Virus record (IMG/VR): IMGVR_UViG_3300025769_000070
From: a virus
Lineage: Duplodnaviria > Heunggongvirae > Uroviricota > Caudoviricetes
DNA length: 52,961 nt
Strand: one strand, 5' to 3'
Shown here: piece by piece, positions 1 to 52,961 of the stretch
Layout of the letters: every line of letters begins with the position of its first letter
How positions within the stretch are numbered: position 1 is the first letter of the stretch
The notes under the pieces: model-generated
Told to the model about the DNA's origin: nothing
Database searches by the model: none
What the model saw: the letters and a program-made list of their open reading frames with translations, nothing else
Program-made: the position numbers and the translations under genes

Positions 1-63
1 ACTGAAGTATTCACATACAGAGGAACCAATATATCCAGCGGCACCAGTAACTAAAATTTTCAT
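1..63 (-). CDS. NAD-dependent epimerase/dehydratase, 5' part only (runs off window)
   Basis: Manual translation from ATG at 63: MKILVTGAAGYIGSSVCEYFS, the Rossmann GxxGxxG start of extended SDR sugar enzymes. Confidence 0.75.
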   Translation of the reverse strand, partial: MKILVTGAAGYIGSSVCEYFS

Positions 64-100
64 AAATTATCTGTCAATCTATTTTCTAAAAGTAAATAAT

Positions 101-1246
101 TCAGTAATTAGATAACCCCTCTTGAATCGCCTTACAGATTCTCTCCATATCTTCCTCACTCAAATATTGATGGCATCCAATGTGAACACCGTTATCCCCA
201 ATCCATTCTGCGTCTGGGAAGTCTCCTAAATTATATCCCATATCGGCAAAGGCTTTGTGTTGAGTCGGGATACATCCAAAATTTTTCTTATAATGAATAT
301 TATACTTATCAAAAGTAGCCTTTACTTTATCTATGTGCCCTTTCTTTTTACAAGTAATACTAAATCCATGAGGACAATTAATATTACCTTCATCTTCTTC
401 AGAGAAAAATGCTACATTCTCAAACCCATTTGCAGCTTCTCTCATTCTTTTCATTAATTTATGACGGGTATTAAATGTATCCCAAAATAAATCAATCCCT
501 TCAAGACCGATAGAAGCCTCAAGATCATTCATCTTAGAATTTAATCCGGTTCTTTGATGATCAAAATAGATAGAATTAAAAGGACGACCATGAGAACGAG
601 TAGAGCCTAATAGATCAGCAATATAAGGATCGTTAGTAGATACATTACCACCTTCTCCACAAGCTAGTATATGGGCAATATAGTGACTAAATACCGCCAT
701 ATGACCCCAATGACCAGTATATTCATGTCTCCTAAAACCGTCATTAAATGAGGCACCATGAGCTTCGCAAGAATCCTCAATAACAATTAAGTCATATTCT
801 GACGCGATCTTACAAATCACATCCATTTCAGCCATTCTACCCATTGTATGTACAGGCATAATAGCAACAGTATTCTCATTGATAGCATCTTCAATTATAG
901 TTTCGTCGATATTTAGAGTAGACTTTCTCACATCAACAAACTTAGGTATTAATCCTGCCGCCCTGACTCCATTAGAAGTAGCAATAAATGACAAGGCTGG
1001 AACTATCACTTCGCTCTTACCACGAACCGCATTTTTTAGCTCATAAAGAGTAAGGCAAGCATTAATAACTCCATCTGTTCCAGAACTCATGGCTACTGCT
1101 CTTTCGTAGCCAAACAATTTTGCCCACTTCTTTTCAAAATCTGCCACCTTTGGACCACCAGAGGCCCAATTATTATCACAGCAATCCAAGAGATTAGCTT
1201 TTGCTACTTCTCCTATACGTAGTTCACCAAATTCAATTCGTTTCAT
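101..1246 (-). CDS. DegT/DnrJ/EryC1/StrS-fold PLP/PMP enzyme, probably an NDP-4-keto-6-deoxyhexose 3-dehydratase (ColD/E1-like)
   Basis: Family motifs SSGT, IVPALSFIAT, VIEDSCEAHG. The active-site loop FSHYIAHILACGEGG has His where aminotransferases have the Schiff-base Lys (6 residues before EGG). Confidence 0.8.
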   Translation of the reverse strand: MKRIEFGELRIGEVAKANLLDCCDNNWASGGPKVADFEKKWAKLFGYERAVAMSSGTDGVINACLTLYELKNAVRGKSEVIVPALSFIATSNGVRAAGLIPKFVDVRKSTLNIDETIIEDAINENTVAIMPVHTMGRMAEMDVICKIASEYDLIVIEDSCEAHGASFNDGFRRHEYTGHWGHMAVFSHYIAHILACGEGGNVSTNDPYIADLLGSTRSHGRPFNSIYFDHQRTGLNSKMNDLEASIGLEGIDLFWDTFNTRHKLMKRMREAANGFENVAFFSEEDEGNINCPHGFSITCKKKGHIDKVKATFDKYNIHYKKNFGCIPTQHKAFADMGYNLGDFPDAEWIGDNGVHIGCHQYLSEEDMERICKAIQEGLSNY

Positions 1247-1420
1247 ATAATCGTTCCATAGTTACAAAAAATTACACATTGACATAAAAGCTGTACTGTC
1301 GAAGATTGAAAAATAGATAGGTTCTAGATTTACGTTATCGTATTTAGTCCATGATTTACGTTCAGGATGGCTAGGACTCCCCAGCTTAAGTGATGATATC
1401 CCAACTCCTGTACAAGTGTG

Positions 1421-1609
1421 TTATGATTGATCATCATTATATTTCCTAATCACCAATCCATATAAACTACTTAATTTGCTATCACCCAACATTTTCGCCG
1501 CATCTTTAGAGAATATGAGAGGTGTTCCAATATAGAAAGATTCCATTCCTACATCGCCATCTGCATATTGCAACCACCCACGATAACCAACAAAATTTAG
1601 CTTTGACAT
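1421..1609 (-). CDS. hypothetical protein
   Basis: 62-aa ORF, co-oriented and overlapping the neighbouring stop codon. Confidence 0.5.
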   Translation of the reverse strand: MSKLNFVGYRGWLQYADGDVGMESFYIGTPLIFSKDAAKMLGDSKLSSLYGLVIRKYNDDQS

Positions 1610-3099
1610 ATCTTCCTTTTTAATTTAATATCAGTCATCTTCTTGATATTCTCAACAGCGATCTGACCGTAACGTATTTTCATGCGATTTAAAACTCCTG
1701 GATTAGTAAAATAAGCATCAAAGAAATAATCCCTGAATTCTAATACTTCCCTTGAAGTTAATGCTTCTGTACTATCAGGCACATGATCATAAGAAAGAAA
1801 ACCAAACTCTGTATACTTATCTGGAAGCTTTCTACCCTCTTGTTTAGCGGCCATGTATAATGGAGAACCCGGCAAAGCTGTAGAGCAATACACATTCATA
1901 TTTGCTAACGGTAGTTCAAACGAAAGATTCATTGTTTGCTGCATACTCTCATAAGTATCAGTTGGTAGCCCAACAATAAAATTGCCGCCTACACCAATAT
2001 CATGATCGTCAATAGCCTTAACAACTTCTCTGATATTTATTTCTTTGAATCTCCCCTTATCTATTTCTTGGCGTACATCCTGATTTGCAGACTCAATACC
2101 TAATGCTAAGTGTCTAACACCGGCTTTTCTCAAAATCTCCAAATACTGAGGCTTTGCGGTATCCACTCTACTATAAGCCCATATATTAAAGTCGAGATTA
2201 CGCTCAATAATCAACTCACATAGCTTCATAAAGTGTTTGGGTCTATACACAAACATTTCATCAGCAATTTTTAAATGCTTAACCCCTTGGTCTGCTAAGT
2301 ACTCTAATTGTGTAATAGTAAATTCTGGATTCCAGTATCGAAATACATTAAAATTAGCAGCAGTATGATTTGGATTATTATCTGTACGATTAATTTGATT
2401 GATCATACAAAAGTTACAACGACTGAAGCACCCTAAGCTAGTATAAATACTAGCAAAGGGCGATGTATCCCCTTGAAATTGTGTATGCCACACACTAGTA
2501 CGATACTTGTCTAAAGGCGGCATAATATCGTATGCAACACCTGGCAAATCTGTTTCAAGCATATCCTGTGGCACTATAGGCGAAGCGTTATTCATAACGC
2601 TCTCACCTTGTGCATTCTTCCAACAGATACCCAAAGTCCCTTTAAGAGCTTCATCTGATAGATCTGTAGCTAGTAAAGAGATAAGGGCATAAACCCCCTC
2701 ATTCGTAAACACAATGTCTATGAAGTCATGTCTATCTAATGTCTCCATTGGTAAGGCATTGACGTGAGGTCCAACAAATGCTATCTTACACTTACCATAT
2801 TCATCATTAACAAGTTTAGCAGCCGCTACGGCACCGTCCATAGCGGCAGAACTTGCATTTGGATTTTGACCAGTAGCTACAAATAGTACAATGTCCGGCT
2901 CAATATCATTGATACTACTAATAAAAGAACGTGTATCATGATTAATCTCCATATCAAAAAACTCTACAGGAAATCCTTTAGTCCTTACCGCATTAGCTAG
3001 CAATCCAGCCCAAAGATTAGGTTCCTTTGCGGAAAGATCCTTTGCTAATTCTTGATAGATACCACGAGCAGAAGGAGCGACTATTAATAATTTATTCAT
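1597..3099 (-). CDS. cobalamin-binding radical SAM protein (class B methyltransferase-like)
   Basis: N-terminal B12-binding domain (FVGPHVNALP) and CxxxCxxC (CFSRCNFC), plus IADEMF and LGIES. Start moved to ATG 3099, which overlaps the upstream stop as ATGAATAA. Confidence 0.9.
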   Translation of the reverse strand: MNKLLIVAPSARGIYQELAKDLSAKEPNLWAGLLANAVRTKGFPVEFFDMEINHDTRSFISSINDIEPDIVLFVATGQNPNASSAAMDGAVAAAKLVNDEYGKCKIAFVGPHVNALPMETLDRHDFIDIVFTNEGVYALISLLATDLSDEALKGTLGICWKNAQGESVMNNASPIVPQDMLETDLPGVAYDIMPPLDKYRTSVWHTQFQGDTSPFASIYTSLGCFSRCNFCMINQINRTDNNPNHTAANFNVFRYWNPEFTITQLEYLADQGVKHLKIADEMFVYRPKHFMKLCELIIERNLDFNIWAYSRVDTAKPQYLEILRKAGVRHLALGIESANQDVRQEIDKGRFKEINIREVVKAIDDHDIGVGGNFIVGLPTDTYESMQQTMNLSFELPLANMNVYCSTALPGSPLYMAAKQEGRKLPDKYTEFGFLSYDHVPDSTEALTSREVLEFRDYFFDAYFTNPGVLNRMKIRYGQIAVENIKKMTDIKLKRKICQS

Positions 3100-3304
3100 T
3101 TGTAATTTCTTTAATTTCAAAAGGTACTATCTCAACACCTTGATTTCTTCCACCTTTCATAGATTGTACTATTTTAGTAGCCACCCTTTTATCTATATAA
3201 AGCTTTCCACGCTTAGTCCAAAGACCAAATTTTCCGCCGACATAAAAAAGGCCAGTACTTTTTTGCCTTATTTTATATTCAATCATACAAATCTCCATGC
3301 TCAA
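3092..3304 (-). CDS. small basic phage hypothetical protein
   Basis: 70-aa ORF coupled to both neighbours. Confidence 0.55.
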   Translation of the reverse strand: MSMEICMIEYKIRQKSTGLFYVGGKFGLWTKRGKLYIDKRVATKIVQSMKGGRNQGVEIVPFEIKEITNE

Positions 3305-3797
3305 TTAACATAGTTACTCCACCATCTAATGCTTTTATATAAGCGGGGACTATCTGGTGGGGGTAAAGAAGATCTACAACATTAATATGTTCACACATAC
3401 TACGAAAAGCTTCTGCGTAATTAGCCTTATGCTGCTGTCCAGGATCAAGAGGATACTCTGAACCTACAGCAATCTTAATTATTACACATGGATCAGATTT
3501 ACCTAAACACATAATTTTCCACTTATCTAAGTGGTTTACTATTTGATTAGCGGCTAGAATGGCAAAATTCGAACGTGGATAAATACTAACTGGAATTGCT
3601 CCGGTTAAAGCAAGACCTAGACAGTAACCCATCTGGAACTCTTCTGCTACAGGAAGTTCAATCTTCTGATTAACCGGAACATCTGCTAACTGACGGGTAA
3701 TTCCTGTGCCTTTATAAGCTACTGCCTGTCCTACGAATAAGGCATTTGCTTCAGCTAGTAAAGCAACACCTTTGTTAATCTCTTCTAGATATTTCAT
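3279..3797 (-). CDS. TPP-dependent dehydrogenase E1-beta / transketolase pyrimidine-binding domain only
   Basis: FVGQAV, ELPVAEEFQMGYCLGLAL, NQIVN, GQQH. About 172 aa from ATG 3797, no C-terminal domain. Confidence 0.85.
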   Translation of the reverse strand: MKYLEEINKGVALLAEANALFVGQAVAYKGTGITRQLADVPVNQKIELPVAEEFQMGYCLGLALTGAIPVSIYPRSNFAILAANQIVNHLDKWKIMCLGKSDPCVIIKIAVGSEYPLDPGQQHKANYAEAFRSMCEHINVVDLLYPHQIVPAYIKALDGGVTMLIEHGDLYD

Positions 3798-3810
3798 ACC
3801 AATCCCTAAA

Positions 3811-4443
3811 TTAAAAGCTAACAAATTCTCCAACACCGCTGTGGGGGCCACTCAATTCATATTTATAGTAAAAAACCATACAATTAGACTTAATAGTCAA
3901 AGACTGATAGAATTCTACTAACTCTTCAGTAGTAACCTCTCCCCAAACAGACTTTGTCGGAGTGCCAACAGATTTCCCATTATCTTCCACTATAAAAGTA
4001 ATTGGTAGATTATGGGATATACTGTAAATGATAGATTCGTGAGCTATTCCTGTACGAAAAGCCATATCTCCAATAAAGCAAAATACACCACTATCTTCTT
4101 CTTTTCTAGCTATACCAGCAGCTACCCCGGTAGCTATTGGTAATATCCCACCAACGATAGCTGAAGTAAAGAAATTATATTCTGGAAAATTCATCGCCAT
4201 AGATTCGCCCTCAAGAATTCGGGCTGTTATTTTTTCTGGCGGAATACCTTTCAATAGTGCATGATAATGATTTGCCCAAGTACTAAATACATAATCGGCT
4301 TTGCCAATAGAAAGTTCTTCAAACAAATGAATTAAGATCTGTTCGTTACCATCACGTAAATGGACAGGTCCACGAATCATTCCTTTTGAATACATCCTTT
4401 TAATATTTTCCCTAAAATCAATTAAGTCTTGTTTATCTAGCAT
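3811..4443 (-). CDS. TPP-dependent dehydrogenase E1-alpha-like subunit (compact)
   Basis: GPVHL, AIVGGILPIATG and the TPP-binding GD...N motif (IGDMAF...VEDNG). Confidence 0.85.
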   Translation of the reverse strand: MLDKQDLIDFRENIKRMYSKGMIRGPVHLRDGNEQILIHLFEELSIGKADYVFSTWANHYHALLKGIPPEKITARILEGESMAMNFPEYNFFTSAIVGGILPIATGVAAGIARKEEDSGVFCFIGDMAFRTGIAHESIIYSISHNLPITFIVEDNGKSVGTPTKSVWGEVTTEELVEFYQSLTIKSNCMVFYYKYELSGPHSGVGEFVSF

Positions 4444-5382
4444 TTAATATTCCTTCCTTACATCCGGGTAATTATCACAAAACCAATCCCAAGTTTTTTT
4501 AAGACCATTATAAATGCTAGTATACTCAAAATCTGGAAATAAACTATCTACTAAAGCTTTTGATGTAGGTCTTGATCTCTGACCATTAGGTTTAGTCTCA
4601 TCCCAAACAATATTATCGTATTGGGCAATTCCCGAGAGCATCGTAACTATTTCCCGAATGGAATGTTGCTGCCGACCCGATATGATAACACGTTGGGGGA
4701 TTTTGTCAAGCGAAATCAATTGGAGGACCAACTCCGCAAGATCGTCGATGTACATAAATTCACGTAGGGAACGCCCGTCTCCCCAAACGACTAAAGGTTC
4801 TTTATTCTGAATTGCTAGGAAAAGTTTGTGAATTAAGCTAGGAACAACATGTCCGTATTCTATAGAGAACATATCGTTTTGACCAAATATATTCGAAGGA
4901 ATAACTGAACAGTAATTGTCGATACCATATTGCTTCTTTAAAGCTGTGATATGAACGTCAACCATGCGTTTGGCATATCCATAGGCGAAATTCCCGTCGT
5001 ATACGGGACCGTTGTGCATGTTTTCTTCTTTTAAAAGAGAAAGGTCATCAGGAAAAACACATACAGAACTGAATGCGATAGCCTTTGAGACATTGTGTTT
5101 AGCACAGGCCTTAAGTACATTGGCATTAATCATTAGGTTATCGTAGAGGAAGTCGGCGTGCATTGCTTTATTGCCACCAATTCCCCCTACTCTAGCACTT
5201 GTGTTGATGACACAGTCGGGTTTATAGTCCCCAATCATCTGCCAAGTCTCAGCCCAATCGGTTAGATCGGCGTCAGCTCTTGTCATAAAGATAAAGTCGT
5301 CATTAGAAGACTTAGAAGACTTAGAAGCTCTACGAATCCCATTTCCTGCTAAACCGTTGGAACCTGTTACTAAAATCTTCAT
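4444..5382 (-). CDS. GDP-L-fucose synthase family reductase/epimerase (Fcl/ColC-like)
   Basis: SARVGGIGGN, NLMINANV, SSVCVFP, YGYAKR, WGDGRSLREF. Confidence 0.88.
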   Translation of the reverse strand: MKILVTGSNGLAGNGIRRASKSSKSSNDDFIFMTRADADLTDWAETWQMIGDYKPDCVINTSARVGGIGGNKAMHADFLYDNLMINANVLKACAKHNVSKAIAFSSVCVFPDDLSLLKEENMHNGPVYDGNFAYGYAKRMVDVHITALKKQYGIDNYCSVIPSNIFGQNDMFSIEYGHVVPSLIHKLFLAIQNKEPLVVWGDGRSLREFMYIDDLAELVLQLISLDKIPQRVIISGRQQHSIREIVTMLSGIAQYDNIVWDETKPNGQRSRPTSKALVDSLFPDFEYTSIYNGLKKTWDWFCDNYPDVRKEY

Positions 5383-5400
5383 ATAATATCCTAATAAACT

Positions 5401-6162
5401 TTAGTTAAATCTTCGCCACTTTGCGGGAGATTGCTCCCAATTATTCATATCTAAAACCTGTCGTACAGGTCCAGTCTGATTGTATAGTTCTCGAAAAAGA
5501 GGAAGGTCATTAGTACTGTACGACCTATCCAAAACAGCATGGTCTGCACCAAAGTTGTTAGAGTTGCAGTGCATGACGACAGAAGGAGAATAATGCAATT
5601 TCCCACCCGCATTCTGCACACGATAAGCCAAGTCGTGGATGTTCATGTTAACATGCTCAAAGCGGCAGTCAATACCACCTAGAGCTTGAAACGTCTCAGT
5701 GTAGTACATTGGCACGGGAGCAATGAGATAATGAGTAGGAATTCCAATAAGCTGGTTGTCCCGATGCTTCCAAGATATGTAGTAGTCTTTAGTGCTACCA
5801 TTTAACTCAGAGTATGGTCCTTCTTCTGTGTAGCGAACAATAATACCATCTTCTTTTGGAGCGGCTAATAGTGTTTCAATACATTCTGCCAGTGCATTAG
5901 CCTTACAAACCCCATCGTCCGTCAACCATGTCATTAAAGTGCCTTTGGCTTGACATGCGGCTCTTTGAACACACCTAGAAGGGGAACCATAGTCTTCAAT
6001 GTAAGTGAGTCCTTCATACTCTTCCATTTTATTAGGACCAATGATAATTAGCTCATAAGTATAGTATCCAATAGAATCAGGAATACTGTCTAATAACGTA
6101 GGCAAACTGTCCGCACGAATGGTGGGAACAATTATGGTAAGGTCTGGGGTCGATAATGCCAT
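5401..6162 (-). CDS. glycosyltransferase, GT-A/GT2-like
   Basis: LTIIVPTIR, WLTDD, GGIDCRF, HDLAYR. Start moved to ATG 6162. Confidence 0.75.
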   Translation of the reverse strand: MALSTPDLTIIVPTIRADSLPTLLDSIPDSIGYYTYELIIIGPNKMEEYEGLTYIEDYGSPSRCVQRAACQAKGTLMTWLTDDGVCKANALAECIETLLAAPKEDGIIVRYTEEGPYSELNGSTKDYYISWKHRDNQLIGIPTHYLIAPVPMYYTETFQALGGIDCRFEHVNMNIHDLAYRVQNAGGKLHYSPSVVMHCNSNNFGADHAVLDRSYSTNDLPLFRELYNQTGPVRQVLDMNNWEQSPAKWRRFN

Positions 6163-6884
6163 ACCGAATCTACTTCTTTCCAATTATCTAATTTGACACG
6201 TGCAGAAAAAATTTGATCTGTTTCCCTATTAAAAAGTGGTTGGTCATCATTAATCTGTGCAAAATGTACAGGACCGTGATCACCAGAGGTTCCGGGAATA
6301 TACTTAACGGCACCAATATTAAGGCCGTTATTAATTACTCTACATCCCACCTTTTGTAATCTAGCCGCTAAATCCGTATGCCCAAAGCAAGTAACCTGAT
6401 ACTTACAATCAAACCCACCAAATTTCTCTAAGTAAGACCTTCTAACAAACGCCACATTGAAGATTTGCCACTCTGAATTAACCTTCCAGCCGCCCCCATA
6501 ACAGTGGTTAATAGAAAAATTAGTGACAGCCTCAACTCCCGCTTCGTTATAATTACCGATGACAACAGTGTCCTCAGATTCATTATAGACACAATCCATA
6601 AACTTATCGATGTCAAATGGCCCGGTCTCAAAATCATCAACCAACCATGTAACAAACTTACCTTCGGCAAGAAGAAGACCTATTTGTTGACATCTGTTAG
6701 GACTACCAAAATCCCGTACATATTTAACATTGCGGAATTCATCCACATCTGAATTATATTCAGGACCAACAAATATTACTTCAAAAGTATATTTACCTAC
6801 CGAAACGCCAATCTGTTCCACCAAAGCTTTCCAACCAGAAGTTCTGATGGATGGTATAATTATCGAAAGATCAGGCTTATTCAT
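6132..6884 (-). CDS. glycosyltransferase, GT-A/GT2-like
   Basis: LSIIIPSIR, WLVDD, GGFDCKY, HTDLAAR. Paralogue of its neighbour. Confidence 0.75.
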   Translation of the reverse strand: MNKPDLSIIIPSIRTSGWKALVEQIGVSVGKYTFEVIFVGPEYNSDVDEFRNVKYVRDFGSPNRCQQIGLLLAEGKFVTWLVDDFETGPFDIDKFMDCVYNESEDTVVIGNYNEAGVEAVTNFSINHCYGGGWKVNSEWQIFNVAFVRRSYLEKFGGFDCKYQVTCFGHTDLAARLQKVGCRVINNGLNIGAVKYIPGTSGDHGPVHFAQINDDQPLFNRETDQIFSARVKLDNWKEVDSVWHYRPQTLP

Positions 6885-7024
6885 AGCAAACAACCAATTT
6901 ATTTTCTAATTCAAACATAAAGATATCATCTAGTTTGTCCAATAATCTATTATCAATATATTTTGATTCATAAAAGAAAAACAAATCAAGTATATCTATC
7001 TGCATCTCTATGAAATGTATAGGA

Positions 7025-8026
7025 TTAATCATTCTTTGACCTCATATGTTCCACTACTTCATTTACAGAGTCTTGTAGACTAATATTAGCTTCAAACCCT
7101 AAGACTCTTTTAGCTTTTGATACATCAGGGGACCGTAATCGAACATCGTATTCATACGATGAACTACCAACGATTGATGGATTTTTTCCATGTATTGTAT
7201 TCCATACAATATAGGCGAGTTCTCTAACAGAAGTAGACACACTAGTCGAGATATTGAAATCATTATTAATACCATCTTCTGATTCTAAAGCTAATCTAAC
7301 TCCACGAGCAATATCTTTTCCGTGAGTGTAATGACGTACCTGCATACCATCACCAAGGATAGGTAGTGGATCGTCCGCATCAAGACACAAGGCTTTGTAA
7401 ACTAAATCTGGGAGTACGTGAGACATAAGCATCTTTATATTGCCGGAATATACTTTTTCTTCCCCAATAGCCTCTTCTTCTCCAACTCCTACACAGTTAA
7501 AAGGTCTAATTATAGTATAAGGCAATCCATACTGTTCATTAGCACCTTTAGCAAAATACTCAGATGATAGTTTTTGAAAACCATATGTTGAGCTTGGAGG
7601 CGGGGCTTTACTAACTTCATCTTCCGGTGTAGGATACTTATCAGTATTCTCAAAAACCATACTACTTGAAAGTACTACTATCCTTTTAAGGATATTCTCC
7701 TTATAAGATCTAATAGCTGAATCAAAAGTATTTGCTAGAATTCTCTCATTGGTTGATAATAGATCATAAGCATACTTATGAAAATAAGTAATTCCGCCAA
7801 TCATAGCTGCTCCTGCTATGATATAATCAGCGGAAATATCAGGAAAAGACTTAGCAAGATCGTGCCTTAATAATATAAATCTTTCATGCTTATCATGAGA
7901 ACGAGAAACGTTTCCGTACTTACTGTAATTATCAATCCCCGTTACATCATATCCAGCGTCCAAAAACTCATTACATAAATAACTACCTATAAATCCTTGA
8001 CTTCCAGTTATAATAATACTAGGCAT
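7025..8026 (-). CDS. NAD-dependent nucleotide-sugar epimerase/dehydratase (UDP-glucuronate decarboxylase-like)
   Basis: ITGSQGFIG, SSSMVF, YGFQK (YxxxK), RPFN. Start moved to ATG 8026, overlapping the upstream TAG. Confidence 0.85.
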   Translation of the reverse strand: MPSIIITGSQGFIGSYLCNEFLDAGYDVTGIDNYSKYGNVSRSHDKHERFILLRHDLAKSFPDISADYIIAGAAMIGGITYFHKYAYDLLSTNERILANTFDSAIRSYKENILKRIVVLSSSMVFENTDKYPTPEDEVSKAPPPSSTYGFQKLSSEYFAKGANEQYGLPYTIIRPFNCVGVGEEEAIGEEKVYSGNIKMLMSHVLPDLVYKALCLDADDPLPILGDGMQVRHYTHGKDIARGVRLALESEDGINNDFNISTSVSTSVRELAYIVWNTIHGKNPSIVGSSSYEYDVRLRSPDVSKAKRVLGFEANISLQDSVNEVVEHMRSKND

Positions 8027-8834
8027 AATATTCTCGTGTGTCCTTGAATGGTGTTGACTTATATTTTTTATTTGATTCCACTGTTGCCTGAACCATCGGC
8101 ATATCAACCCCTTGTTCTTTTGCCAGACTTAAAATAGCTGGTAAGTCTTTATTCCAGCAAATTGAACTCCATCCGCGTACATTTTCATTTACATCAAAGT
8201 ATTGGTCTGGTAGATTATTAGCTTGTAGCAATCCGCGTTTAACTGGAACATAATCTTCATTAAGAGAATTGCATAGCTCAAAGAACTCATTAGCAAATGA
8301 TACTCTAAGTGCCCCAAAGCAGTTGTTATAATATTTTATTAACTCTGCTTGAGTAATAGTACAGCATAAAGTTTTCTTAGGTAAATCTCCGTGGCAATCC
8401 CTAATTACCTGCTGACTATATTTTTCTTCAGTGCCAATAACAAGAACATTATTCAACTCGACAAAGTCTGTTACTGCTGATCTTTCTCTCAAGAATTCCG
8501 GACAGAAAACTAAATCTTGAAAACTAAAGTATTGTCCAGTATTACGCCATGCTACACAAGTTCCGGGCGGCACTGTAGATTTGATTACAACAATTCCACT
8601 GTATTTAGAATATTTTAGATCGTCTAATACTGACTTTACTATAGATGTATCACATGAACCGTCATGATTTGAAGGAGTTGGGACACAAATATATACAATA
8701 GGACAGTCTAGTAAAGAATGAAGGTCAGTCTCTAGTTTCTTATCGTGTTCATATACTTTATGGCCCTGTTTTTCGAAACCAAATTTACAGGCCGAACCGA
8801 CTATACCTTGACTACCAACTATGCCTATTTTCAT
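8019..8834 (-). CDS. UDP-glucose/GDP-mannose dehydrogenase family, lacking the C-terminal domain
   Basis: ICVPTP, IKSTVPPG, CPEFLRE, AELIKY.NN.F, catalytic C..KD (SSICWNKD). Confidence 0.85.
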   Translation of the reverse strand: MKIGIVGSQGIVGSACKFGFEKQGHKVYEHDKKLETDLHSLLDCPIVYICVPTPSNHDGSCDTSIVKSVLDDLKYSKYSGIVVIKSTVPPGTCVAWRNTGQYFSFQDLVFCPEFLRERSAVTDFVELNNVLVIGTEEKYSQQVIRDCHGDLPKKTLCCTITQAELIKYYNNCFGALRVSFANEFFELCNSLNEDYVPVKRGLLQANNLPDQYFDVNENVRGWSSICWNKDLPAILSLAKEQGVDMPMVQATVESNKKYKSTPFKDTREYYA

Positions 8835-8849
8835 TATGTGCCTTTAAAA

Positions 8850-9635
8850 TTATTTATAACCTAAATCGTTATATTCTTTTTCCTGCCCATTAAAACGAGT
8901 ATTCCATACATCTGGATATTCTTTATAATTCATAAAATATATGATATTCCTATCATTGTGATCTTGCCAGTCTCTAGTAAATATCGGTGTATCATGCCCT
9001 ATCTGAGCATTATGAATTGGTGCGTGATCACCGGAAATATTAGGCTGCCAATCAGCAGATGAAATCTCTGATTTTGAATTCCTGTAAGAAATATGATTTT
9101 GTTTTTGCAAACGAAATAATAGATCGTGTGTAGCATGATTCAGATAGTCATACTTACAATCAAATCCGCCATATGATATACATAGATCTCTAGACATTAG
9201 AAAATGAACACAAATTCCCCATGAGGGGTTTACTCCTCTATAGCGTGGATATGCGTTCCTTGCATACCAATACATATCTGGGAGTACCCTACCAGAATGA
9301 CTTTGTCCTTCTCTGTACCTCATTCCGACAATTAGATTATTATCTATATCATCTAGCTCATTAGAGATTACATGTGGAATGAATAGTGAGTCATCAACAG
9401 TGTGAAAAACATAATCCCCACCGCATTTAGATAATGCTATTTGAGCACATACGGTAGGAGATGCGAAGCTTTTTATCCAAGTCACATTAGGATTAGATAA
9501 AACAGATTCTGGCGGTTCAAAAGGTCCACACATAACCACTTCAAAATCGTGACGATCACATGAAGCTTCTAGGCTATCATACCATACTTGATGCAAATGA
9601 GTTCGTATGCTTGGCATGAATACTGATAATTTCAT
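8850..9635 (-). CDS. glycosyltransferase, GT-A/GT2-like
   Basis: LSVFMPSIR, HTVDD, GGFDCKY, HDLLFR. Confidence 0.75.
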   Translation of the reverse strand: MKLSVFMPSIRTHLHQVWYDSLEASCDRHDFEVVMCGPFEPPESVLSNPNVTWIKSFASPTVCAQIALSKCGGDYVFHTVDDSLFIPHVISNELDDIDNNLIVGMRYREGQSHSGRVLPDMYWYARNAYPRYRGVNPSWGICVHFLMSRDLCISYGGFDCKYDYLNHATHDLLFRLQKQNHISYRNSKSEISSADWQPNISGDHAPIHNAQIGHDTPIFTRDWQDHNDRNIIYFMNYKEYPDVWNTRFNGQEKEYNDLGYK

Positions 9636-9674
9636 TAATCTCTCACCGCTTCAATATGTATCAGGGAAATAATG

Positions 9675-10262
9675 CTAGGCAGTCTTTTTTGCCTCTACAT
9701 TCAAAGAAACAAGAATCCCATTACCTTTTTCTAATCTATTATGAGATAGCTTAATATCTCTATCACGAGCCGGAATATAAGCTTGAGAAAAATCGTCGCA
9801 ATATCCATGATCAACTTCCCACCAATTCCATCTGGAGACTTCATCAAATCCTGTATTCAATAAATCTTCTTTTAGTGTCTTAAAGTCCCAACCGTTGTAG
9901 TGAAAATCAAATGGATGACGTTGTGATCCATACAACAACGCAGATAATTCCCTCAAATCACCATTATAAATATACCTTTTACAAACAGCTTCAATATCTG
10001 GGACGGCTAACCTAAGAATCCCCCTAGGTTTTAAAAGTTTAAACCATCTGTTTAATGCTTTTAAAGAGTCTTCCTTTCCCAAATGTTCTAACATATGAGA
10101 ACAATAGATTAAATCCACGCTATTTTCTTTAAAAGTTTTTAACGTAAAGGCGTCGTCTACTACGTCTGGATTACATTCTTCTCTAATATCTACATTAATA
10201 AATCCAGGCAAGTGTTTATCATAGCAACCAAGATTTAGTTTTATATTTTTATCTGTTGACAT
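9675..10262 (-). CDS. class I SAM-dependent methyltransferase (type 11-like)
   Basis: LNLGC, INVDIR, DLIYCSHMLEHL, LKPRGILRL. Confidence 0.85.
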   Translation of the reverse strand: MSTDKNIKLNLGCYDKHLPGFINVDIREECNPDVVDDAFTLKTFKENSVDLIYCSHMLEHLGKEDSLKALNRWFKLLKPRGILRLAVPDIEAVCKRYIYNGDLRELSALLYGSQRHPFDFHYNGWDFKTLKEDLLNTGFDEVSRWNWWEVDHGYCDDFSQAYIPARDRDIKLSHNRLEKGNGILVSLNVEAKKTA

Positions 10263-11212
10263 TATATAGTATCAATCTTTATATTGTCGTAATTTAATAA
10301 ACCTAGATTTCCGACGAACTGATTATCCCTAATATAATCTTTCAGCCGTTCATCATTACAGAAAAAGCCATCGTACTTATCAGGATTATGCATAACAATG
10401 CCTTGACATTCTTCATAACCAAAACCAAACTCATGTCCCTTCTTTGCCAACTCAACAACTGAATCCACTAAAAAAGGATGGTCGTAGGTCGGTTTCCCCT
10501 GCATTAACCAAGAGTTGGGGTTGAAACCAGAACTAGGACCATCCATAGATTTAAGATGGGTAACAATAACATCTTTAGATAAAACAAATTTTTTCCTAAT
10601 TGCCGCACATAAAAAAGAAAATACAGATTCTGAACAAAAGCTGGCATAAATGTCCGGAAAAAGATATCCATACGCATCCATTATAGCCTTTGAAAAGATT
10701 TGGCAGTGAAGATTTATGGTTTTTCCAACAGGAATGTCGAAATTTCCATTTTTAAAAAATTGATGATTTTGAGTATGATCATAATGGTTTTCTCCCAAAT
10801 TAAACCACTGAAAATACCCACCATCTGAATCAACTTGAGCAGCGACCATTCCATAATCATCTGTGGCTAAGAGCTGGTAAAGAGAAAAGATGTCGGTCTT
10901 CTTGGTGAATTCTATGCCAGAATCTACGTAAAGATACCCCTCAAAATCGCCAAACAATTCCTTAGCCTTGAGAGCTGAGTGATTGAAGGTGACGTTGACG
11001 GGTAATGGCTCTTGAATCAGATTGAAGGTGACCGGCCTTGATACTTTTTTCTTCACATACTCCATCGCAGATCTAGAATTCATACAAGACGAAACAATAA
11101 CCTTAGAGTCAGTTATATCCTGATCTAAAATAGAATTTATTGCTTTAACATATTGCTGAGGGTGTTCACCTGAAATACCACATGTATTAAAAATAATAGC
11201 TAGCTTATTCAT
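10262..11212 (-). CDS. putative glycosyltransferase (GT-A-like)
   Basis: YVKAINSILDQD, LYVDSG; sits in the glycan cluster. Confidence 0.55.
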   Translation of the reverse strand: MNKLAIIFNTCGISGEHPQQYVKAINSILDQDITDSKVIVSSCMNSRSAMEYVKKKVSRPVTFNLIQEPLPVNVTFNHSALKAKELFGDFEGYLYVDSGIEFTKKTDIFSLYQLLATDDYGMVAAQVDSDGGYFQWFNLGENHYDHTQNHQFFKNGNFDIPVGKTINLHCQIFSKAIMDAYGYLFPDIYASFCSESVFSFLCAAIRKKFVLSKDVIVTHLKSMDGPSSGFNPNSWLMQGKPTYDHPFLVDSVVELAKKGHEFGFGYEECQGIVMHNPDKYDGFFCNDERLKDYIRDNQFVGNLGLLNYDNIKIDTI

Positions 11213-11903
11213 CTAATTTTGAAGCCTCTCTAGTGACATCGCATGTTAATAGTTCTGTAACTGAAAATTTACCATCGTGAAAAGTTCTGTGAACCATCTC
11301 TCTAGCAGTTTCATCGTCTTGCCGTAGCTCTAAAGAACTAATTGAATTATGAAAAACATGATCAATTTCTACTTCCGGAAGATCTACAATATTTTTATTA
11401 ATAGATTCCTTGTAGATCCTATAGGTTACTACATCAGATCCATGATTTCCAAATCTCTCATCCATAATAAAACCGAGTTTATGGGCGGAACTGGTCTTGA
11501 TAAAAGGAAAAGCAGCATAGTCTTGACGAACTCGGTCGATACTGTTATCATGCGTTCGTCCATACAGAAAATCCCCACCCATTTTTTCTTTTGCCAGCTT
11601 ATCCCATCCTCTATTAGTTAATACGCAGTCGTCATTAATTACTAGTATATACTCACTAGTCACAAGGGGTAAAAGAGAATTCATCTTAGTATGTAAGTTA
11701 AAACATCTTTTATCAACTACAAATTTTACATTGTCATAATTATTAAATATGTCAAAGTATTCTTTTAGGCTTTTATCATCTGAATCACAGCCAACAAGTA
11801 ATTCAAATGGTAACTCGCATGTCTCTGTTAAAGATACATACAGGTCTCGCAACATTAATGGTCTTCCACGAGAAACCAGTACAATTGATGTATTATTTTG
11901 CAT
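11205..11903 (-). CDS. glycosyltransferase, GT2-like
   Basis: SIVLVSRGRP, VGCDSDD, VINDDC. Confidence 0.7.
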   Translation of the reverse strand: MQNNTSIVLVSRGRPLMLRDLYVSLTETCELPFELLVGCDSDDKSLKEYFDIFNNYDNVKFVVDKRCFNLHTKMNSLLPLVTSEYILVINDDCVLTNRGWDKLAKEKMGGDFLYGRTHDNSIDRVRQDYAAFPFIKTSSAHKLGFIMDERFGNHGSDVVTYRIYKESINKNIVDLPEVEIDHVFHNSISSLELRQDDETAREMVHRTFHDGKFSVTELLTCDVTREASKLDE

Positions 11904-12471
11904 ATAATTCTCTTTCTACATATTCTGCAAGTATATGACCTATTACAATATGTGCTTCTTGTATTTTAGGAGTAGAGTAAGATGGTACATGAATTTTATA
12001 ATCACATTTTTCACTAAGTTCAGAAACATTAAAACCTACCAAGCAAACGGTTGGAATAAGTTTACTGATAGCGACATCACATGCTTTGATTAAATTTTTT
12101 GATTTTCCAGATGTACTTAAACAAACAAATACATCCGAACTTTGACCAAAAGCATCTAATTGACGAGAAAAAACTTCTGTGTAATCAAAGTCATTAGCTA
12201 TCGCTGTAATAACTGCGGAATTATTACTTAGACTCATAGCTGGCATAGATGGTCTGTCCAATAAGAATCTACCAACAAACTCTCCAGCAATATGGTCAGC
12301 TTGTGAGGCTGAACCACCATTGCCAGCGAATATGATTTTGCCGCCATTCCTAATTTTTATAACCAATAAATCCGCAACTTCCTGAATTGAGTTTAATACA
12401 CCATCTCTCTTAACAATCTCATTTAATAGATATGCAGAATCTTCAATTGAATTTTTAATATTCATACTCAA
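11893..12471 (-). CDS. gmhA: phosphoheptose (sedoheptulose-7-phosphate) isomerase, SIS domain
   Basis: GNGGSASQADHIAGEF, TAIAND, LSTSGKS, IQEAH. Confidence 0.92.
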   Translation of the reverse strand: MSMNIKNSIEDSAYLLNEIVKRDGVLNSIQEVADLLVIKIRNGGKIIFAGNGGSASQADHIAGEFVGRFLLDRPSMPAMSLSNNSAVITAIANDFDYTEVFSRQLDAFGQSSDVFVCLSTSGKSKNLIKACDVAISKLIPTVCLVGFNVSELSEKCDYKIHVPSYSTPKIQEAHIVIGHILAEYVERELYAK

Positions 12472-13114
12472 TTCCTTGATTAAATTCTTCAGATTTATTG
12501 ATATAAGAAGAAGCGTTTATAAAAGTAATCCCGTCACGATCTAGCCTACCGTAATTATAACAGTCTGGCTCGTCGTGAATATGTCCAAAGGCATGAATCA
12601 TTGGTTTAATTTCAAGCACTTTATTCATCAGGCTTTTACATCCAGAGTGGATATATCGTTTTCTTTTATTCTTGTCCTCACAAACATCAAGAATTCCTTT
12701 TGGAGGACCATGAGTAACTAGAATGTCACATTTAGGAACAGAATCCCATACTACCTGCATCCTGTTATGTTTCTTCATATAAGCCCAGTTATTCCCATAC
12801 GTAGGAGTATACGGAGATCCAAAAATTATAAGACCTTCTATACTGGTTGCTTCATGTATTAAGAACTTTACATTTGGGTAATTTTCACGCCTGATTAATC
12901 CTGCTTCTATCGCAGTAGAATGATTTCCCGGAACAAAGATCTTGTGTTCAACATCAAGTTTTGAAAACCATTCAAAAAATTTGTGAGATTCCCCTTCATT
13001 TATATGTGGGTTCTTATGATTAGACTCATCACCACAACAAATGATTACGTCAGTATTTGGGACGTATATTTTTTCGTGATTACCGTGAGTATCACTTATA
13101 AAAAAAAGATCCAT
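12455..13114 (-). CDS. calcineurin-like metallophosphoesterase
   Basis: ISDTHG, GD, GNH, THGPP, GHIH. Confidence 0.9.
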   Translation of the reverse strand: MDLFFISDTHGNHEKIYVPNTDVIICCGDESNHKNPHINEGESHKFFEWFSKLDVEHKIFVPGNHSTAIEAGLIRRENYPNVKFLIHEATSIEGLIIFGSPYTPTYGNNWAYMKKHNRMQVVWDSVPKCDILVTHGPPKGILDVCEDKNKRKRYIHSGCKSLMNKVLEIKPMIHAFGHIHDEPDCYNYGRLDRDGITFINASSYINKSEEFNQGIEYEY

Positions 13115-13288
13115 AGTATTCTTTTATAATAGGAGTATGATAATTATTATGAGTAATTCTATATTTATTAAAATTTTCTCTATTAAAATCATAATCTAGT
13201 ATTTTATCATTAATACTAAAAAATAAATCAACTATAACATTATCTATTTTCGACATTAAAAATTCTCATTTCTGGTAAAAGAGAAAGG

Positions 13289-13546
13289 CTATCTTCTGTA
13301 GCCATAGGGGATTGCCAAGTATTCTTGGTGGGAGAACTCCGGATTGACAAGGGGAAGATTATTATCCTCATAATATTTCCGGATAGCCTTCTCTCTGCAT
13401 TCCCGACAAGCCACCTTTAAATGCCGGACGGCATACCTATTCACTAACATGTCCGCCTCAGTGTACTTATTTACATAACATCTAGGACAAATATCCATTG
13501 TACGCAATTCGAACCAAACAAGTGAGAATTGATAGTTTCTAAACAC
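13289..13546 (-). CDS. hypothetical protein with two CxxC motifs
   Basis: CPRC and CREC; the true start may be the ATG of MDICPRC. Confidence 0.5.
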   Translation of the reverse strand: MFRNYQFSLVWFELRTMDICPRCYVNKYTEADMLVNRYAVRHLKVACRECREKAIRKYYEDNNLPLVNPEFSHQEYLAIPYGYRR

Positions 13547-13626
13547 AGTACTCTCTGTATGTCACCCCTGCCTTTATCTTTTACAAGAAAAATTACATTG
13601 TCAAGGAAGCCGACTAGGCTGACGCC

Positions 13627-13666
13627 ATTTGTCTTGGTAAACGAAGTTTACATAAACAAGACAAAT
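13627..13666. repeat. inverted repeat / hairpin
   Basis: ATTTGTCTTG-GTAAAC-GAA-GTTTAC-(ATAAA bulge)-CAAGACAAAT: 16 perfectly paired bases. Confidence 0.7.
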
Positions 13667-14027
13667 ACCCACGGTAGTGTCCATTATTTAAAACTTAAAA
13701 AAAGTAAGATAGTGGAAACGGAATCCGTGCAGAGGAAAAACACTAAAACTAAAAGACCAGCAGAGTTCTTTGTATCGGAAATTTCGCTCCGGAGTCAGCT
13801 AGAGTGGCGTTTTTCTGCTGTCTCAACGGGAGACTCTGTAAGCTGGGAGACGCCGAACCAGCCGTTCTGTTAGTATAGCTCAGTTTTGCCAAAAAAGTTA
13901 GGATTTTTTAGAAAAATTGTTCGACTTGGCGGATATAGTCTGCTAAACTTCCTCAGATGACGACTGCCGCCAAGAGATCGGGTTTCGAAAGAATGTGTCT
14001 GCGAAAGCAGAGAAGGTGGACGCAGTG

Positions 14028-14120
14028 GCATAACGCCCCGGCAATAACCGGGCACGAAAGGTTGACGATGACTACACAAGCGAGCGGGCAGAGTGCTCCG
14101 AGTTCATTGCCTTGTTCTAC
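14028..14120 (-). mobile_element. integron attC-like site 1 (93 bp)
   Basis: Minus strand: R'' GTAGAAC, 5-nt spacer, L'' AATGAACT with an unpaired 4th base, stem CGG(A)GCAC, loop, L' GGTTATT, R' GTTATGC. Confidence 0.75.
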
Positions 14121-14377
14121 GTCTTCGCCGGATCGCGGGCGATTGCCGGATTCGGTTTCCGACTTGAACTGGCAGGAGCACCGCCCAGGAACTGGGTACT
14201 ACGACAACGACATACTATTGGCCGCAGTGCCCGTGAACGGCTCAACGGGTTGGGCGTATGAACTGGCTGTGATTTCTGCGGTATTCAACGGCGATTATTT
14301 GGACTGGTACTGCAACGGTGAGTTGTGGGAATGGGCGATCGACGATGCTGAGTTCGTTGTGAGGATTTGACGTAGAA
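14034..14377 (-). mobile_element. integron-type gene cassette 1 (ORF antisense to attC)
   Basis: ORF body flanked by a perfect 10-bp inverted pair GTTCTACGTC (14114-14123) / GACGTAGAAC (14369-14378), as expected for one cassette's R''/R' cores. Confidence 0.7.
14068..14370 (+). CDS. cassette-borne hypothetical protein (100 aa)
   Basis: ATG 14068 follows GAAAGG inside the attC1 loop. The stop abuts the attC2 core. Confidence 0.65.
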   Translation: MTTQASGQSAPSSLPCSTSSPDRGRLPDSVSDLNWQEHRPGTGYYDNDILLAAVPVNGSTGWAYELAVISAVFNGDYLDWYCNGELWEWAIDDAEFVVRI

Positions 14378-14462
14378 CGCCCCACATCACCCGGTTGCGG
14401 CGGGTGACTTGGATTTCTAATTCCGCGTTCGACCGCAACTCGGGTGCATGTGTTTGTTCTTT
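14372..14462 (-). mobile_element. integron attC-like site 2 (91 bp)
   Basis: Minus strand: R'' AAAGAAC, spacer AAACA, L'' CAT(G)CACC, CG(A)GTTGCGG stem / CCGCAACCG, L' GGTGATG, 6-nt spacer, R' GTTCTAC; two extrahelical bases. Confidence 0.85.
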
Positions 14463-14727
14463 TGGTGTACTGATGGCACGTGGCATTTCATTGTCAGAAG
14501 CGATTGATGCGTCTGAGGCTGATTGGCAGTCGAAGCATGGGAAGTGCATGCTGTGCGAGGGCGGTCCGCCAAACGACAGCGGGCAACACTGTTACGATGG
14601 ACACATTTCAGATTGCCCGAACGTGCGGGAGCCGTGCGGGCTGTGTCACGGCTGTCTGCCGCCGGGGGAGATTTGCCGAGGCTGTAATCGGATGAACCCG
14701 TACGCATACCAGTGCTGACCAAAAGAA
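14378..14727 (-). mobile_element. integron-type gene cassette 2 (ORF antisense to attC)
   Basis: ORF body flanked by a perfect 11-bp inverted pair GTTCTTTTGGT (14456-14466) / ACCAAAAGAAC (14718-14728). Confidence 0.72.
14395..14718 (+). CDS. cassette-borne Cys-rich (putative Zn-binding) protein; start uncertain
   Basis: CMLC, CGLC, CRGC motifs. The stop abuts the attC3 core. The start could be TTG/GTG within attC2 or a downstream ATG. Confidence 0.6.
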   Translation: MRRVTWISNSAFDRNSGACVCSFGVLMARGISLSEAIDASEADWQSKHGKCMLCEGGPPNDSGQHCYDGHISDCPNVREPCGLCHGCLPPGEICRGCNRMNPYAYQC

Positions 14728-14812
14728 CGTTTAAGGTAAACGGGTTGCCGGAAAGGGTTTTCAATGTCAGATTCAGCGTCGTCGGCAACTCCGGTTGACC
14801 GACTGGTTATGC
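14722..14812 (-). mobile_element. integron attC-like site 3 (91 bp)
   Basis: Minus strand: R'' GCATAAC, spacer CAGTC, L'' GGT(C)AACC, G(A)GTTGCCG stem, L' GTTTACC, 6-nt spacer, R' GTTCTTT. The extrahelical bases read G and T on the plus (bottom) strand, as in canonical attC. Confidence 0.82.
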
Positions 14813-15150
14813 CGCGTGTAGGCATCTATTTGGTGAGTCGAACGAGTTGCTGGGAAGGTCAGCCATGCGACGAAGCCTACGAAGTAGAAATGATAAAGGT
14901 TGATCGTCGTACTGTTGACGACCCGAAGAAGATACCAGTCAACAACGGAACGGACGGAGATTGGTACGAACGTGGAACAAATCATCGAATAGAAGACGGA
15001 AAAATCTGCCGTGATCTTGGGTTTTATAGTAGATGGGCGGTTCAGGTTAATGACATTATGGATTTTGTAGACGATCACGGCTGTTGCGTGGTAAGCCGTG
15101 ACAGCGAAGGATTCGCGACTATTGAGATCTATGACGATTATCGAGAGTAG
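14764..15150 (+). CDS. phage-type hypothetical protein starting inside attC3
   Basis: GAAAGG then ATG 14764 in the attC3 loop; acidic C-terminus IEIYDDYRE. Confidence 0.75.
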   Translation: MSDSASSATPVDRLVMPRVGIYLVSRTSCWEGQPCDEAYEVEMIKVDRRTVDDPKKIPVNNGTDGDWYERGTNHRIEDGKICRDLGFYSRWAVQVNDIMDFVDDHGCCVVSRDSEGFATIEIYDDYRE

Positions 15151-15216
15151 CAGATATAAACATGGTAATTTCAAACGACGATTATCCGTCACTCAAGTTT
15201 ACTAAAGGTAAGCCAG

Positions 15217-15513
15217 ATGTCTTGGAAACGTTTTGCTGTCAGAATTGTAAGATATCTGTTTCCGTGGATGGTAATTGAGCATCCCGTAATGAGTTTGACT
15301 GAGTTCAATCAAATGGAGCTTTGGCGGTGGTGTATGCCGGAAGAGTTTTCGTTTGGACAGTCGGGCTTAGAAGACACATTACAGCCTATACCTCCACGTT
15401 TCAGGAAATGCAACCGGGATTTAGATGTAGCGGCGAGAACACATCGACTTCGCGTTCAAATTGCGTTGTTGCGGAAACAGATGGGATGTCCACCGATTTA
15501 TTGGAAAAATTAG
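15217..15513 (+). CDS. hypothetical protein
   Basis: 98-aa ORF. Confidence 0.5.
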   Translation: MSWKRFAVRIVRYLFPWMVIEHPVMSLTEFNQMELWRWCMPEEFSFGQSGLEDTLQPIPPRFRKCNRDLDVAARTHRLRVQIALLRKQMGCPPIYWKN

Positions 15514-15636
15514 TTATGAAAATTAAAACTTTTATAATGAAGCTGAAGTGACTAAGTTGGGGGGATAAACTGAATGAGTTTCTAGGTTCCAGATGAGGAA
15601 AAAATGAGTACAGGCGAATATAAGAATTGAGGTTTT

Positions 15637-15879
15637 ATGGACAATAAATCAAAATTAAATTATGCAGTTGATTGGTTTACTAATCTATCTTCAAAACAGC
15701 AATCTGAAGTAGTACGTGAATTATTTCATCATGCAATCACTTCCGAATGGATTAATGTTTGGAGTTTAGAAGACCGGAAAGAAATGGTTGAAGATGAAGG
15801 ATTTAGCCAAGCAGAGGTCGATGCTCCTTATTTTACAACATGTGGTGAACCACTAGTTTCATTAGATGAGAGTAATTAA
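15637..15879 (+). CDS. hypothetical protein
   Basis: 80-aa ORF with GAGG RBS. Confidence 0.6.
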   Translation: MDNKSKLNYAVDWFTNLSSKQQSEVVRELFHHAITSEWINVWSLEDRKEMVEDEGFSQAEVDAPYFTTCGEPLVSLDESN

Positions 15880-16096
15880 AGTTATGAATAATGAAGATTT
15901 CTTAGCTGAAAAAGAAAAAAGAATACAGTTGTACATAGAACGTGCATCAAGAGAATGTGACCTGTTCAGTGGAGAACCTATCAAGAAAGAGGTGAAACTA
16001 AATAAAGAAGAAATTTCATGGCTAAAAAGCATTGGACTTAAGTAATCTTGACAAAATTTTGAGAATTCACCGCACTCTAACCGAAAGCAGGATATA

Positions 16097-16330
16097 ATGA
16101 GGACAGAAGAAAAATCGGAGTACTTGAACTTGATTTTTGAGTTACTTGGTAATCCAAATCAAGAACTGAAGTCTGCATTAGGACTTATTAAAACTCAGAA
16201 CTTAGTATATTTAGCTAAGTCAGTATCCGATCTTCTAGGCAAAGAAATGCCTGAATTTCCAACACGCACTCAAGTGCAAAGATCAAGATTATCTTTTTTA
16301 GAAACAGGACAAACAGATGAATCAGACTAA
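16097..16330 (+). CDS. hypothetical protein
   Basis: 77-aa ORF overlapping the next start. Confidence 0.55.
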   Translation: MRTEEKSEYLNLIFELLGNPNQELKSALGLIKTQNLVYLAKSVSDLLGKEMPEFPTRTQVQRSRLSFLETGQTDESD

Positions 16331-16625
16331 ATTTATTGAGGAACTATCATTAGTTTCTAACAGCTACTCTTGGACTCATAATGGGACAAGTTTGTTGGGG
16401 GTTGCAAAAAACGGACATGACCGTGGAGCAATCTTTAATCCTGTCACAGCACTTGCCCGATCTAAACGTCTTGGTTCCTTCCAGAATACTTCTCAAGGAA
16501 CTAAGAATGCCGCTAAGGCTTTGGGTCTATCCAGTATTACTTTGGCATCTGTTCTATCTTCTGAGAATCGCGGAAACGCTCAAGTTGTTAGGGGTAGAAT
16601 GTTGAACAAACTCGGAGTCTCATGA
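16317..16625 (+). CDS. conserved-looking phage hypothetical protein
   Basis: 102-aa ORF, coupled junctions. Confidence 0.65.
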   Translation: MNQTKFIEELSLVSNSYSWTHNGTSLLGVAKNGHDRGAIFNPVTALARSKRLGSFQNTSQGTKNAAKALGLSSITLASVLSSENRGNAQVVRGRMLNKLGVS

Positions 16626-16969
16626 GTCACTATTTAATTACAGAAACACAGGTTGTATCTGTTGAATACTTAGTCAGGGCTGACTCCTTAGTGCAAGCTA
16701 AGGCAAAAGCTAAGGTCATAGACCAAGATGTTGTAGAACTAACGAGTCATCCTGATTTTATTAAAACAGTTTCTTATGATGGAAAAAAAGTAGATAAGGA
16801 TGAAAATGATCCTGTCATAGTAGCCGCTATTAAAACAGTAGAGGCTAATTATGAAATCATTGAACCCGATCCTCCGAAAAAGCCGGTAAAAAGAAGAGGG
16901 GCAAAAGCGGAGAAAGAAAATGCTAGGGTTTTACTTGAATTAGTAGAGAGGAAAAATGGGACTAAATAA
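16622..16969 (+). CDS. hypothetical protein
   Basis: 115-aa ORF, 4-nt ATGA overlap. Confidence 0.6.
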   Translation: MSHYLITETQVVSVEYLVRADSLVQAKAKAKVIDQDVVELTSHPDFIKTVSYDGKKVDKDENDPVIVAAIKTVEANYEIIEPDPPKKPVKRRGAKAEKENARVLLELVERKNGTK

Positions 16970-17267
16970 TATAAGTCTTGTTGGTGTAGCTGTTAGTGAT
17001 TATCGACCAATAAAAGATACTTTTGGTGTTTTTCGTATGGTAAATAATTATCGTCGGAAATCAGAAGAGAGTCTTTTTATTGACGTTAAGGTGTTCGATA
17101 AACTGGCAGAAATTTGTTATGACCATATTAAAAAAGGAACAAGAGTTGAAGTATCTGGAAGATTAAGTTTTAGAGTCACTGAAAAGGATGGTAAGAAATA
17201 TCAAGACTATTCAATAGTCGCAAATGATGTTGGCTTTAGCAATACTTTTGAAAATGAGGAAGAATAG
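16956..17267 (+). CDS. ssb: single-stranded DNA-binding protein (short, OB fold)
   Basis: NNISLVG, FIDVKVFDKLAE, KKGTRVEVSGRL, acidic tail. Confidence 0.8.
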   Translation: MGLNNISLVGVAVSDYRPIKDTFGVFRMVNNYRRKSEESLFIDVKVFDKLAEICYDHIKKGTRVEVSGRLSFRVTEKDGKKYQDYSIVANDVGFSNTFENEEE

Positions 17268-17268
17268 T

Positions 17269-17598
17269 ATGAACAATAGATCACAAATTATGTTTGATGG
17301 TATTTTGATTGTGATTTTGAGTTTTATGGGGCATTATTGCATCAATGTTAATAACCATCTGGTTATGAGTGAGCAGCGAAATAATATCAATGAAGATCAG
17401 ATTCGTGATATGGTAGTTCAACTGATCAATCAAAACCGTGATGATAACTTGGAGTTAGCGAAGAACCAAGGTCATCTAGAAGGCTTGATGACAATCCAAG
17501 AGCCTAAAGAGAAAAAAGCATATATGGATATCTGGCACGCTGGATACTATAATGGGATTGAACAGCAAAAACAAGAAAATCGTTTAGTTTCTGAATAA
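17269..17598 (+). CDS. membrane-anchored hypothetical protein
   Basis: N-terminal hydrophobic stretch; start moved to ATG 17269. Confidence 0.6.
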   Translation: MNNRSQIMFDGILIVILSFMGHYCINVNNHLVMSEQRNNINEDQIRDMVVQLINQNRDDNLELAKNQGHLEGLMTIQEPKEKKAYMDIWHAGYYNGIEQQKQENRLVSE

Positions 17599-17603
17599 TT
17601 TTG

Positions 17604-17650
17604 AAGGGCTGCTACAGGTGTTTACATTATCCTGTGGTAGCCCTTTTTTT
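17604..17650 (+). terminator. rho-independent terminator
   Basis: AAGGGCTGCTACAGG-loop-CCTGTGGTAGCCCTT followed by a T run. Confidence 0.8.
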
Positions 17651-17682
17651 GTGCTATAAAAAGATAGAATATCATAAATACA

Positions 17683-18405
17683 ATGGAACAATTTAAAAAC
17701 GAAGTAGAACTGTTAGGGTATTATGGCAGTGATGAAGTTATCGCATGTTCCGCTTGGACAAGTACATCTCGTAATCTCACGGAAGAAAAAAGAGATAGGA
17801 TTCCGAAACTAATTAATGATCTCTGGTTGGCTGGTCACGAAACGCCCTTTGAAAAAGCCACGGTTCACTTTCTTGTTAATACTGATATAGCATCACATAT
17901 TCATTTGTTAAAGCATAGGATTTCCAGTCTGAATGCTGAGAGTGCTAGGTATAAAGAATTAAAAGAGGATAAATATTATCTGCCTGAAGATTGGGATTGT
18001 ATCAACATTAATTTAGATTGGGATAATGTTAAAGATGAACATGGGTTTCATTTAGGTGTCCCATTTAAATGTGCTGAAGTCAAAGACTGGAACGATATGC
18101 TTGGATGGTATACAAGATTGGGGAATTTTTTATACCATAGTGCCGTCAAAGATCTTGAACCAGTATTGGGACGCAAGCGAGCAAAAGAGTCAGCAAGATT
18201 CTTCAAGACCTACAACAGCCAGATTCAAGCCGATGTAATGTTCAACATGAGATCTTTTGCGAATTTCCTTAAGCTTAGAAATTCAGAACATGCACAGGTA
18301 GAGATCCGAGAAGTAGCACAAAAAATGTTAGAGCTTGTATCTAATATTGATGGCAATCCATTTCAACATACAATAACAGCTTTTAACAATAGGAGTAATT
18401 TGTGA
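17683..18405 (+). CDS. thyX: flavin-dependent thymidylate synthase
   Basis: HETPFE, HLLKHRISSLNAESARY (ThyX motif), HAQVEIREVA. Confidence 0.92.
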   Translation: MEQFKNEVELLGYYGSDEVIACSAWTSTSRNLTEEKRDRIPKLINDLWLAGHETPFEKATVHFLVNTDIASHIHLLKHRISSLNAESARYKELKEDKYYLPEDWDCININLDWDNVKDEHGFHLGVPFKCAEVKDWNDMLGWYTRLGNFLYHSAVKDLEPVLGRKRAKESARFFKTYNSQIQADVMFNMRSFANFLKLRNSEHAQVEIREVAQKMLELVSNIDGNPFQHTITAFNNRSNL

Positions 18406-18520
18406 TGAGCAATAAACCTTGTTCGTTCAGCGAATTGGCTTCGAATTTTGCGTGGACTCTTTTAACAGCTTTTTTAATTTGGTTGTCGGTAGTATCTCTA
18501 ATTATTAGAAAGATGTATTA

Positions 18521-18733
18521 ATGGCGAAAAATAAATATAAAGATCACAAATCAAAAGCTGTTACAGTTATAAGTACCCCAAGTTTTTATGGAAGTCACGC
18601 CTCAATGGTTGTTGAAGATTTGGGAGATGTGGTTGTTTGTAAGGATGATCGTGGCGAATACAAGACGCTGAAAAACAGGCTGGATAATGGACTGGCTGAC
18701 CCAAGTAGGAACAATCAAAAGAGGTTCTTATAA
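18521..18733 (+). CDS. phage hypothetical protein
   Basis: 70-aa ORF in an operon-like run. Confidence 0.6.
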   Translation: MAKNKYKDHKSKAVTVISTPSFYGSHASMVVEDLGDVVVCKDDRGEYKTLKNRLDNGLADPSRNNQKRFL

Positions 18734-18935
18734 TATGAATAAAATGAGAAATAAATTGAAGGAACATATTAGAAAAAATATAGACGATGTAAAAATATCT
18801 ATTGATATATTTAATGAAAAACCATATTATGTTAGAAACTTTATAGCCGAAAAAGGTCTAGAGTATACACCAGATCAATTAAATAAGATGATGTGTATAA
18901 TAAAAGAACTGGTAGAGGAAATTAATAATGAGTAA
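18687..18935 (+). CDS. hypothetical protein
   Basis: ORF in the run; the true start is probably just after 18733. Confidence 0.55.
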   Translation: MDWLTQVGTIKRGSYNMNKMRNKLKEHIRKNIDDVKISIDIFNEKPYYVRNFIAEKGLEYTPDQLNKMMCIIKELVEEINNE

Positions 18936-19090
18936 GAAAAAAAGAGACTTGAAAAAAAAGAAGGCAAAGAAATTAAGAGCTAAAACAAAAGTCATGAAGC
19001 GTAGAGAATTAATTCGTGAAGAGTCTAAAACAGCAAAAGAACTTTCAAAATTAAAATATGAGAATCGAGAAAGGTTAGAGCCTATTAGAA

Positions 19091-19336
19091 ATGAATAAAT
19101 ATTATGTACAATCAGGAGATATCAAGTCTGTAATTCACGCTAAGTCTGATAGAGAAGCTTGTTATACCCTGCTGAAAAAACACATGTCTAACGATCTAAT
19201 GATTAGTCAGGCTTTTGTGGTTAGTCAGCGGGGTTTCCCATTGGATAGAGAGCCTTTTGTTATGGATACGACTGAAGCTATATTCTCTTCAGTAGAAATT
19301 TATGAAGACTTTAAAAACATAGAAAAACATTTATGA
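19091..19336 (+). CDS. hypothetical protein
   Basis: 81-aa ORF, coupled to the next gene. Confidence 0.6.
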   Translation: MNKYYVQSGDIKSVIHAKSDREACYTLLKKHMSNDLMISQAFVVSQRGFPLDREPFVMDTTEAIFSSVEIYEDFKNIEKHL

Positions 19337-19893
19337 ACAGATTAAAAAACTCATTAGTATATTTGTCTGGACCGATGGATCGTGTAGTCGATTGGAATGA
19401 TGCCGTTACTTGGCGAAATGATCTTAAAGAGTTCCTGTTTAATAAAAACGTAGGGGTATTAGACCCTTGCGATAAGGCTTGTGCCTTTGGTGTAGAAAAT
19501 GAAGGAACTAGGGATTTAATTAATAAATTAAAAGAGGAAGAGAGATATGATGAGATAGTAGAGACCATGAAGCCTATATGCTCCATTGACCTAAGAATGG
19601 TAGATATTGCACATTTTATTATTTTGTATATCGATTTAGATGTATTTATGACCGGATCTTTTCATGAATCATTTATGGGTATTGCTCAGAAGAAACCAGT
19701 TTTAGTGGTTTGCAAGCAAGGTAAGAAGAATATCCCCAACTGGATGTTCGGGGTAAATCCTCATGAACTCATGTTTTCGAACTGGATTGAATTAAAAGAT
19801 TATCTCCAATATATTGACACGGCTGAAATAGTCGAACATTTTAAACGATGGAGATTTATTGATATGGATTATGTTTATGGCAAAACCTCATGA
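19333..19893 (+). CDS. nucleoside 2-deoxyribosyltransferase-like protein (NDT superfamily)
   Basis: VYLSGPM, VLDP, IDLRMVD.AHFIILY, GSFHE, KPVLVV. Confidence 0.75.
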   Translation: MNRLKNSLVYLSGPMDRVVDWNDAVTWRNDLKEFLFNKNVGVLDPCDKACAFGVENEGTRDLINKLKEEERYDEIVETMKPICSIDLRMVDIAHFIILYIDLDVFMTGSFHESFMGIAQKKPVLVVCKQGKKNIPNWMFGVNPHELMFSNWIELKDYLQYIDTAEIVEHFKRWRFIDMDYVYGKTS

Positions 19894-20170
19894 AGTAGAC
19901 ACTAGATTAATTATAGAATTTTTTGAAGACAAGCATACTCAATCTGAGGCTTTTAATTATATTAGCCTTATTAGAGCATATGATAGGTCTAAACCAAAAA
20001 ATGAATCGCTACTATTAGAAGCTAATAATATAGCTCTAAACATGGCGTCACTCACACCTTATGATGAAGTCATATTGGATGGCAAATTAACTACATCAGT
20101 TAATGACATTATGCTGGTAACATGTTTATATTTAAATGAACTAGGGATTATTCCAAGTTATGAAAAATAG
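19877..20170 (+). CDS. hypothetical protein
   Basis: ORF overlapping both neighbours. Confidence 0.55.
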   Translation: MAKPHEVDTRLIIEFFEDKHTQSEAFNYISLIRAYDRSKPKNESLLLEANNIALNMASLTPYDEVILDGKLTTSVNDIMLVTCLYLNELGIIPSYEK

Positions 20171-21146
20171 TATTATTTCTGTAGTAATACCTACATTCAA
20201 ACCAAATAGTGAACTTCTAAAAAAGACATTATTCTCAATACTGCATCAGTCAATTAAGCCAGATCAAGTAGTAGTTGTTGATAATGGAGAACAAGATCAT
20301 CCTGATGCTATCAAAACATTAGTTGAGAGTTTTGGTTTTAAGTACATATACAACGAAGAAGCTGGGGCTAATCCGGCACGCAACTTAGGAGCTAGTATAT
20401 GTAAAGACGGGGTATTATTTTTCACAGATGATGATTGTGAATTAAAACATGATTGTTTAGAGCGTCATTTAGATGTTCACTCCAAAGGAAATTTTATTGT
20501 TGGTGGAAAAGTTGATTTAAAATACAATGCTCCAGTACCAGTATGGATGTGTTTGCATTTTGAATCAATGCTGGCTAAATTAGATTGGACACCTGACAAT
20601 GTTATTGATGGTGTTATTCTAGATATTACTGATAATAGGTCACATTATTTGGTATCAGCAAATCTTTCTATCAAAAGTGATTCTTTTCGAGAGTATGGAG
20701 GATTTGACAATCGTGATGGATACAGAGGAAAAGATTTATTAACGGCCAATGATGAAATGATGCTATTGGAGACTTGTAGAACTTCCAATAAGACACGTTT
20801 GGTATTTAACTCATTTTGTCAAGTCAAACATAATATTCCAGAGGCACGTCTAACAGAAGAATATATGGAGCGAAGGTTTTATGGTCAGGGTATAGCAGAC
20901 GCAAAGAGTTCAGTTAGAAGCCCACATTTAAAAAATATAGACCCTCCAGTAGATCTGGATGATCATAAAATGATTTTAGCAAATTCATTATTAAAATTTG
21001 TAGTCGGTACTGATCATTATTCAAATTTATGCTCTAGAATACTAACTGGTAACAAATTAATTGATCGTGAAATCAATAAAGTATTTATGATTTGTTATTG
21101 CAAGTACATTCAAGGAATAAATGACTTTCTATGCAAAAATTTATAG
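20160..21146 (+). CDS. glycosyltransferase family 2
   Basis: SVVIPTF, VVVDNG, ARNLG, FTDDD, ANLSI, GGFD. Confidence 0.9.
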   Translation: MKNSIISVVIPTFKPNSELLKKTLFSILHQSIKPDQVVVVDNGEQDHPDAIKTLVESFGFKYIYNEEAGANPARNLGASICKDGVLFFTDDDCELKHDCLERHLDVHSKGNFIVGGKVDLKYNAPVPVWMCLHFESMLAKLDWTPDNVIDGVILDITDNRSHYLVSANLSIKSDSFREYGGFDNRDGYRGKDLLTANDEMMLLETCRTSNKTRLVFNSFCQVKHNIPEARLTEEYMERRFYGQGIADAKSSVRSPHLKNIDPPVDLDDHKMILANSLLKFVVGTDHYSNLCSRILTGNKLIDREINKVFMICYCKYIQGINDFLCKNL

Positions 21147-21784
21147 TTGTTTGTAGAGCTAGAAGCGGCTCTGAAGCTCTTATGAATTGTGTTAAACAAC
21201 ATCCAGATATTAACGTCTATGGCGAAATTTTTAACTATTATAGGAAGACGAATTTATTCTGTAAAAAAGAAGGCCTACCTTATTTAGATTATGAAGAGAA
21301 CTCATTACTTTTTTCAAAAAATAATTGTATAGAAGCACATAAAAAATATGATGGTTTTAAACTTCTATTATGTCATTTAAATGAGGATGTAGCAGACTAC
21401 CTAAAAGAAGTATATGTTTTTAGTCTCTACAGAGAAAATTTGTTAGAGATGTATGTTTCCTATCTAGTAGCTCTACAAACTAAAGTTTGGGCAAAAAATA
21501 ATAAAGAATTTACAGGTACTGTAACTGTTGATATTGATCTTTTAGAAAAAGATATATCATCTACTAAAAAACAATACAGTGATATTGAACAACATGTTGA
21601 TAGAAAATTGTATTATAAAGATGGGGTAATAAAAAATTCACAGATAATATTTGAGTCTTTGAATTTAAAAGAATTTACACCTAACGTAGAAGATAAAAAA
21701 AGAATATTACGACCAATATCAGATGTAATAGAAAATTACAACGAGGTAAAACATTTTGACCACTCAGACTATTTTTACAGGTGA
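21131..21784 (+). CDS. PAPS-dependent sulfotransferase (Stf0-like)
   Basis: 5'-PSB loop RARSGSEAL, HP...GEIF, 3'-PB motif LYRENLLEMYVS. Confidence 0.75.
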   Translation: MQKFIVVCRARSGSEALMNCVKQHPDINVYGEIFNYYRKTNLFCKKEGLPYLDYEENSLLFSKNNCIEAHKKYDGFKLLLCHLNEDVADYLKEVYVFSLYRENLLEMYVSYLVALQTKVWAKNNKEFTGTVTVDIDLLEKDISSTKKQYSDIEQHVDRKLYYKDGVIKNSQIIFESLNLKEFTPNVEDKKRILRPISDVIENYNEVKHFDHSDYFYR

Positions 21785-22292
21785 CGATTGGGTATCACAA
21801 AATGTAGATCTTTGGAAACGAACTATTCCCAATCCTGAAGATATAAAAACATTTATAGAAATAGGAAATTGGGAAGGTAGATCTACTCTATGGTGGGCTA
21901 ATTATTGTATTAATGCTAAAATACTTTCTATAGATCCTTCTGGAAATTTAGATAGAAGAAAAAATCTACTTCATAATATTTCTATTAGTGATAGAGCCAA
22001 CTCTATAAATTTACGTTTTGACTTATCTAAAAATGTATTACCTTTTATTCAAAAAGAATCTATAGACTTAATCTACGTTGATGGATCACATGAGGCTAAA
22101 GATGTCCTACTTGATGGACTAATGTGTTGGAAAGCTATAAAAAAAGGAGGCATTATCATATTCGATGATTATGGTTTGGAAGAAAAAATTGGCTATAAAA
22201 AGAAAAAGCCCTCAATAGGGATGGACGCCTTACTTTCCGTCATTGATTGTAAGATTCTTCACAAAGAATGGCAATTAGTAATTCAAAAATAA
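21756..22292 (+). CDS. class I SAM-dependent methyltransferase (type 24-like)
   Basis: EIGNWEGRS, DLIYVDGSH, GGIIIFDDY. Confidence 0.88.
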   Translation: MTTQTIFTGDDWVSQNVDLWKRTIPNPEDIKTFIEIGNWEGRSTLWWANYCINAKILSIDPSGNLDRRKNLLHNISISDRANSINLRFDLSKNVLPFIQKESIDLIYVDGSHEAKDVLLDGLMCWKAIKKGGIIIFDDYGLEEKIGYKKKKPSIGMDALLSVIDCKILHKEWQLVIQK

Positions 22293-22305
22293 ATAGAAAA
22301 TTATT

Positions 22306-23382
22306 ATGAAACTCAATTTGATTTCCCCTTTTAATACCGTCTCTTACGGTTATGTCGGATGTTATCTATTTCGGGAACTTATTAATCTTGGGGTTGATAT
22401 AGCAGCCGATTGCATTCCTAATAGTAGGCAATTCTCAGCAGAACCCAAGTTCCAAAATATAAAAGCCTACACAGATAGCTTTAGTTATACATTCCATCAC
22501 GATGCCCCTTGTCTAAAAATCTGGCACCAGCATGACTTGAGAGGATTCGTTGGGAACGGTAAGAAGATTGCCTTTCCTATTTTCGAGCTAAACAGATTCA
22601 CTAAAGAAGAGAGGCATAATTTAGAGTATCCAGATGAAATCCTTGTATGCTCTGAATGGGCCAAAAATATTGTTTTAAGCGAGACAAATCGAAAATCTGA
22701 AACCATCCACGTTGTACCTTTAGGAGTTGACACAGAGCTTTTTAAGCCGGTAGAATCGAGTCAGGACTCTACAGTACGATTTGGAAATTTTGGGAAATGG
22801 GAATTAAGAAAAGGACATGATGTCTTAATTGATGCATTTAATAGAGCTTTTGAAATTGATGATGATGTCGAATTAATTATGTCTCCACATAATTTTTTCT
22901 TAACAGAACAACAATCCCAAGAATGGATCAATTACTATGGATCTAGTAAGTTGGGATCAAAGATTAAAATTGCAAAGAGGCAGGAGACTCATGAAGAGGT
23001 GTATAATATTATGAAAATTGTTGATTGCGGAGTATTTCCAGCACGAGCAGAGGGTTGGAACATGGAAGTTCTTGAATTAATGTCTTGCGGTAAACATATC
23101 ATTACAACAAATTGCACAGGACATACTGAATTTTGCAATGAGGCAAATAGTAAATTAATAGAAATGGATGAAATGGAAACAGCTTTTGATGGGGTATTTT
23201 TCCGAGGACAAGGAGAGTGGCATTCTTTCAAGGATAAACAAATAGATAAATTAGCAGAGTATATGCGTAATTTTTATAATTCGCAAAAAAAAGTAAATCA
23301 AGCAGGAATTAATACTGCAAATAATTTTACTTGGACAAATTCTGCTAAAAAGATAATAGACGTATTAAAAGGTGGATCATAA
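22306..23382 (+). CDS. glycosyltransferase family 4 (GT-B)
   Basis: VVPLGVD, GKWELRKGHDVL, FPARAEGWNMEVLE. Confidence 0.9.
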   Translation: MKLNLISPFNTVSYGYVGCYLFRELINLGVDIAADCIPNSRQFSAEPKFQNIKAYTDSFSYTFHHDAPCLKIWHQHDLRGFVGNGKKIAFPIFELNRFTKEERHNLEYPDEILVCSEWAKNIVLSETNRKSETIHVVPLGVDTELFKPVESSQDSTVRFGNFGKWELRKGHDVLIDAFNRAFEIDDDVELIMSPHNFFLTEQQSQEWINYYGSSKLGSKIKIAKRQETHEEVYNIMKIVDCGVFPARAEGWNMEVLELMSCGKHIITTNCTGHTEFCNEANSKLIEMDEMETAFDGVFFRGQGEWHSFKDKQIDKLAEYMRNFYNSQKKVNQAGINTANNFTWTNSAKKIIDVLKGGS

Positions 23383-23684
23383 TGGGGTTATTTAGTCGAT
23401 GGAAGAAGCCAAAAAAACAAACATTCTTTAAGTTTTTTATATCTGAAGACGGCGAATCAATAGATTATGAATTTGAAACATTTGATTTAGACAGATTCTT
23501 ACAGATGATGGCTATATTATTATCAGGCTCAATTAGTGAAGAAATAATTGATTGCATTTTTAAAGAAATAAATGACGAAAAGATAAAAGATTCATTTGTT
23601 AATGATCTATTAAATAGAATAGACGAATCTCTAAGTAAAAGAGGAGAAGATTTGGTTGTAAATCCATCTGAATTTAACCTGTAA
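23382..23684 (+). CDS. hypothetical protein
   Basis: 100-aa acidic ORF. Confidence 0.6.
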   Translation: MGLFSRWKKPKKQTFFKFFISEDGESIDYEFETFDLDRFLQMMAILLSGSISEEIIDCIFKEINDEKIKDSFVNDLLNRIDESLSKRGEDLVVNPSEFNL

Positions 23685-23693
23685 GGTAAAAAT

Positions 23694-24293
23694 ATGAATA
23701 ATATAATGGCATGGGAAAAATGGGATGAGGGAGATTTCTTTAGTGAGGAATTAAGTGATGAAGAAATAAATGACTTTGAAAAAAACTCAGATTTAGAAGG
23801 TATTAATTTTAACGCATTCCCTATAGTCTTTCCTAAAGTCAGAACTCCTTTGGGATTTGTAAGTATAGATGATCCACTAAGACCAGCTTTAATGTTCGAT
23901 TGTTGGATAGGTCATACTAATTTTGGGATAACAGAAGAAGTTAAAAGAATTATTGAAAGTACACCCGGTGTGGAAGTCTTAAAAATAATGACTCCGTACC
24001 GTTTTTTCATTGGTGTCGGAAAACTTTTTAAATTCCGTGACGTTAGAGAGCATATTCAGTCTTCACTGAATGTAAAAACAGAAGATAAAGAAAATTCTGA
24101 AGATATTAACTTACTTACAATTATAAAAAGGCAGTTAAAATCTTATAAGCGTTGGGCAATATTCTATTCTAAAGAGGGGACTATAGAATATGCGGCTTCA
24201 AATGAAGATAATGATGTAGAATTTGAAACGACTGTTCAGAAGTTTACAGAAGATAAAAATTTTACAGTTATAAAATCAGAAGATGAAGAATAA
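23694..24293 (+). CDS. phage hypothetical protein
   Basis: 199-aa ORF. Confidence 0.7.
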   Translation: MNNIMAWEKWDEGDFFSEELSDEEINDFEKNSDLEGINFNAFPIVFPKVRTPLGFVSIDDPLRPALMFDCWIGHTNFGITEEVKRIIESTPGVEVLKIMTPYRFFIGVGKLFKFRDVREHIQSSLNVKTEDKENSEDINLLTIIKRQLKSYKRWAIFYSKEGTIEYAASNEDNDVEFETTVQKFTEDKNFTVIKSEDEE

Positions 24294-24372
24294 AGGTGTA
24301 TAATATTATTGGACCAGGAATCTTATTTATAGGATAATAAGGATGTGAATATATAGAAGTTGGAGAATATAA

Positions 24373-24981
24373 ATGACTATTCCTTCAGTTTATAAACGAA
24401 ATACCGTTGGTGGTGCTTTTACTGCTGAAAATATAGGTGGTACAGCAATTGGTATTACATCTGCTACTAGTACTACTGCTGGTAATCCTATAACACGAAC
24501 ATTTACTCTTGCAGATCAAGGGGTAGATGGTATTGATCGTAAAACTGGTCCTAAAGATGTTGATTATACAATAGAGGCTTTAGCCAATACTGGAACGTTT
24601 GCTTACGATCAGACATCTTTTATGTTCCGTGGAAATCAAGCTAATAATACCATTAATGGTACTGCTAGTACTCTATTAAGTATCAATGGAAATGAGCAGT
24701 ATCGTGATAGTAATCACAGTACTCTTGCTCCTATTGGTGCAAAAGTTCTTACGGCATGGGCAAGCAATTCTTTCGATCCTCTTGGCGTTTCTGGTCAACG
24801 TCATAATTGGGGTTCTGGAATTCCAGCTACAATGACAGGCACTAACTTCAATAACACGTTTGGCGGAACTGCTACTGCTGATGATGCTATTGGAACTGAT
24901 GCCGTCCCTGGAGAATTGACTTACATGTATGGTGCGATTCTTGCAAATACTGGTGAGTACCAGCCAAGAACTTTGACTTAA
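24373..24981 (+). CDS. Thr/Gly/Ala-rich protein, possibly a virion structural protein
   Basis: Composition typical of structural proteins, strong GGAG RBS, followed by a hairpin. Confidence 0.6.
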   Translation: MTIPSVYKRNTVGGAFTAENIGGTAIGITSATSTTAGNPITRTFTLADQGVDGIDRKTGPKDVDYTIEALANTGTFAYDQTSFMFRGNQANNTINGTASTLLSINGNEQYRDSNHSTLAPIGAKVLTAWASNSFDPLGVSGQRHNWGSGIPATMTGTNFNNTFGGTATADDAIGTDAVPGELTYMYGAILANTGEYQPRTLT

Positions 24982-25001
24982 TAGTAATCTAATGCAATCA
25001 T

Positions 25002-25040
25002 GGATAGAGCCACATTAGAAATTCTGGTGTGGCTTTATTC
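25002..25040 (+). terminator. stem-loop, probable terminator or processing site
   Basis: GGATAGAGCCACATTAGA-AAT-TCTGGTGTGGCTTTATTC, fully paired allowing G-U. Confidence 0.65.
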
Positions 25041-25058
25041 TTGTGAGGAGCTTTTATA

Positions 25059-25457
25059 GTGTCCGATGAAAAAATAGAAATCTCTAAATTTAATTTCTGG
25101 CTTATTACTACTTTACTTAGTGGGCTTGTTTTAGGTATTGGTGCATGGGCAACTTCTATTAATTCACAGATGGTACAAAGTCAAGTTGCTATGGCTGAAG
25201 TAAAGGGCATGGTATCTTCTATTGATTCTAGATTAAAAGAAAATCTAGAAGCTACAAATAGAATACATAAAATAGAATCAGATCTTAGAGCTTTAACAGT
25301 TTCTGTATCAATAAATACAGAAGATTTACATTCAAGGCGTGGTATTAGATTCAATATGCCTGATTATGATAAATATGTCAGACCTGTTCAAGAGGACTTG
25401 TTAAAACGTATTACTAAAATAGAATCACAAATAGAGTCTCGTTATGAAAAAAATTAG
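25059..25457 (+). CDS. single-TM coiled-coil protein
   Basis: N-terminal TM helix followed by heptad-like region; GAGGAG RBS, GTG start. Confidence 0.65.
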   Translation: MSDEKIEISKFNFWLITTLLSGLVLGIGAWATSINSQMVQSQVAMAEVKGMVSSIDSRLKENLEATNRIHKIESDLRALTVSVSINTEDLHSRRGIRFNMPDYDKYVRPVQEDLLKRITKIESQIESRYEKN

Positions 25458-25980
25458 CTTATTATTAATATGTTTGATTTTTTTCTCGTGTTGGTATTCT
25501 ATAAAATTAATATATCAAATACAAAATAATCTTATAGACACTAACTATGCGGTTTTAGGTAATATTAATAATATAGAAAGACTTGGCGTTCTAACTAATG
25601 AAATCAAGGAAGAACAGATTAAAAGAACAAGAAATGTATATACTGTGCCATTTTTAATTGATGAGATATTAAAAAAAAAATTATTTTTAAATGGAATAAT
25701 ATTGTGTGACAAAAATGGTAAAATTATTGGAATAACACCAGGAGCTAAAGAATTATTAGGATTTAGTAAAGAAGACCCAGAAAATTCACTAAAAAGCATA
25801 TTTGATATAATCCCTATTGAGCATAGGGAAAGTCATAAAGAATATCTATTAAATGAAAAGACGCATAGTAGTCCGTTAATGAAGGCGACTATTGGAATAG
25901 AAAATAGACGGGTTGAGGTATCCTTTCACTTTTTAAGTACTGAAGAAACTTATATAGTTCACTTAAGAGAGGTGTCTTAA
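25444..25980 (+). CDS. membrane-anchored PAS-domain protein
   Basis: N-terminal TM; PAS pattern GIILCDKNGKIIGITPGAKELLGFS...IFDIIP..HRESH. Confidence 0.7.
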   Translation: MKKISLLLICLIFFSCWYSIKLIYQIQNNLIDTNYAVLGNINNIERLGVLTNEIKEEQIKRTRNVYTVPFLIDEILKKKLFLNGIILCDKNGKIIGITPGAKELLGFSKEDPENSLKSIFDIIPIEHRESHKEYLLNEKTHSSPLMKATIGIENRRVEVSFHFLSTEETYIVHLREVS

Positions 25981-25981
25981 T

Positions 25982-26602
25982 ATGGTGTTTATCCCCTATG
26001 AAGAGGCTAAAAATATCATAAAAGAAGGAGATATACTTCTATTTAAAGGAACTGGCTTTATAGGATTTCTTATCAAAAGATATACTGATGGAGAGCATAG
26101 TCATGTAGCTATGGCTCATCTAGATGGAGATACTTGGGAGTGTGTTGAGTTTAGAGAGTTTCTCGGTGGAAGGTCTGTCTCATTAAGAAGTCAAGTTTCA
26201 AACAATCCTACTACGATTGACGTATTTAGACCTTTAAATAATATCTCTTATGAAGATTTTAATGAAAATAATGAGATAATTATTGTAAATAAAAGATACA
26301 CTGAAGAAGTGGCAAAAAATACTGTCAAAGATATTATAAAATGGACTGGGCAATCATATGGATGGATAAATATTTTTACAATGATTGTTCGCTTCATTCC
26401 GTTTGCTAAACTTTTATTAAAACAAGATACTGATGATGATGAGTTATCTCATGCAAAAGTTTGTTCAACCGCAGTAACTATAGCACTAAGAAAGAATTAT
26501 ATGGACCCTGTGCCTTATTTAGCAGATGATAGAGTTTCACCGGCTGATTTGGCAAGAAGTCCTTTGTTACAGTACCTTTTCACTATTGAAAAGGATTTTT
26601 AA
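25982..26602 (+). CDS. permuted papain-like (NlpC/P60, YiiX/YebB-type) amidase
   Basis: EGDILLF, SHVAM (His before Cys), Y.W, VCST. Confidence 0.8.
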   Translation: MVFIPYEEAKNIIKEGDILLFKGTGFIGFLIKRYTDGEHSHVAMAHLDGDTWECVEFREFLGGRSVSLRSQVSNNPTTIDVFRPLNNISYEDFNENNEIIIVNKRYTEEVAKNTVKDIIKWTGQSYGWINIFTMIVRFIPFAKLLLKQDTDDDELSHAKVCSTAVTIALRKNYMDPVPYLADDRVSPADLARSPLLQYLFTIEKDF

Positions 26603-26616
26603 ACCGGGGGTGTAAG

Positions 26617-28392
26617 ATGAAAAAGTTGCTATCAATATTAATTCTATTTTTAGCTTCTTCTTCCAATGGAATGGCGGTTGAGCAAGACGATAGAGTTCTA
26701 AACCTTAATGGCTGTACAGGATTCCTTGTTGATGGGAATTATCTTGTTTCGGCAAAACACTGTCTTGAATTATTAGGTCAAAAAATTACTTTAAACAGGA
26801 CTAGTGGAATTACCGCAGACCTAGTTTATGTAAGTAATTCAAAAGACGGACCTATTGTCTATTATATAAAAGGTAAAAGATATAATTCCTTTAGTGTTGC
26901 CAGCGAAGTTCCTCCTACTGGCAGTTCAGTATACTCTATTGGTTTTCCAGGCGGAAACTACGCGGTTATTACGGGGAAAATGGTTGGTACATTAGACCCG
27001 TCAAGGTCTGAGAACGTAGTTAGTATGAGGGTTAATCCAGGCCATTCTGGCGGGCCTTTATTCTCTCAAGATGGCGAAGTTATTGGAGTTGCTTTATCTG
27101 TTGCTTATGATCTAGATGTTAATAGCTCAAACTTTGCTTCTTGGTCTTCTGTGAAAAAGGCAATGCTTGAAGCAAAACGTGCTACTGGAGATAATAGTGT
27201 TCCTAAATTTAATAAGGAACTAGTTATCTTTAGTTATGTAGGTTGTGAGCCATGCGATAACCTTAATAACGAACTTGACTATGCAGAGCTTAACCGTAAT
27301 GGAATTAAAGTTACTAAAGTAGTTTTAGATAAAGATAAATGGTCTAATGAGGCTTTAGTATCTGAATACAAGGCTGTAAATGGTGAGAATATTGAAAGTT
27401 TTCCGACTATGTGGCTTAGAGGATCTACTCAGGTAAAAGTTGGATACAAAAAAGGTACAAAACTTTCTGTATTTGGTTGGATTATAAATGGATTTAAAAA
27501 CATTGGTAGATTTTTATTCGGAGATAATCTTCAAGGAGAAATTGAAGACGAGCCTGAATTTTCAACTCCAATGCCAGTGCCAACACCATCACCAGACGAT
27601 AATGTTCCTACTCCAGATAATCTTGAGGAGCCTCCTGTTGAACCTCAGACATATACTGAAGAGATTGATTGGGAAAATGTCTCTATAGTTATTGCAGCTA
27701 AAAAACAAGATATAGGATATACTAGAGGCAAAGCTTTAGAAATTGCTCTAAAAGCAATCAAAGGCCCAATTCAGAGAGCTAATGATGAATACTTTGAAGG
27801 TAAAGCAAATATTATTTTCGTGGACGAGCGTACACAGCCTCAAAAATATCAGTCACTTTTGGACGCAGCCGGTGTTGACTTTGAACGTTTTTATGTTATA
27901 GCACTTGTAAAAAAGCAAAGTCTTGGATTAAAGGGATTGATTGCTTCAAAAGTAGAGTCTTCCATACTGAAAAAACTTCCAGAAGGCATCCCATTGGAAG
28001 TTATATTTGAGAGAGTACATTCGGATTCTTATTTTGCTATAACTAAATCATTAACAGTATCTGACACACCTGTTGAGGTTTTGGCAGAAGGCTCAATTAA
28101 AGATGATATCATTAATTCTCTTAAGGGTCAAATTGATGAAGTCAAAAAAGACCTTACGAATATTAATGTGCCTGATGATGCGACTATTGCTGATAAAGTA
28201 AAGGCTAATATTCTGCCAGCCGTATTAGAAGCTGCAAAATCTAAGGATGAAGATGGAACTGAAAGAACTTGGGTCATGCGTCTTATGGCTGGAGCTATGG
28301 CTTTATTTGGTGTAGGCAAGGGGGTTAGTGGCTTTAGAGGGTGGATTGCTGGTAGAGCTATGGCAAAAGCCCAAGAAATGATGCAGTCTTAA
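26617..28392 (+). CDS. secreted trypsin-like serine protease fused to a thioredoxin-like CxxC domain
   Basis: Signal peptide, TGFLV, SAKHC, NPGHSGGPLF, CEPC, Pro-rich linker, C-terminal hydrophobic helix. Confidence 0.8.
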   Translation: MKKLLSILILFLASSSNGMAVEQDDRVLNLNGCTGFLVDGNYLVSAKHCLELLGQKITLNRTSGITADLVYVSNSKDGPIVYYIKGKRYNSFSVASEVPPTGSSVYSIGFPGGNYAVITGKMVGTLDPSRSENVVSMRVNPGHSGGPLFSQDGEVIGVALSVAYDLDVNSSNFASWSSVKKAMLEAKRATGDNSVPKFNKELVIFSYVGCEPCDNLNNELDYAELNRNGIKVTKVVLDKDKWSNEALVSEYKAVNGENIESFPTMWLRGSTQVKVGYKKGTKLSVFGWIINGFKNIGRFLFGDNLQGEIEDEPEFSTPMPVPTPSPDDNVPTPDNLEEPPVEPQTYTEEIDWENVSIVIAAKKQDIGYTRGKALEIALKAIKGPIQRANDEYFEGKANIIFVDERTQPQKYQSLLDAAGVDFERFYVIALVKKQSLGLKGLIASKVESSILKKLPEGIPLEVIFERVHSDSYFAITKSLTVSDTPVEVLAEGSIKDDIINSLKGQIDEVKKDLTNINVPDDATIADKVKANILPAVLEAAKSKDEDGTERTWVMRLMAGAMALFGVGKGVSGFRGWIAGRAMAKAQEMMQS

Positions 28393-28393
28393 T

Positions 28394-28642
28394 ATGATAG
28401 CTTTATTAGCATCAATAGGTATTGGCGGCTCACTTGGCACTATAATAGCAATTTTAGAAAACCCAGCAACGGGTATTATTTTAAAATTTGCAAAAAAAGC
28501 CGTAATTGCACTTTCTCAGGGAAAACACCTTTCTGAGGCTGAAAAACAGTTCATAAAAGACTATAATCATCAAGAGGTAATGGTCTACGGACACGATTTT
28601 TCAGATCAGCTAAAAATCGCAAATTTAATGCGAATCCACTAA
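28394..28642 (+). CDS. small membrane protein
   Basis: Hydrophobic N-terminus. Confidence 0.55.
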   Translation: MIALLASIGIGGSLGTIIAILENPATGIILKFAKKAVIALSQGKHLSEAEKQFIKDYNHQEVMVYGHDFSDQLKIANLMRIH

Positions 28643-28656
28643 AAACGGGAAAATAG

Positions 28657-29169
28657 ATGCGACCTTCTAAGGATAGAGACTTTATGGCATCGGCTTTTCA
28701 TTATGCATTTCGTTCACACGATTTGCAATCAAAAGTCGGTGCTGTAATTGTAAATAGAGATAAAAGAGAAGTCGGTAGAGGACGAAATGGTTTTCCTTCT
28801 GATATTAATAACAACAAACTTCCTACTACACGACCAGAAAAATATCCTTTTATGGTACATGCTGAAATAAATGCTTTGGCTAATATGATTATCAAGCCAG
28901 AAAAAGCATCCATATATGTCACCCGTATGCCTTGCTGTAATTGTGCAAAAGCTTTGTGGCAGAATAATATTCGTGAATGGAATGTTCCAACTCAGTGTAT
29001 GGACTTTTCTTCAGAAAAACCTTCTATAAAATTCTATAGTGAGGATGACAATGCCTTATTAGATTTACTGATTTCTAATGGATTAATAGTTAATTTTCAT
29101 GATTTTAACATGGATGATCTATCTGAAGTTGTAGAAGCCAACAAACAGTATTTTAACTATCTAGACTAA
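28657..29169 (+). CDS. dCMP deaminase
   Basis: VGAVIV, G.NGFP, HAEINA, PCCNC. Confidence 0.9.
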   Translation: MRPSKDRDFMASAFHYAFRSHDLQSKVGAVIVNRDKREVGRGRNGFPSDINNNKLPTTRPEKYPFMVHAEINALANMIIKPEKASIYVTRMPCCNCAKALWQNNIREWNVPTQCMDFSSEKPSIKFYSEDDNALLDLLISNGLIVNFHDFNMDDLSEVVEANKQYFNYLD

Positions 29170-29178
29170 AGAAAATAA

Positions 29179-31608
29179 ATGTATACATACGAAGAATCAC
29201 TCAGAGATAGTATCGAATATTTCAATAACGACGAATTAGCAGGGAAGGTATTTGTCGATAAATATGCTTTGAGAAATAAGGGGAATGATTTATTTCATGA
29301 GAATACTCCTAAAGATATGCATCGTAGAATATCTGTAAATATTGCACGTATTCAAAAAAGAAAATATACATCTCCTTTGTCAGAAGAACAAATTTTTAAT
29401 CTTATTGATAGATTTAAATATATTGTTCCTCAAGGCTCTCCGATGTATGGAATTGGAAATCCCAACTACGTATCAATCGGTAACTGCTTTGTATTAGATC
29501 CTCCAGAAGATACATATAACTCAATACTGGCTACTGATGAACAATTAGTTCAAATTAGTAAACGTCGTGGCGGGGTTGGTATAGATCTTTCTAAATTACG
29601 TCCAGTTGGGGCTTCTACTAATAATTCTTCTAGAACAAGTACCGGCGTACCGTCATTTATGGAGAGATATTCTAACTCAATCCGGGAAGTAGGTCAGTCG
29701 GGCCGGAGGGGTGCTCTCATGCTATCCCTATCAGTGCATCATCCGGACGTAGAAAAGTTCGCAACTATTAAAAAGGATAAGACCAAAGTAACTGGTGCCA
29801 ATATATCCGTTAGGCTTACTGATGAATTCTTGCAAGCTGTAAGAAACGATGAAGAGTATACACAGTATTGGCCTTTGACAGGTAAGGCACAGATTAAAAG
29901 GAATGTATCAGCAAGAGATGTTTGGCATACTTTAATTTCTTCAGCACATGATATGGCAGAACCCGGACTGTTGTTCTGGGACAACATCATTAAAGAGAGT
30001 CCAGCCGATTGTTATGAAAACTTTAAATCTGTTAGTACAAATCCTTGTGCTGAACTTCCTCTTTCATCTATGGACGCATGTCGCCTATTATGCTTGAACC
30101 TTCTATCATATGTGATTAATCCATATACAGAAGAGGCAAAATTTGACCTCAAATTATTTTTTGAACATTCTAAAATAGCTGCCCGTATGATGGATGACAT
30201 TGTTGATTTAGAGGAAGAGTGCATTAATAGAATTCTTAAAAAAATTGATAGTGATCCAGACCCTGAAGAAATTAAATCTCGTGAACGATCAATTTGGACA
30301 CGAATTCTTGAAAGCTGTGTTTCTGGTCGTCGTTGTGGTTTGGGGATTACCGCTCTAGGCGATACGTTAGCCGCTCTAGGCATGGAATATGGTTCTGATG
30401 AATCTATTGAAAAAGCAGAAGAGATCTATAAGGCACTTAAATTAGGCTCTTATACCGCATCTGTGGAAATGGCTGAAGAACTGGGGACATTTGAAGGATG
30501 GGATTATGAAAAAGAAAAATCCTGTCCTTTCTTAAAACGTTTCAAAAAAGACGTTTTAGAATATGAAGGTGAAATCCTAGTAAAAGGTAAAGAGCTATAT
30601 GAAAGGATGAAGAAATCTGGAAGGCGGAATATAGCATTATTGACTATTGCTCCAACAGGCAGTGTTTCTACAATGACACGTACTACTTCTGGAGTAGAAC
30701 CAGCTTATCTTTTGGAATATACACGTAGAAAGAAGGGGAACCCAGGGGATAATAATTTCAGGGTTGATTTTATTGATGCTAGTGGCGATAGCTGGATGGA
30801 GTTTAAAGTTTATCATCCGCAAGTTGAAGAGTGGATGAAAGTCACAGGCGAAACTGACGTAACAAAATCCCCTTGGTATGGCTGCTGTGCCCCAGATTTA
30901 GACTGGACTAAACGTGTTAAATTGCAAGCCGCTCTACAGAAACATTGTGACCACTCTATCAGTTCAACTGTTAATCTTCCGAATGAGGCGACAGTGGAGC
31001 AGGTTAAAGAGATATATGAAACAGCTTGGCTATCTGGATGCAAAGGTATTACAGTTTATCGTGATGGCTCTCGTACCGGAGTGTTAATATCGGATACCGC
31101 AAAAGATAACAGTGTTATTAAACGTCCTGATGATTTGCCTTGTGAAGTTCATCATATTAGTGTTAAAGGTGATCCATATTTTGTTCTAATCGGACTTGTT
31201 AATGGTAAGCCTTACGAGGTGTTTGCCGGTCGTAATGGATGTATTGATTCCGGAATTAAGACGGGTGTCATCCACAAAGTCAAACGGCCAAAATGCTATC
31301 GTGTTACTTTTGATGACGAATCTCAATTACAGCCAATCACCGCAGCTTGCTCTGACAATGAGGAAGCTTTGACTAGAATGATTTCTATGTCTTTACGTCA
31401 TGGGGCGGCTATTAATTATGTAGTTGATCAACTTCAAAAGACTCAAGGTTCTATGACTTCTTTAGCTAAGGCCATTGCTAGAGCATTAAAAAAACATGTA
31501 CCCGAAGGCTCTAAGTCTTCCCAAAAATGCACAGCGTGTGGAGCCAATATGATTTTCCAGGAAGGCTGTAATAAATGTGTTGGGTGTGGGGCAAGTAAAT
31601 GCTCATAG
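29179..31608 (+). CDS. nrdJ: adenosylcobalamin-dependent (class II) ribonucleotide reductase
   Basis: NCFV, TNPCAE, TIAPTGS, KGITVYRDGSR, C-terminal TSCPD-like and Zn-ribbon regions; no nrdB partner in the window. Confidence 0.92.
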   Translation: MYTYEESLRDSIEYFNNDELAGKVFVDKYALRNKGNDLFHENTPKDMHRRISVNIARIQKRKYTSPLSEEQIFNLIDRFKYIVPQGSPMYGIGNPNYVSIGNCFVLDPPEDTYNSILATDEQLVQISKRRGGVGIDLSKLRPVGASTNNSSRTSTGVPSFMERYSNSIREVGQSGRRGALMLSLSVHHPDVEKFATIKKDKTKVTGANISVRLTDEFLQAVRNDEEYTQYWPLTGKAQIKRNVSARDVWHTLISSAHDMAEPGLLFWDNIIKESPADCYENFKSVSTNPCAELPLSSMDACRLLCLNLLSYVINPYTEEAKFDLKLFFEHSKIAARMMDDIVDLEEECINRILKKIDSDPDPEEIKSRERSIWTRILESCVSGRRCGLGITALGDTLAALGMEYGSDESIEKAEEIYKALKLGSYTASVEMAEELGTFEGWDYEKEKSCPFLKRFKKDVLEYEGEILVKGKELYERMKKSGRRNIALLTIAPTGSVSTMTRTTSGVEPAYLLEYTRRKKGNPGDNNFRVDFIDASGDSWMEFKVYHPQVEEWMKVTGETDVTKSPWYGCCAPDLDWTKRVKLQAALQKHCDHSISSTVNLPNEATVEQVKEIYETAWLSGCKGITVYRDGSRTGVLISDTAKDNSVIKRPDDLPCEVHHISVKGDPYFVLIGLVNGKPYEVFAGRNGCIDSGIKTGVIHKVKRPKCYRVTFDDESQLQPITAACSDNEEALTRMISMSLRHGAAINYVVDQLQKTQGSMTSLAKAIARALKKHVPEGSKSSQKCTACGANMIFQEGCNKCVGCGASKCS

Positions 31609-31790
31609 ACTATATTAGTAAATTTTTTTGTGAGCAATATATAAATTCATTATGGAAAGATATCACTTATCAAATAACTAATAAAAGTTTTGATAAGTTT
31701 ACCACCGATCATATGAATGAGGAAGAAATATTAGAAAGTATGGAAGATATTTTTGCTGACAGTTTTTACTTAGGAGAAAAAATTGGGTAG
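31599..31790 (+). CDS. hypothetical protein
   Basis: 63-aa ORF. Confidence 0.5.
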   Translation: MLIDYISKFFCEQYINSLWKDITYQITNKSFDKFTTDHMNEEEILESMEDIFADSFYLGEKIG

Positions 31791-31953
31791 TAAACCTTCC
31801 ACACAGGACAAAATAGTTGGCCTTATTCTTTTATCAGCCCTTTTTTCTATTATGATTTGGGTTGGATTTACTGCACAGAAGAAGATGTTAGGGATTTACG
31901 ATCTTGAAGATAGAGTTAGGTATTTAGAAGAAAAATTAAATAAAAGATCATAA
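31783..31953 (+). CDS. small single-TM protein (not in the ORF track)
   Basis: TAGGAG RBS then TTG start; 56 aa with the helix IVGLILLSALFSIMIWVGF. Confidence 0.5.
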   Translation: MGSKPSTQDKIVGLILLSALFSIMIWVGFTAQKKMLGIYDLEDRVRYLEEKLNKRS

Positions 31954-31972
31954 TTTATTTAGGACTAATCGC

Positions 31973-32410
31973 ATGAAGATTTCTGTTAAACGCTTATCTC
32001 CTACAGCTATAATCCCAACGAAAAGCCATCCTACAGATGCTGGATACGATCTGTATGCGGATGAGGATGCTGAACTTTTACCCGGCGAAACAAGGCTGAT
32101 CAAGACTGGAGTAGCTATTTCCGTACCAAAAGGTATGGTTGGGCTTTTATGGGATAGATCTTCTTTAGGAAGTCAGGGGTATCACCTTCATGGGGGTGTA
32201 ATAGATCATGGATACACTGGAGATGTGAGTGTTGCATTATGCAATACAAATATTTCAGGACATCCAAGCCTTCCTAAAAAGAATATTAAAGCGGGAGATA
32301 GAATTGCTCAAATTATTTTTCAAGATGCCAAGCATTTTGAATTAGAAGAAACGCAGGAACTTGATGAAACAGGAAGATCTAAATCTGGTTTTGGAAGCAG
32401 TGGTAGATAA
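31973..32410 (+). CDS. dut: dUTPase (trimeric)
   Basis: AGYDL, RSSLG, GVIDHGYTG, GDRIAQ, GFGSSG. Confidence 0.95.
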   Translation: MKISVKRLSPTAIIPTKSHPTDAGYDLYADEDAELLPGETRLIKTGVAISVPKGMVGLLWDRSSLGSQGYHLHGGVIDHGYTGDVSVALCNTNISGHPSLPKKNIKAGDRIAQIIFQDAKHFELEETQELDETGRSKSGFGSSGR

Positions 32411-32432
32411 TTCCAATAAATAAGAGATTCAT

Positions 32433-33131
32433 ATGAGAAAAAGTAGACAGCATGATCACGATTCAGAAAAACCTGCTCAACCTCAAAGAAAGTTAAAAAG
32501 AAGTTTTGAAGCTAAAGGGAAGAATCAAACGGAATATGTATTGTCTATAATTAAGAATGACATCACATTTTGTTCTGGACCTTCGGGAACCGGAAAATCA
32601 TTTATTTCAGCAGGAATCGCTTCGCAGCATCTTTTAAAAGGCAAAACAGAAAAGCTAATTGTTACTAGACCTTTAGTGACCGCCGGAGCAAGTTTAGGTG
32701 CGGTTCCTGGAGATATCCAAGAGAAGGTAAGACCATACTTAAAACCTATGGAAGAAAATCTTCGATACTTTCTTGGAGATGAAAATTTTGATGAATTACT
32801 TGAACAAGATGTTATACGATTTGAGCCATTAGAGTTGATGAGAGGTGCTAGTTACCATAATTCTTATATGATTCTAGATGAAGCACAAAATTGCACATTA
32901 AAACAGATTAAAATGTTTATTACTAGAATTGGGGAAAACAGTAAGGTTCTGATTAATGGAGACGTTGATCAAACAGATTTAAAAAGGGATAGTGGATTAC
33001 ATATTTGCGTATCTAAATTGTCTCAACTAAAAGGTGTAGGAGTATGCGAGTTAACAGATGATGACATTCAAAGAAATCCAATTATAAAGTCTGTTTTAAT
33101 GGCCTTAAAAGATGAAAATATTTATGATTAG
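32433..33131 (+). CDS. phoH: PhoH-like ATPase
   Basis: GPSGTGKS, MRGASY, ILDEAQN, GDVDQTD. Confidence 0.93.
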   Translation: MRKSRQHDHDSEKPAQPQRKLKRSFEAKGKNQTEYVLSIIKNDITFCSGPSGTGKSFISAGIASQHLLKGKTEKLIVTRPLVTAGASLGAVPGDIQEKVRPYLKPMEENLRYFLGDENFDELLEQDVIRFEPLELMRGASYHNSYMILDEAQNCTLKQIKMFITRIGENSKVLINGDVDQTDLKRDSGLHICVSKLSQLKGVGVCELTDDDIQRNPIIKSVLMALKDENIYD

Positions 33132-33324
33132 AGACCAAGATAATAATCCTGTAAAAACATATAAAAATACTTGGTGCTATAAAACACTTGGAACTGCTAA
33201 ATCGGCTGCAAAAAGTATTATCAAGCATAAAAATAAGAAACTTGATAAGAACTCAAAATTAAGTTTCCAGTATTTAAAGATAATAGAGTGCGAATTAGTA
33301 ATAAAAGAAACACATCCTCTATAA
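33112..33324 (+). CDS. hypothetical protein
   Basis: 70-aa basic ORF. Confidence 0.55.
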   Translation: MKIFMIRDQDNNPVKTYKNTWCYKTLGTAKSAAKSIIKHKNKKLDKNSKLSFQYLKIIECELVIKETHPL

Positions 33325-33623
33325 TACTTTTTAATCTAATGTGGTTGATTATCGGATTAATTTCTGCTGTGGATGTTTATTATGCTATAAAGTTTCAAAA
33401 GACTCTAAAATTAATGGAAGAGAATCCTATTGGACTATATCTAATAGAACTTTCCAATGGAGATATATCATTATTCATGGGTTTAAAAGTTTCTGGTACT
33501 GTCTTAGTTTTAGGTTTTCTTCAAAATTACTTTTATCTAAGTGGCTGCAAAAAGAAAATAGTTAAAATAACTTTTGGAGTTACCTTATTCCAATTATGGC
33601 TCCTTTACTATATGAGTAATTGA
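33288..33623 (+). CDS. multi-pass membrane protein (DUF5658-like)
   Basis: Three hydrophobic helices with D.Y and E.NP motifs. Confidence 0.6.
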   Translation: MRISNKRNTSSIILFNLMWLIIGLISAVDVYYAIKFQKTLKLMEENPIGLYLIELSNGDISLFMGLKVSGTVLVLGFLQNYFYLSGCKKKIVKITFGVTLFQLWLLYYMSN

Positions 33624-33965
33624 ATGAGTTTATATGATTATTCCTGTAACTATTGTGGATTCTTATGGGAGAACGTCAGTCAATCTATTCACGACGCACC
33701 AAAGAAGCAATGTCCAAGATGTAAGAAAATGTGTCTCACAAGGTTAATTAGTCTAGGACTTCCCCCAATAGTAATAGGAGAAGCTACCACTTTAGGACAA
33801 TTAGCAGATCGAAACACTAAGAAGATTGGTAAATACAAAACTTCAGAAGAAAAGGCTAAACATGAAGAAATCATAGGTAAGGGTACAAAAGAAAGAATAG
33901 ACTTAAATAAGAAGATTTCCAAAATGACGCCAGAACAAAAATTAAGGTACATTGAGAATGGATGA
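33624..33965 (+). CDS. FmdB-family zinc-ribbon protein
   Basis: YDYSCNYCG...QSIHD...CPRC. Confidence 0.8.
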   Translation: MSLYDYSCNYCGFLWENVSQSIHDAPKKQCPRCKKMCLTRLISLGLPPIVIGEATTLGQLADRNTKKIGKYKTSEEKAKHEEIIGKGTKERIDLNKKISKMTPEQKLRYIENG

Positions 33966-34275
33966 TTTTTTAAAGAACTCTATTACGTACAATGAAACTT
34001 ATTTCAATAATGAAGGTAAAGAATGTGTAGATAATGACAAGTGTTATGCTAAGATGCTAGTCAAAACAATTGATGGAAGAGAAAGTATCACATATTCAAT
34101 TATGTGTAAGATGAATCTTTTAGTAGATCCTTGGGGTGACGACTGCTCACAAAGAAGGGTGATAGAGAATACCTTCAAAAAGGTAAGTGAAGATTGTTTT
34201 CGTCTTTATATCAGATACTTAAAGACTCGTGAACAACGATTTCTAACTATAGCAAAAAGGAAACAAAATGGCTGA
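33952..34275 (+). CDS. phage hypothetical protein
   Basis: 107-aa ORF, coupled. Confidence 0.65.
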   Translation: MRMDDFLKNSITYNETYFNNEGKECVDNDKCYAKMLVKTIDGRESITYSIMCKMNLLVDPWGDDCSQRRVIENTFKKVSEDCFRLYIRYLKTREQRFLTIAKRKQNG

Positions 34276-34609
34276 AGAAAAATCAAAAAGATATCGTATG
34301 ACTAAACTTCAGAAATATTTTATTGATAATCATTTAGAATCTGATCCTAAATCTCTAGCTATTGAATTAGGTATTCCGGCAGATGTAATTGATCGTTACA
34401 TGAAAAAATCGATTCGGGAAGGGAAATTAGTAAAAAAACCAGAAAAAGAAACCCCCGAGACTCCAACAGATGACAAGTTGATGTCTAAGAACAAGAGATA
34501 TGGGGCTGTGGCGATGACTGAAGCTGCCGCATCTAAGGCTGATAGTTCTAGAGGTGCTGGTCTAAAGAGTAAATATTACAATGACGCAATCACAACCATC
34601 AGAAAGTAA
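34268..34609 (+). CDS. phage hypothetical protein
   Basis: 113-aa ORF, coupled. Confidence 0.65.
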   Translation: MAEEKSKRYRMTKLQKYFIDNHLESDPKSLAIELGIPADVIDRYMKKSIREGKLVKKPEKETPETPTDDKLMSKNKRYGAVAMTEAAASKADSSRGAGLKSKYYNDAITTIRK

Positions 34610-35006
34610 GCCCTACAAATCTTTTTATGGTGAAATTTATGTCACAGAATCAGCACACTTAGCAGAGCTAATATTTAAGAGACGCTCTGAACTTAACAAT
34701 GAAGGCACATTGCCTAATTTTTTTTGGCGTATTCCAAAGTATAAAAAATCTTTTGGTCTACAAACTATGTACGCCTCTAGATTGTTAAAGACTTATGATA
34801 TTTCTGCTATAATTAAAGGGCTTAATAACAAGGCTGTTAAAAATGTCCTGTCTTTTTCCAATAAAAGGCTGATACCATTTATAGATGAAGCACAAAGTCT
34901 AGTAAAAGACAAAGTCTTTGAAGATAAGACCCAGCAAGATAAGAGTAAATTAGAACCAAAAAAACCTTTTGGTAAGAAAAATCTTTGGAGTATACTGAAT
35001 GAGTAA
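34581..35006 (+). CDS. phage hypothetical protein
   Basis: 141-aa ORF, coupled to recA. Confidence 0.65.
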   Translation: MTQSQPSESKPYKSFYGEIYVTESAHLAELIFKRRSELNNEGTLPNFFWRIPKYKKSFGLQTMYASRLLKTYDISAIIKGLNNKAVKNVLSFSNKRLIPFIDEAQSLVKDKVFEDKTQQDKSKLEPKKPFGKKNLWSILNE

Positions 35007-37074
35007 AGATTCTGATACAGCGGTAAAGAAAAGTCTTAAAAACTTTGAAAGAGACTTCATTAAAACAGGACGGGAAGTTTTTGAGGAAAAATGCAGACTG
35101 AAAAGTCTGTCTATCTCTCCCTCATTGGATTTTGCATTGAATGGAGGTCTTCTAGAAGGTACTTGGGTTCAAATTGTTGGAAAAGCAAAAACCGGCAAGG
35201 CACAGCCTTTGGGGTCTATAGTTTATACACCGTCTGGTCCAGTTAAGATGAGGGATATAAAACAAGGAGATAAGGTATGTACCCCAGATGGGAAAAGTGC
35301 CAAAATTTTAAAAATTTATCCACAAGGGGTTAAAGAAGTTTATAAAGTTACTTTTAATGATAATACTTCCGCCTTCTGTTGTAAGGACCATTTATGGAAA
35401 GTTGCTAAAAATAATGGTAAAAATGAATACGTTGTTTTATCTCTAGAGGAAATACTTAGAAAGGGTTTGAAATATCACGATAGAAATAAGTGGAAAATTC
35501 AATTAACTGAACCTGTTAAGTTTAATAGGCGACAATTAGGGGTAAAACCTTACATCTTAGGATGTTTGATAGGCGATGGTGGACTAACACATGGAACACC
35601 TATGATTTCGTCAGCAGATGAAGAAATTTTAGATGAATTTAGAAGCTATTGTGATTCTATAGGAGCAAAGCTTATACATAGGTCTAATTATGATTATGCC
35701 ATATCTTATGGTGCAGATCATAAAAAGAAAGAAAACCAACTAACTAAGGAATTAAGAAATCTAAAACTGATGGGATGTAACTCTCATCAAAAGTTTATAC
35801 CTGAAGACTATAAATATTCGGACTATTTGGATCGTTTAGATTTAGCCAGGGGTTTAATGGATACTGATGGTTTTAATGATAAAGGTAAGACTGGAGAATA
35901 TACTACAGTATCTAAGCAATTATCTAAAGATGTAATGGAGCTTTTGCAGTCATTAGGTTACAAAGTAAAAATCAAGATGAGAGAGACTAAATGTGATGGT
36001 AAAAGCTTTCTTTCTTATAGACTGCACATTGCCGGAAATGATATTTCTAATATTTTTTCTTTAACACGAAAGAAATTTGATAAAAAGAGGATTAAGCCCA
36101 AATTATTTCGTTCTATTAAAAGTGTGGAACAGGTTGCCAGTGAAGAGTGTCAATGTATCGAATTAGATAGTAAGGATCATCTATATCTAACCGACAATTT
36201 TATTGTCACTCATAACACCTCAACAATACTTCAAATTGCTGCCAATGCTCAAGCCGAAGGTAGAAATGTAGTATATCTAGATGCAGAGGGTAGAATAAAG
36301 AAGTATAACCTTTGCGGAGTAAAAGGTCTTGATCTGGATAAGATTCAGTTAATTCAATCAGATGGTAATACAATATTAACTGCGGAAATGTTTTTAAATG
36401 CACTAGAGGAAAAGATAAAAGCTCCAGAAAATGAGGGTGCCTTATTTATCATAGATTCTCTTTCAAGTCTTATTCCAGCTAAAGAATTAGAGGGATATGT
36501 TAGCGGGGATTTCCGACCAGGACTTCCAAAGATATTATCTAATTTTTGTAAGAGGATGGGACAAGTTGTACCAAAAACGAAAGCTATAATTATAGGTATT
36601 CATCATTTGATCTCAACACAATCTTCAATGCCAGGGGCTAAACAATGGACTGCTGATGGCGGTGTTAAAATAGGTTATCAATACGACACTATGATGCAAG
36701 TTTCTCACAGTAAAGACTGGATTGATGATAACGGGAATCGTATCGGTCAAGAGATTAACTGGAAGATTTTGACTTCCTCACAAGGAACTGATAAAACTAA
36801 CGCTATTAGTTATTTTAGATTTAATCACGGTCTGGATAACGTTGAAGAGATTGTTGCTCTTGGAGATGATTTTGGAATCTTCAACAAAAAAGGTGCATGG
36901 TATTATATGAACTTTTTGGAGAACTATAAGGAAGAAATAGGTGAACAGATGTTGTTAGATCTGCAAGAGAAAAAATATGGTTTTCAAGGTAAGGCTAAAC
37001 TATGCAGCTTTTTAAACGATAATCCCTCAGTCGTTAAAGTTATTGAAAAAGAAATGAAGGAATTTTTAGTTTGA
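34999..37074 (+). CDS. recA: RecA/UvsX-like recombinase with an intein
   Basis: SLDFALNGG, Walker A GKAKTGK|T interrupted by the intein, YLDAE, Walker B IIDSLS. Confidence 0.9.
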   Translation: MSKDSDTAVKKSLKNFERDFIKTGREVFEEKCRLKSLSISPSLDFALNGGLLEGTWVQIVGKAKTGKAQPLGSIVYTPSGPVKMRDIKQGDKVCTPDGKSAKILKIYPQGVKEVYKVTFNDNTSAFCCKDHLWKVAKNNGKNEYVVLSLEEILRKGLKYHDRNKWKIQLTEPVKFNRRQLGVKPYILGCLIGDGGLTHGTPMISSADEEILDEFRSYCDSIGAKLIHRSNYDYAISYGADHKKKENQLTKELRNLKLMGCNSHQKFIPEDYKYSDYLDRLDLARGLMDTDGFNDKGKTGEYTTVSKQLSKDVMELLQSLGYKVKIKMRETKCDGKSFLSYRLHIAGNDISNIFSLTRKKFDKKRIKPKLFRSIKSVEQVASEECQCIELDSKDHLYLTDNFIVTHNTSTILQIAANAQAEGRNVVYLDAEGRIKKYNLCGVKGLDLDKIQLIQSDGNTILTAEMFLNALEEKIKAPENEGALFIIDSLSSLIPAKELEGYVSGDFRPGLPKILSNFCKRMGQVVPKTKAIIIGIHHLISTQSSMPGAKQWTADGGVKIGYQYDTMMQVSHSKDWIDDNGNRIGQEINWKILTSSQGTDKTNAISYFRFNHGLDNVEEIVALGDDFGIFNKKGAWYYMNFLENYKEEIGEQMLLDLQEKKYGFQGKAKLCSFLNDNPSVVKVIEKEMKEFLV
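35200..36216 (+). mobile_element. cis intein (339 aa) with LAGLIDADG endonuclease, class 3 signature
   Basis: Starts AQPL, ends VTHN|T. WCT triad: DHLW, CQC, THN. LAGLIDADG-like motifs LGCLIGDG and ARGLMDTDG. Confidence 0.9.
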
Positions 37075-37487
37075 GAGTCATAGGATTTGACAAAAAAATT
37101 TACAATATAAATTTTTCAAAGTCTGCACATAAAAGCTTTAGAGAAAATAAGTCTGCCTATCATAATAAAGCTAGAAAATTAATCTCTGAGATATTTCCAT
37201 TTGAAGTTGTTTATGAAGAAACTACTCTACCGGGATCTAGAACAAGAGCTACTGGTCTTCTTTACGCTGACTTCATTATCCCCAAATTATCTATAATCAT
37301 AGAAGTTCATGGGGAACAACATTATAAATTCAGCAAATTCTTTCATAAAACCAAAAAAGGCTTTCAAGAGCATAAACGTAGAGACTTCAAAAAAATGGAA
37401 TGGTGTTTGTTGAATGATATAACCATGATAGTACTACCCTTTGATAAGGAAGAAGAATGGGAGAGTCTACTGAAAAACTGGAAGTAG
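37071..37487 (+). CDS. PD-(D/E)XK endonuclease (DUF559/Vsr-like)
   Basis: LYADFIIP, IIEVHGEQHY, DFKKMEWC. Confidence 0.8.
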   Translation: MRVIGFDKKIYNINFSKSAHKSFRENKSAYHNKARKLISEIFPFEVVYEETTLPGSRTRATGLLYADFIIPKLSIIIEVHGEQHYKFSKFFHKTKKGFQEHKRRDFKKMEWCLLNDITMIVLPFDKEEEWESLLKNWK

Positions 37488-37942
37488 AAAATATATTAGC
37501 AGAACTTGATTCTTTCTTGAATCAATATGAAATTGCTAATCATATTAATTTGTGCGAGTCGGACGCATCAGTGTACGAGTCTCTAAATTTTTCCACTAAA
37601 CAACTTAAGGATTTGAGTAATGAAGAAGCTTTAACACATTCATATCTAATACAAACTTACATCTCTAAGCTCACTCACAAACAGAATAAGGAAACGGCTA
37701 GATTTGAATGGGCCTGTAATGCTTTTAATGATATGTATATACGATGTATGAATAATACAGAATTCCCAGATTATACAAGTAACTTATCTAAGGAACAGAT
37801 TATATGCGATAAATATCCAGTGGTCAATAAACTCAGAGAAATTATGCGTAAATCTAAAACGGTATGTACACTATATACAAACAAAATTACACCATTGAAT
37901 AAAACAGCCGAAATTCTTTATCAATTATCGAGGATCAAATGA
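37457..37942 (+). CDS. helical hypothetical protein in the recombination/replication operon
   Basis: 161-aa ORF, coupled. Confidence 0.6.
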   Translation: MGESTEKLEVENILAELDSFLNQYEIANHINLCESDASVYESLNFSTKQLKDLSNEEALTHSYLIQTYISKLTHKQNKETARFEWACNAFNDMYIRCMNNTEFPDYTSNLSKEQIICDKYPVVNKLREIMRKSKTVCTLYTNKITPLNKTAEILYQLSRIK

Positions 37943-38421
37943 GGTTAACACAAGCTATCAATAAAATCAAATTGGGGATACAAGAGGGTGATGAAGAATT
38001 AATTGAAGAGGGCTTTTTCCTTTTAACAGGTGAAAAAGTTTTATTCCCTGATGAAGATTATTCAGTACCAGATAATAATAAGGAAAGTTTATCTGATACT
38101 CCAAAAGTAATACATAATAGTACTAACAGAGCAGACAGAGCAGACATAGAAGACTTCTCTATGTTTAAGAACAAGAGAGAGCCAGAAAAGAAAAAATTCG
38201 TAAATAATTTTAACCCTGAATCTGTAGTAATAGAGAAAGAGCCTGATGAAGACCTTATTAATGATAAGGTAAAGCCAGTTCCAAGGACTCGTGCGGCGTT
38301 TAAGATGACAACTGTCTTCTGTCAAGATTGTCATAAGAACATTGAGATAAATCCACAATTCAAGAAAGAGCCTTATTACTGTGACTTCATCAAATGTGGA
38401 CAAAAATGCCCAAATTCTTAG
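37939..38421 (+). CDS. hypothetical protein with C-terminal Cys cluster
   Basis: CQDC...YCDFIKC. Confidence 0.6.
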   Translation: MRLTQAINKIKLGIQEGDEELIEEGFFLLTGEKVLFPDEDYSVPDNNKESLSDTPKVIHNSTNRADRADIEDFSMFKNKREPEKKKFVNNFNPESVVIEKEPDEDLINDKVKPVPRTRAAFKMTTVFCQDCHKNIEINPQFKKEPYYCDFIKCGQKCPNS

Positions 38422-39883
38422 TAATGTAGCATCTGAAAAAGCTGTTATTTCTGGACTAATAAATCATGGTATCAACGCATTTGTAGATATCCAGTCGATA
38501 GTAAAAGAGGATAGTTTTACTATTGATAATAATAAGGTGATATTTAAATGTGTGACTAAGGCTTTAGAAACTTCCTCGTCTATCGACTTAACTTCAATTC
38601 TTTCTGCGGCAAAACAACTTGATCTAGATGAATATCTGAATAAACCAGATGTTTTAAAACATCTCCAGCATCTGATGAGGTACGAAGTAAAGCTAGAGAA
38701 TGTAAGAAATCACGGCTTAAAGATTCGTAAACTACAGTTTACTAGAGAACTGCAAAATTCTCTTAGACATATTTATTTAGGTTTGAATGATGTTGATGGT
38801 GATCAGAGTGTCACAGAAATTCTTTCTATAGCTGAGAGTAGAATAGAAGAAATTGCATCAGAATATATTAGAGAGGATAGAAGTAATCCGCAGCTTATTG
38901 GGCATAATGTAATTGAATATGTCGAAAACTTGATGGATCAAGAAATTCGACCACCCGGAATCTCTACAGGTTTTCCAGCGTTCGACTTGGCTATTGGAGG
39001 CGGTCTTCGCAGGCAATGCGTTGATCTTATCGGAGCAAGGAGCAAGGCGGGAAAGTCAGTACTAGCCGATAATGTGGCGGAATTTGTCACAAGTCTAGGA
39101 GATAATGGAATTCCCGTTCTTATGCTAGATACGGAAATGAGTGAGACTGATCATCAAAATAGATTGTTAGCACTTCTCAGTAGAGTACCAATTAATAATA
39201 TCTCAAGCAGTTCTTTTAAAACTGATGAAGCATCAGTTGACAATCTAAAGAGAGCCGCTAAAGATTTATCTGAAAGACCTTACCATTATATTAATGTTTC
39301 TGGTCGCCCATTTGATGAAATTCTTTCTGTGGCACGACGTTGGCTTTTAAAAGAAGTAGGCTATGACAAAAATGGAAGAATGAATGATTGCCTTATTATT
39401 TATGATTATCTAAAGTTAATGTCATCAGACAGTCTAAATGGTAATATGGCAGAATTCCAAGCACTTGGTTTTCAAATTACTAAACTGCACAACTTTTGTG
39501 TTCAATACGATTGCCCCTGCCTGTCATTCGTACAGCTTAACCGTGACGGTATTACTAAAGAGACTGAAGACGCTGTATCTGGGTCAGATAGACTTATTTG
39601 GCTTGCTACATCCTTTTCTATTTTCAAGACTAAGACAGACGAAGAATTTGCTCAAGATAAAGTTCTTTATGGAGATAAAGCCGGAAATCGAAAATTAATA
39701 CCTGTGGTCAGTCGTCATGGACCTGGAATGGAAAGTGGCTATATTTGTATGCAAATGAATGGAGAAATAGCCGAGATCAAAGAGTTAGGGACATTAAGAG
39801 AAATCCAGAAAGAGAAAGAATTAAAGAATGATGGAGTCCCTGACAGAACCCCAGAAGAAAGCGATGAAGAGGCAGGCGACTGA
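38381..39883 (+). CDS. dnaB: replicative DNA helicase
   Basis: SEKAVISG, ISTGF..FD...GG, GARSKAGKS, DTEMS, IIYDYL, VQLNR. Confidence 0.93.
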   Translation: MTSSNVDKNAQILSNVASEKAVISGLINHGINAFVDIQSIVKEDSFTIDNNKVIFKCVTKALETSSSIDLTSILSAAKQLDLDEYLNKPDVLKHLQHLMRYEVKLENVRNHGLKIRKLQFTRELQNSLRHIYLGLNDVDGDQSVTEILSIAESRIEEIASEYIREDRSNPQLIGHNVIEYVENLMDQEIRPPGISTGFPAFDLAIGGGLRRQCVDLIGARSKAGKSVLADNVAEFVTSLGDNGIPVLMLDTEMSETDHQNRLLALLSRVPINNISSSSFKTDEASVDNLKRAAKDLSERPYHYINVSGRPFDEILSVARRWLLKEVGYDKNGRMNDCLIIYDYLKLMSSDSLNGNMAEFQALGFQITKLHNFCVQYDCPCLSFVQLNRDGITKETEDAVSGSDRLIWLATSFSIFKTKTDEEFAQDKVLYGDKAGNRKLIPVVSRHGPGMESGYICMQMNGEIAEIKELGTLREIQKEKELKNDGVPDRTPEESDEEAGD

Positions 39884-40865
39884 TAAGATTCGAGAGATTA
39901 TGGAATCTCTTGATATTGAGGAATTTTATGAGTCTGAGAACAAAATGATAGGAAGATGCCCCGTTCATGACGGGGATAATTCTACAGCGTTTAATATTAA
40001 TATTGACCCCACCTCTGAATATTATGGAATTTGGTTTTGTAATTCTCATGGATGTCATGAAGATTGTGGAAATGATGTCTTTGGTTTAATAAAAGGCATT
40101 TTAGAGCAAAAGAGTCAAAAAGAACAGACATTTATTGACGCTGTAAATTACTTGAAGAAGTTTGTATCTGGAAAAGTAGAAAGGCAGGATAATTTACAGT
40201 ACAATCTTGAGGACTCTCGTATTGATAAGATTTTTCACAATGGGGCGATTAATAAGGTCATATGCACTAGGTCAGAGGTTATTAAAAGTTTAGAAATTCC
40301 ATGCCCTTATTATTTAGCCAGAGGATTCTCTAAAGAGATATTAGAGGAATTTGATGTTGGATATTGTAATGTACTTGGAAAGCAGATGTATAATCGAACA
40401 GTCTTTCCAGTTTATGACAAATCATGCGTCAATGTAATTGGTGCTGTCGGTCGTGCCGTGTCCTCAAATTCTTCAAAATGGATAAACAGTAAAGGATTTA
40501 ATACAGGAAATGCCCTCTATAATTACGGAAAAGCTTTTGATAGTCTAAAAAGATCTGGTGCCGCTGTACTTGTTGAAGGGCAGGGAGACGTACTGAAATT
40601 ATGGCAATCTGGAATTACTAATTGCGTGGGGCTATTTACATGCAAAATAAGTGATCGTCAGACTATACTGTTAGAAGAAGCTTCCGTGGGCACACTTTAT
40701 TTAGCTTTGGATAATGACGAGCCGGGGAGAAAAGGTAGAGAAGAAATTAAGGAGAAGTTTGGAAAAATATTTGATATAAAAGACATAAAATTCGACCATC
40801 ATGATACTGGAGACATGACACCACAAGAAATTATTGAAATAATAAAACCTCAGATTATTAGGTAG
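39828..40865 (+). CDS. DNA primase (Zn-binding + TOPRIM)
   Basis: CPVH..D, FCNSHGC, NRTVFP, LVEGQGDV, LALDND. Confidence 0.9.
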   Translation: MMESLTEPQKKAMKRQATDKIREIMESLDIEEFYESENKMIGRCPVHDGDNSTAFNINIDPTSEYYGIWFCNSHGCHEDCGNDVFGLIKGILEQKSQKEQTFIDAVNYLKKFVSGKVERQDNLQYNLEDSRIDKIFHNGAINKVICTRSEVIKSLEIPCPYYLARGFSKEILEEFDVGYCNVLGKQMYNRTVFPVYDKSCVNVIGAVGRAVSSNSSKWINSKGFNTGNALYNYGKAFDSLKRSGAAVLVEGQGDVLKLWQSGITNCVGLFTCKISDRQTILLEEASVGTLYLALDNDEPGRKGREEIKEKFGKIFDIKDIKFDHHDTGDMTPQEIIEIIKPQIIR

Positions 40866-40868
40866 TTT

Positions 40869-41069
40869 ATGAGAAAAATAAACCGAGTAAAAATAAATAG
40901 ATCTATAGAAAATCTTATGACTGCATGTAACGGAACTATCAATCAAAACAATGAGATAGCTCCGCAGACATCTATAGTAATAGAAGTATATAAAGTTTTT
41001 AGAGGTCTTAGATATTTAAACAATATAGAAATTTCTTCAGAAAATAAATACGAAAGCGAAAAAGTATAA
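40869..41069 (+). CDS. hypothetical protein
   Basis: 66-aa ORF. Confidence 0.45.
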   Translation: MRKINRVKINRSIENLMTACNGTINQNNEIAPQTSIVIEVYKVFRGLRYLNNIEISSENKYESEKV

Positions 41070-41176
41070 CGATATCAAAAGATTTTATAGCTATATTTAC
41101 GATAACGTTCAAAACGATTTAACCGTTATGAAGAGAAAACAAGAAAAATTTCATACACTTTTTAGAGAAAAATAAT

Positions 41177-42028
41177 ATGACAACAATTGTAGCGTTGGCA
41201 GGAGCTAAGGTTTCGGGAAAGTCTACTACGGTAAATTATCTACACGGTTACGAAATGAAACGTCATGGGTTTATTAAACACTTCGATATTTCTCCAGAGG
41301 GGAAGTTGATAGTTAATGCTATTTATAGAGACGAAGACAATAGACCTTTCGAATCTGCTGGTATTTTTGATTTAGACCAAAAAAATCAAGAGTTTATAGA
41401 ATATGCATCTAACTCATTTTGGCCGTTTGTTAGGGGCTTTAGTTTTGCAGAACCATTAAAAGAGTTATGTGTAAATCTATTTGGATTAGAACCAGAAAAA
41501 GTATACGGTACTGATGAACAGAAGAACTCACTAACAAAACTTAAATGGGTAGATATGCCAGGTGTTATCATTTATGATAGCGACGATATGTGTGACGAAG
41601 TATATTCTGTACTAGAGGAAGAAGGAATTGCTGAAAACTTTTATTTCAAATATTTACCAAGTGATGAAGAACAGTTCATGACTGGTAGAGAATTCATGCA
41701 ATATCTTGGTACAGACATATTAAGAAAAATATATAGTAAAATCTGGACGGATTATTGTTTAAATAATATCAAGAATACTTCTCCAGATCTAGCCTTAATA
41801 TCTGACTGCCGTTTTGAGAATGAGATTAATGCTATCCAATCAAATGGTGGAAAGGTTATCTATCTAACAAGAAATGGAAAGCCTGGAAGTCACTCAAGCG
41901 AACAGGCTGGTTCTTACATAGAACTTTATGATGCAATAATCGATAATTCCAATATGACAATTACTGAACAGAATGAAGCTGTTAAAGAGAAATTGTGCGA
42001 ATGGGGAATTTTACCTAGAAGTCTTTAA
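41177..42028 (+). CDS. deoxynucleoside monophosphate kinase
   Basis: GAKVSGKST, FAEPLKE, REFMQYLGT, ISDCRFENE. Confidence 0.85.
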   Translation: MTTIVALAGAKVSGKSTTVNYLHGYEMKRHGFIKHFDISPEGKLIVNAIYRDEDNRPFESAGIFDLDQKNQEFIEYASNSFWPFVRGFSFAEPLKELCVNLFGLEPEKVYGTDEQKNSLTKLKWVDMPGVIIYDSDDMCDEVYSVLEEEGIAENFYFKYLPSDEEQFMTGREFMQYLGTDILRKIYSKIWTDYCLNNIKNTSPDLALISDCRFENEINAIQSNGGKVIYLTRNGKPGSHSSEQAGSYIELYDAIIDNSNMTITEQNEAVKEKLCEWGILPRSL

Positions 42029-42039
42029 GAAAGCTAAAT

Positions 42040-43092
42040 ATGCTAGTCTGCTATCACCGTAGTTCCTCAATCGGAACACTTAGTTTCTGTGAACAAAAAT
42101 ATTTCTTAACTTATAATTTAGGAATGAAGGATAAGCAGAATCTTAAAGCTACTATGGGAACAATAGTACATAAGTGTATGGAGACGTTGGGAAATATTGT
42201 AATAGCCAAACGAGAAGGAAAAAGGAAGGTTAAAGACGAAATTTTTAATCATACTTTTAAGCAGCTAGAAGATCTAGAATTTATCAGTAAAATGTGTTAT
42301 GATTACTATTCTAAGCATGTTCCTGAACTGTCTGAAAAATTCACACCAAGGGTGTACCAGCAGTGCCACGATTGGTTTTTGAAGGCTTTGGCCTACAAGA
42401 ATGGCGAAATGGACCCGAGAAACCAGGATATCTTTGCGGTAGAGCAGTTTTTCGATATTGAAATCAAGAAACCTTGGGCGAAATATCGATATGATGTTGA
42501 CGGAGAGATTATAGAAGGAAATCTTTCGATTAAGGGAACTGTTGACGTTATAGTAAAACATGACGAAAATTACTTTCAAATCCTCGATTTTAAAACTGGA
42601 AAACGAATAGATTGGGCTACTGGTGAAATAAAGACGCAAGAAAAGCTGGAAAAAGATGTTCAGCTTCTTTTATATTATTATGCTCTTAAGAACACATTTC
42701 CTGATTATGAATTTTATGTTTCGATTTATTACATAAATGACTCAAAGATTGACGGAGTTGATGTGCCTGGTGGATTGTTTGATATCTGTTTTGATGAGTC
42801 AGACTATGAAAAAGCCGAAAATATACTTAGACAAAAGTTCGAATACATAAAGTCAGTTAGACAGCCTAGACTATTGTCTGATGATAATACTCATTGGAAA
42901 TGTCAATATCTGTGCAAATTTTCTGAAGAATGGGATGATTCTGGGAAGTCCACTTGCCAATTCATGCGAGACGAGGTAAAATCCAAGGGGCTATTAGATG
43001 TCGTGGCTGAATATGGAGATATTTCAAAAATATCAAAATATGGCTCAGGCGGGGGGGTATTGTCAGAAGAAGATAAAAAAGGAGATGTTTAG
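42040..43092 (+). CDS. PD-(D/E)XK RecB/Cas4-like exonuclease
   Basis: N-terminal CEQKY, GTIVH, KGTVDV, ILDFKTG, QLLLYY, C-terminal CQYLC...C. Confidence 0.85.
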   Translation: MLVCYHRSSSIGTLSFCEQKYFLTYNLGMKDKQNLKATMGTIVHKCMETLGNIVIAKREGKRKVKDEIFNHTFKQLEDLEFISKMCYDYYSKHVPELSEKFTPRVYQQCHDWFLKALAYKNGEMDPRNQDIFAVEQFFDIEIKKPWAKYRYDVDGEIIEGNLSIKGTVDVIVKHDENYFQILDFKTGKRIDWATGEIKTQEKLEKDVQLLLYYYALKNTFPDYEFYVSIYYINDSKIDGVDVPGGLFDICFDESDYEKAENILRQKFEYIKSVRQPRLLSDDNTHWKCQYLCKFSEEWDDSGKSTCQFMRDEVKSKGLLDVVAEYGDISKISKYGSGGGVLSEEDKKGDV

Positions 43093-43209
43093 TGGATGTA
43101 GATAGAATAATATTAAACATTGAAATTAATTTATATAAGTCTTTAGTAAAACAATATGGTTTTGCTTTAGCTGTTTATTCTGACAATGCTTTTGACTGGG
43201 GGATAATAA

Positions 43210-44655
43210 ATGAGACAATTGAAAGATCAGAATACAAAATGGTTTCCAACTAGAGTAACTTCACATTACTCACTATTACAGTCAACATTAACACCTAAAG
43301 TTTTAGTATCTACTGCTAAATCTTTTGGGTATAATTCTGTAGCACTTACAGATTACGCATCTGTTTCAGGTGCTGTTCAATTTATAAAGGCTTGTAAAAA
43401 GGAAGAGATCAAAGGGATTATCGGATGCGAGATCCCCGTAGAAAATTATGGAGGAACTATAATTGTTCTTTGCAAGAATAAAGAAGCATGGGTTAAGCTA
43501 TTAAAAATTGTTTCTATATGCAATAAGCATGAGGGATTGATATTCCCGTCAGAATCTCTGTCTATTATAGAAGGGGATTTTTTTGTTATTGACGGATATA
43601 TTGGAAGCCGATTATTTTATCATATTGTTGAAGACCCAGCATGTATTCATAAGGCTGAGACTGAAGAAGAAGCAGTCTCTTGTCTAGATAATACAAACCA
43701 GGATTTAGTTATTCAGAAGATTAATGACTACATTAATTTATTTGGGGAAAACTATTTCTTAGAGCTTAATAGAATCAATGGAAAAGAGTTCCCATCTTCT
43801 AACGCAGTGTCTGATTATCTATCTCAGATTGCTACAGACATGAATTTTTCTAACTTGGTTGCTGGTTGCCCAATTAATTACGCCAAGCCTGAAGACGCGG
43901 TAGACCATCGTCTTTTACTATCATCTAAGATGAAGGTGACCAGTAGTAATGCGGAGAAGGGGCTACTTAAAGAAGATTTTTACAAATTTACAAAATTCTT
44001 CAAGAGTAACCTTTATTGTTTTCCAGACCAAGAGAATATAAAAAAACTCTATGAACCTAATCTGATTGAAAATGTGGGCAAGATTGATGAACAATGTGAG
44101 TCCTATGATATTCTTTCTGCCCCACTATTACCAGTGTTTGATTGTCCCGGTGGTTTAAGCCAGATCGAATACCTTAAACAGCTATGCCGTGAGGGTTGGA
44201 AAAACAAATTAATACCACAAGGTGTTGTAAAAACAGAAGAGAAGAGTATTGAGTATAGAGATAGAGTATTAAGCGAACTTAAAATCATTGAAGAAGCTAA
44301 TCTTGCTGGCTACTTTCTTATCGTAGCAGACTATGTAAATAAATTCAGGGATAATGGACGATTAATCGGTCCTGGGAGAGGGTGTTTCTTACCAGATACA
44401 AGAATCAAGATGGATGATGGAATCTATACCCCCATTGCTTCAATTGAAATTGGAGACAAGGTTATAGATGCTTATGGAAAGCCTCAAGAGGTATATGACA
44501 AACTAGAATATGATGTAGATGAAGACATTATTGAGTTAGAATTTGAAAATGGAAAAATTGTCAGATGTACTCAAGATCATAAATTTTTAACGAATAACAG
44601 AGGTTGGGTAGAAGCTAAAGATCTAAATAATGAAGACGATGTGGTCGAGGTATAA
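43210..44655 (+). CDS. dnaE: DNA polymerase III alpha (DnaE) fragment 1: PHP domain plus split-intein N-part
   Basis: SHYSLL, ALTD, GIIGCE, EL.II....LAGYFLIVAD, GPGRG then CFLPD. Confidence 0.9.
   Translation: MRQLKDQNTKWFPTRVTSHYSLLQSTLTPKVLVSTAKSFGYNSVALTDYASVSGAVQFIKACKKEEIKGIIGCEIPVENYGGTIIVLCKNKEAWVKLLKIVSICNKHEGLIFPSESLSIIEGDFFVIDGYIGSRLFYHIVEDPACIHKAETEEEAVSCLDNTNQDLVIQKINDYINLFGENYFLELNRINGKEFPSSNAVSDYLSQIATDMNFSNLVAGCPINYAKPEDAVDHRLLLSSKMKVTSSNAEKGLLKEDFYKFTKFFKSNLYCFPDQENIKKLYEPNLIENVGKIDEQCESYDILSAPLLPVFDCPGGLSQIEYLKQLCREGWKNKLIPQGVVKTEEKSIEYRDRVLSELKIIEEANLAGYFLIVADYVNKFRDNGRLIGPGRGCFLPDTRIKMDDGIYTPIASIEIGDKVIDAYGKPQEVYDKLEYDVDEDIIELEFENGKIVRCTQDHKFLTNNRGWVEAKDLNNEDDVVEV
44383..44652 (+). 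mobile_element. split intein N-fragment 1 (90 aa)
   Basis: CFLPDT (block A) and CTQDHKF (block B), then stop; acidic tail. Confidence 0.9.
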
Positions 44656-44694
44656 AAAGAACCTCGATTGGGACTTTTGGGTGTATAGGATGAT

Positions 44695-44910
44695 ATGATG
44701 AGAACTAAGAGACTATATCAAATAATTTACAGGCATGAACAGTATATTCAACCTATGTCTAAATTAATTAGTAGTTGTTTTATTACACTCTACAGAGAAG
44801 ATGTAGTTAGTCTAAATTTGCCTAGATTAATTAGGACTCATTCATGGCTCAGTCTTGTCTCTTGTGAAGACGAGTATTTTTTCATAGAAGAAGTCAAATA
44901 TGAAGAGTGA
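44695..44910 (+). CDS. hypothetical protein between the split-intein halves
   Basis: 71-aa ORF. Confidence 0.35.
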   Translation: MMRTKRLYQIIYRHEQYIQPMSKLISSCFITLYREDVVSLNLPRLIRTHSWLSLVSCEDEYFFIEEVKYEE

Positions 44911-45734
44911 TTATGAAAACCATTACATTGAAAGAGTTAAAAGACTTAAATTATAGTCCAAAAGGTGTCTCTAATTACAAATTAATAGAAGGAGAATGTT
45001 CCAAGTGTAATCAAAATTTTGAGTATTCAAATGTAAAAAAATTTTTACGAAATAGAAAATCAAATCAAAACAAAGACGAATGGGATACTTGTGCTAAGTG
45101 CTATCTGAAACTTAAGACTATTGAAGATTCAAAATGGATGGAAGCTAACAGACAGGCTCAATTAATAGCTCAAAATAGACCAGAACAAAAGAAAAGAAAC
45201 GCAGAAGGCGTTTCTAAAAGTTGGGACCAAGAGAGAAAATCAAAAGCTTCAGATTTTTTAAAAAAAAGATGGGAAAACGAAGAGGGGTTTGCTGAGAAGG
45301 CTCTTAAAAATTTCGAATGGACTCAAACAAATGATGAGAGGCATAATGAGATTCTAAAAAGGTCTCTAGGAGCTGGTGGGCTTAAAGGAGAGTATCAGGG
45401 GATCAGATACGATAGTGCTGTTGAATTATCTTTTTTATTGTGGTGTGAGAATAAAAATATTCCCATAAAAAGATATGATTTAGCTCCTATCTCTTATTTG
45501 GCAGAAGATGGTAAAACAAGATTGTATTTTCCAGATTTCATTATTTACCACAATCAGATTATAGAGATCAAAGGTTTAGGGGTGTATTATCAAAAAAATT
45601 ATCAGAGAAATTTGTTAAAAATAGACGCTGCACAAAAATTCTGTCAAAATTATAAAGTAATATTTAGTGACGATGAGTGCTTGAAGAAATTCTATAAAAA
45701 AGCTAGAAAGTTACATCATGAAACTAAAAAATAA
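44907..45734 (+). CDS. free-standing putative homing endonuclease (TnsA-N-like PD-(D/E)XK)
   Basis: YDSAVEL, YFPDFII, IEIKG; N-terminal CxxC...CxxC; lies between IntN and IntC. Confidence 0.72.
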   Translation: MIMKTITLKELKDLNYSPKGVSNYKLIEGECSKCNQNFEYSNVKKFLRNRKSNQNKDEWDTCAKCYLKLKTIEDSKWMEANRQAQLIAQNRPEQKKRNAEGVSKSWDQERKSKASDFLKKRWENEEGFAEKALKNFEWTQTNDERHNEILKRSLGAGGLKGEYQGIRYDSAVELSFLLWCENKNIPIKRYDLAPISYLAEDGKTRLYFPDFIIYHNQIIEIKGLGVYYQKNYQRNLLKIDAAQKFCQNYKVIFSDDECLKKFYKKARKLHHETKK

Positions 45735-45822
45735 GAAACTGACTAAACATACTGGTAAAGTATATGATCTTTCTGTGACAAATTCTCACACGTATAATGT
45801 TGAAAGCTTAGGTGTTCATAAT
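45718..45822 (+). mobile_element. split intein C-fragment 1 (35 aa)
   Basis: Basic N-terminus, VYDLSV (block F), HTY...VHN (block G), Ser at +1. Confidence 0.9.
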
Positions 45823-46506
45823 TCAGCCGCAGGCAGTTTAGTCTCTTATTTAGTTGGTATTACTCTGATTGACCCTATTCCTTACGGCCTTCTATTTTCA
45901 AGATTTTATAACTCAGCACGTATTGGCTCATTACCCGATATTGATGTTGACTTCCCACCAGATTTGCGTGAAGAGGTCATTAATTATCTTAGAGAAAAAT
46001 ATGGTCACGATAAAGTTTGTCAGATGGTGACTTTTGGACGGTTGCAAGGTCGTGGAGCACTAAAAGAAGTATTAAGGATTAATGAGTCATGTTCGTTCGA
46101 AGAGATGAACATGATTACGAACAAGATACCACTAGAGTCACTTCTTTCTGATAAGCTGGAAGAAATGGAAAAACCTTCAGTAATTAAATGGTGCTTAGAA
46201 AATGACCCAGACGCTCTAAGAGAGTATTGCGTAGAAGTTGATGGTGAGCTTTCTGGTGATTATGCAAAACAATTTGAACAAGCATTAAGAATTGAGGGGA
46301 TATTTAAATCTCAAGGCAAACATGCTGCTGGAGTGGTTGTTTCATCTGTTCCATTAGAACAGTTCTGCCCAATGGTTAAACCAACCAAGGGGGAAGATTC
46401 TGTAGCTGGATTTGAAATGAGCGATTTAGAAGCGGCTGGCGGTGTTAAGCTCGACATATTGGGTGTAAATTTATTACGTAAAATAGAAATGACATGTCAT
46501 GTGTGA
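45718..46506 (+). CDS. dnaE: DnaE fragment 2: split-intein C-part plus catalytic palm
   Basis: 35-aa IntC ending VHN|S, then SAAGSLVSY, PDIDVDF, KHAAGVV, KLDILG. Confidence 0.92.
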   Translation: MKLKNKKLTKHTGKVYDLSVTNSHTYNVESLGVHNSAAGSLVSYLVGITLIDPIPYGLLFSRFYNSARIGSLPDIDVDFPPDLREEVINYLREKYGHDKVCQMVTFGRLQGRGALKEVLRINESCSFEEMNMITNKIPLESLLSDKLEEMEKPSVIKWCLENDPDALREYCVEVDGELSGDYAKQFEQALRIEGIFKSQGKHAAGVVVSSVPLEQFCPMVKPTKGEDSVAGFEMSDLEAAGGVKLDILGVNLLRKIEMTCHV

Positions 46507-46661
46507 TGTAGAAAAAGTAATGGATGATATTTTTTTTGATATATGGTACGATTCGGCTGATCAATTAGATAATGAAGAATTAAGGAAAATAGAAAATATT
46601 ATTTACGATAATATTAACAGCCTAAATATAATTATGCAAAACTTTTATTTTAGAGAATTTT

Positions 46662-47342
46662 ATGATATATAATACATATTGTGTGTACGATTTAGAGACT
46701 ACATCACCCTCACCAAAAACTACACAAATAGTGCAAATTGCTGCCAAGATGGTCAATAGCAGAACTTTAAGTATAATTCCGGGGTCAGAATTTCAGTCAT
46801 TAGTTCAACCTAGTTTTGATCCAGAATTTTGTAAGCTTCATAGATTAGATTTACTTCAGCCGGGGGCTATAGCAGTACATGGTAAAACTGAAGCAATGCT
46901 TAGAACGGCACCCACACTAAAAGCCGTTTGGTCAAATTTCTGTGAGTATGTGAAGTCTTACAATTACAAAGGGACTAATTGGACAGCACCAATTCGAGTT
47001 GGATATAATAATAAAGGGTTCGATGATATCATTGTTGAAAGGGTTATGTGTGACTCACCTTGGGAATATGGACCATCTTCTAAAGATAAAAGCAGACAGG
47101 ATTTATTTAACAAATACTCATCAATTGACGTATATGATATTATGTTACTGATGTTTGAAAATGATAAATCTGTTAATAAGTTAGGGGCCGATGCTTTAGT
47201 ACGTGGACATATGGGTTATTCGAAAAAGAATGCTCACGATGCTATGGCTGACGTAGATATGACGGCGGAATTATTCTGTACGGTACAGCGTTCTATTCGG
47301 GCATTTGCAAAGACTAAGAATTTTAAAGGAATGTTTAACTAG
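46662..47342 (+). CDS. DEDDh 3'-5' exonuclease (DnaQ/epsilon-like)
   Basis: YDLETT, GYNNKGFD, HDAMADV. Confidence 0.88.
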   Translation: MIYNTYCVYDLETTSPSPKTTQIVQIAAKMVNSRTLSIIPGSEFQSLVQPSFDPEFCKLHRLDLLQPGAIAVHGKTEAMLRTAPTLKAVWSNFCEYVKSYNYKGTNWTAPIRVGYNNKGFDDIIVERVMCDSPWEYGPSSKDKSRQDLFNKYSSIDVYDIMLLMFENDKSVNKLGADALVRGHMGYSKKNAHDAMADVDMTAELFCTVQRSIRAFAKTKNFKGMFN

Positions 47343-47361
47343 TTATAAAAAGAAAGTAATA

Positions 47362-48069
47362 ATGGAAATTCCCCAACTTTTTCGTGAGTCACGTTATGGT
47401 ATGCCAAGTGCAGACCAAATTTTACCTAATAGGAACTATTTAATTGGATACTCCTATTTATTCCGGCAGCCTCGCTGGGCGATGCAGGTAATCGATGGAT
47501 CGGCATCTGATGTATCTGTAGACCGTCAGGACTGCTTCAGACCTGATTTAAGAATCCCCGAAACCTTCAGAGCTACATTATCTGACTATGCGGGTTCTGG
47601 TTACGATAGGGGGCATCTTGTTCCATCTGCCGATAGCAACGAGACACGTCTAGAAAACAGCGAAACATTCTTACTCTCTAACATGAGTCCTCAAGCCCCA
47701 GACATGAATCGTCGATCTTGGAGAATTCTAGAGTCAGCAGTTAGAAAGATTGCACAAAAACCTGAAGTAGTAGAGGTCTATGCTATTAGCGGACCTGTTT
47801 TTGATTTATCAAAACCATTTACTAAAATAGGTGATGATGTTATTGTCCCGCATGAGTTTTTCAAGACTGTTTTAGTTGAAGATAATAAAGGTAAGATTGA
47901 TTTTTGTTCATTCCTTTTACCTAATGAAAAAACAAATACTACTTATAAAGACCACGTTGTTTCTGTTAAATATTTAGAGTTTAGAACCGGACTGCTTTTA
48001 TGGGATCGTCTAAAAGGGAGTTCAATAGAAAAGGCAAAAACAAAGAAAACTATCCGTAAAGGAATATAA
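47362..48069 (+). CDS. DNA/RNA non-specific endonuclease (NucA/EndoG family)
   Basis: YDRGHL, SNMSPQ, SGPVF, VPHEFFK; start moved to ATG 47362. Confidence 0.9.
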   Translation: MEIPQLFRESRYGMPSADQILPNRNYLIGYSYLFRQPRWAMQVIDGSASDVSVDRQDCFRPDLRIPETFRATLSDYAGSGYDRGHLVPSADSNETRLENSETFLLSNMSPQAPDMNRRSWRILESAVRKIAQKPEVVEVYAISGPVFDLSKPFTKIGDDVIVPHEFFKTVLVEDNKGKIDFCSFLLPNEKTNTTYKDHVVSVKYLEFRTGLLLWDRLKGSSIEKAKTKKTIRKGI

Positions 48070-48085
48070 AAGAAAGATTCAATAA

Positions 48086-49681
48086 GTGAATAATCTAGAT
48101 ATCACTAAAATACCTTTAGACGATCAAAAAACTTGGGACTTAATTTGCTCTGGTAACACTAAAGGTGTGTTTCAGCTAGAAACTAACTTAGGTAAGCATT
48201 GGTGTAAAGAGTGTAAGCCAAGAAGCATAGAAGAGTTATCAGATGTTATTAGTGCTATTCGGCCTGGATGTATTTCCGGAGATTCGTTAATAACAATTAA
48301 AAATAGAACTTATGATACAAGATCTAATACATACGCTAAGAAGACAATCAGGGAATTATGCAATAATGCACATAAAGTAACCAGTCTGTTATCTCTTGAT
48401 ACTTCGTCTAAGAAAATTATAGACAACGGCATTGAAGATATTTTTTATAGTGGTGAGAAAGAATGTTTTGAGGTTTTAATAACAAATTATTCAAAGGGGA
48501 AGAAAAGACTACAGGTTAAGAAAAAATGGCATGATCTGGAGTGTACGGCAGAGCATAAAATGTTGACATCTGATTTAAATTGGGTTTCTTTAAAGGATTT
48601 GAAACCTGGTCAAAGAATAGCATGTCTGAAAAAAGCTAGTAACAAGACTAGAATGTCTAATACTATTAGTAATAGACATGTAAAAGATGGGCCTAGAATG
48701 CCTAATGTAGATGGTACTAGATATTTTGCTGAAATATGTTATAAAAACTATATAGAAGAATGTGTTATATGTGATTGGGATGAAACAAGTTTAGATACAC
48801 ATCATATTGAAGGAAATAGACATACCAACAATAAACCAGAAAATTTAGCTTACTTATGCCCTAATTGTCATAGAATGCATAATATGTCTTTAATAAGTAC
48901 AGATGAAATACTGACAAAAAGAAAGGAAAAAGAACTGCCAAAATTTGAAGGTGTTGAATGGGTCACTTATTTAGGTAAGAAATCTGTTGGGGTAAAAGAC
49001 ACTTATGATATTACTATGAAGTCTCCTAACAATAATTTTATAGCTGGTAATTTTATTGTACACAATTCATTAAAGGCAAAACAAGATGGAAAGTCCATGA
49101 CTCAGCACTATGCTGATAGAAAATCTAGTAAAGAAGAAATGGACAGTCTATACGGACCAATTGACCATATAGTCGCTAGTACTCAGTCAATTATCCTCTA
49201 TCAAGAGCAGTCAATGAAGATTGCTCAGGTGATGGCGGGCTTCTCGGAACAACAATCAGATACTCTGAGAAAATCAATCGGTAAAAAAAATGCGTCCCTG
49301 ATGGCAGAGGTAAAGGTTCAATTTTTAGAAGGATGTAAGCAGCAAGGACACTCAAAAGAGGACTCCGAGCGAATCTTTGAGATTATCGAAAAAAGTTCTA
49401 GATATAGTTTTAATAAATGTCTTGCCTTGGATACATTAGTTGAACTGGAAAACGGCGATATGATTACAATTGAAGATGTATCTATTGGAGATAAGGTAAA
49501 AACTCCGGATGGTTATGCCGTCGTAAAGAATAAATACAATAATGGCATCCAAGACGTGTTCCGAGTTAATATTGGAGGCAAAGAAATCAAGTGTACTATT
49601 ACCCATAAATTTTTAAGTAAAGACGGGAAAATTCTCCCATTATGGTCTTTTCTATTTACCGGACAACCCATACATGAATGA
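48086..49681 (+). CDS. dnaE: DnaE fragment 3 with an HNH cis-intein and a C-terminal split-intein N-part
   Basis: GVFQLE, AIRPG|intein|SL, ILYQEQ.M, LRKSIGKK, YSFNK then CLALD. Confidence 0.92.
   Translation: MNNLDITKIPLDDQKTWDLICSGNTKGVFQLETNLGKHWCKECKPRSIEELSDVISAIRPGCISGDSLITIKNRTYDTRSNTYAKKTIRELCNNAHKVTSLLSLDTSSKKIIDNGIEDIFYSGEKECFEVLITNYSKGKKRLQVKKKWHDLECTAEHKMLTSDLNWVSLKDLKPGQRIACLKKASNKTRMSNTISNRHVKDGPRMPNVDGTRYFAEICYKNYIEECVICDWDETSLDTHHIEGNRHTNNKPENLAYLCPNCHRMHNMSLISTDEILTKRKEKELPKFEGVEWVTYLGKKSVGVKDTYDITMKSPNNNFIAGNFIVHNSLKAKQDGKSMTQHYADRKSSKEEMDSLYGPIDHIVASTQSIILYQEQSMKIAQVMAGFSEQQSDTLRKSIGKKNASLMAEVKVQFLEGCKQQGHSKEDSERIFEIIEKSSRYSFNKCLALDTLVELENGDMITIEDVSIGDKVKTPDGYAVVKNKYNNGIQDVFRVNIGGKEIKCTITHKFLSKDGKILPLWSFLFTGQPIHE
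48269..49066 (+). mobile_element. cis intein (266 aa) with HNH endonuclease
   Basis: Starts CISGDS, CTAEH in block B, ends IVHN|S. Internal CVIC...THHIEGNRHTNNKPENLAYLCPNCH. Confidence 0.9.
49418..49678 (+). mobile_element. split intein N-fragment 2 (87 aa); partner not in the window
   Basis: CLALDT (block A), IKCTITHKF (block B), then stop. Confidence 0.87.
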
Positions 49682-49840
49682 ATTTATAGAAGATCAATAT
49701 TGGAAAGATTTTAATAATGGAAAGAATCTAGATAAGTACGGAATAAAAACGATAAAAGTTATCATGTTAGATAGGTGGCAGTCACAAGACCCATCCTTTT
49801 TTGCATTCAAAAATAGAGAAGAATTATTAAGAGTTGGTAA

Positions 49841-50275
49841 ATGACTAATAATGCTTATTCAAAGATCAATAATGTTGACCCTAGCCACATAATGGAATGG
49901 TTCTACTCCAGTGTCTGTGAGGCTGGTGGTGATGGTGCAGCGGTCATCTGTTGTGGAAACCCAAAAGAAACCTCTGAATACTTCATTCAATGGTGGAAGA
50001 AGCGATATTTACCACAAATGAAGAAGAACGGATATAAAAAAGATGAATTCTGGCATCCCGTAGAAGAATATACTGGACAAAATGGAGAACTTATATTAAA
50101 CTATCATGATGGCAACGAGAACTTTATGTTCTGTGATCAGGTTGTTGATCTTGGTCATGGTGATGTTAGTTTTATTGTCGAATCGGACTGTAAGACTCTT
50201 GATGGAAAATTTACATGCCAGAAAGTTATAAAGTTAGATATGTACGATAATTGGAATAAATGGGGGGAAAATTAG
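49841..50275 (+). CDS. hypothetical protein
   Basis: 144-aa ORF. Confidence 0.6.
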   Translation: MTNNAYSKINNVDPSHIMEWFYSSVCEAGGDGAAVICCGNPKETSEYFIQWWKKRYLPQMKKNGYKKDEFWHPVEEYTGQNGELILNYHDGNENFMFCDQVVDLGHGDVSFIVESDCKTLDGKFTCQKVIKLDMYDNWNKWGEN

Positions 50276-50372
50276 AGCTAGAGTAACTAATAGCATCAAC
50301 ATGAGTAACTACATACTATAAAAATTGAACTTGACATAAGCCGTACTAAACGTCTTTTTTTGGATTTAGATT

Positions 50373-50909
50373 ATGAATATTTTTGTACTTTCTTATGACC
50401 CCGTAGAAGCAGCCCAGTCGCAAGTCAACCGTCATAATATAAAGATGATTTTGGAAAGTGCCCAGCTACTTTGCACTGCTCACCATATGTGTCCAAAATA
50501 CGAACTGCCTATCAAGTTCTATCGTAAAACACACCACAATCACCCGTGTGCCATATGGACTCGTGAGTCGTCTGATAATTATAAATGGCTCTGCAAGCAC
50601 GCTATCGCTCTATGTGATGAATATACTTACCGTTACGATAAGACACACGCATCACGAGGAATTATTGAGTGGTGTTACGATCATATTCCTGACTTACCAG
50701 ATATTGGTCCAACCTCTGTTAGACTTGCTATGCCGGATGAATACAAAAATGATGATCCGGTAGAATCTTATAGAAATTATTATTACTATGATAAAGGTAA
50801 AAATATTCAATGCGAGTGGAAACGTAGAAATCCACCAGACTGGTGGAACAGAATGTTAGCACTTGACGAACTTACAAAACAAGCACAAGAATTAGATATG
50901 GGATATTGA
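50373..50909 (+). CDS. pyrimidine-dimer DNA glycosylase (DenV/endonuclease V family)
   Basis: MNIFVL, H.IKMILESAQLL, HHNHPC..W, DPVESYRNYY. Confidence 0.85.
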   Translation: MNIFVLSYDPVEAAQSQVNRHNIKMILESAQLLCTAHHMCPKYELPIKFYRKTHHNHPCAIWTRESSDNYKWLCKHAIALCDEYTYRYDKTHASRGIIEWCYDHIPDLPDIGPTSVRLAMPDEYKNDDPVESYRNYYYYDKGKNIQCEWKRRNPPDWWNRMLALDELTKQAQELDMGY

Positions 50910-51073
50910 CATTTAGGCTCTATTCGTGAAATAATCCGCCTTTCGCAAGATTGTCCTTTGAAAGCCTACTCTTACGTATCAGGAAAAATAAATGACTGAC
51001 AAGTCAGATTTTATTAATACAGGTATGTCATACAACAAGTTAGTAGAAGAACTAAAAAGAGAATTTAACCTAA

Positions 51074-51328
51074 GTGATTGGTCCGCAAGACAGATCATTG
51101 CTGTTGTATGTAACTGGCTGGAGGAAAGTAATACTAATGACTGATTGGAGAGATATTGTAGAATTTAATAGAGACTGCAATAAATGGGAAGTAATTCTCA
51201 AGGGGTATTGTTGTACCACAGAAGAACAGAAAGTTATTTCAGACTGTTTCATAAGAATGAGAGATAGATTTGAAACAACACGGCTGCGAATGGCGGAACT
51301 TAATGCTACATTAGGAGTTGATGAATGA
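51074..51328 (+). CDS. hypothetical protein; true start may be downstream
   Basis: Ends GVDE in the repeated junction. Confidence 0.5.
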   Translation: MIGPQDRSLLLYVTGWRKVILMTDWRDIVEFNRDCNKWEVILKGYCCTTEEQKVISDCFIRMRDRFETTRLRMAELNATLGVDE

Positions 51329-51597
51329 GTTCTGACGAACATAAAAACAAAGCTGACGCATATGTAACGTGCCGTGATGGAAAGATTAGATACTTTACCG
51401 CAGATGATGGTGAAGTTTTTCATTATAAGGGGCGGAAATATACTTATCTATTGTGGGATGAGACTGAAGGCAGGGGACTTATTACTATGTTTGTTTATGG
51501 AGATAAGTACCTTTTGGCCCCTAGTCATATGCAACCTGTTCTTGTTGAGGCAAAAACTTGGGCGGGTCGTTGGAATTGGGAAGGGGTTGATAAATGA
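51325..51597 (+). CDS. hypothetical protein (MSSDEHK...GVDK)
   Basis: Bounded by junction repeats. Confidence 0.65.
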   Translation: MSSDEHKNKADAYVTCRDGKIRYFTADDGEVFHYKGRKYTYLLWDETEGRGLITMFVYGDKYLLAPSHMQPVLVEAKTWAGRWNWEGVDK

Positions 51598-51821
51598 GTT
51601 CTGACGAACATAAGACAAAAAGAATTGTAGATATAAATGGTGACATTATTTGTGAACCAGAACATTATCATGAATGCCTCAAATGGGGGCGGGAAATGAT
51701 TGATAAGATGGAAGAGGATAATGTTGATAGATCTGACATGCTGGTAATCATAGAAAGATTAGCATTTGAAATTCGTTTTACTTTGACTATGTTGAAGGAC
51801 CGCGAAGGAGTTGATAAATGA
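51594..51821 (+). CDS. hypothetical protein (MSSDEHK...GVDK)
   Basis: Bounded by junction repeats. Confidence 0.65.
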   Translation: MSSDEHKTKRIVDINGDIICEPEHYHECLKWGREMIDKMEEDNVDRSDMLVIIERLAFEIRFTLTMLKDREGVDK

Positions 51822-52009
51822 GTTCTGAAGAACTAAAAGAGAAAACATTCTATCTTGTAGATACCCCATTCATTAAAGGTAAATTCCAGTATATTGGTGA
51901 AGTGAATTTGGGAAATCGGAAATATCTGTTTCAGCATTTAGCGATTGATATGTATCTAACAGAAGATGAAATTATGTGGTATGTAAACGAGGATAGATCA
52001 GATGACTGA
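51818..52009 (+). CDS. hypothetical protein (MSSEELK...)
   Basis: Starts in junction repeat 3. Confidence 0.6.
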   Translation: MSSEELKEKTFYLVDTPFIKGKFQYIGEVNLGNRKYLFQHLAIDMYLTEDEIMWYVNEDRSDD

Positions 52010-52202
52010 ACTTTGCTTGGGTCTTCTTACATTTGCTGTATTATTCCCCATTTATATGATAATTAGGTCACGGTCAAATAATCCACCTAAAAACTGGTGG
52101 CAGTATCATACTAGGGACTGTGGAACGAAGTATCGTGGGTGTTCACCTGATTGTCCTAAAGATATTTATGAACGAACTGGTGAATGGAGGGGTGACAAAT
52201 GA
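52002..52202 (+). CDS. small single-TM protein
   Basis: N-terminal hydrophobic helix; C-x6-C-x3-C. Confidence 0.6.
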   Translation: MTELCLGLLTFAVLFPIYMIIRSRSNNPPKNWWQYHTRDCGTKYRGCSPDCPKDIYERTGEWRGDK

Positions 52203-52633
52203 GAGCGAGGGTAACTGACAGCATAAGCGAAGCAATTCAATGGTTCTGCGAAGACGAAATTGAAATTGGCGATCCTTTGTATGGAAGCTGCGACGACAAT
52301 CCTATGATGGCCCGAAGTTTTAAAAATAGAAAACCGGGAGATAAATTATTAGGCGTCTCTACCGTATATGTGGTAAATATTGATTTAACAAAGCACCCAA
52401 GTCATGCCCGTTCAGATGTAGTAAATTTAGGAAATAAGATCAGAATCTTACAAGATGGTGAAATTGTTATCCATAGGAAATATGATAAAATACCCACAGG
52501 GCAACCAATATACGTCTCCAAAAAGGGTAAGATCACTTGGAGAAAACAATGTGAACATATAGGCTGGGCATCATCCAATCAAGATAAAGATGGGTTTTTG
52601 AAAGTTAGGGTAAAGATCAATGAGAGATATTAA
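52199..52633 (+). CDS. hypothetical protein
   Basis: 144-aa ORF, ATGA overlap. Confidence 0.55.
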   Translation: MRARVTDSISEAIQWFCEDEIEIGDPLYGSCDDNPMMARSFKNRKPGDKLLGVSTVYVVNIDLTKHPSHARSDVVNLGNKIRILQDGEIVIHRKYDKIPTGQPIYVSKKGKITWRKQCEHIGWASSNQDKDGFLKVRVKINERY

Positions 52634-52961
52634 ATTTCGGGTTTGGCACAAAAAAGAAAACCGATGGCTTGATCCGTGGGCAGAGGAAGATCCTATTCTT
52701 TCTTTAAAGGACTACGGAAAAGGTTGCGAGGTATTTCTTTATGACAGAAAAAGTAAAGAACACAGTAATATCAACTGCCAAATGGATGATGTGGTCATCC
52801 AACAATACACTGGCCTTAAAGATAGAAACGGTGTTGAAATTTATGAGGGTGATATTGTAGAAAGACGACGAGAAAGAGGTCTTGTTGACTTTAATAGCAA
52901 AAATTATGCCCAGATACCCGGCTGGAACCTTCTACTGTATCAGTATGTCCCATACCAAAAA
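52620..52961 (+). CDS. YopX-family phage protein, partial
   Basis: Manual translation MRDIKFRVW...QYTGLKDRNGVEIYEGDIV; runs off the window. Confidence 0.85.
   Translation, partial: MRDIKFRVWHKKENRWLDPWAEEDPILSLKDYGKGCEVFLYDRKSKEHSNINCQMDDVVIQQYTGLKDRNGVEIYEGDIVERRRERGLVDFNSKNYAQIPGWNLLLYQYVPYQK

Follow-up and report, generated by a model that had tools for sequence, protein, structure and literature searches.

Some viruses carry out glycan synthesis of their own, as in the virion glycosylation of mycobacteriophages and the nucleotide-sugar pathways of giant viruses. We know of no described virus sugar chemistry that combines a heptose, a thiamine diphosphate (ThDP)-built branch, and radical SAM chemistry. 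In avilamycin biosynthesis, AviB1 and AviB2 form an E1-type pair that introduces a carbon branch into a sugar. Related actinomycete E1-type enzymes (alpha-keto acid dehydrogenase 2 superfamily), namely the aldgamycin pair and kibdelomycin KbDH-alpha/beta, branch NDP-keto-sugars using pyruvate (PMC12247030). In the routes to yersiniose, erwiniose, and caryophyllose, a 3-dehydrase yields CDP-3,6-dideoxy-4-keto-glucose, on which a YerE-type ThDP carboligase and a reductase then act (PMC9306805). The capsular GDP-heptose enzymes of Campylobacter jejuni comprise GmhA, HddA, GmhB, HddC, the C4-dehydrogenase Cj1427, the HS:5 C3-dehydratase, and Fcl-family C4-reductases; Cj1427 and the HS:5 C3-dehydratase yield GDP-3-deoxy-4-keto-heptose in vitro (PMC10680097).

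We analysed a 52,961-nucleotide stretch (the window) of the genome of an uncultured aquatic tailed phage (IMG/VR record, 94% complete; genes for RNR, DnaB, primase, and tail fibres). A minus-strand operon of ~17 kb, running from ~13114 in the window to ~3.6 kb past the window start (genome 85564), most likely converts an activated seven-carbon sugar to a 3-deoxy sugar that bears a carbon branch built by a thiamine enzyme. We put at roughly 60% the probability that the phage has its own complete pathway for making a modified heptose nucleotide, together with several cytosolic glycosyltransferases that would use the product. The initial annotation, whose interpretation is partly supported overall, covered positions 101-5382, only about one third of the whole unit. 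The five families that it named (His-type DegT, B12 radical SAM, E1-alpha, E1-beta, and Fcl/ColC-like reductase) all lie on the minus strand where it had placed them, and the SDR at the window edge and the upstream glycosyltransferases are likewise present (Table 1). It had also called the block co-transcribed: a single transcription unit is predicted solely from the common strand and the overlaps or short gaps (the largest being 174 and 131 bases), and a promoter and terminator scan gave sites no more numerous than chance. All assignments to specific NCBIfam equivalogs score below the curated cut-offs.

Table 1. Predicted features of the operon and of a neighbouring plus-strand block, in window coordinates
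Feature	Coordinates	Strand	Basis or remark
SDR, predicted NDP-heptose C4-dehydrogenase	1..63	-	first 21 codons in window
His-type DegT, predicted PMP-dependent NDP-4-keto-sugar 3-dehydratase	101..1246	-	PF01041 254 bits
Conserved 62-aa ORF	1421..1609	-	no family; 71-73% identical ORF in same place in L004 and L005
B12-binding-domain radical SAM enzyme, ~500 aa	1597..3099	-	PF04055 59 bits, PF02310 38 bits, both above cut-off
Mini E1-beta-like pyrimidine-binding (Pyr) domain subunit, ~172 aa	3279..3797	-	structure model
Mini E1-alpha-like ThDP (PP) domain subunit, 210 aa	3811..4443	-	PF00676 56 bits
GDP-L-fucose-synthase-like SDR, predicted reductase, perhaps with one epimerisation	4444..5382	-	215 bits to human GDP-L-fucose synthase
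Third GT-A-like paralogue, putative glycosyltransferase	about 5401..6162	-	PF00535 18.8 bits, below cut-off; paralogy
Second GT-A-like paralogue, putative glycosyltransferase	about 6132..6884	-	paralogy; weak EpsD glycosyltransferase match
GalE/UDP-glucuronate-decarboxylase-like SDR	7025..8026	-	PF01370 131 bits
Short NDP-sugar dehydrogenase, N-terminal and central domains only	8019..8834	-	PF03721 81 bits, PF00984 59 bits
First of three paralogous GT-A-like putative glycosyltransferases	8850..9635	-	no family above cut-off
Class I SAM methyltransferase	9675..10262	-	PF08241 35.6 bits; homologues in 11 related viral loci
GT-A-fold (GT2-like) putative glycosyltransferase	10262..11212	-	GT2 clusters in Atlas structure search, TM 0.64-0.66
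GT2 family glycosyltransferase	11205..11903	-	PF00535 27 bits, above cut-off
GmhA-like sedoheptulose-7-phosphate isomerase (SIS domain), heptose entry	11893..12465	-	PF13580 73 bits
Metallophosphoesterase-like, possibly first operon gene	12455..13114	-	PF12850 23 bits, below cut-off; overlaps GmhA start
Plus-strand block	20160..23382	+	GT2 20160-21146, 217-aa ORF, Methyltransf_24 21756-22292, GT4 22306-23382

The GmhA-like protein (164 bits to TIGR00441 gmhA, under the 209 cut-off) shares the operon with three genes just beyond the window start: an HddA-like GHMP heptose kinase (HddA model, 151 bits), a mini-HAD phosphatase of 116 aa, and an RfaE-II-like nucleotidyltransferase (RfaE domain II, 48 bits). 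Because these four heptose-activation genes lie in one operon, the predicted precursor is an NDP-heptose and not GDP-mannose, as had been proposed. Specifically, GmhA would isomerise sedoheptulose 7-phosphate, the kinase would phosphorylate C1, the phosphatase would take the phosphate off C7, and the nucleotidyltransferase would activate the sugar with a nucleotide. The kinase belongs to the alpha-anomer (HddA) class, whereas nucleotidyltransferases of the kind encoded here are known to use beta-heptose 1-phosphate, a mismatch that makes the activation route a hybrid and a candidate only; the genome holds no HddC-type transferase.

The SDR at the window edge begins at base 63 (MKILVTGAAGYIGS...) and continues past the window as a gene of 313 aa (L001:9300-10241). 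It matches PDB 6VO6/6VO8 (E 1.5e-66, ~50% identity), of which we take 6VO6 to be Cj1427. The protein has NTNSGYG in place of the S-T-D-E-V-Y-G of dTDP-glucose 4,6-dehydratase and misses the Asp-Glu pair, and 108 of 109 homologues carry TNS rather than the TDE of 4,6-dehydratases. The C4 enzyme within the cluster is predicted to be a dehydrogenase and not a dehydratase; it would oxidise C4 with the 6-hydroxyl retained, so that the sugar is probably 3-deoxy rather than 3,6-dideoxy as first annotated. The sole GMD-like gene lies 30 kb away amid unrelated genes (genome 58807-59895; 328 bits, cut-off 415), and 6-deoxy sugars could still arise from this distant 4,6-dehydratase. In the DegT enzyme, the Schiff-base Lys is replaced by His (FSHYIAH, aligned with FSFFGNK of perosamine synthetase). 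The same type is found in 56 of 60 homologues from related loci, many of which are immediate neighbours of E1-beta; this is consistent with a 3-deoxygenation that supplies the 4-keto sugar for a thiamine-dependent addition. The phage enzyme would strip the 3-hydroxyl by a ColD-type PMP mechanism, giving NDP-3-deoxy-4-keto-heptose. The steps up to this intermediate are modelled closely on the C. jejuni capsular heptose enzymes, at the level of homology.

The E1-alpha-like subunit (89 bits to NCBIfam PDH E1-alpha, under the cut-off) has a GDM-X26-EDN metal/diphosphate motif and a C-terminal PHSG, both invariant across 12 relatives, and more than 2000 homologues are equally short. The E1-beta-like ORF (3279-3851; likely start 3797) gives weak sequence matches, and its structure model (pLDDT 94.4) aligns with the N-terminal half of PDH/BCKDH E1-beta (TM 0.87, rmsd 2.3 Å). 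As modelled, the chain consists of the Pyr half only and is missing the E2-binding C-terminal domain; the glutamates of ELPVAE are invariant, and the catalytic Glu is kept. From the conserved gene neighbourhood, and by analogy with the actinomycete E1-type sugar-branching enzymes, we infer that the truncated pair would use thiamine diphosphate to decarboxylate a 2-oxo acid, most probably pyruvate, and that the acyl-anion equivalent would join the C4 ketone, yielding a nine-carbon tertiary alcohol whose branch is a two-carbon keto unit. The prediction that a thiamine enzyme adds a branch to a 3-deoxygenated 4-keto sugar, an element of the initial annotation, is well supported, the pair co-occurring with His-type DegT, SDR, and heptose genes. 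Two close phage relatives (L004 and L005) carry an additional, full-length second pair.

The synteny check proposed with the initial annotation was carried out, and the families co-occur across phages and bacteria. In particular, 72 viral/metagenomic loci with an E1-alpha-like gene also contain E1-beta (67 loci), the edge SDR (53), radical SAM (49), DegT (44), and the heptose kinase (36); 80 bacterial loci give a similar pattern. Heptose genes and the non-dehydratase C4 SDR accompany the cassette in most of these 152 loci, which come from phages and many bacterial phyla. The operon core is a phage version of a gene cassette that is very widespread in bacteria; a literature search found no biochemical description of it. 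A complete Herbaspirillum cassette has the order rSAM, HddA, Fcl-like, E1-alpha, E1-beta, DegT, HddC, GmhA, SDR, GmhB, and contains no GMD-like gene. A minimal cassette of kinase, C4 SDR, DegT, E1 pair, and rSAM, without a further reductase, is found in 8 loci. The Fcl-like SDR directly abuts the E1-alpha-like gene in the phage and in many bacterial cassettes, and it is present in 21 of 23 cassettes without rSAM and in 29 of 58 with it (counted regardless of relatedness).

The radical SAM ORF (1597-3120; likely start 3099) encodes an invariant CxxxCxxC motif (C224/C228/C231). Its nearest NCBIfam family is HpnJ, ahead by ~60 bits (136 bits, cut-off 577), and the nearest solved folds to its model (pLDDT 92.5) are AprD4, MgmA, OxsB, TsrM, CysS, and TokK, which include both non-methylating sugar enzymes and true methylases. 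C-methylation, the activity originally suggested, is one of several options and is not assured. As a guess, the enzyme may modify the branched product, and the Fcl-like SDR may then reduce the leftover ketone; an MTA/SAH-nucleosidase-like protein, encoded next to the heptose kinase, would remove radical-SAM by-products. The Fcl-like SDR (189 bits to NCBIfam Fcl, under the 500 cut-off) retains Ser-x-Cys and YxxxK, with the catalytic His replaced by Asn (GQND vs GPHD), and could instead reduce C4, in competition with branching.

It is highly improbable that the E1 pair serves auxiliary central metabolism, as a pyruvate or acetoin dehydrogenase E1, or is simply a 2-oxo-acid decarboxylase with no link to the neighbouring sugar genes. 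Homologues are annotated 'pyruvate dehydrogenase E1 component alpha subunit', and PDH E1 models give the best family scores, but the alpha chain has 210 aa against 320-365, the beta chain is truncated as well, and the genome contains neither an E2 core nor a Transketolase_C domain, all of which argues against a PDH E1, in keeping with the initial annotation, which had placed the pathway outside central metabolism; moreover, the pair is embedded in the sugar cassette throughout the 152 loci. Also distinctly unlikely is a route from host GDP-mannose, in line with the initial annotation, in which a 4,6-dehydratase, a ColD-like DegT, the E1 pair, an Fcl/ColC-like reductase, and a radical SAM enzyme acting as a C-methylase would give a methylated C4-branched 3,6-dideoxyhexose. 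The GMD-family gene, the closeness of the reductase to GDP-L-fucose synthases, and the presence of TokK, TsrM, CysS, and MgmA among the fold neighbours (most characterised B12 radical SAM enzymes being methylases) are consistent with it; the heptose-activation genes within the operon, the travel of such genes and of the non-dehydratase C4 SDR with the cassette, and the remoteness of the GMD-like gene and its absence from the Herbaspirillum cassette speak against it.

The radical SAM step admits further possibilities. A radical deoxygenation in place of methylation or cyclisation, by an AprD4-like 1,2-diol dehydratase acting on the C6-C7 side-chain diol, with the Fcl-like SDR reducing the carbonyl, is quite improbable. 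AprD4, the paromamine 1,2-diol dehydratase of apramycin biosynthesis, acts with a partner reductase; it is the top structural match (E 9e-21, TM 0.64-0.68) and one of three PDB sequence matches. However, identity is 15-16%, TM values to methylases are similar, the phage protein reaches 48 bits with the NCBIfam AprD4 model but 136 with that of HpnJ, and the Fcl-like SDR is missing from half of the cassettes that contain rSAM. A special case of the preferred reading (a branched 3-deoxy heptose), unlikely as it stands, is a caryose-type carbocycle, in which an HpnJ-like enzyme would take H from C7 and a C7-C8 bond would close onto the carbonyl of the C4 branch, giving a pyranose fused to a cyclopentane. 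Caryose is the 4,8-cyclo-3,9-dideoxy-nonose of Trinickia (Burkholderia) caryophylli lipopolysaccharide; a review that gives its origin as not known proposes that radical SAM enzymes (HpnJ, PtmC, calditol synthase) build cyclopentitol rings from sugars (PMC9092360). Atoms and oxidation states match (heptose C1-C7 plus acetyl C8-C9, 3-deoxy, 6-OH kept, C9 methyl), and, judging from the structure in that paper, ring closure would be redox-neutral. The lead of HpnJ among NCBIfam families, the reductase-free minimal cassette, and the more frequent retention of the Fcl-like SDR where rSAM is lacking point the same way; against this, the HpnJ match is far below its cut-off, true methylases are also among the nearest folds, the Fcl/rSAM association was counted regardless of relatedness, and no T. 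caryophylli locus was identified among the database matches.

The first GT-A-like paralogue is 31% identical to the second and 23% to the third, and the GT-A-fold protein upstream of the methyltransferase matches no Pfam family above cut-off. The short NDP-sugar dehydrogenase (147 bits to TIGR03026, below cut-off), found in the same form (280 aa) on phage contig L155, may start a second, UDP-glucuronate-type sugar branch, with the neighbouring GalE-like SDR, whose best solved relatives are UDP-glucose 4-epimerase and UDP-glucuronate decarboxylases, as its putative partner. The metallophosphoesterase-like gene has no homologue in the related viral/metagenomic and bacterial loci. The plus-strand block (PF00535 71 bits, PF13578 68 bits, PF00534 50 bits; PHROG glycosyltransferase match) possibly belongs to the same glycan machinery, judging from proximity only. 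No cluster protein has more than one hydrophobic segment, and the lack of membrane, flippase, or polymerase genes makes virion proteins our likelier guess for the acceptor.

The phage operon shares with known virus-encoded glycan synthesis its own sugar-nucleotide enzymes and soluble glycosyltransferases. Like the C. jejuni pathways, it has entry from sedoheptulose 7-phosphate, a GHMP-type heptose kinase, a PMP/PLP His-type 3-dehydratase, an Fcl-family SDR, and an SDR ~50% identical to PDB 6VO6; unlike it, those pathways have neither a thiamine enzyme nor a radical SAM enzyme. An RfaE-II-like transferase replaces the HddC guanylyltransferase, the HAD protein has 116 aa, and all matches of the phage heptose genes to curated models are below cut-off. 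The phage radical SAM enzyme resembles HpnJ (hopanoid cyclitol ether), AprD4, OxsB, TokK, TsrM, CysS, and MgmA in its N-terminal Rossmann B12-type domain and its radical SAM barrel with CxxxCxxC, but is the equivalog of none (13-19% identity to solved members), and its cobalamin binding is putative. As in the yersiniose route, a 3-deoxygenated 4-keto sugar nucleotide would accept a ThDP-bound acyl anion and a reductase would follow; there, however, the sugar is a CDP-hexose that is also 6-deoxygenated, and the YerE-type enzymes have one chain and belong to the decarboxylase superfamily, whereas the phage pair is E1-type. Like the actinomycete E1-type enzymes, to which it is likened by description, the phage pair is a two-chain ThDP enzyme without E2/E3 among nucleotide-sugar genes, expected to place the C2 unit of pyruvate on a keto-sugar to give a tertiary alcohol. 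In contrast to those pairs, its chains are bare PP and Pyr domains (210 and ~172 aa), and it would act on a heptose nucleotide destined for a glycan, not on a deoxyhexose destined for an antibiotic.

The minus strand carries every gene from about base 13114 down to base 1, and strand and spacing suggest that its sugar genes are co-transcribed. Family searches, alignments and models confirmed the observation made in the initial annotation: the five families claimed at 101-5382, the SDR at the window edge (hereafter edge SDR) and the upstream glycosyltransferases are all present. The unit exceeds that span, since beyond the window start lie the body of the edge SDR, a 313-aa protein whose gene starts at window base 63, and then four same-strand genes. 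No gene in the cluster encodes a polytopic membrane protein. A promoter and terminator consensus scan of window bases 1-14000 gave sites no commoner than in shuffled sequences, and the operon boundaries were not obtained from it. Window bases 3100-3278 form a gap of about 160-180 bases between the E1-beta and radical SAM genes, which overlap in the closest relatives; an orphan 70-aa ORF at 3092-3304 has no homologue in any related locus.

Coordinates and family evidence for the sugar genes (positions are in the window unless marked; L001 and L156 are other stretches of the same phage genome)
Feature	Position	Strand	Evidence
DegT	101-1246	-	PF01041, 254 bits, full length (fold-type I DegT/DnrJ/EryC1 domain)
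Radical SAM	1597-3120	-	PF04055, 59 bits; PF02310, 38 bits (cut-off 32.1)
E1-beta-like	3279-3851	-	weak E1-beta sequence match
E1-alpha-like	3811-4443	-	210 aa; E1 dehydrogenase family match
Fcl-like SDR	4444-5382	-	215 bits to human GDP-L-fucose synthase
GalE/UXS-like SDR	7025-8026	-	
Short NDP-sugar dehydrogenase	8019-8834	-	
GmhA-type sedoheptulose 7-phosphate isomerase	11893-12471	-	
Four genes past edge SDR	L001:6565-9325 = genome 85564-88324	same as edge SDR	family searches
Gene 1 of four			MTA/SAH-nucleosidase-like
Gene 2 of four			GHMP kinase; best model heptose 7-phosphate kinase HddA
Gene 3 of four			HAD phosphatase, 116 aa
Gene 4 of four			nucleotidyltransferase; nearest, domain II of RfaE/HldE
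GMD-family gene	genome 58807-59895 = L156:1063-2151	-	328 bits, below cut-off of 415

The window corresponds to bases 89178-142138 within one virus record of 142,148 bases (IMG/VR, linear, CheckV completeness 94%). Window genes for ribonucleotide reductase, a DnaB-type helicase, a primase, polymerase fragments with HNH elements and an exonuclease, together with tail-fibre proteins encoded elsewhere in the genome, identify a tailed phage. A profile search of the phage genome with the Terminase_6N and Gp23 models gave no match; phage identity is based on these other genes. No close relative is present among GenBank phages: megablast of window bases 1-8000 gave no match there, and the radical SAM protein gave a single weak match. 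Scanning the window against Rfam and for tRNAs yielded no matches.

The edge SDR and the DegT enzyme point to a 3-deoxy-4-keto sugar that probably retains its 6-hydroxyl. The edge SDR aligns over its whole length with PDB 6VO6/6VO8 (about 50% identity, E 1.5e-66) and shows a distant likeness to dTDP-glucose 4,6-dehydratases. PDB 6VO6 is, we take it, C. jejuni Cj1427, a GDP-heptose C4-dehydrogenase. In place of the Thr-Asp-Glu motif of 4,6-dehydratases of the RmlB/GMD type, the edge SDR and 6VO6 both carry Thr-Asn-Ser, as do 108 of 109 edge-SDR homologues from related loci. The motif and the likeness to 6VO6 thus predict that the cluster's own 4-keto route would be an oxidation without loss of the 6-hydroxyl. 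In the DegT protein, alignment places His at the position of the Schiff-base Lys (FSHYIAH, versus FSFFGNK in perosamine synthetase). This His is found in 56 of 60 DegT proteins of related loci, often encoded directly beside E1-beta, and most of these DegT proteins carry a ColD-like FSFYYAHH motif. The best PDB sequence matches are the aminotransferases 7b0m and 3bn1, followed by ColD/E1 (E 1e-28 to 1e-30), and the phage protein is predicted to be an NDP-4-keto-sugar 3-dehydratase. GDP-3-deoxy-4-keto-heptose has been made with Cj1427 and the HS:5 C3-dehydratase (Raushel and co-workers; PMC10680097).

The operon has its own heptose-nucleotide entry, because it contains GmhA in the window and an HddA-like kinase, a HAD protein and an RfaE-II-like transferase beyond it. 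The four-family set GmhA/HddA/HAD/HddC is incomplete: the first three are present, each below its curated cut-off, and a profile search of the phage genome found no HddC-type NTP_transferase, whose place is taken by the RfaE-domain-II-like transferase. Specifically, the phage clade combines an HddA-type (alpha-type GHMP) kinase with an RfaE-II-type transferase, whereas bacterial cassettes carry an HddC guanylyltransferase. The short NDP-sugar dehydrogenase and the GalE/UXS-like SDR look like a second, UDP-glucuronate-type branch. The dehydrogenase (also at L155:5713-6555 on a contig of a close relative) comprises 271-280 aa, without the C-terminal domain that binds the nucleotide sugar; several phage contigs keep this short form, which is therefore not a local truncation.

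These genes bear on the product proposed in the initial annotation, a C4-branched, possibly methylated 3,6-dideoxy sugar made from GDP-mannose, a proposal that is partly supported. The heptose-nucleotide entry genes within the operon argue against GDP-mannose as precursor. The Thr-Asn-Ser motif of the edge SDR argues against 6-deoxygenation. A lone GMD-family gene, 30 kb away from the operon and surrounded by small genes of unrelated kinds, falls outside the conserved cassette set. Judged by its family, it could still supply a 6-deoxy sugar, or could serve a separate fucose-type route with the Fcl-like SDR. The Fcl-like SDR keeps the Ser-x-Cys and YxxxK elements of GDP-L-fucose synthase, but the His of the acid-base pair is replaced by Asn (FGQNDMF versus FGPHDNF), a position that is variable among homologues, and its NCBIfam score is 189 bits against a cut-off of 500. 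Near the GMD-like gene, a 92-aa ORF on the minus strand (L156:190-468, genome 57934-58212) resembles the HNH portion of the model for the RNA-guided endonuclease IscB at 39 bits, far below cut-off.

The two thiamine chains are truncated versions of E1-alpha and E1-beta that retain catalytic elements. The E1-alpha-like chain aligns only with human E1-alpha residues 54-210, falls short of a full-length alpha chain (about 320-365 aa) and ends shortly past the conserved PHSG loop. Its PP-domain motif of the GDG-X(25-30)-N type, G125-D126-M127...E153-D154-N155, is invariant among 12 relatives, with Met rather than Gly as third residue. The model of the E1-beta-like chain (26 relatives, pLDDT 94) matches the N-terminal half of PDH/BCKDH E1-beta with a TM score of 0.87, spanning half of the 324-338-aa targets and lacking the C-terminal Transketolase_C domain. 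The cofactor-activating Glu is present (ELPVAEE, versus DTPLNE in an archaeal E1-beta), and E47 and E52 are invariant. Profile searches of the phage genome found neither Transketolase_C (PF02780) nor an E2 core (PF00198), and no E2 occurs among the neighbours in related loci; both chains lack the E1 parts that serve a dehydrogenase complex. The closest relatives encode, at L004:4672-6379 and L005:3894-5601, a further E1-alpha/E1-beta pair of full length (271 and 301 aa, including Transketolase_C) and, just upstream, a cupin of the mannose-6-phosphate-isomerase type together with a DJ-1 protein; all are missing from the window.

Two other functions for the pair were considered and rejected. A phosphonopyruvate/sulfopyruvate decarboxylase of the ComD/ComE-like kind is disfavoured by the domain order, PP then Pyr, and by matches to E1, DXS and transketolase rather than to the pyruvate-oxidase type. 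A mini-transketolase making sedoheptulose 7-phosphate is disfavoured because the chain scores better as E1-beta than as a split transketolase and because the pair goes together with the DegT gene. E1-type pairs put a pyruvate-derived C2 unit on NDP-keto-sugars in actinomycete antibiotic pathways (PMC12247030), and another thiamine enzyme follows the same logic in yersiniose and erwiniose, with a 3-deoxygenated 4-keto sugar as acceptor (PMC9306805). Read most economically, neighbourhood and precedent suggest that the phage pair would put an acyl group, probably acetyl, on C4 of a 3-deoxy-4-keto-heptose nucleotide. The small size of such a putative E1-type carboligase may be of interest to biocatalysis; to our knowledge, the phage pair, if it has the predicted activity, is the smallest one.

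The radical SAM gene is present as initially annotated, with a B12-binding domain; methylation is one candidate reaction, and the top fold match, AprD4, and the nearest curated family, HpnJ, are non-methylating. The CxxxCxxC motif reads CFSRCNFC, with C224, C228 and C231 invariant, and the model (pLDDT 92.5) superposes whole on OxsB, TsrM and TokK. The nearest solved folds, AprD4 first and then MgmA, OxsB, TsrM, CysS and TokK, mix methylases with non-methylating enzymes; AprD4 is a non-methylating sugar diol dehydratase. The nearest curated family is HpnJ (NCBIfam TIGR03471; 136 bits, below the equivalog cut-off of 577.6), which is not a methylase, followed by BchE and PhpK at about 75 bits, all far below cut-off. 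Phage cassettes add the MTA/SAH-nucleosidase-like gene, which is found in 0 of 80 bacterial loci; its product would clear 5'-deoxyadenosine and S-adenosylhomocysteine, suggesting that the radical SAM enzyme is in use. The radical SAM gene is optional to the cassette, with closely related cassettes having it or lacking it (Herbaspirillum versus Massilia). Among fully sampled loci, 21 of 23 cassettes without the radical SAM gene keep the Fcl-like SDR; of the cassettes that carry the gene, 29 of 58 do so (Fisher p 0.0007, ignoring relatedness).

The synteny check proposed in the initial annotation bears out co-occurrence: the same neighbours recur around E1-alpha-like homologues in phages and bacteria. 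Close phage relatives (L004, L005, L155) keep the order SDR, E1-alpha, E1-beta, radical SAM, DegT, SDR, nucleosidase, kinase, HAD, nucleotidyltransferase. The 72 viral or metagenomic loci contain E1-beta (67), the edge SDR (53), radical SAM (49), DegT (44), kinase (36) and the Fcl-like SDR (28), counts that are lower bounds because many contigs are short. The 80 bacterial loci, from Nitrospira, Verrucomicrobiota, Burkholderiales, Pelagibacteraceae cells and candidate phyla, contain kinase (67), DegT (64), radical SAM (57), SDR (54), the Fcl-like SDR (41) and GmhA (27). In Herbaspirillum lusitanum, ten genes are adjacent: radical SAM, HddA, Fcl-like SDR, E1-alpha, E1-beta, DegT, HddC, GmhA, SDR and GmhB. 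Marine contigs of 44-160 kb (L002, L003, L154) carry a cassette variant that has no radical SAM gene and pairs a PfkB kinase with an enzyme resembling cytidylyltransferases (split HldE type); in it, an RmlC-like epimerase immediately precedes E1-alpha, and the DegT is 69-74% identical to that of the phage.

More than 2000 E1-alpha-like homologues have the same short length, and at least 7,700 E1-alpha-like and about 8,000 radical SAM clusters came up in protein searches. Nitrospira-labelled E1-alpha-like proteins share 82-83% identity with their Herbaspirillum counterpart (L129:10001-10600), and radical SAM proteins of other bacterial groups (e.g. a Gemmatimonadaceae MAG) share 76-90% with that of Herbaspirillum, a pattern that suggests strong constraint and frequent horizontal transfer. 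In the E1-alpha tree, the window sequence lies inside a mostly viral clade (n=11), and well-supported branches force a minimum of seven changes from viral to bacterial label or back; by this tree, the cassette has apparently crossed between bacteria and phages seven times or more.

The C4-dehydrogenase, His-type 3-dehydratase, mini E1 pair and HpnJ-like radical SAM enzyme could together form a route to a caryose-type carbocyclic nine-carbon sugar. A heptose nucleotide and the C2 unit of pyruvate would be the inputs of this route, with the C4-C8 bond formed by the thiamine enzyme and the C7-C8 closure made by the radical SAM enzyme. By atom count, a 3-deoxyheptose with a 6-hydroxyl and a C4 acetyl agrees with caryose (4,8-cyclo-3,9-dideoxy-nonose) in its nine carbons and its oxidation pattern, with only the C7-C8 closure missing. 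According to PMC9092360, radical SAM enzymes such as HpnJ have been proposed to build cyclopentitol rings from sugars, and caryose is of unknown origin. Trinickia caryophylli is not among the best 120 of about 7,800-8,000 clusters retrieved with the Herbaspirillum E1-alpha and radical SAM queries, an order-level genome search around Herbaspirillum found a cassette gene in 4 of 401 genomes, and the plasmid collection gave no cassette match. We consider it unlikely, with a probability of about 15%, that the conserved core is a route to caryose-type carbocyclic C9 sugars. If it is, such sugars would be made in many bacterial phyla and in aquatic phages, beyond one plant pathogen, and a long-standing biosynthetic question would become directly testable.

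Seven putative glycosyltransferases are encoded, five in the operon (one clear GT2, a 316-aa protein with a GT2-like predicted fold and three paralogous GT-A-like proteins) and two on the plus strand at 20160-23382. No flippase or polymerase accompanies them, and we therefore lean towards a soluble acceptor such as virion proteins. Window bases 17683-19893, just ahead of the plus-strand glycosyltransferases, encode the thymidylate synthase ThyX and a protein with weak similarity to nucleoside 2-deoxyribosyltransferases; genes of a hydroxymethyl-pyrimidine pathway were not seen, a picture that speaks neither for nor against DNA glycosylation. The abundance, conservation and spread of the cassette imply a common, undescribed cell-surface or virion sugar, and this lytic-type 142-kb phage is predicted to devote about 12% of its genome to a private glycan. 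No paper on this gene combination was found in the literature, and the enzyme kinds themselves are known: the cluster is a putative phage-borne sugar pathway with an undescribed product, built from known kinds of enzyme.

Follow-up and report, generated by a model that had tools for sequence, protein, structure and literature searches.

A short integrase-less integron cassette array (CALIN), carrying three attC sites of the Planctomycetota type and served by an integrase provided in trans, is the reading that we favor for a compact region of an uncultured marine phage genome, with a probability of roughly three in four. Integrons are gene-capture devices of bacteria. The phage is represented in IMG/VR by a record of 142,148 nt (94% complete), and the stretch of DNA analyzed here, hereafter the window, comprises 52,961 nt corresponding to bases 89178–142138 of this record. 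Within the window, three attCs are packed within 785 nt with no intI nearby, the arrangement by which CALINs are recognized being at least two close attCs and no intI in the vicinity (as used in PMC9892861). A previous sequence-only reading had proposed a CALIN-like attC array at this position. The identity of the sites holds, whereas strand and crossover point have to be corrected: the G|TT boundary given there belongs to the minus strand, the crossover on the plus strand being at AA|C, and the genes are inverted with respect to their sites.

Layout of the array and architecture of its sites

The array occupies the highest-GC stretch of the 142-kb genome, positions 14001–15000 having 55% GC for a genome mean of 37%, and the GC-rich island which holds it reaches past the array on both sides. 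At about 13.5 kb, the genes switch from the minus to the plus strand and the island starts the rightward gene block. The features are listed below in window coordinates.

13930–15520: GC-rich island holding the array, 44–55% GC against a genome mean of 37%
14003–14725: segment swapped in close relatives (blastn boundaries 14002 and 14726, flanks 98.7–99.9% identical)
14028–14120, plus strand (plus being the bottom strand): attC e1, 93 nt; R' GCATAAC 14028–14034, R'' GTTCTAC 14114–14120; predicted crossover between 14033 and 14034, between AA and C of the left box
14034–14377, plus strand: cassette A, 344 nt; e1 body, ORF A and left box GACGTAGAA; bounded by inverted repeat I15
14068–14370, plus strand: ORF A, 100 aa; 4 homologues
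14372–14462, plus strand: attC e2, 91 nt, the best preserved; R' GTAGAAC 14372–14378, R'' GTTCTTT 14456–14462; predicted crossover between 14377 and 14378, at AA|C of the left box
14378–14727, plus strand: cassette B, 350 nt; e2 body, ORF B and left box ACCAAAAGAA; bounded by inverted repeat I7
14473–14718, plus strand: ORF B, 81 aa, Cys-rich; two homologues
14722–14812, plus strand: attC e3, 91 nt; R' AAAGAAC 14722–14728, R'' GTTATGC 14806–14812; predicted crossover between 14727 and 14728, at AA|C of the left box
14728–15150, plus strand: terminal unit, e3 body and ORF C; constant across all relatives, with no attC after it
14764 or 14809 to 15150, plus strand: ORF C, 128 aa; 72 homologues, small proteins in phage-like contigs

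The three imperfect palindromes of 93, 91 and 91 bp with AAC...GTT cores described by the sequence-only reading were recovered with the same coordinates and lengths, and these cores, present in all three sites, are (nearly) invariant in 38 relatives. On the plus strand, e2 consists of R' GTAGAAC, a 6-nt spacer, a 7-nt L', the loop, an 8-nt L'' with an extra C, a 5-nt spacer and R'' GTTCTTT, its 3' arm having a bulged T and a bulged C located 7 nt apart. Regarding the attC geometry 7-5-8 ... 7-6-7 with two bulged bases in the same arm, e2 and e3 match the layout of the aadA1 attC, while e1 matches the attC layout except for one extra bulge and a one-base shift. The 5-nt spacer, 8-nt L'' and unpaired fourth base formerly ascribed to every site are thus accurate for e2 (on the minus strand) and for e3, and for e1 apart from this bulge and shift. 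When DNA folding was compared with shuffled sequences, only e2 proved better on its own (z −3.85), e1 and e3 having z values of +0.56 and −0.50, respectively. In e3, an A at 14740, where all relatives have a C, breaks one pair beside the L box and halves the score of e3 with a model made from class 1 attCs (R2, see below), which gives 15.7 bits here vs 27.9 and 30.2 bits for its counterparts in the related contigs L005 and L008.

Each of the two complete cassettes was said to be bounded by exact inverted repeats of 10 and 11 bp, and both repeats are indeed present: I15 (10 nt) pairs 14114–14123 with 14369–14378, and I7 (11 nt) pairs 14456–14466 with 14718–14728. Inverted pairs of the type GTT+6...6+AAC are not more frequent genome-wide than in shuffled sequences (15 vs 19.8), so the repeats alone are not significant. 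Their significance comes from their position, i.e., from the complementarity between adjacent sites: in related arrays, the boxes of adjacent sites match over 5.0 nt beyond GTT/AAC (50 pairs) vs 1.17 nt for boxes within a site or of non-adjacent sites. Such chimeric boxes are shared by the chromosomal arrays of Planctomycetota, with a mean box extension of 4.5 nt compared with these 5.0 nt. Owing to the chimeric boxes, any such cassette, once circular, would have a site paired throughout. The complementarity is intact, over 9–11 nt, for cassettes A, B, D, E and F, the last three being found in relatives (9–10 nt). An 8-nt match between the left box of e1 and the right box of e3 was considered as the mark of an ancestral site and rejected, GCATAAC/GTTATGC being the box most often met in the family.

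ORFs A, B and C are real genes, since protein homologues exist for each of them. One homologue of ORF A is located in a phage-like contig with 57% GC, where DNA homology stops at AAC, and the ORF B homologue of contig L002 is also preceded by a site of the type described by model R1 (see below). Pfam searches with ORFs A, B and C and their neighbors gave nothing significant, and a search of the ESM Atlas with ORF B retrieved just unnamed viral clusters, all below 0.9. For ORF C, the predicted fold is confident (pLDDT 90.8); its sole structural match is an AlphaFold DB cluster named DUF4288, the fold search having returned no PDB match. These small proteins may have accessory functions. In planctomycete arrays (688 kb) and at 43 viral loci, the phage cargo genes were found nowhere beyond contigs L001–L003.

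Several minor observations were made at the edges of the array. An ORF starting at a conserved ATG (13957–14370, 137 aa) keeps its frame across the allele-specific junction and e1 and continues into the first cassette gene, and the equivalent ORF of L005 (5259–5630, 123 aa) likewise enters the first cassette gene in frame; this may reflect either coincidence or a genuine N-terminal fusion. Directly after the stop codon of ORF C, AGCAGATATAAAC at 15150–15161 resembles GCAGATAAC, the left box of cassette E in relatives, and may be a decayed box marking a former end of the array. Downstream of the array, in the same island, there is a further ORF of 98 aa (15217–15513, 44–50% GC) without attC.

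Covariance models and kinship with Planctomycetota integrons

Matches to a family pattern based on e2 and e3 were found in 43 viral contigs, and 38 relatives of the phage sites were aligned to build a covariance model, R1, with a 21-pair hairpin. In this alignment, 98.4% of the cells are paired and 103 double substitutions are observed vs 30 expected, a value reached in none of 500 shuffles. Searched against the phage's own genome, R1 finds only e2 (81.3 bits), e3 (70.9 bits) and e1 (28.3 bits), all on the plus strand. As a reference, we used the class 1 integron of a phage P1 record (MH445380, cited in PMC9892861), which carries aadA1, aadA2, cmlA1, qacH, estX, psp and a dfrA cassette. In these 11 kb, R1 recovers seven of the seven class 1 attCs with E values from 3e-7 to 3e-4 and nothing else below E 3. 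All these matches lie on the strand opposite to the resistance genes, and R1 therefore models the bottom strand.

The sequence-only reading had suggested a search with an attC covariance model. As a surrogate, a second model, R2, was built from the seven class 1 attCs only, R1 being used to aid their alignment. Run over both strands of the 53-kb window with filters off, R2 ranks as its top three matches, on the plus strand only, e2 (28.9 bits, E 1e-5), e1 (24.6 bits, E 1.8e-4) and e3 (15.7 bits, E 0.065), the next match reaching 10.8 bits. As a control, the three attCs of the phage TJE1 CALIN were found with E values of 2e-7 or better. An Rfam scan of positions 13000–16000 returned no attC match, just two sub-threshold chance matches, and neither the island nor a related array had a blastn match among 50,697 phage records.

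Planctomycetes are among the taxa known to possess their own type of attC (Ghaly et al., 2021, PMC8352920). The family pattern occurs in more than 120 bacterial stretches, and 74 of the 80 bacterial stretches among the matches listed belong to Planctomycetota. Five such pattern-bearing genomes were searched with an integron-integrase model and all gave matches, four of them above the cut-off. In two complete genomes, those of Stieleria bergensis and Lacipirellula limnantheis, the R1 arrays start 1.6 kb and 0.7 kb, respectively, from an intI gene scoring 439 and 400 bits vs a TIGR02249 cut-off of 265; there, the arrays are divergent from intI and R1 matches the bottom strand. The attCs of these sedentary chromosomal integrons, lying in arrays beside intI, fall into the same sequence and structure family as the phage sites, with R1 scores of 45–86 bits. 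Judged by this kinship, the phage sites are attCs of the Planctomycetota type. The site type ties an uncultured phage to one bacterial phylum and provides a possible clue to its host; as the phage has 37% GC vs 50–60% for this attC type and its cargo, a planctomycete is no more than a candidate host. The ribonucleotide reductase gave no indication of the host. The GC-rich island may have entered the phage as one block. By nearest neighbors, e1–e3 could be assigned neither to the viral nor to the bacterial sites in preference to the other.

Regarding cargo, the chromosomal and viral cassette pools have almost nothing in common, with five long DNA matches in 688 kb, four of which fall on one contig of a metagenome-assembled genome (MAG); two viral contigs match this contig at 99.8% or more, and it is probably mis-binned phage DNA. 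MAG contig L100, labelled Candidatus Kapaibacterium, is 99.8–99.9% identical to the viral contigs L045 and L011 over 3.7 kb and 1.4 kb, respectively; it is probably a phage contig mis-binned into a bacterial MAG, and the few pattern matches outside Planctomycetota may have the same cause.

Cassette turnover and gene orientation

Among close relatives of the phage, the locus exists as three alleles inside flanks which are 98.7–99.9% identical. Cassettes A and B are found here and in L010, D and E in six contigs (L004–L007, L009 and L193), and D and F in L008. Relative to the window, identity ends at 14002 and returns at the AAC of e3 (14726); the left edge of the variable block (14002/14003) does not coincide with an attC box. 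The clearest case is the comparison of L005 with L008, which differ by one cassette, E (327 nt) vs F (278 nt): sequence identity between the two contigs amounts to 99.3% as far as ...GGATAACGA and to 100% from the ATAAC of e3 onwards. From this pattern of identity, the body of a site moves with the gene downstream, and the left box stays with the gene upstream. Variation at the exact boundaries, on which the sequence-only reading had made its proposal depend, is thus found among relatives, as three alleles and one single-cassette difference. Moreover, unrelated arrays of other viral contigs share cassettes running from one AAC to the next AAC and 99% identical. An empty-site junction pattern was found in none of the viral contigs, and a left-flank pattern searched in metagenome and viral contigs retrieved solely the D-E allele again. 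Once made, an allele could pass from one co-infecting phage to another through ordinary homologous recombination. The locus displays a natural replacement of cassettes among phages whose genomes are nearly identical, the breakpoints lying where cleavage is predicted.

As a separate observation, the unrelated viral contigs L018 (4880–4963) and L019 (minus strand) share only an 84-nt attC body, 98.8% identical, their sequences diverging precisely at x|AAC and at G|TT on either side of it. Homogenization of the sites, of the kind seen in sedentary integrons, may account for this, or else the other strand may have recombined.

The plus strand of the window is the bottom, i.e., recombining, strand of the attCs, which places the predicted crossover at AA|C of the left box (G|TT on the minus strand). 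ORFs A, B and C are encoded on the plus strand and depart from the canonical cassette layout, in which the gene is on the top strand and the attC at its 3' end. This inverted layout is recurrent: in other viral contigs, the longer ORF is on the bottom strand in 79 of 93 cassettes (median cassette 413 nt), whereas the gene is on the top strand in 60 of 71 cassettes of Planctomycetota chromosomes (median 604 nt). With the genes in this orientation, each attC forms the 5' leader of its own gene and sometimes contains the start codon. An ATG opening the cassette gene is present in the loop of 34% of phage-borne sites vs 4% of bacterial ones; here, the ATG of ORF A (14068) is in the loop of e1, and e3 has one ATG in its loop (14764) and another in its right box (14809). 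At the other end, the stop codon of the gene is the TAA of an xTAAC box in 37 of about 80 phage cassettes. In a limited search of the literature, we found no description of such an inverted layout nor of cassette-precise polymorphism within one lineage. Two points hence appear to be new, namely the inverted arrangement of the genes and a turnover of cassettes visible within a single phage lineage.

Proposed integrase in trans, competing explanations and known systems

The absence of a tyrosine recombinase from the window, reported by the sequence-only reading, extends to the whole record: the 142,148 nt (94% complete) contain neither tyrosine (PF00589, TIGR02249) nor serine (PF00239) recombinase. 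An integron integrase is likewise absent from five further array-bearing viral fragments. One complete relative carries an ordinary phage integrase, which is not an IntI, and one array-bearing contig, 100% complete and without tyrosine recombinase, carries head, portal, terminase and tail genes and represents a true tailed phage. The array is not a complete integron, having neither intI nor a recognizable attI nor any further match to R1 or R2, and no sigma-70-like promoter was found on the plus strand between 13400 and 15700. Because the 142-kb record encodes no tyrosine or serine recombinase, we infer that a host IntI acts on the phage sites, which is reasonable as the sites are of the type of Planctomycetota integrons and these adjoin intI.

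The following mechanism is proposed. In its single-stranded form, the plus strand would fold into a hairpin of R box, unpaired spacer and L box with the bulged bases on the 3' arm. An integron integrase supplied in trans, probably by the host cell in which recombination would then take place, would cut between the A and the C of the 5' AAC box, and the units excised or inserted would be C-body-GTT box-gene-box-AA. The array would be read together with the rightward gene block of the phage, each attC serving as the 5' leader of its gene.

Although the sites would be true attCs by descent, the whole island could alternatively be a passive relic that arrived in a single copying event, as one block, the source being a planctomycete phage or chromosome and the route illegitimate or homologous recombination. 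No integrase would then act in this phage, and the alleles would have been made elsewhere and imported by homologous recombination. Such a history would account for a GC island extending past the array on both sides, a left boundary which is not at a box, an e3 degraded compared with its copies in relatives, three sites vs 8–12 in other viral contigs and a phage record devoid of integrase. It is nevertheless unlikely in view of L005 and L008, which differ by exactly one cassette inside flanks 99.3–100% identical and thus point to a site-specific event within this lineage or a very close one, and in view of box complementarity, which has remained intact in all five cassettes (A, B, D, E and F).

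A quite different view, to which we attach very little probability, is that the hairpins are mainly RNA or transcription elements (leaders, translational-control elements or terminators) placed before early genes and shuffled by homologous recombination between the repeats. Homologous recombination in a repeat would not fix breakpoints at AA|C, nor would it account for the 7-6-7...8-5-7 geometry, which is specific to attCs, and its two bulged bases; moreover, the same family is located beside intI in bacteria, where the genes are on the other strand, and the plus strand lacks a sigma-70-like promoter. Such elements are favored by sites that immediately precede the genes and share their coding strand, by start codons located in the loop (34% of phage-borne vs 4% of bacterial sites) and by two terminator-like matches inside e2, and a second role of the attC hairpin in expression is still conceivable. 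Chance palindromes in a GC-rich insert would agree with the genome-wide number of exact GTT...AAC inverted pairs, which does not exceed chance, and with e1 and e3 folding no better than shuffles; however, two independent covariance models put exactly e1–e3 on top, the stems covary and homologous sites are counted in the hundreds. The covariation, together with the R1, R2 and class 1 attC results, refutes this explanation, whose probability is negligible.

The integrase-less attC array served in trans, i.e., the reading that we favor, has precedents, as Qi et al. (2023, PMC9892861) have already reported CALINs from a few sequenced phages and observed recombination by IntI1 for five of six attCs of this kind. 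Like the array described here, the one of Tetrasphaera phage TJE1 (PMC9892861) has at least two attCs and small cassettes without intI in the genome of a tailed phage, and the class 1 model R2 finds the sites of both. The two differ in their layout, which is canonical in TJE1 (genes on the top strand, site at the 3' end) and inverted here (bottom strand, site at the 5' end). Unlike TJE1, the site type here is that of Planctomycetota, and nearly identical phages differ by whole cassettes. The attCs of class 1 integrons (MH445380) share the 7-5-8...7-6-7 boxes, the AAC/GTT cores and a bulged T and a bulged G or C located 7 nt apart on the same arm; they differ by their box sequences and their loop, which is longer here (83–85 nt from AAC to GTT vs matches of about 71–97 nt overall). 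In contrast to class 1 integrons, there is no attI, Pc promoter or intI near the phage array.

Among phage elements which shuffle genes, the promoter-stem-loop (PeSL) cassettes of T4-type phages, reportedly described by Arbiol and colleagues in 2010, are said to carry an early promoter and to be shuffled by homologous recombination. PeSLs resemble the present system by repeated hairpins preceding small accessory genes, a variable region and gene shuffling. Unlike PeSLs, the phage sites have no promoter match, their breakpoints are fixed at AA|C and they are attCs by model and kinship.

A broader scenario, which we advance tentatively and consider somewhat less than evenly probable, is that phages meeting Planctomycetota integrases keep integrase-less arrays of their own, with the attC type of the host, inverted genes and the hairpin as leader, often with the start codon inside it, and that this phage-specific pool of cassettes, distinct from that of bacteria, relies on the host IntI for the exchange of early accessory genes; the marine phage described here, with its 37% GC, would have tapped this pool. 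The inverted layout, consistent over at least 30 uncultured viral contigs, would imply that phages possess their own cassettes and do not only ferry bacterial ones. Such a pool would bear on the origin of cassettes and on the way in which integrase-less arrays arise.

Finally, a larger array was noticed in a 43-kb complete phage (G001, contig L189), in which positions 5800–11000 contain at least 12 attC cassettes on the same strand. This phage has ParB-like and PAPS-reductase-like genes and is without tyrosine recombinase.

Follow-up and report, generated by a model that had tools for sequence, protein, structure and literature searches.

The window analysed here is a stretch of 52,961 nucleotides and represents the final 53 kb of IMG/VR record IMGVR_UViG_3300025769_000070, a marine phage sequence of 142,148 bases that is estimated to be 94% complete. 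At the position where the genes of this phage switch from leftward to rightward orientation, the DNA contains a GC-rich island, with a GC content of 54-55% at 14001-15000 compared with ~35% in the surrounding DNA and the rest of the phage. Three hairpins of the attC type, designated S1, S2 and S3, lie on the + strand of this island within 790 nt (14027-14813), and they are the only attC-type sites that were found in the phage record. Each is associated with an open reading frame on the same strand, namely ORF1 (14068-14370, 100 amino acids), the cysteine-rich ORF2 (14473-14718, 81 amino acids) and ORF3 (14764-15150, 128 amino acids). A search of the whole 142-kb record revealed neither IntI nor any other tyrosine recombinase; S1-S3 thus have the arrangement by which CALINs are recognized, that is, at least two attC sites lying close together without a nearby intI. 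The island had no DNA-level blastn match among GenBank phages, a promoter scan of the + strand upstream of it detected no site above chance, and an Rfam scan of 12500-16500 returned nothing relevant, with the hairpins themselves matching no Rfam family.

The three sites share a common architecture and are ~90 nt long from core to core, within the range of 57-141 nt that is used to recognize attC sites. S1 (14027-14123) begins with the 5' core GGCATAAC (14027-14034), in which the crossover point AA^C (the caret marks the point of exchange) lies at 14033^14034, and ends with the 3' core GTTCTACGTC (14114-14123); between these cores, 14040-14055 pairs with 14093-14111 to form a stem of 16 bp that is interrupted by the single-base bulges T14097, A14101 and C14105. 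The long stem of S2 (14369-14465) is enclosed by the cores GACGTAGAAC (14369-14378, with AA^C at 14377^14378) and GTTCTTTTGG (14456-14465) and carries the bulges A14432, T14440 and C14447; terminator-like matches were also located inside this site. S3 (14719-14813) has the cores CCAAAAGAAC (14719-14728, with AA^C at 14727^14728) and GTTATGCC (14806-14813), an L-box stem formed by 14735-14749 and 14783-14800, and the bulges T14790 and G14797. At all three sites the unpaired bases are located in the 3' arm of the + strand, as the first-pass annotation of this DNA had reported. AAC and GTT triplets that pair as the R box are present in each site, and the fit of the 5' core to RYYYAAC is partial (GCATAAC, 6/7; GTAGAAC, 5/7; AAAGAAC, 4/7); beyond the invariant triplet, the core consensus of attC sites is a tendency (PMC5027507). 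The proximal bulge is G in S3, but C rather than the usual G in S1 and S2, and position A14740 of S3, where the A weakens the stem, is C in related phages. The 3' core of S1 (14114-14123) is the exact reverse complement of the 5' core of S2 (14369-14378), and the 3' core of S2 (14456-14465) is that of the 5' core of S3 (14719-14728), at 10/10 nt in both cases. When folded alone, S2 is more stable than its shuffles (z of -3.9 as DNA and -5.3 as RNA). As S1 and S3 gave z values near 0, no better than shuffled sequence, the case for these sites rests on comparative evidence.

Comparison placed S1, S2 and S3 in a family of sites with a covarying fold. In a full-length alignment of nine sites, the consensus comprises an R box of 5 bp, an unpaired spacer, 5 bp, a bulge, 6 bp, a bulged T, 7 bp and a loop of ~34 nt, which corresponds to the R box, unpaired spacer, L box and variable terminal structure of an attC fold, and compensatory changes occur at 12 of its 23 pairs. 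The covariance model built from these nine sites gave 132 matches in 91 sources, among them arrays on several viral contigs with 7 to 14 or more sites, all on one strand. Among 67 further sites, none of them from the window, 91.6% of the cells pair compared with 33-41% in slid controls, changes on both sides were found at 18 of the 23 pairs, and the AAC, the GTT and the bulged T are each invariant (67/67); the other, proximal bulge is C in 43 sites, G in 22 and T in 2, and the core consensus is [A/C][T/G]AAC, with alternative bases in brackets. A second covariance model, built from these 67 sites only, matched S2, S3 and S1 with 82.5, 62.3 and 57.8 bits, respectively (E from 2e-20 to 1e-13, the latter for S1), a test that is only partly independent because the 67 sites had first been gathered with a model that included the window sites. 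All three window matches were on the + strand, S2 scoring 82.5 bits on this strand versus 19.7 on the - strand, and nothing comparable was found elsewhere in the window. The complementarity between neighbouring cores is likewise shared by the family: a reverse complement of at least 8 nt between a 3' core and the next 5' core was present in 40 of 56 adjacent pairs, compared with 2.2% of pairs drawn from different loci, and it also occurs on L003, an unrelated contig with 53% GC. An exact pattern scan of viral contigs yielded 120 stretches, a number to be read against a rough estimate that chance could give hundreds in a collection of that size, and contigs were retained only if the covariance model confirmed them. 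No match to GenBank phages was obtained when the array of one family contig (L099) was searched by blastn.

No function could be assigned to ORF1, ORF2 or ORF3 with Pfam and PHROGs, and their homologues are informative about the positions of their starts. In the loop of S1, a Shine-Dalgarno (SD)-like GAAAGG (14056-14061) is followed after a 6-nt spacer by ATG 14068, and in the loop of S3 the same motif (14751-14756) is followed after 7 nt by ATG 14764, exactly where the first-pass annotation had placed them. Read from these codons, the first ~19 codons of ORF1 and the first ~17 codons of ORF3 correspond to the loop and 3' arm of the respective site, and they spell the N-termini that had been attributed to the two hairpins. 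Comparison of homologous sequences supports both ATGs as the probable starts. P0073 and P0074, two homologues of ORF1, share its initial Met; P0075, which lies outside any cassette, matches ORF1 only from PDR (PDRGRLPD) onward, and ATG 14068 is the last in-frame ATG, GTG or TTG before the conserved core. On contig L197, which encodes an ORF1 homologue with 75% identity, an in-frame TAA in the 5' core makes the loop ATG the first possible start. ORF3 is a member of a widespread phage protein family ending in IEIYDDYRE, with 71 homologues; its leader (...ATPVDRLVMP) matches the generic leader from other sites of the attC family, and the residues encoded by the 3' arm of S3 are kept in close homologues, with synonymous differences relative to L003. 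The loop of S2 contains no ATG, and ORF2 most likely starts just after the site, at ATG 14473, which lies 8 nt past the 3' core. This start had been called ambiguous, and the comparison now favours it, as the homologue P0076 starts at the aligned Met, where conservation begins; in another homologue, P0077 on L187, the start falls within the loop of that gene's site. Across the family, a loop ATG opens a frame of at least 45 codons at 40 of 95 sites, with an SD-like motif upstream in 32 of these 40, and at 38 of the 95 sites the start lies just after the site. The loop-start genes encode unrelated proteins, and their leaders are read in the same frame and have a motif in common (for example, MSTENA...APVDRLV). 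Within the family, a start in the loop is thus one of two frequent layouts and not a universal rule; the proposal that attC serves as a portable start module would therefore apply to this layout, as at S1 and S3, but not to S2, whose gene starts after its site.

It could be argued that the loop ATGs are not used at all, and that translation starts downstream (at ATG 14809 for ORF3) or upstream (at ATG 13957 for ORF1), the leaders being a by-product of open frames in GC-rich DNA. Both of these ATGs are in frame, with the upstream one reading into ORF1 through S1 in this phage; chance open frames are common at 55% GC, a test of open-frame length separated the two strands by only 24 to 20, and ORF2 itself starts after its site, as do about 40% of the family. 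We consider this explanation unlikely, because the Met at 14809 is not conserved among the ORF3 homologues whereas the residues that precede it are, with synonymous changes relative to L003, and because ORF1 has no other start from 14068 to its core, while the stop codon on L197 excludes an upstream start there. The SD-like motif at 32 of 40 loop ATGs and the leaders of one frame and motif across unrelated proteins also argue for the use of these codons.

Natural variation among near-identical phages indicates what moves as a unit. Six contigs from different samples share 13000-14002 and 14726-16000 at 98.6-98.9% identity and carry other cassettes in between, so that the blastn breakpoints at 14002 and 14726 delimit a variable block (14003-14725, + strand) which, in the window, contains S1 with ORF1 and S2 with ORF2. 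In L054 and L055 this block consists of a site A1 with a Cys-rich gene followed by a site A2 with another gene, and in L058 of A1 with the same gene followed by A3 with a third gene. S3 and ORF3 come after the swapped block in all variants, and in different phages they are preceded by one or another of three unrelated genes (ORF2, ORFb and ORFc). The 5' flank of S3 varies with its neighbour: it reads CCAAAAGAA^C in the window, GCAGATAA^C in L054 and GCCGTATAA^C in L058, and in every case it matches the site before S3, being the reverse complement of the 3' core of that site. On its right, the swapped block ends at AA^C on the 5' side of S3; that is, the variation ends at the 5' core and not at the 3' core. 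In addition, S1 and ORF1 recur together between different neighbours on L197 and L198; on L197 they follow an MT-A70 gene, and the site that comes after them is a different one. These observations at S3 and S1 indicate that the mobile unit is site first and gene second, with a crossover at AA^C on the + strand, and the earlier suggestion that attC travels with its gene is borne out by the two site-gene pairs that stay together across swapped contexts.

The left side of the island is less regular. Its edge (13957-14026, + strand) includes ATG 13957, whose reading frame is that of the first cassette gene in the window and also on L054, and the left junction (14002^14003) does not coincide with an attC core, so part of the phage-to-phage variation may result from homologous rather than site-specific exchange. 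The outer cores of the array, GGCATAAC (14027-14034) and GTTATGCC (14806-14813), are identical at 8/8 positions, which is consistent with two cassettes having been inserted at a resident S3 site. A circularly permuted circle of three cassettes was also considered as the origin of the island and was set aside, as the two-cassette insertion explains the outer cores more simply. Neither scenario accounts for the left junction, and the leftmost flank of the relatives (ACGTGTAA) has no outer-core match. An 'empty site', sought in more distant relatives via the flanking phosphoesterase gene, gave no matches.

Direct links to integron platforms were found in relatives. Three arrays of this attC family end at an attI and an IntI gene (L086/L188, L191/L192 and L195/L196). 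In L086/L188, a complete phage of 39.8 kb with terminal repeats, nine same-strand sites are followed by attI and then by intI; the last cassette ends with GCCCTGCGAA^C, mirroring its own 3' core, and is followed by a short attI beginning with CAACTTATTAG. The L086 integrase scores 282 bits on TIGR02249 (cut-off 265) and aligns to VchIntIA (PDB 2A3V) with an E value of 7e-48, the integron-specific insertion included, and its relatives P0079 (51% identity) and P0081 (46%) are encoded in the same layout. A search for loci related to that of the L086 IntI recovered nothing beyond the same phage and a single unrelated recombinase; these relatives were reached via a representative search. In the relatives with intI, the start codon of this gene follows attI at a distance of ~50 nt, and the cassettes are located upstream of attI. 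The platform has the strand relation of an ordinary integron, yet every cassette gene points towards intI. Moreover, L195 and L196 are 99.6-100% identical apart from one extra cassette in L196, consisting of a site followed by a DUF5131 gene and inserted exactly at attI (CCCACGAA^CAACTTATTAG), with the gene directed towards intI.

We propose that cassettes are most likely exchanged by an integron integrase supplied in trans, by the host or a co-infecting phage, which would act at AA^C of the folded + strand. An alternative is that these are true cassettes that are moved in this phage by means other than IntI, such as a Xer-like or other recombinase of phage or host, or homologous recombination between related phages via their shared flanks. 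This would be in line with the left junction, which is not at a core, and with the gene content of several phages, as the 142-kb phage and G001, a complete array-bearing phage, are both without a tyrosine recombinase and G010 is without an integron integrase. However, the geometry of the sites matches IntI substrates point by point, the same attC family is found in three arrays that end at attI and IntI, and IntI1 has been reported to recombine attC sites borne by phages (PMC9892861), all of which makes movement without IntI rather improbable.

A role of the hairpins at the RNA level only, as terminators, processing sites or translation operators without any function in DNA recombination, appears very unlikely. 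The hairpins do lie on the sense strand between genes, an SD motif and AUG in the loop would stay accessible, and S2 contains the terminator-like matches mentioned above; an additional RNA role is possible. But signals acting only in RNA leave unexplained the exact reverse-complement match to the flank of the next site, the precise gain of a cassette at attI beside an integron integrase, and the invariant AAC and GTT with their bulge geometry; in addition, no Rfam family was matched.

Integron integrases recombine the bottom strand of attC, and according to the rule described by Nivina et al. (2016) this strand is recognized by a 5'-AAC-3' in R' and extrahelical bases on the opposite arm, the distal one being a conserved T at a stem spacing of 6 bp (PMC5027507). 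In S1-S3, the bulges are on the 3' arm of the + strand, opposite AAC, with a distal T and a spacing of 6 bp. This geometry designates the + (coding) strand as the recombinogenic bottom strand, and the natural swaps at AA^C and the arrays linked to attI and IntI lead to the same reading. These three independent lines agree in supporting the conclusion that the + strand is probably the recombinogenic one and that each attC moves together with the gene that follows it, as anticipated by the first-pass annotation, which had regarded the cassettes as inverted, with the attC top strand on the - strand and the ORFs on the + strand. The coding strand was judged by homology, Pfam matches and stop positions and not by open-frame length, which was not discriminating (24/44, that is, 24 versus 20). 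The homologues of ORF1, ORF2 and ORF3 (four, three and 71, respectively) all correspond to the + strand, three other arrays carry genes for N6_N4 DNA methyltransferases on the site-sense strand, and 18 of 43 cassettes have a gene whose stop codon is the TAA within the following TAAC core. The genes are thus on the bottom strand and downstream of their own sites, rather than upstream of, and co-directional with, the attC top strand, and the tally across the family that had been suggested earlier found every examined cassette to be reversed, with the loop ATG and its SD-like motif limited to the fractions given above. Although the inverted-repeat signature between neighbours is symmetric and in a single array would fit equally well with an ordinary orientation, in which + is the top strand, each attC follows its own gene and crossover occurs at G^TT in the 3' core, that arrangement is already contradicted by the natural variants and is extremely improbable, since S3 stays with ORF3 behind three unrelated upstream genes with variation ending at its 5' core, S1 and ORF1 remain together on L197 and L198 with a different site downstream, the bulges lie opposite AAC on the + strand (PMC5027507), and the L196 cassette at AA^C of attI has its site upstream of its gene.

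Overall, we consider it likely that this stretch is a short integrase-less integron array (CALIN) in a large marine phage, and that it belongs to a phage-associated attC family with reversed cassettes. On the coding strand, a unit would consist of the C of AA^C, the attC hairpin, the gene, a short tail and the reverse complement of its own 3' core ending in AA; by this order, the strand that folds into the bottom-strand hairpin would also be the sense strand of the gene. The apical loop of S1, S3 and ~40% of the family would provide an SD-like motif and an ATG, and the 3' arm would encode a short generic leader of the type M-x-T-E-N ... A/T-P-V-D/E-x-L/I-V, such that the start signals could move with the gene independently of its neighbours; the hairpin itself might also be of some benefit for translation. 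The genes would be read in the direction opposite to that from a normal Pc, here at the head of a rightward operon and in the intI-bearing relatives towards intI. We also lean, with less confidence, towards a broader proposal, namely that phages may keep an integron lineage of their own, comprising a distinct IntI clade, the attI core CAACTTATTAG and this attC family, in which the cassettes are reversed and the hairpin is a portable start module with a leader. Phages with and without an integrase could then trade accessory and anti-defence genes that would be silent from a bacterial Pc.

In the usual description of integron cassettes, a promoterless gene precedes its attC and is expressed from a single promoter, Pc, the gene having the same direction as the attC top strand and lying upstream of the site. 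In contrast to such cassettes, both in class 1 and in sedentary chromosomal integrons, the genes described here are on the bottom strand with attC in front, often holding the start, and transcription in the family runs towards intI, unlike in canonical integrons. Small accessory genes of phages are also bounded by repeated stem-loop regulatory modules in the promoter-stem-loop (PeSL) cassettes of the hyperplastic regions of T4-type phages, in which these modules favour shuffling by homologous recombination. The array described here resembles PeSL cassettes in that small phage accessory genes are bounded by stem-loop modules; to our knowledge, PeSL have neither the AAC/GTT crossover signature nor a link to an integrase. 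Cassettes with their own promoters also occur in integrons, and some of them are inverted relative to Pc. In chromosomal integrons, cassettes that have their own promoter, for example those carrying toxin-antitoxin genes, are known as exceptions (PMC8876359). They are similar to the cassettes described here in that expression is independent of Pc, but they are exceptions in normal arrays, whereas every examined cassette of this family is reversed and attC appears to supply the start signals.

In the 'reverse' integrons of Treponema, transcription of intI runs towards attI, and the cassettes are found downstream of this gene (PMC3607928). The relatives identified here are like this type in that intI and the cassette genes share their direction of transcription, but differ from it in the position of attI, which precedes the intI start just as it does in ordinary integrons. 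In phage genomes, CALINs and a small number of integrons have been described by Qi, Rajabal, Ghaly, Tetu and Gillings (2023), who also showed that IntI1 recombines phage attC sites (PMC9892861). Those CALINs are attC arrays without intI, as is the array in the window, and their cassettes include DNA methyltransferases; we found nothing in that report on genes on the bottom strand or on start codons inside attC. According to Nivina et al. (2020), attC function is structure-dependent and the site can be embedded in virtually any sequence (PMC7439510), which is compatible with a protein-coding attC arm. The synthetic sites described there were engineered, whereas those reported here are natural and common to many unrelated genes. 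In the literature that we searched, no description of a reversed cassette class was found.

In summary, this analysis describes a whole cassette family with a layout opposite to the usual one, tied to true integron integrases in phages and caught in the act of swapping. Its sites probably represent natural cases in which a recombination site also encodes translation signals and protein. Surveys of integrons that presume the usual gene orientation may misread or miss reversed arrays, and the sites and integrases identified here make the idea of reversed cassettes directly testable. For the phages themselves, including those without an integrase, this family would provide a route for the exchange of small accessory genes, and the cargo of related arrays includes DNA methyltransferases.

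The 5′ core of S1 (14027-14034), the attC-type hairpin ahead of the first cassette gene, and the 3′ core of S3 (14806-14813), the hairpin ahead of the third, are exact reverse complements over 8 of 8 positions, as would be expected if a resident S3 site had received the two cassettes that consist of S1 with ORF1 and S2 with ORF2. In L054 and L058, the related phages that carry other cassettes between the same flanks, this match between the outer cores is absent. The block in which the phages differ has its left junction between 14002 and 14003, directly 3′ of GAAAGAATGTGTC; the S1 crossover follows 31 nt downstream. The first cassette gene is in frame with an ATG at 13957, the resulting product being 137 aa long in the window and 123 aa on L054. 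The region 13957-14033 could be what is left of an earlier site or leader, or could have arisen from a homologous-recombination breakpoint.

The S3 site of the window differs from that of the near-identical phages at position 14740, which is A here and C there (GGTAAACGGG versus GGTAACCGGG). The A disrupts one pair in the 6-bp stem that separates the two bulges of S3, and the z-score of the RNA fold is -0.3 in the window compared with -2.2 in the relatives. Downstream of the third cassette gene (window 15151-15513), the sequence 3′ of the ORF3 stop codon opens with CAGATATAAAC, possibly a 5′ core that has decayed. The ORF that follows (15217-15513), whose surroundings have a GC content of 44%, between the values of the island and of the phage, could be an older, eroded cassette.

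Many members of the attC family have loops that lack an ATG and share a common motif of their own, GACGTTGATTTCAGAAAAC and its variants, for example, on the contigs L133 (1270-1369) and L099 (7070-7168) and in the S2 loop of the window (14404-14425). The motif resembles the ATG-bearing loops, but with TTG or TGG in place of the ATG; such loops could be decayed starts or TTG starts.

Proteins of the ORF3 (14764-15150) family are widespread in phages, with further members on L001, L002 (6001-6372) and L003 (329-700), and share invariant RTS, GTNHR and IEIYDDYRE motifs. The family also occurs without a cassette context, for example, on a T4-like contig between both ribonucleotide reductase genes, where the N-terminus of the homologue is still similar to the hairpin-encoded leader, as though such genes were fixed cassettes whose sites have decayed.

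A full integron, with nine attC sites, an attI and an integron integrase, is present (L188 2598-7693; L086 is the same phage) on a phage of 39.8 kb that is complete and terminally repeated and that encodes a second tyrosine recombinase elsewhere in its genome. L195 and L196 are two nearly identical phage-like contigs; what distinguishes them (at L195 7944-7947 and L196 6986-7947) is one cassette, in which an attC site precedes a DUF5131 gene and whose insertion point is precisely the attI crossover. The cargo of the arrays on L104, L086, L003, L197 and L195 includes several DNA methyltransferases (N6_N4, MT-A70 and DNA_methylase), which is compatible with part of the pool of cassettes serving in anti-restriction.

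Follow-up and report, generated by a model that had tools for sequence, protein, structure and literature searches.

The replicase DnaE, the sole recognisable DNA polymerase of an uncultured marine/estuarine phage, is encoded by four separate genes (Table 1). According to the reading we favour, with a probability of roughly 0.85, the enzyme is made from four translated pieces through two split inteins, a cis-intein and a non-covalent joint. Each of these devices is already known singly; we found no earlier account in the literature of an enzyme that unites them all, and the combination is apparently new. The analysed window is the whole 52,961-nt stretch of IMG/VR record IMGVR_UViG_3300025769_000070.

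Table 1. Features of the fragmented dnaE locus (window positions unless a contig is named)
Feature	Coordinates	Strand	Content
Fragment 1	43210-44655	+	PHP and PF07733 positions 1-65, then 90-aa IntN after GRG|C
Extein E1 (391 aa)	43210-44382	+	PHP domain and first 65 palm positions (PF07733), ending GPGRG
IntN-1 (90 aa plus stop)	44383-44655	+	Cys1 (CFLPDT), block B CTQDH; Hint/Intein_splicing matches
7-bp hairpin (TCGAGGT / ACCTCGA)	44645-44667	+	Spans fragment 1 stop codon and TATAAAAA motif
Endonuclease cassette, 1015 nt	44669-45683	+	Missing from L019 (blastn, window vs L019)
orf71	44695-44910	+	Inside endonuclease cassette
Putative homing endonuclease, free-standing (273 aa from ATG)	44913-45734	+	Pfam TnsA-like N, 28.7 bits
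Fragment 2	45718-46506	+	35-aa IntC ending HN|S, then PF07733 positions 66-260
IntC-1 (35 aa)	45718-45822	+	Block F VYDLSV..H, ending GVHN before Ser+1
Extein E2 (227 aa)	45823-46506	+	Rest of palm, and thumb; PF07733 positions 66-260, E 1.1e-48
orf57	46499-46672	+	Small ORF
DnaQ-like 3'-5' exonuclease gene (226 aa)	46662-47342	+	Pfam RNase_T E 3.1e-13
DNA/RNA non-specific endonuclease gene	47362-48069	+	Pfam Endonuclease_NS E 1.3e-41; 235 aa taken from gene call in other assemblies
Fragment 3	48086-49681	+	266-aa intein (RPG|C ... HN|S); ends with 87-aa IntN after FNK|C
Extein E3a (61 aa)	48086-48268	+	Start of fingers, ending AIRPG; PF17657 match in two stretches
Cis-splicing intein (266 aa)	48269-49066	+	Cys1, block B CTAEH, ending IVHN before Ser+1
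Extein E3b (117 aa)	49067-49417	+	Remaining fingers to YSFNK; PF17657 positions 81-166
IntN-2 (87 aa plus stop)	49418-49681	+	Cys1 (CLALDT), block B CTITH, conserved tail PLWSFLFTG
Accessory island, first 3.3 kb	49674-52961	+	Runs over contig end, between IntN-2 and IntC-2
Fragment 4	G000:C1:1661-2776 (= L003:1234-2349; outside the window)	+	36-aa IntC-2 ending TSN|S, then E4, 335 aa with HHH_6 match

Anatomy of the four-gene polymerase

The first-pass annotation had described fragments 1 to 3 with a pair of split inteins, an HNH-type cis-intein and a break lacking an intein, and had called for a search for a fourth gene. The three fragments stand at their coordinates and junctions, every intein part and the break are present, and the fourth gene, comprising IntC-2 and the DnaE C-terminus, was located at the start of the same contig. 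The independent assembly L109 bridges the contig ends: it matches the contig's final 1366 nt (100%) and its initial 4000 nt (99.98%), leaving a 110-nt gap. On the resulting circular map, fragment 4 lies downstream of IntN-2 at a distance of 5.06 kb.

In silico removal of the three inteins gave a DnaE of 1131 residues, and the three restored junctions agree with the consensus of about 95 intein-free relatives. Junction 1, restored as GRG|SAA, has this form in 89 of 94 related loci; the cis-intein junction reads RPG|[C/T/S]L in relatives, and FNK|SH occurs in 87 of 90. Reading frames and catalytic motifs are intact in all fragments, the catalytic Asp motifs PDIDVDF and KLDILG aligning to Taq and E. 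coli alpha (PDB 3e0d, 5fku); in this alignment, E2 corresponds to E. coli alpha 364-565. E1 carries the Pfam PHP domain (E 4.5e-20), and the PF07733 profile runs unbroken across split 1 at positions 65|66. About 94 relatives have E1 and E2 uninterrupted, and relatives have E3a directly joined to E3b. The phage's own DnaB, primase and exonuclease genes adjoin dnaE, and a search of the phage genome turned up no polymerase of family A or B. A host polymerase could in principle also serve the phage.

Split intein 1 separates G from S in the GRG|S motif. The best solved relative of IntN-1 (net charge −13) is the NrdJ-1 intein 8ubs (E 1.4e-5), and IntC-1, with a basic arm of +6 in its first 14 aa, is 97%, 80% and 66% identical to its counterparts in L019, L123 and L125, respectively. 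The endonuclease cassette starts directly after the 7-bp hairpin, as seen from the sequence and the L019 junction (fold of 44630-44720, z −2.5). It contains most of the endonuclease gene together with orf71, which yielded no homologues and may be no more than a leader. A terminator-like hairpin (44854-44874) lies just upstream of the endonuclease start, an alternative GTG at 44907 would give 275 aa, and the 3' end of the gene overlaps the start of IntC-1 by 17 nt. In the putative homing endonuclease, a Zn-ribbon and a helical region precede a C-terminal PD-(D/E)xK nuclease domain, and C29, C32, C60, S168, E171, P207, D208 and K220 are invariant among 510 family representatives. Its predicted model (pLDDT 91) matched TnsA 1t0f (Z 7.5), Vsr (Z 5.8) and I-Bth0305I (Z 5.7). 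L125 and L127 have homologues at the corresponding position.

The cis-intein is located in the fingers at RPG|S (Intein_splicing, E 1.7e-11) and carries an HNH-like insert at about 48761-48898, whose HNH match (E 7.5e-4) narrowly misses the Pfam cut-off. In L021-L024 this site is occupied by alleles with 32-48% identity.

Split intein 2 cuts at FNK|S. IntN-2 (net charge −2) has the gp41-1 intein 6qaz as its best solved relative (E 0.011) and is identical to its counterpart in L124 (100%), with 71% identity to that of L122, which has Ser1, and 64% to that of L123. The full 5.06-kb island between the halves holds about 17 small plus-strand ORFs, and no nuclease family was found among those tested. 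The predicted IntN-2/IntC-2 complex scored 0.57, against 0.01 for the best of three controls, with at least 90% of contacts agreeing between runs and partner pLDDT of at least 62. Of 78 solved complexes 51 reached the pass mark, as did 2 of 108 mismatched pairs; the passes with a score of 0.60 or lower comprise just 5 of the 78 solved complexes and all 4 mismatches that passed. The prediction lends weak support to the pairing, and since similar split-intein complexes have already been solved, the pass may reflect memorised structures.

An old clade-wide break and younger mobile inteins

The break between fragments 2 and 3, as first annotated, is real; it is also old and clade-wide rather than peculiar to this phage. 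In about 97 related phage loci, DnaE is likewise encoded by two ORFs, an N-half of about 615 aa (PHP, palm and thumb) and a C-half of about 535 aa (fingers to C-terminus), with the DnaQ-like exonuclease gene between them in nearly all. The cut falls in the linker joining palm and fingers, around E. coli alpha residues 571-576, the C-half beginning near 576. E2 ends where the N-half of relatives stops, and fragment 3 begins 1.58 kb farther on; the break shows no Hint signature. Among the protein-database entries listed, the 120 best-matching N-half relatives are without exception short forms of about 470-640 aa. The exonuclease matches phrog_192, 'DNA polymerase exonuclease subunit' (E 8.8e-24). 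The slot of orf57 holds a conserved ~75-aa ORF in 81 of 96 relatives, to which orf57 shows no detectable relatedness, and the Endonuclease_NS gene between the exonuclease gene and the C-half occurs only in this sublineage (L004, L122, L123, L124).

The three inteins are later mobile invaders, younger than the break. They are present as originally described, with the refinement that related phages are polymorphic for their presence. For intein 1 and the cis-intein, exact empty sites exist in near-identical phages: compared with L004, the window carries an exact 1439-nt intein-1 element, and compared with L124, the cis-intein is an exact 798-nt insertion. Intein 1 is absent from L004, L124 and L122. 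L019 has retained it with the 1015 nt of the cassette deleted, and in L123 the endonuclease is reduced to a remnant. A distant DnaE, L125, has the intein-1/endonuclease element with an IntN 71% identical in a context where extein E1 is 30% identical. All three inteins were added to a two-gene dnaE, and the endonuclease gene between the halves of split intein 1 makes a classic 'fractured gene'.

Split intein 2 is fixed in the sublineage, where it is split and dislocated throughout despite about 25% extein divergence, an accessory-gene island of 3.7-5 kb separating the halves. In the studied phage the drift of the halves has reached 5.06 kb, and the small accessory genes lie between them. A DUF559/Vsr-like endonuclease type was found at the intein-2 site in L024 and L025. 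Judged by substitution patterns, purifying selection is shown to act on the intein halves: pN for the four halves was 0.05-0.23 against saturated pS, and dN/dS, where estimable, was 0.065-0.16 (0.065 for IntN-1 vs L123).

Proposed maturation route and alternative readings

As all intein parts and the intein-less break are present and the fourth gene exists, the route proposed by the first-pass annotation, with two trans-splicing reactions, one cis-splicing reaction and non-covalent assembly, is supported as the simplest reading. Trans-splicing of split intein 1 would produce a 618-aa N-half, while cis-splicing together with trans-splicing of split intein 2 would produce a 513-aa C-half. The two halves would presumably then assemble without a covalent bond, as conservation and precedent in other phage enzymes suggest.

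The inteins probably splice, and it is unlikely that intein 2, or both split inteins, are splicing-dead, their halves serving as a tight non-covalent dimerisation module for three or four associating chains. Aeh1 NrdA is an unspliced split phage enzyme whose fragments are held by interaction domains derived from a mobile element (PMC3045599), and intein 2 has Ser in place of His before its terminal Asn. However, inteins without a penultimate His still splice, the Ssp DnaE intein being an example (reference CR84). Every allele of intein 2, down to the distant L024 and L025, retains Cys1 (Ser1 in L122), TxxH, the terminal Asn and Ser+1, and intein 1 retains Cys1 and the other three in the window, L123, L125 and L127. 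Moreover, FNK|SH is cut inside a conserved active-site-proximal motif, which a retained bulky intein would disturb.

A gene broken into four and burdened with three selfish elements looks eroded, but a decaying dnaE in a phage dependent on the host replicase is very improbable. The intact frames and motifs, the strong purifying selection on exteins as well as inteins, the adjoining replication genes and the lack of another polymerase family found in the genome all speak against it. Furthermore, an identical fragment 4 protein occurs in 28 blocks of the assembly collection (23 contigs read), and the fragment 3 protein on 7 contigs.

Healing of the break by an intron, RNA trans-splicing, readthrough or frameshifting instead of a protein-level joint is likewise very improbable. 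In some relatives, such as L008, the N-half stop adjoins the exonuclease ATG in frame and the exonuclease stop overlaps the C-half start, and L007 has an insertion elsewhere in the gene that may be intron-like. Against this, the self-splicing introns considered by the first-pass annotation did not appear, as an Rfam search of 42000-52961 returned no family match even at E 1. The interval is filled by complete, separately started genes (the conserved exonuclease and here also the endonuclease), the pieces are in different frames, and about 97 loci share the ORF boundaries of the two halves.

Sequencing or assembly errors, or a strain chimera, can be practically dismissed: although this is a metagenomic contig from a polymorphic population in which related contigs often end in this region, the 'stops' are entire inserted elements with Hint motifs, not point changes, and they recur in independent assemblies. 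The same fragment 3 protein is found in at least five of these from different samples, three of which (L117-L119) have the same genes from fragment 1 through fragment 3, L117 being 100% identical over 5819 nt, and L109 tiles the remaining contig at 99.98-100% identity. Recurrence in five assemblies and exact intein-free alleles in near-identical phages indicate that the arrangement is neither chance nor assembly error.

In the favoured splicing route, the two split inteins would not be expected to cross-react. IntN-1 and IntN-2 are 26% identical, IntC-1 and IntC-2 18%, and the first 14 residues carry +6 in IntC-1 of four alleles vs 0 or +1 in IntC-2. The polybasic IntC-1 arm may pair with an acidic IntN-1 strand; IntC-2 has no basic arm, and in this strain the corresponding strand of IntN-2 is slightly basic. 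The argument from charge holds only in part, as this strand varies (+3 in the window, −1 in L123, −2 in L122) and L123 also has intein 1. Low identity, differing charge patterns and differing nearest solved relatives (NrdJ-1 vs gp41-1) fit orthogonality. NrdJ-1 and gp41-1 were previously used together as orthogonal inteins (PMC7090010), and Dassa et al. 2009 (PMC2677866) remarked that these intein types have opposite charge polarity.

Relation to other split enzymes

In cyanobacteria, protein trans-splicing assembles DnaE from the products of separate genes, the halves of the split intein (Ssp/Npu) being encoded apart. These dnaE genes are cellular, not phage, and have one split intein per gene; they are not known to have a free-standing endonuclease or an intein-less break. 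The cyanobacterial site lies before CFNK with Cys+1, four residues upstream of intein 2 (FNK|S, Ser+1). The split dnaE of Trichodesmium erythraeum reportedly has multiple inteins (Liu and Yang 2003, J Biol Chem 278:26315), with further cis-inteins in the same gene.

The break resembles those in other phage replication enzymes that inserted DNA cuts into two genes and whose pieces come together unligated, as the DnaE halves presumably do. The gp43 polymerase is encoded as 43A and 43B in Aeromonas phages 25 and 44RR, the pieces co-purifying and being active, and Aeh1 NrdA is split by mobE (Edgell et al. 2010, PMC2988022). Unlike these, the inserted gene here is a conserved dnaQ-like exonuclease rather than a homing endonuclease, and a large clade has the split throughout, not just single phages; gp43 is a family B polymerase, whereas DnaE belongs to family C.

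The four-gene dnaE is a case of the 'fractured genes' described in environmental phage-like DNA, including the loci DnaE-1 to -3 (Dassa et al. 2009, PMC2677866). Shared features are a phage replication gene as host, a marine/estuarine source, the halves of intein 1 on adjacent genes with a free-standing endonuclease gene between, an endonuclease 3' end overlapping the IntC start, and hairpins upstream of the endonuclease. The steps of that model are all found here: invasion (II), endonuclease loss (III, L019) and dislocation (IV, intein 2). In contrast to those short read-assemblies, with one split each and part of an extra intein at one locus, here the whole gene is seen, and it combines an intein-less break and a cis-intein with two unlike split inteins. 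The free-standing endonuclease shows a classic PD...ExK motif, and its best structural match is TnsA.

The phage inteins fall in the size class of the fast metagenomic split inteins gp41-1, NrdJ-1 and IMPDH-1 (IntN 87-90 aa, IntC 35-36 aa) and share Cys1 and Ser+1 with them; the likeness to NrdJ-1 and gp41-1 is weak, as the E-values given above indicate, and host protein and insertion sites differ. Two such split inteins coexist naturally here in one polypeptide system.

Architecture of the fragmented DnaE

The window corresponds to bases 89178-142138 of a 142,148-base IMG/VR virus contig classed as linear and 94% complete. The first-pass annotation had described a DnaE replicase broken into at least four genes, with two split inteins and one cis-intein, and this observation was confirmed. 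Fragments 1, 2 and 3 and their proposed junctions were borne out by motifs and Pfam domains, every gene of the dnaE region lying on the + strand, and the anticipated fourth fragment was found by an HHH_6 search of the phage's own genome. The DnaE domains present are PHP, PF07733 and PF17657 according to Pfam, together with HHH_6 in fragment 4. PDIDVDF and KLDILG align to the catalytic motifs of Taq alpha, and the catalytic Asp motifs are intact. At 335 aa, E4, the extein piece of fragment 4, is long enough for a C-terminal OB fold and a clamp-binding motif. Without the three inteins the pieces add up to 1131 aa, a usual length for DnaE, and the consensus of the clade is recovered at all three predicted splice junctions (a slash marks the splice point): GRG/SAA in 89 of 94 loci, RPG/[C/T]L, and FNK/SH in 87 of 90.

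Positions of the DnaE fragments and associated features (window coordinates unless marked as contig)
Feature	Position	Strand	Description
RecA-like gene	34999-37074		691 aa
RecA intein	about 35200-36216		339 aa; LAGLIDADG domain
138-aa ORF	37071-37487		overlaps recA end
Fragment 1	43210-44655	+	481 aa; PHP domain and Pfam PF07733 positions 1-65, then 90-aa Hint N-part after GPGRG
Cys1 of intein 1	44383	+	block A
Intein-1 endonuclease gene	44913-45734	+	17-nt overlap with IntC-1 (start 45718)
Fragment 2	45718-46506	+	262 aa; first 35 aa end in GVHN, then SAAGS... with PF07733 positions 66-260
orf57	46499-46672	+	57 aa
Endonuclease_NS gene	47362-48069	+	DNA/RNA non-specific, E 1.3e-41
Fragment 3	48086-49681	+	531 aa; fingers domain in two stretches, 266-aa intein between, 87-aa Hint N-part after YSFNK
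Accessory island	49674-52961 and contig G000:C1:1-1660		between the halves of intein 2
Fragment 4	contig 1661-2776		371-aa ORF; 36-aa IntC (block F DHIFYANG, end PTSN), then SHAVSYAY...

The two halves of intein 1, IntN-1 at GRG/C and IntC-1 at HN/S, held up as annotated. Block A (GRG/CFLPDT) directly follows the N-extein, block B reads CTQDH and the element ends in GVHN/S; this Cys1/TxxH/Asn/+1 set is kept in the related contigs L123, L125 and L127. The PF07733 profile is gapless across the split because fragment 2 resumes it at the position after the last one in fragment 1, and an empty site is present in the relative L004. The cis-intein of fragment 3, running from RPG/C to IVHN/S, is an exact 798-nt insertion relative to L124, whose flanking exteins E3a and E3b are 100% and 99% identical to those of the window, and its site is occupied by alleles in the distant loci L021-L024. 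It carries an HNH-like insert: the motif HH..N..N..CxxCH is visible, and the Pfam scores for HNH (20.0 bits, cut-off 21.4) and HNH_2 (18.7, cut-off 21) stayed below threshold. Intein 2 shows FNK/CLALDT, a CTITH block B and PTSN/S, with Ser rather than His as the penultimate residue in all alleles; joining its exteins restores FNK/SHA, the consensus at 81 of 90 intein-free loci.

In fragment 4, IntC-2 is followed by residues that carry on the conserved FNK-SH motif as expected. Both contig ends are bridged by L109, an independent JGI assembly that is 100% identical to the final 1366 nt of the contig and 99.98% identical to its initial 4000 nt, with 110 nt between them. The map is therefore circular, and the start of fragment 4 lies 5060 nt downstream of the stop of fragment 3. 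Small + strand ORFs, ~17 in all, fill the interval between IntN-2 and IntC-2; two encode YopX-family proteins and one a phrog_624 DNA-binding protein, and no nuclease family or homing endonuclease was detected with Pfam or PHROGs in 14 of these ~17 ORFs. This island is hypervariable among otherwise near-identical phages (variants L101, L102, L110, L123 and L124), with differing ORF sets upstream of an identical fragment 4; many contigs end there, and it bears duplicated YopX genes. A scan of viral contigs found no relatives of fragment 4. Its carriers were identified by exact-protein look-up in the assembly collection: the protein has index entries in 28 blocks, and 23 contigs encoding it were read.

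Two refuting explanations of the breaks had been raised. Self-splicing introns joining the fragments at the RNA level were rejected on an Rfam scan of 42000-52961, which returned no RNA family even at E up to 1. Sequencing or assembly errors are contradicted by an identical fragment 3 protein in five other assemblies from different samples, three of which (L117-L119) share the series fragment 1, small ORF, endonuclease gene, fragment 2, orf57, exonuclease gene, non-specific endonuclease gene and fragment 3, L117 being 100% identical to the contig across 5819 nt. In a promoter and terminator scan, the promoter-like sites (41 versus 31 ± 5 in shuffles) were not informative, and a single hairpin, upstream of the endonuclease gene, was retained. 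The proposed maturation, in which an active polymerase would require two trans-splicing reactions, one cis-splicing reaction and non-covalent assembly of two halves, is well supported by anatomy and comparative data.

The intein-less break in related phages

Viral-contig scans yielded ~97 related loci. In nearly all of them, tblastn placed E1 continuous with E2, followed by a dnaQ-like exonuclease gene and then by E3a-E3b-E4 without interruption. ORF maps of the relatives gave a separate N-half (PHP and palm, ~610-660 aa), exonuclease (~230-240 aa) and C-half (fingers to C-terminus, ~535 aa), with stops between them and frequent start/stop overlaps. The best 120 relatives of the N-half in a large protein database, which come from JGI, ENA, Logan and Tara metagenomes, were all short PHP and palm proteins of ~470-640 aa. 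The N-half aligns to residues 7-563 of E. coli alpha. The C-half starts at about alpha residue 576, its residue 17 being aligned with residue 592; the cut therefore falls within the linker between palm and fingers, and every domain is retained. No cultured relative in INPHARED was more than about 40% identical to the palm or 30% identical to the C-half.

The absence of an intein between fragments 2 and 3, noted at the outset, was upheld: no intein remnant was detected, fragment 2 ends where the intein-free N-half of L004 ends (391 + 227 = 618 aa), and fragment 3 begins where the C-half of L124 begins. Judged from these comparisons, the intein-less break is old and clade-wide; the first-pass interpretation is supported and is refined on the origin of the break. 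Phage enzymes working as unligated pieces have precedents: 43A and 43B, the two parts of gp43, co-purify and are active, and NrdA of Aeh1 is fully functional in its split form (PMC2988022).

Several further genes adjoin the break. The Endonuclease_NS gene, located between the exonuclease gene and the C-half, was seen only in the window, L004 and L122-L124 and is absent from the other ~90 relatives. Between the N-half and the exonuclease gene, 81 of 96 loci (relatives L005-L100) carry a conserved ~75-aa ORF (motif YQVHS ... EA..KFLE) that may be an unrecognised small subunit. The window has orf57 in the same slot; hhalign gave a probability under 1% for homology, and the two were treated as unrelated. 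In L007 (8999-10001), the N-half is cut again by about 1 kb just before the catalytic PDIDVDF motif. This insertion contains a free-standing double-motif LAGLIDADG ORF (230 aa), and because no Hint motifs are visible on either side, it would be either an intron or an intein-less fracture.

Alleles and endonucleases of the inteins

Related phages carried intein 1 in several states. L004 (97-98% nucleotide identity) lacks exactly 1439 nt, the whole intein-1 element, and the removal restores the host protein; intein 1 is also absent from L124 and L122. In L019, IntN-1 and IntC-1 are kept and 1015 nt (44669-45683) are missing, with the last ~35 nt of the endonuclease ORF left to supply the start region of IntC-1, a state that looks like endonuclease loss. 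In L123, only endonuclease residues 153-275 remain. The endonuclease cassette starts directly after a 7-bp hairpin enclosing the fragment 1 stop codon, and a second one sits immediately upstream of where the endonuclease starts; hairpins of this kind are described by Dassa et al. (PMC2677866). The position of the endonuclease gene between the intein-1 halves, overlapping IntC-1, is likewise that of the Dassa 2009 fractured gene.

The intein-1 endonuclease gave a Pfam TnsA-like N match above the cut-off and belongs to a family of 510 representatives. Across 50 members C29, C32 and C60 (Zn-ribbon), S168, E171, P207, D208 and K220 are invariant and E218 is nearly so; these residues form the PD...ExK motif of a PD-(D/E)xK nuclease. 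In an AlphaFold model (mean pLDDT 91), the C-terminal domain was closest to TnsA 1t0f (116 residues aligned, rmsd 3.0), ahead of Vsr 1cw0 (Z 5.8) and I-Bth0305I 3r3p (Z 5.7), an EDxHD/Vsr-like homing endonuclease; the Z values, at 7.5 for TnsA, are middling, so only the fold class is claimed. A PDB sequence search returned chance-level matches only, and Foldseek against the PDB found nothing at E <= 0.001, its weak matches all being PD-(D/E)xK nucleases. Two homologues (53% and 41% identical) lie between IntN and IntC at the same GRG/S site in other phages (L125 and L127), whose palm and fingers are unsplit. The shared site of this family in three divergent phage lineages marks it as a putative homing endonuclease. 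The IntN of L125 is 71% identical to IntN-1 and its extein E1 only 30%, the signature of a horizontally spreading intein-endonuclease unit. In L127 (2390-3004), the stretch of DnaE preceding the intein-1 site is just 204 aa long and has no PHP domain, which may be missing or encoded elsewhere.

Intein 2 is present, split and dislocated in every sublineage member seen (L124, L122 and L123). IntN-2 is 100% identical to that of the window in L124 and 71% in L122; L123 has 64% for IntN and 69% for IntC, with halves 3.7 kb apart. In the Tara allele (L122:13784), IntN-2 begins with Ser (FNK/SLTLDT) instead of Cys, a natural nucleophile swap within one intein lineage. The distant L024 and L025 have a split intein at the same FNK/S site with halves 1 kb apart, separated by a gene for a ~300-aa DUF559/Vsr-like endonuclease overlapping the IntC start. 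The endonuclease between the halves, a feature of the Dassa 2009 fractured gene, is found in these alleles; none was detected for intein 2 of this genome among the 14 island ORFs scanned. The DUF559-type enzyme of L024 and the intein-1 endonuclease showed no similarity by BLASTP and were treated as different families. The inteins are younger than the break and mobile, and their allele states correspond to steps II, III and IV in the fractured-gene model of Dassa et al. (PMC2677866). For intein biology, these population snapshots cover every stage of the fractured-gene life cycle: empty site, intein with endonuclease, decayed endonuclease, deleted endonuclease and dislocated halves.

A fourth intein was observed in the P-loop of the RecA-like gene (GKAKTGK/A ... 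VTHN/TST). It may be non-canonical and class 3-like because it starts with Ala rather than Cys or Ser, has Trp after block B and Cys in block F, and carries Thr before HN. The recA of L123 is an intein-free allele (349 aa, 84% identical). The 138-aa ORF beside recA has a Vsr/DUF559-like motif (ADFII ... IIEVHGEQH) and no Pfam match, and may be a free-standing homing endonuclease adjoining the intein-bearing gene.

Specificity of the split inteins and its implications

Joining of IntN-1 to IntC-2 would delete the palm, as had been argued, because E2 holds both catalytic Asp motifs. Identity between the two inteins is 26% for the N halves and 18% for the C halves. The first 14 residues of IntC-1 carry +6 in all four alleles, facing a strand of -4 to -5 in IntN-1. 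Those of IntC-2, which is net acidic, carry 0 or +1, and the matching IntN-2 strand is +3 in the window, -1 in L123 and -2 in L122. A simple opposite-charge basis of orthogonality is weakened by the mildly acidic L122 and L123 alleles, and charge therefore accounts at most for part of the specificity. Among solved inteins, IntN-1 is closest to NrdJ-1 (E 1.4e-5) and IntN-2 to gp41-1 (E 0.011), two inteins that have served together as an orthogonal pair (PMC7090010); electrostatic "capture" between intein halves and an inverted polarity of gp41-1 have been described (PMC11766414 and PMC2677866).

Complex prediction weakly supported the pairing of IntN-2 with IntC-2, with a score of 0.57 (best control 0.01), in a range (<= 0.60) that is wrong more often than right unless the pairing is already likely. 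The runs agreed in at least 90% of contacts, with a partner pLDDT of at least 62. Of 78 solved complexes 51 reached the pass mark, as did 2 of 108 mismatched pairs; at scores <= 0.60, those reaching it were only 5 of the 78 and all 4 of the passing mismatches. Similar split-intein complexes have been solved, and the predictor's memory of them may account for the pass.

Compared with L123 or L122, pS was 0.5-0.8 (saturated) and pN 0.05-0.23 in exteins and intein halves alike; where estimable, dN/dS was 0.065 for IntN-1, 0.12 for IntC-1, 0.09 for IntN-2 and 0.16 for IntC-2. No family A or B polymerase was found in the phage genome, and DnaB, primase and exonuclease are encoded beside dnaE. We consider it unlikely, at roughly one chance in five, that the split inteins are an evolved, mutually orthogonal pair in one enzyme and that piecewise maturation is more than tolerated parasitism. 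Under such a scheme, a resident dislocated intein 2 without the usual acid/base zipper could allow an invading zipper-type intein 1 to coexist. Fragment 4 heads a different gene block 5 kb off, past the hypervariable island, which could make completion of the replicase dependent on expression of that block, and the island, lying within an essential gene, might be kept as a protected landing site.

Genes with several inteins are known, and a split cyanobacterial dnaE with multiple inteins was reportedly described by Liu and Yang in 2003. Dassa et al. (2009) already reported three fractured DnaE loci from ocean metagenomes, whose integration points differ mutually and from the cyanobacterial site, and one of which also contains part of a further intein (PMC2677866). 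Here, two different natural split inteins would have to work alongside each other on a single protein and not cross-react, and no earlier report of two in one protein was found in the literature searched, coverage of which was incomplete and leaves novelty unproven. For protein engineering, they are a candidate pair of orthogonal inteins, matching gp41-1/NrdJ-1 in size class and each having Cys1 and Ser+1, and the natural allele series could be used to study partner specificity.

The same literature, with the same incomplete coverage, contained no report of a two-gene DnaE with an intervening exonuclease gene, and the clade-wide operon of N-half, exonuclease and C-half would represent a subunit architecture of C-family replicases not described before. 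Of interest for replication biology, the C-family polymerase of a large, uncultured clade of marine phages is made as two polypeptides cut in the palm/fingers linker. With a proofreading exonuclease gene between the halves, this split replicase poses a testable question of how it assembles and keeps up processivity.
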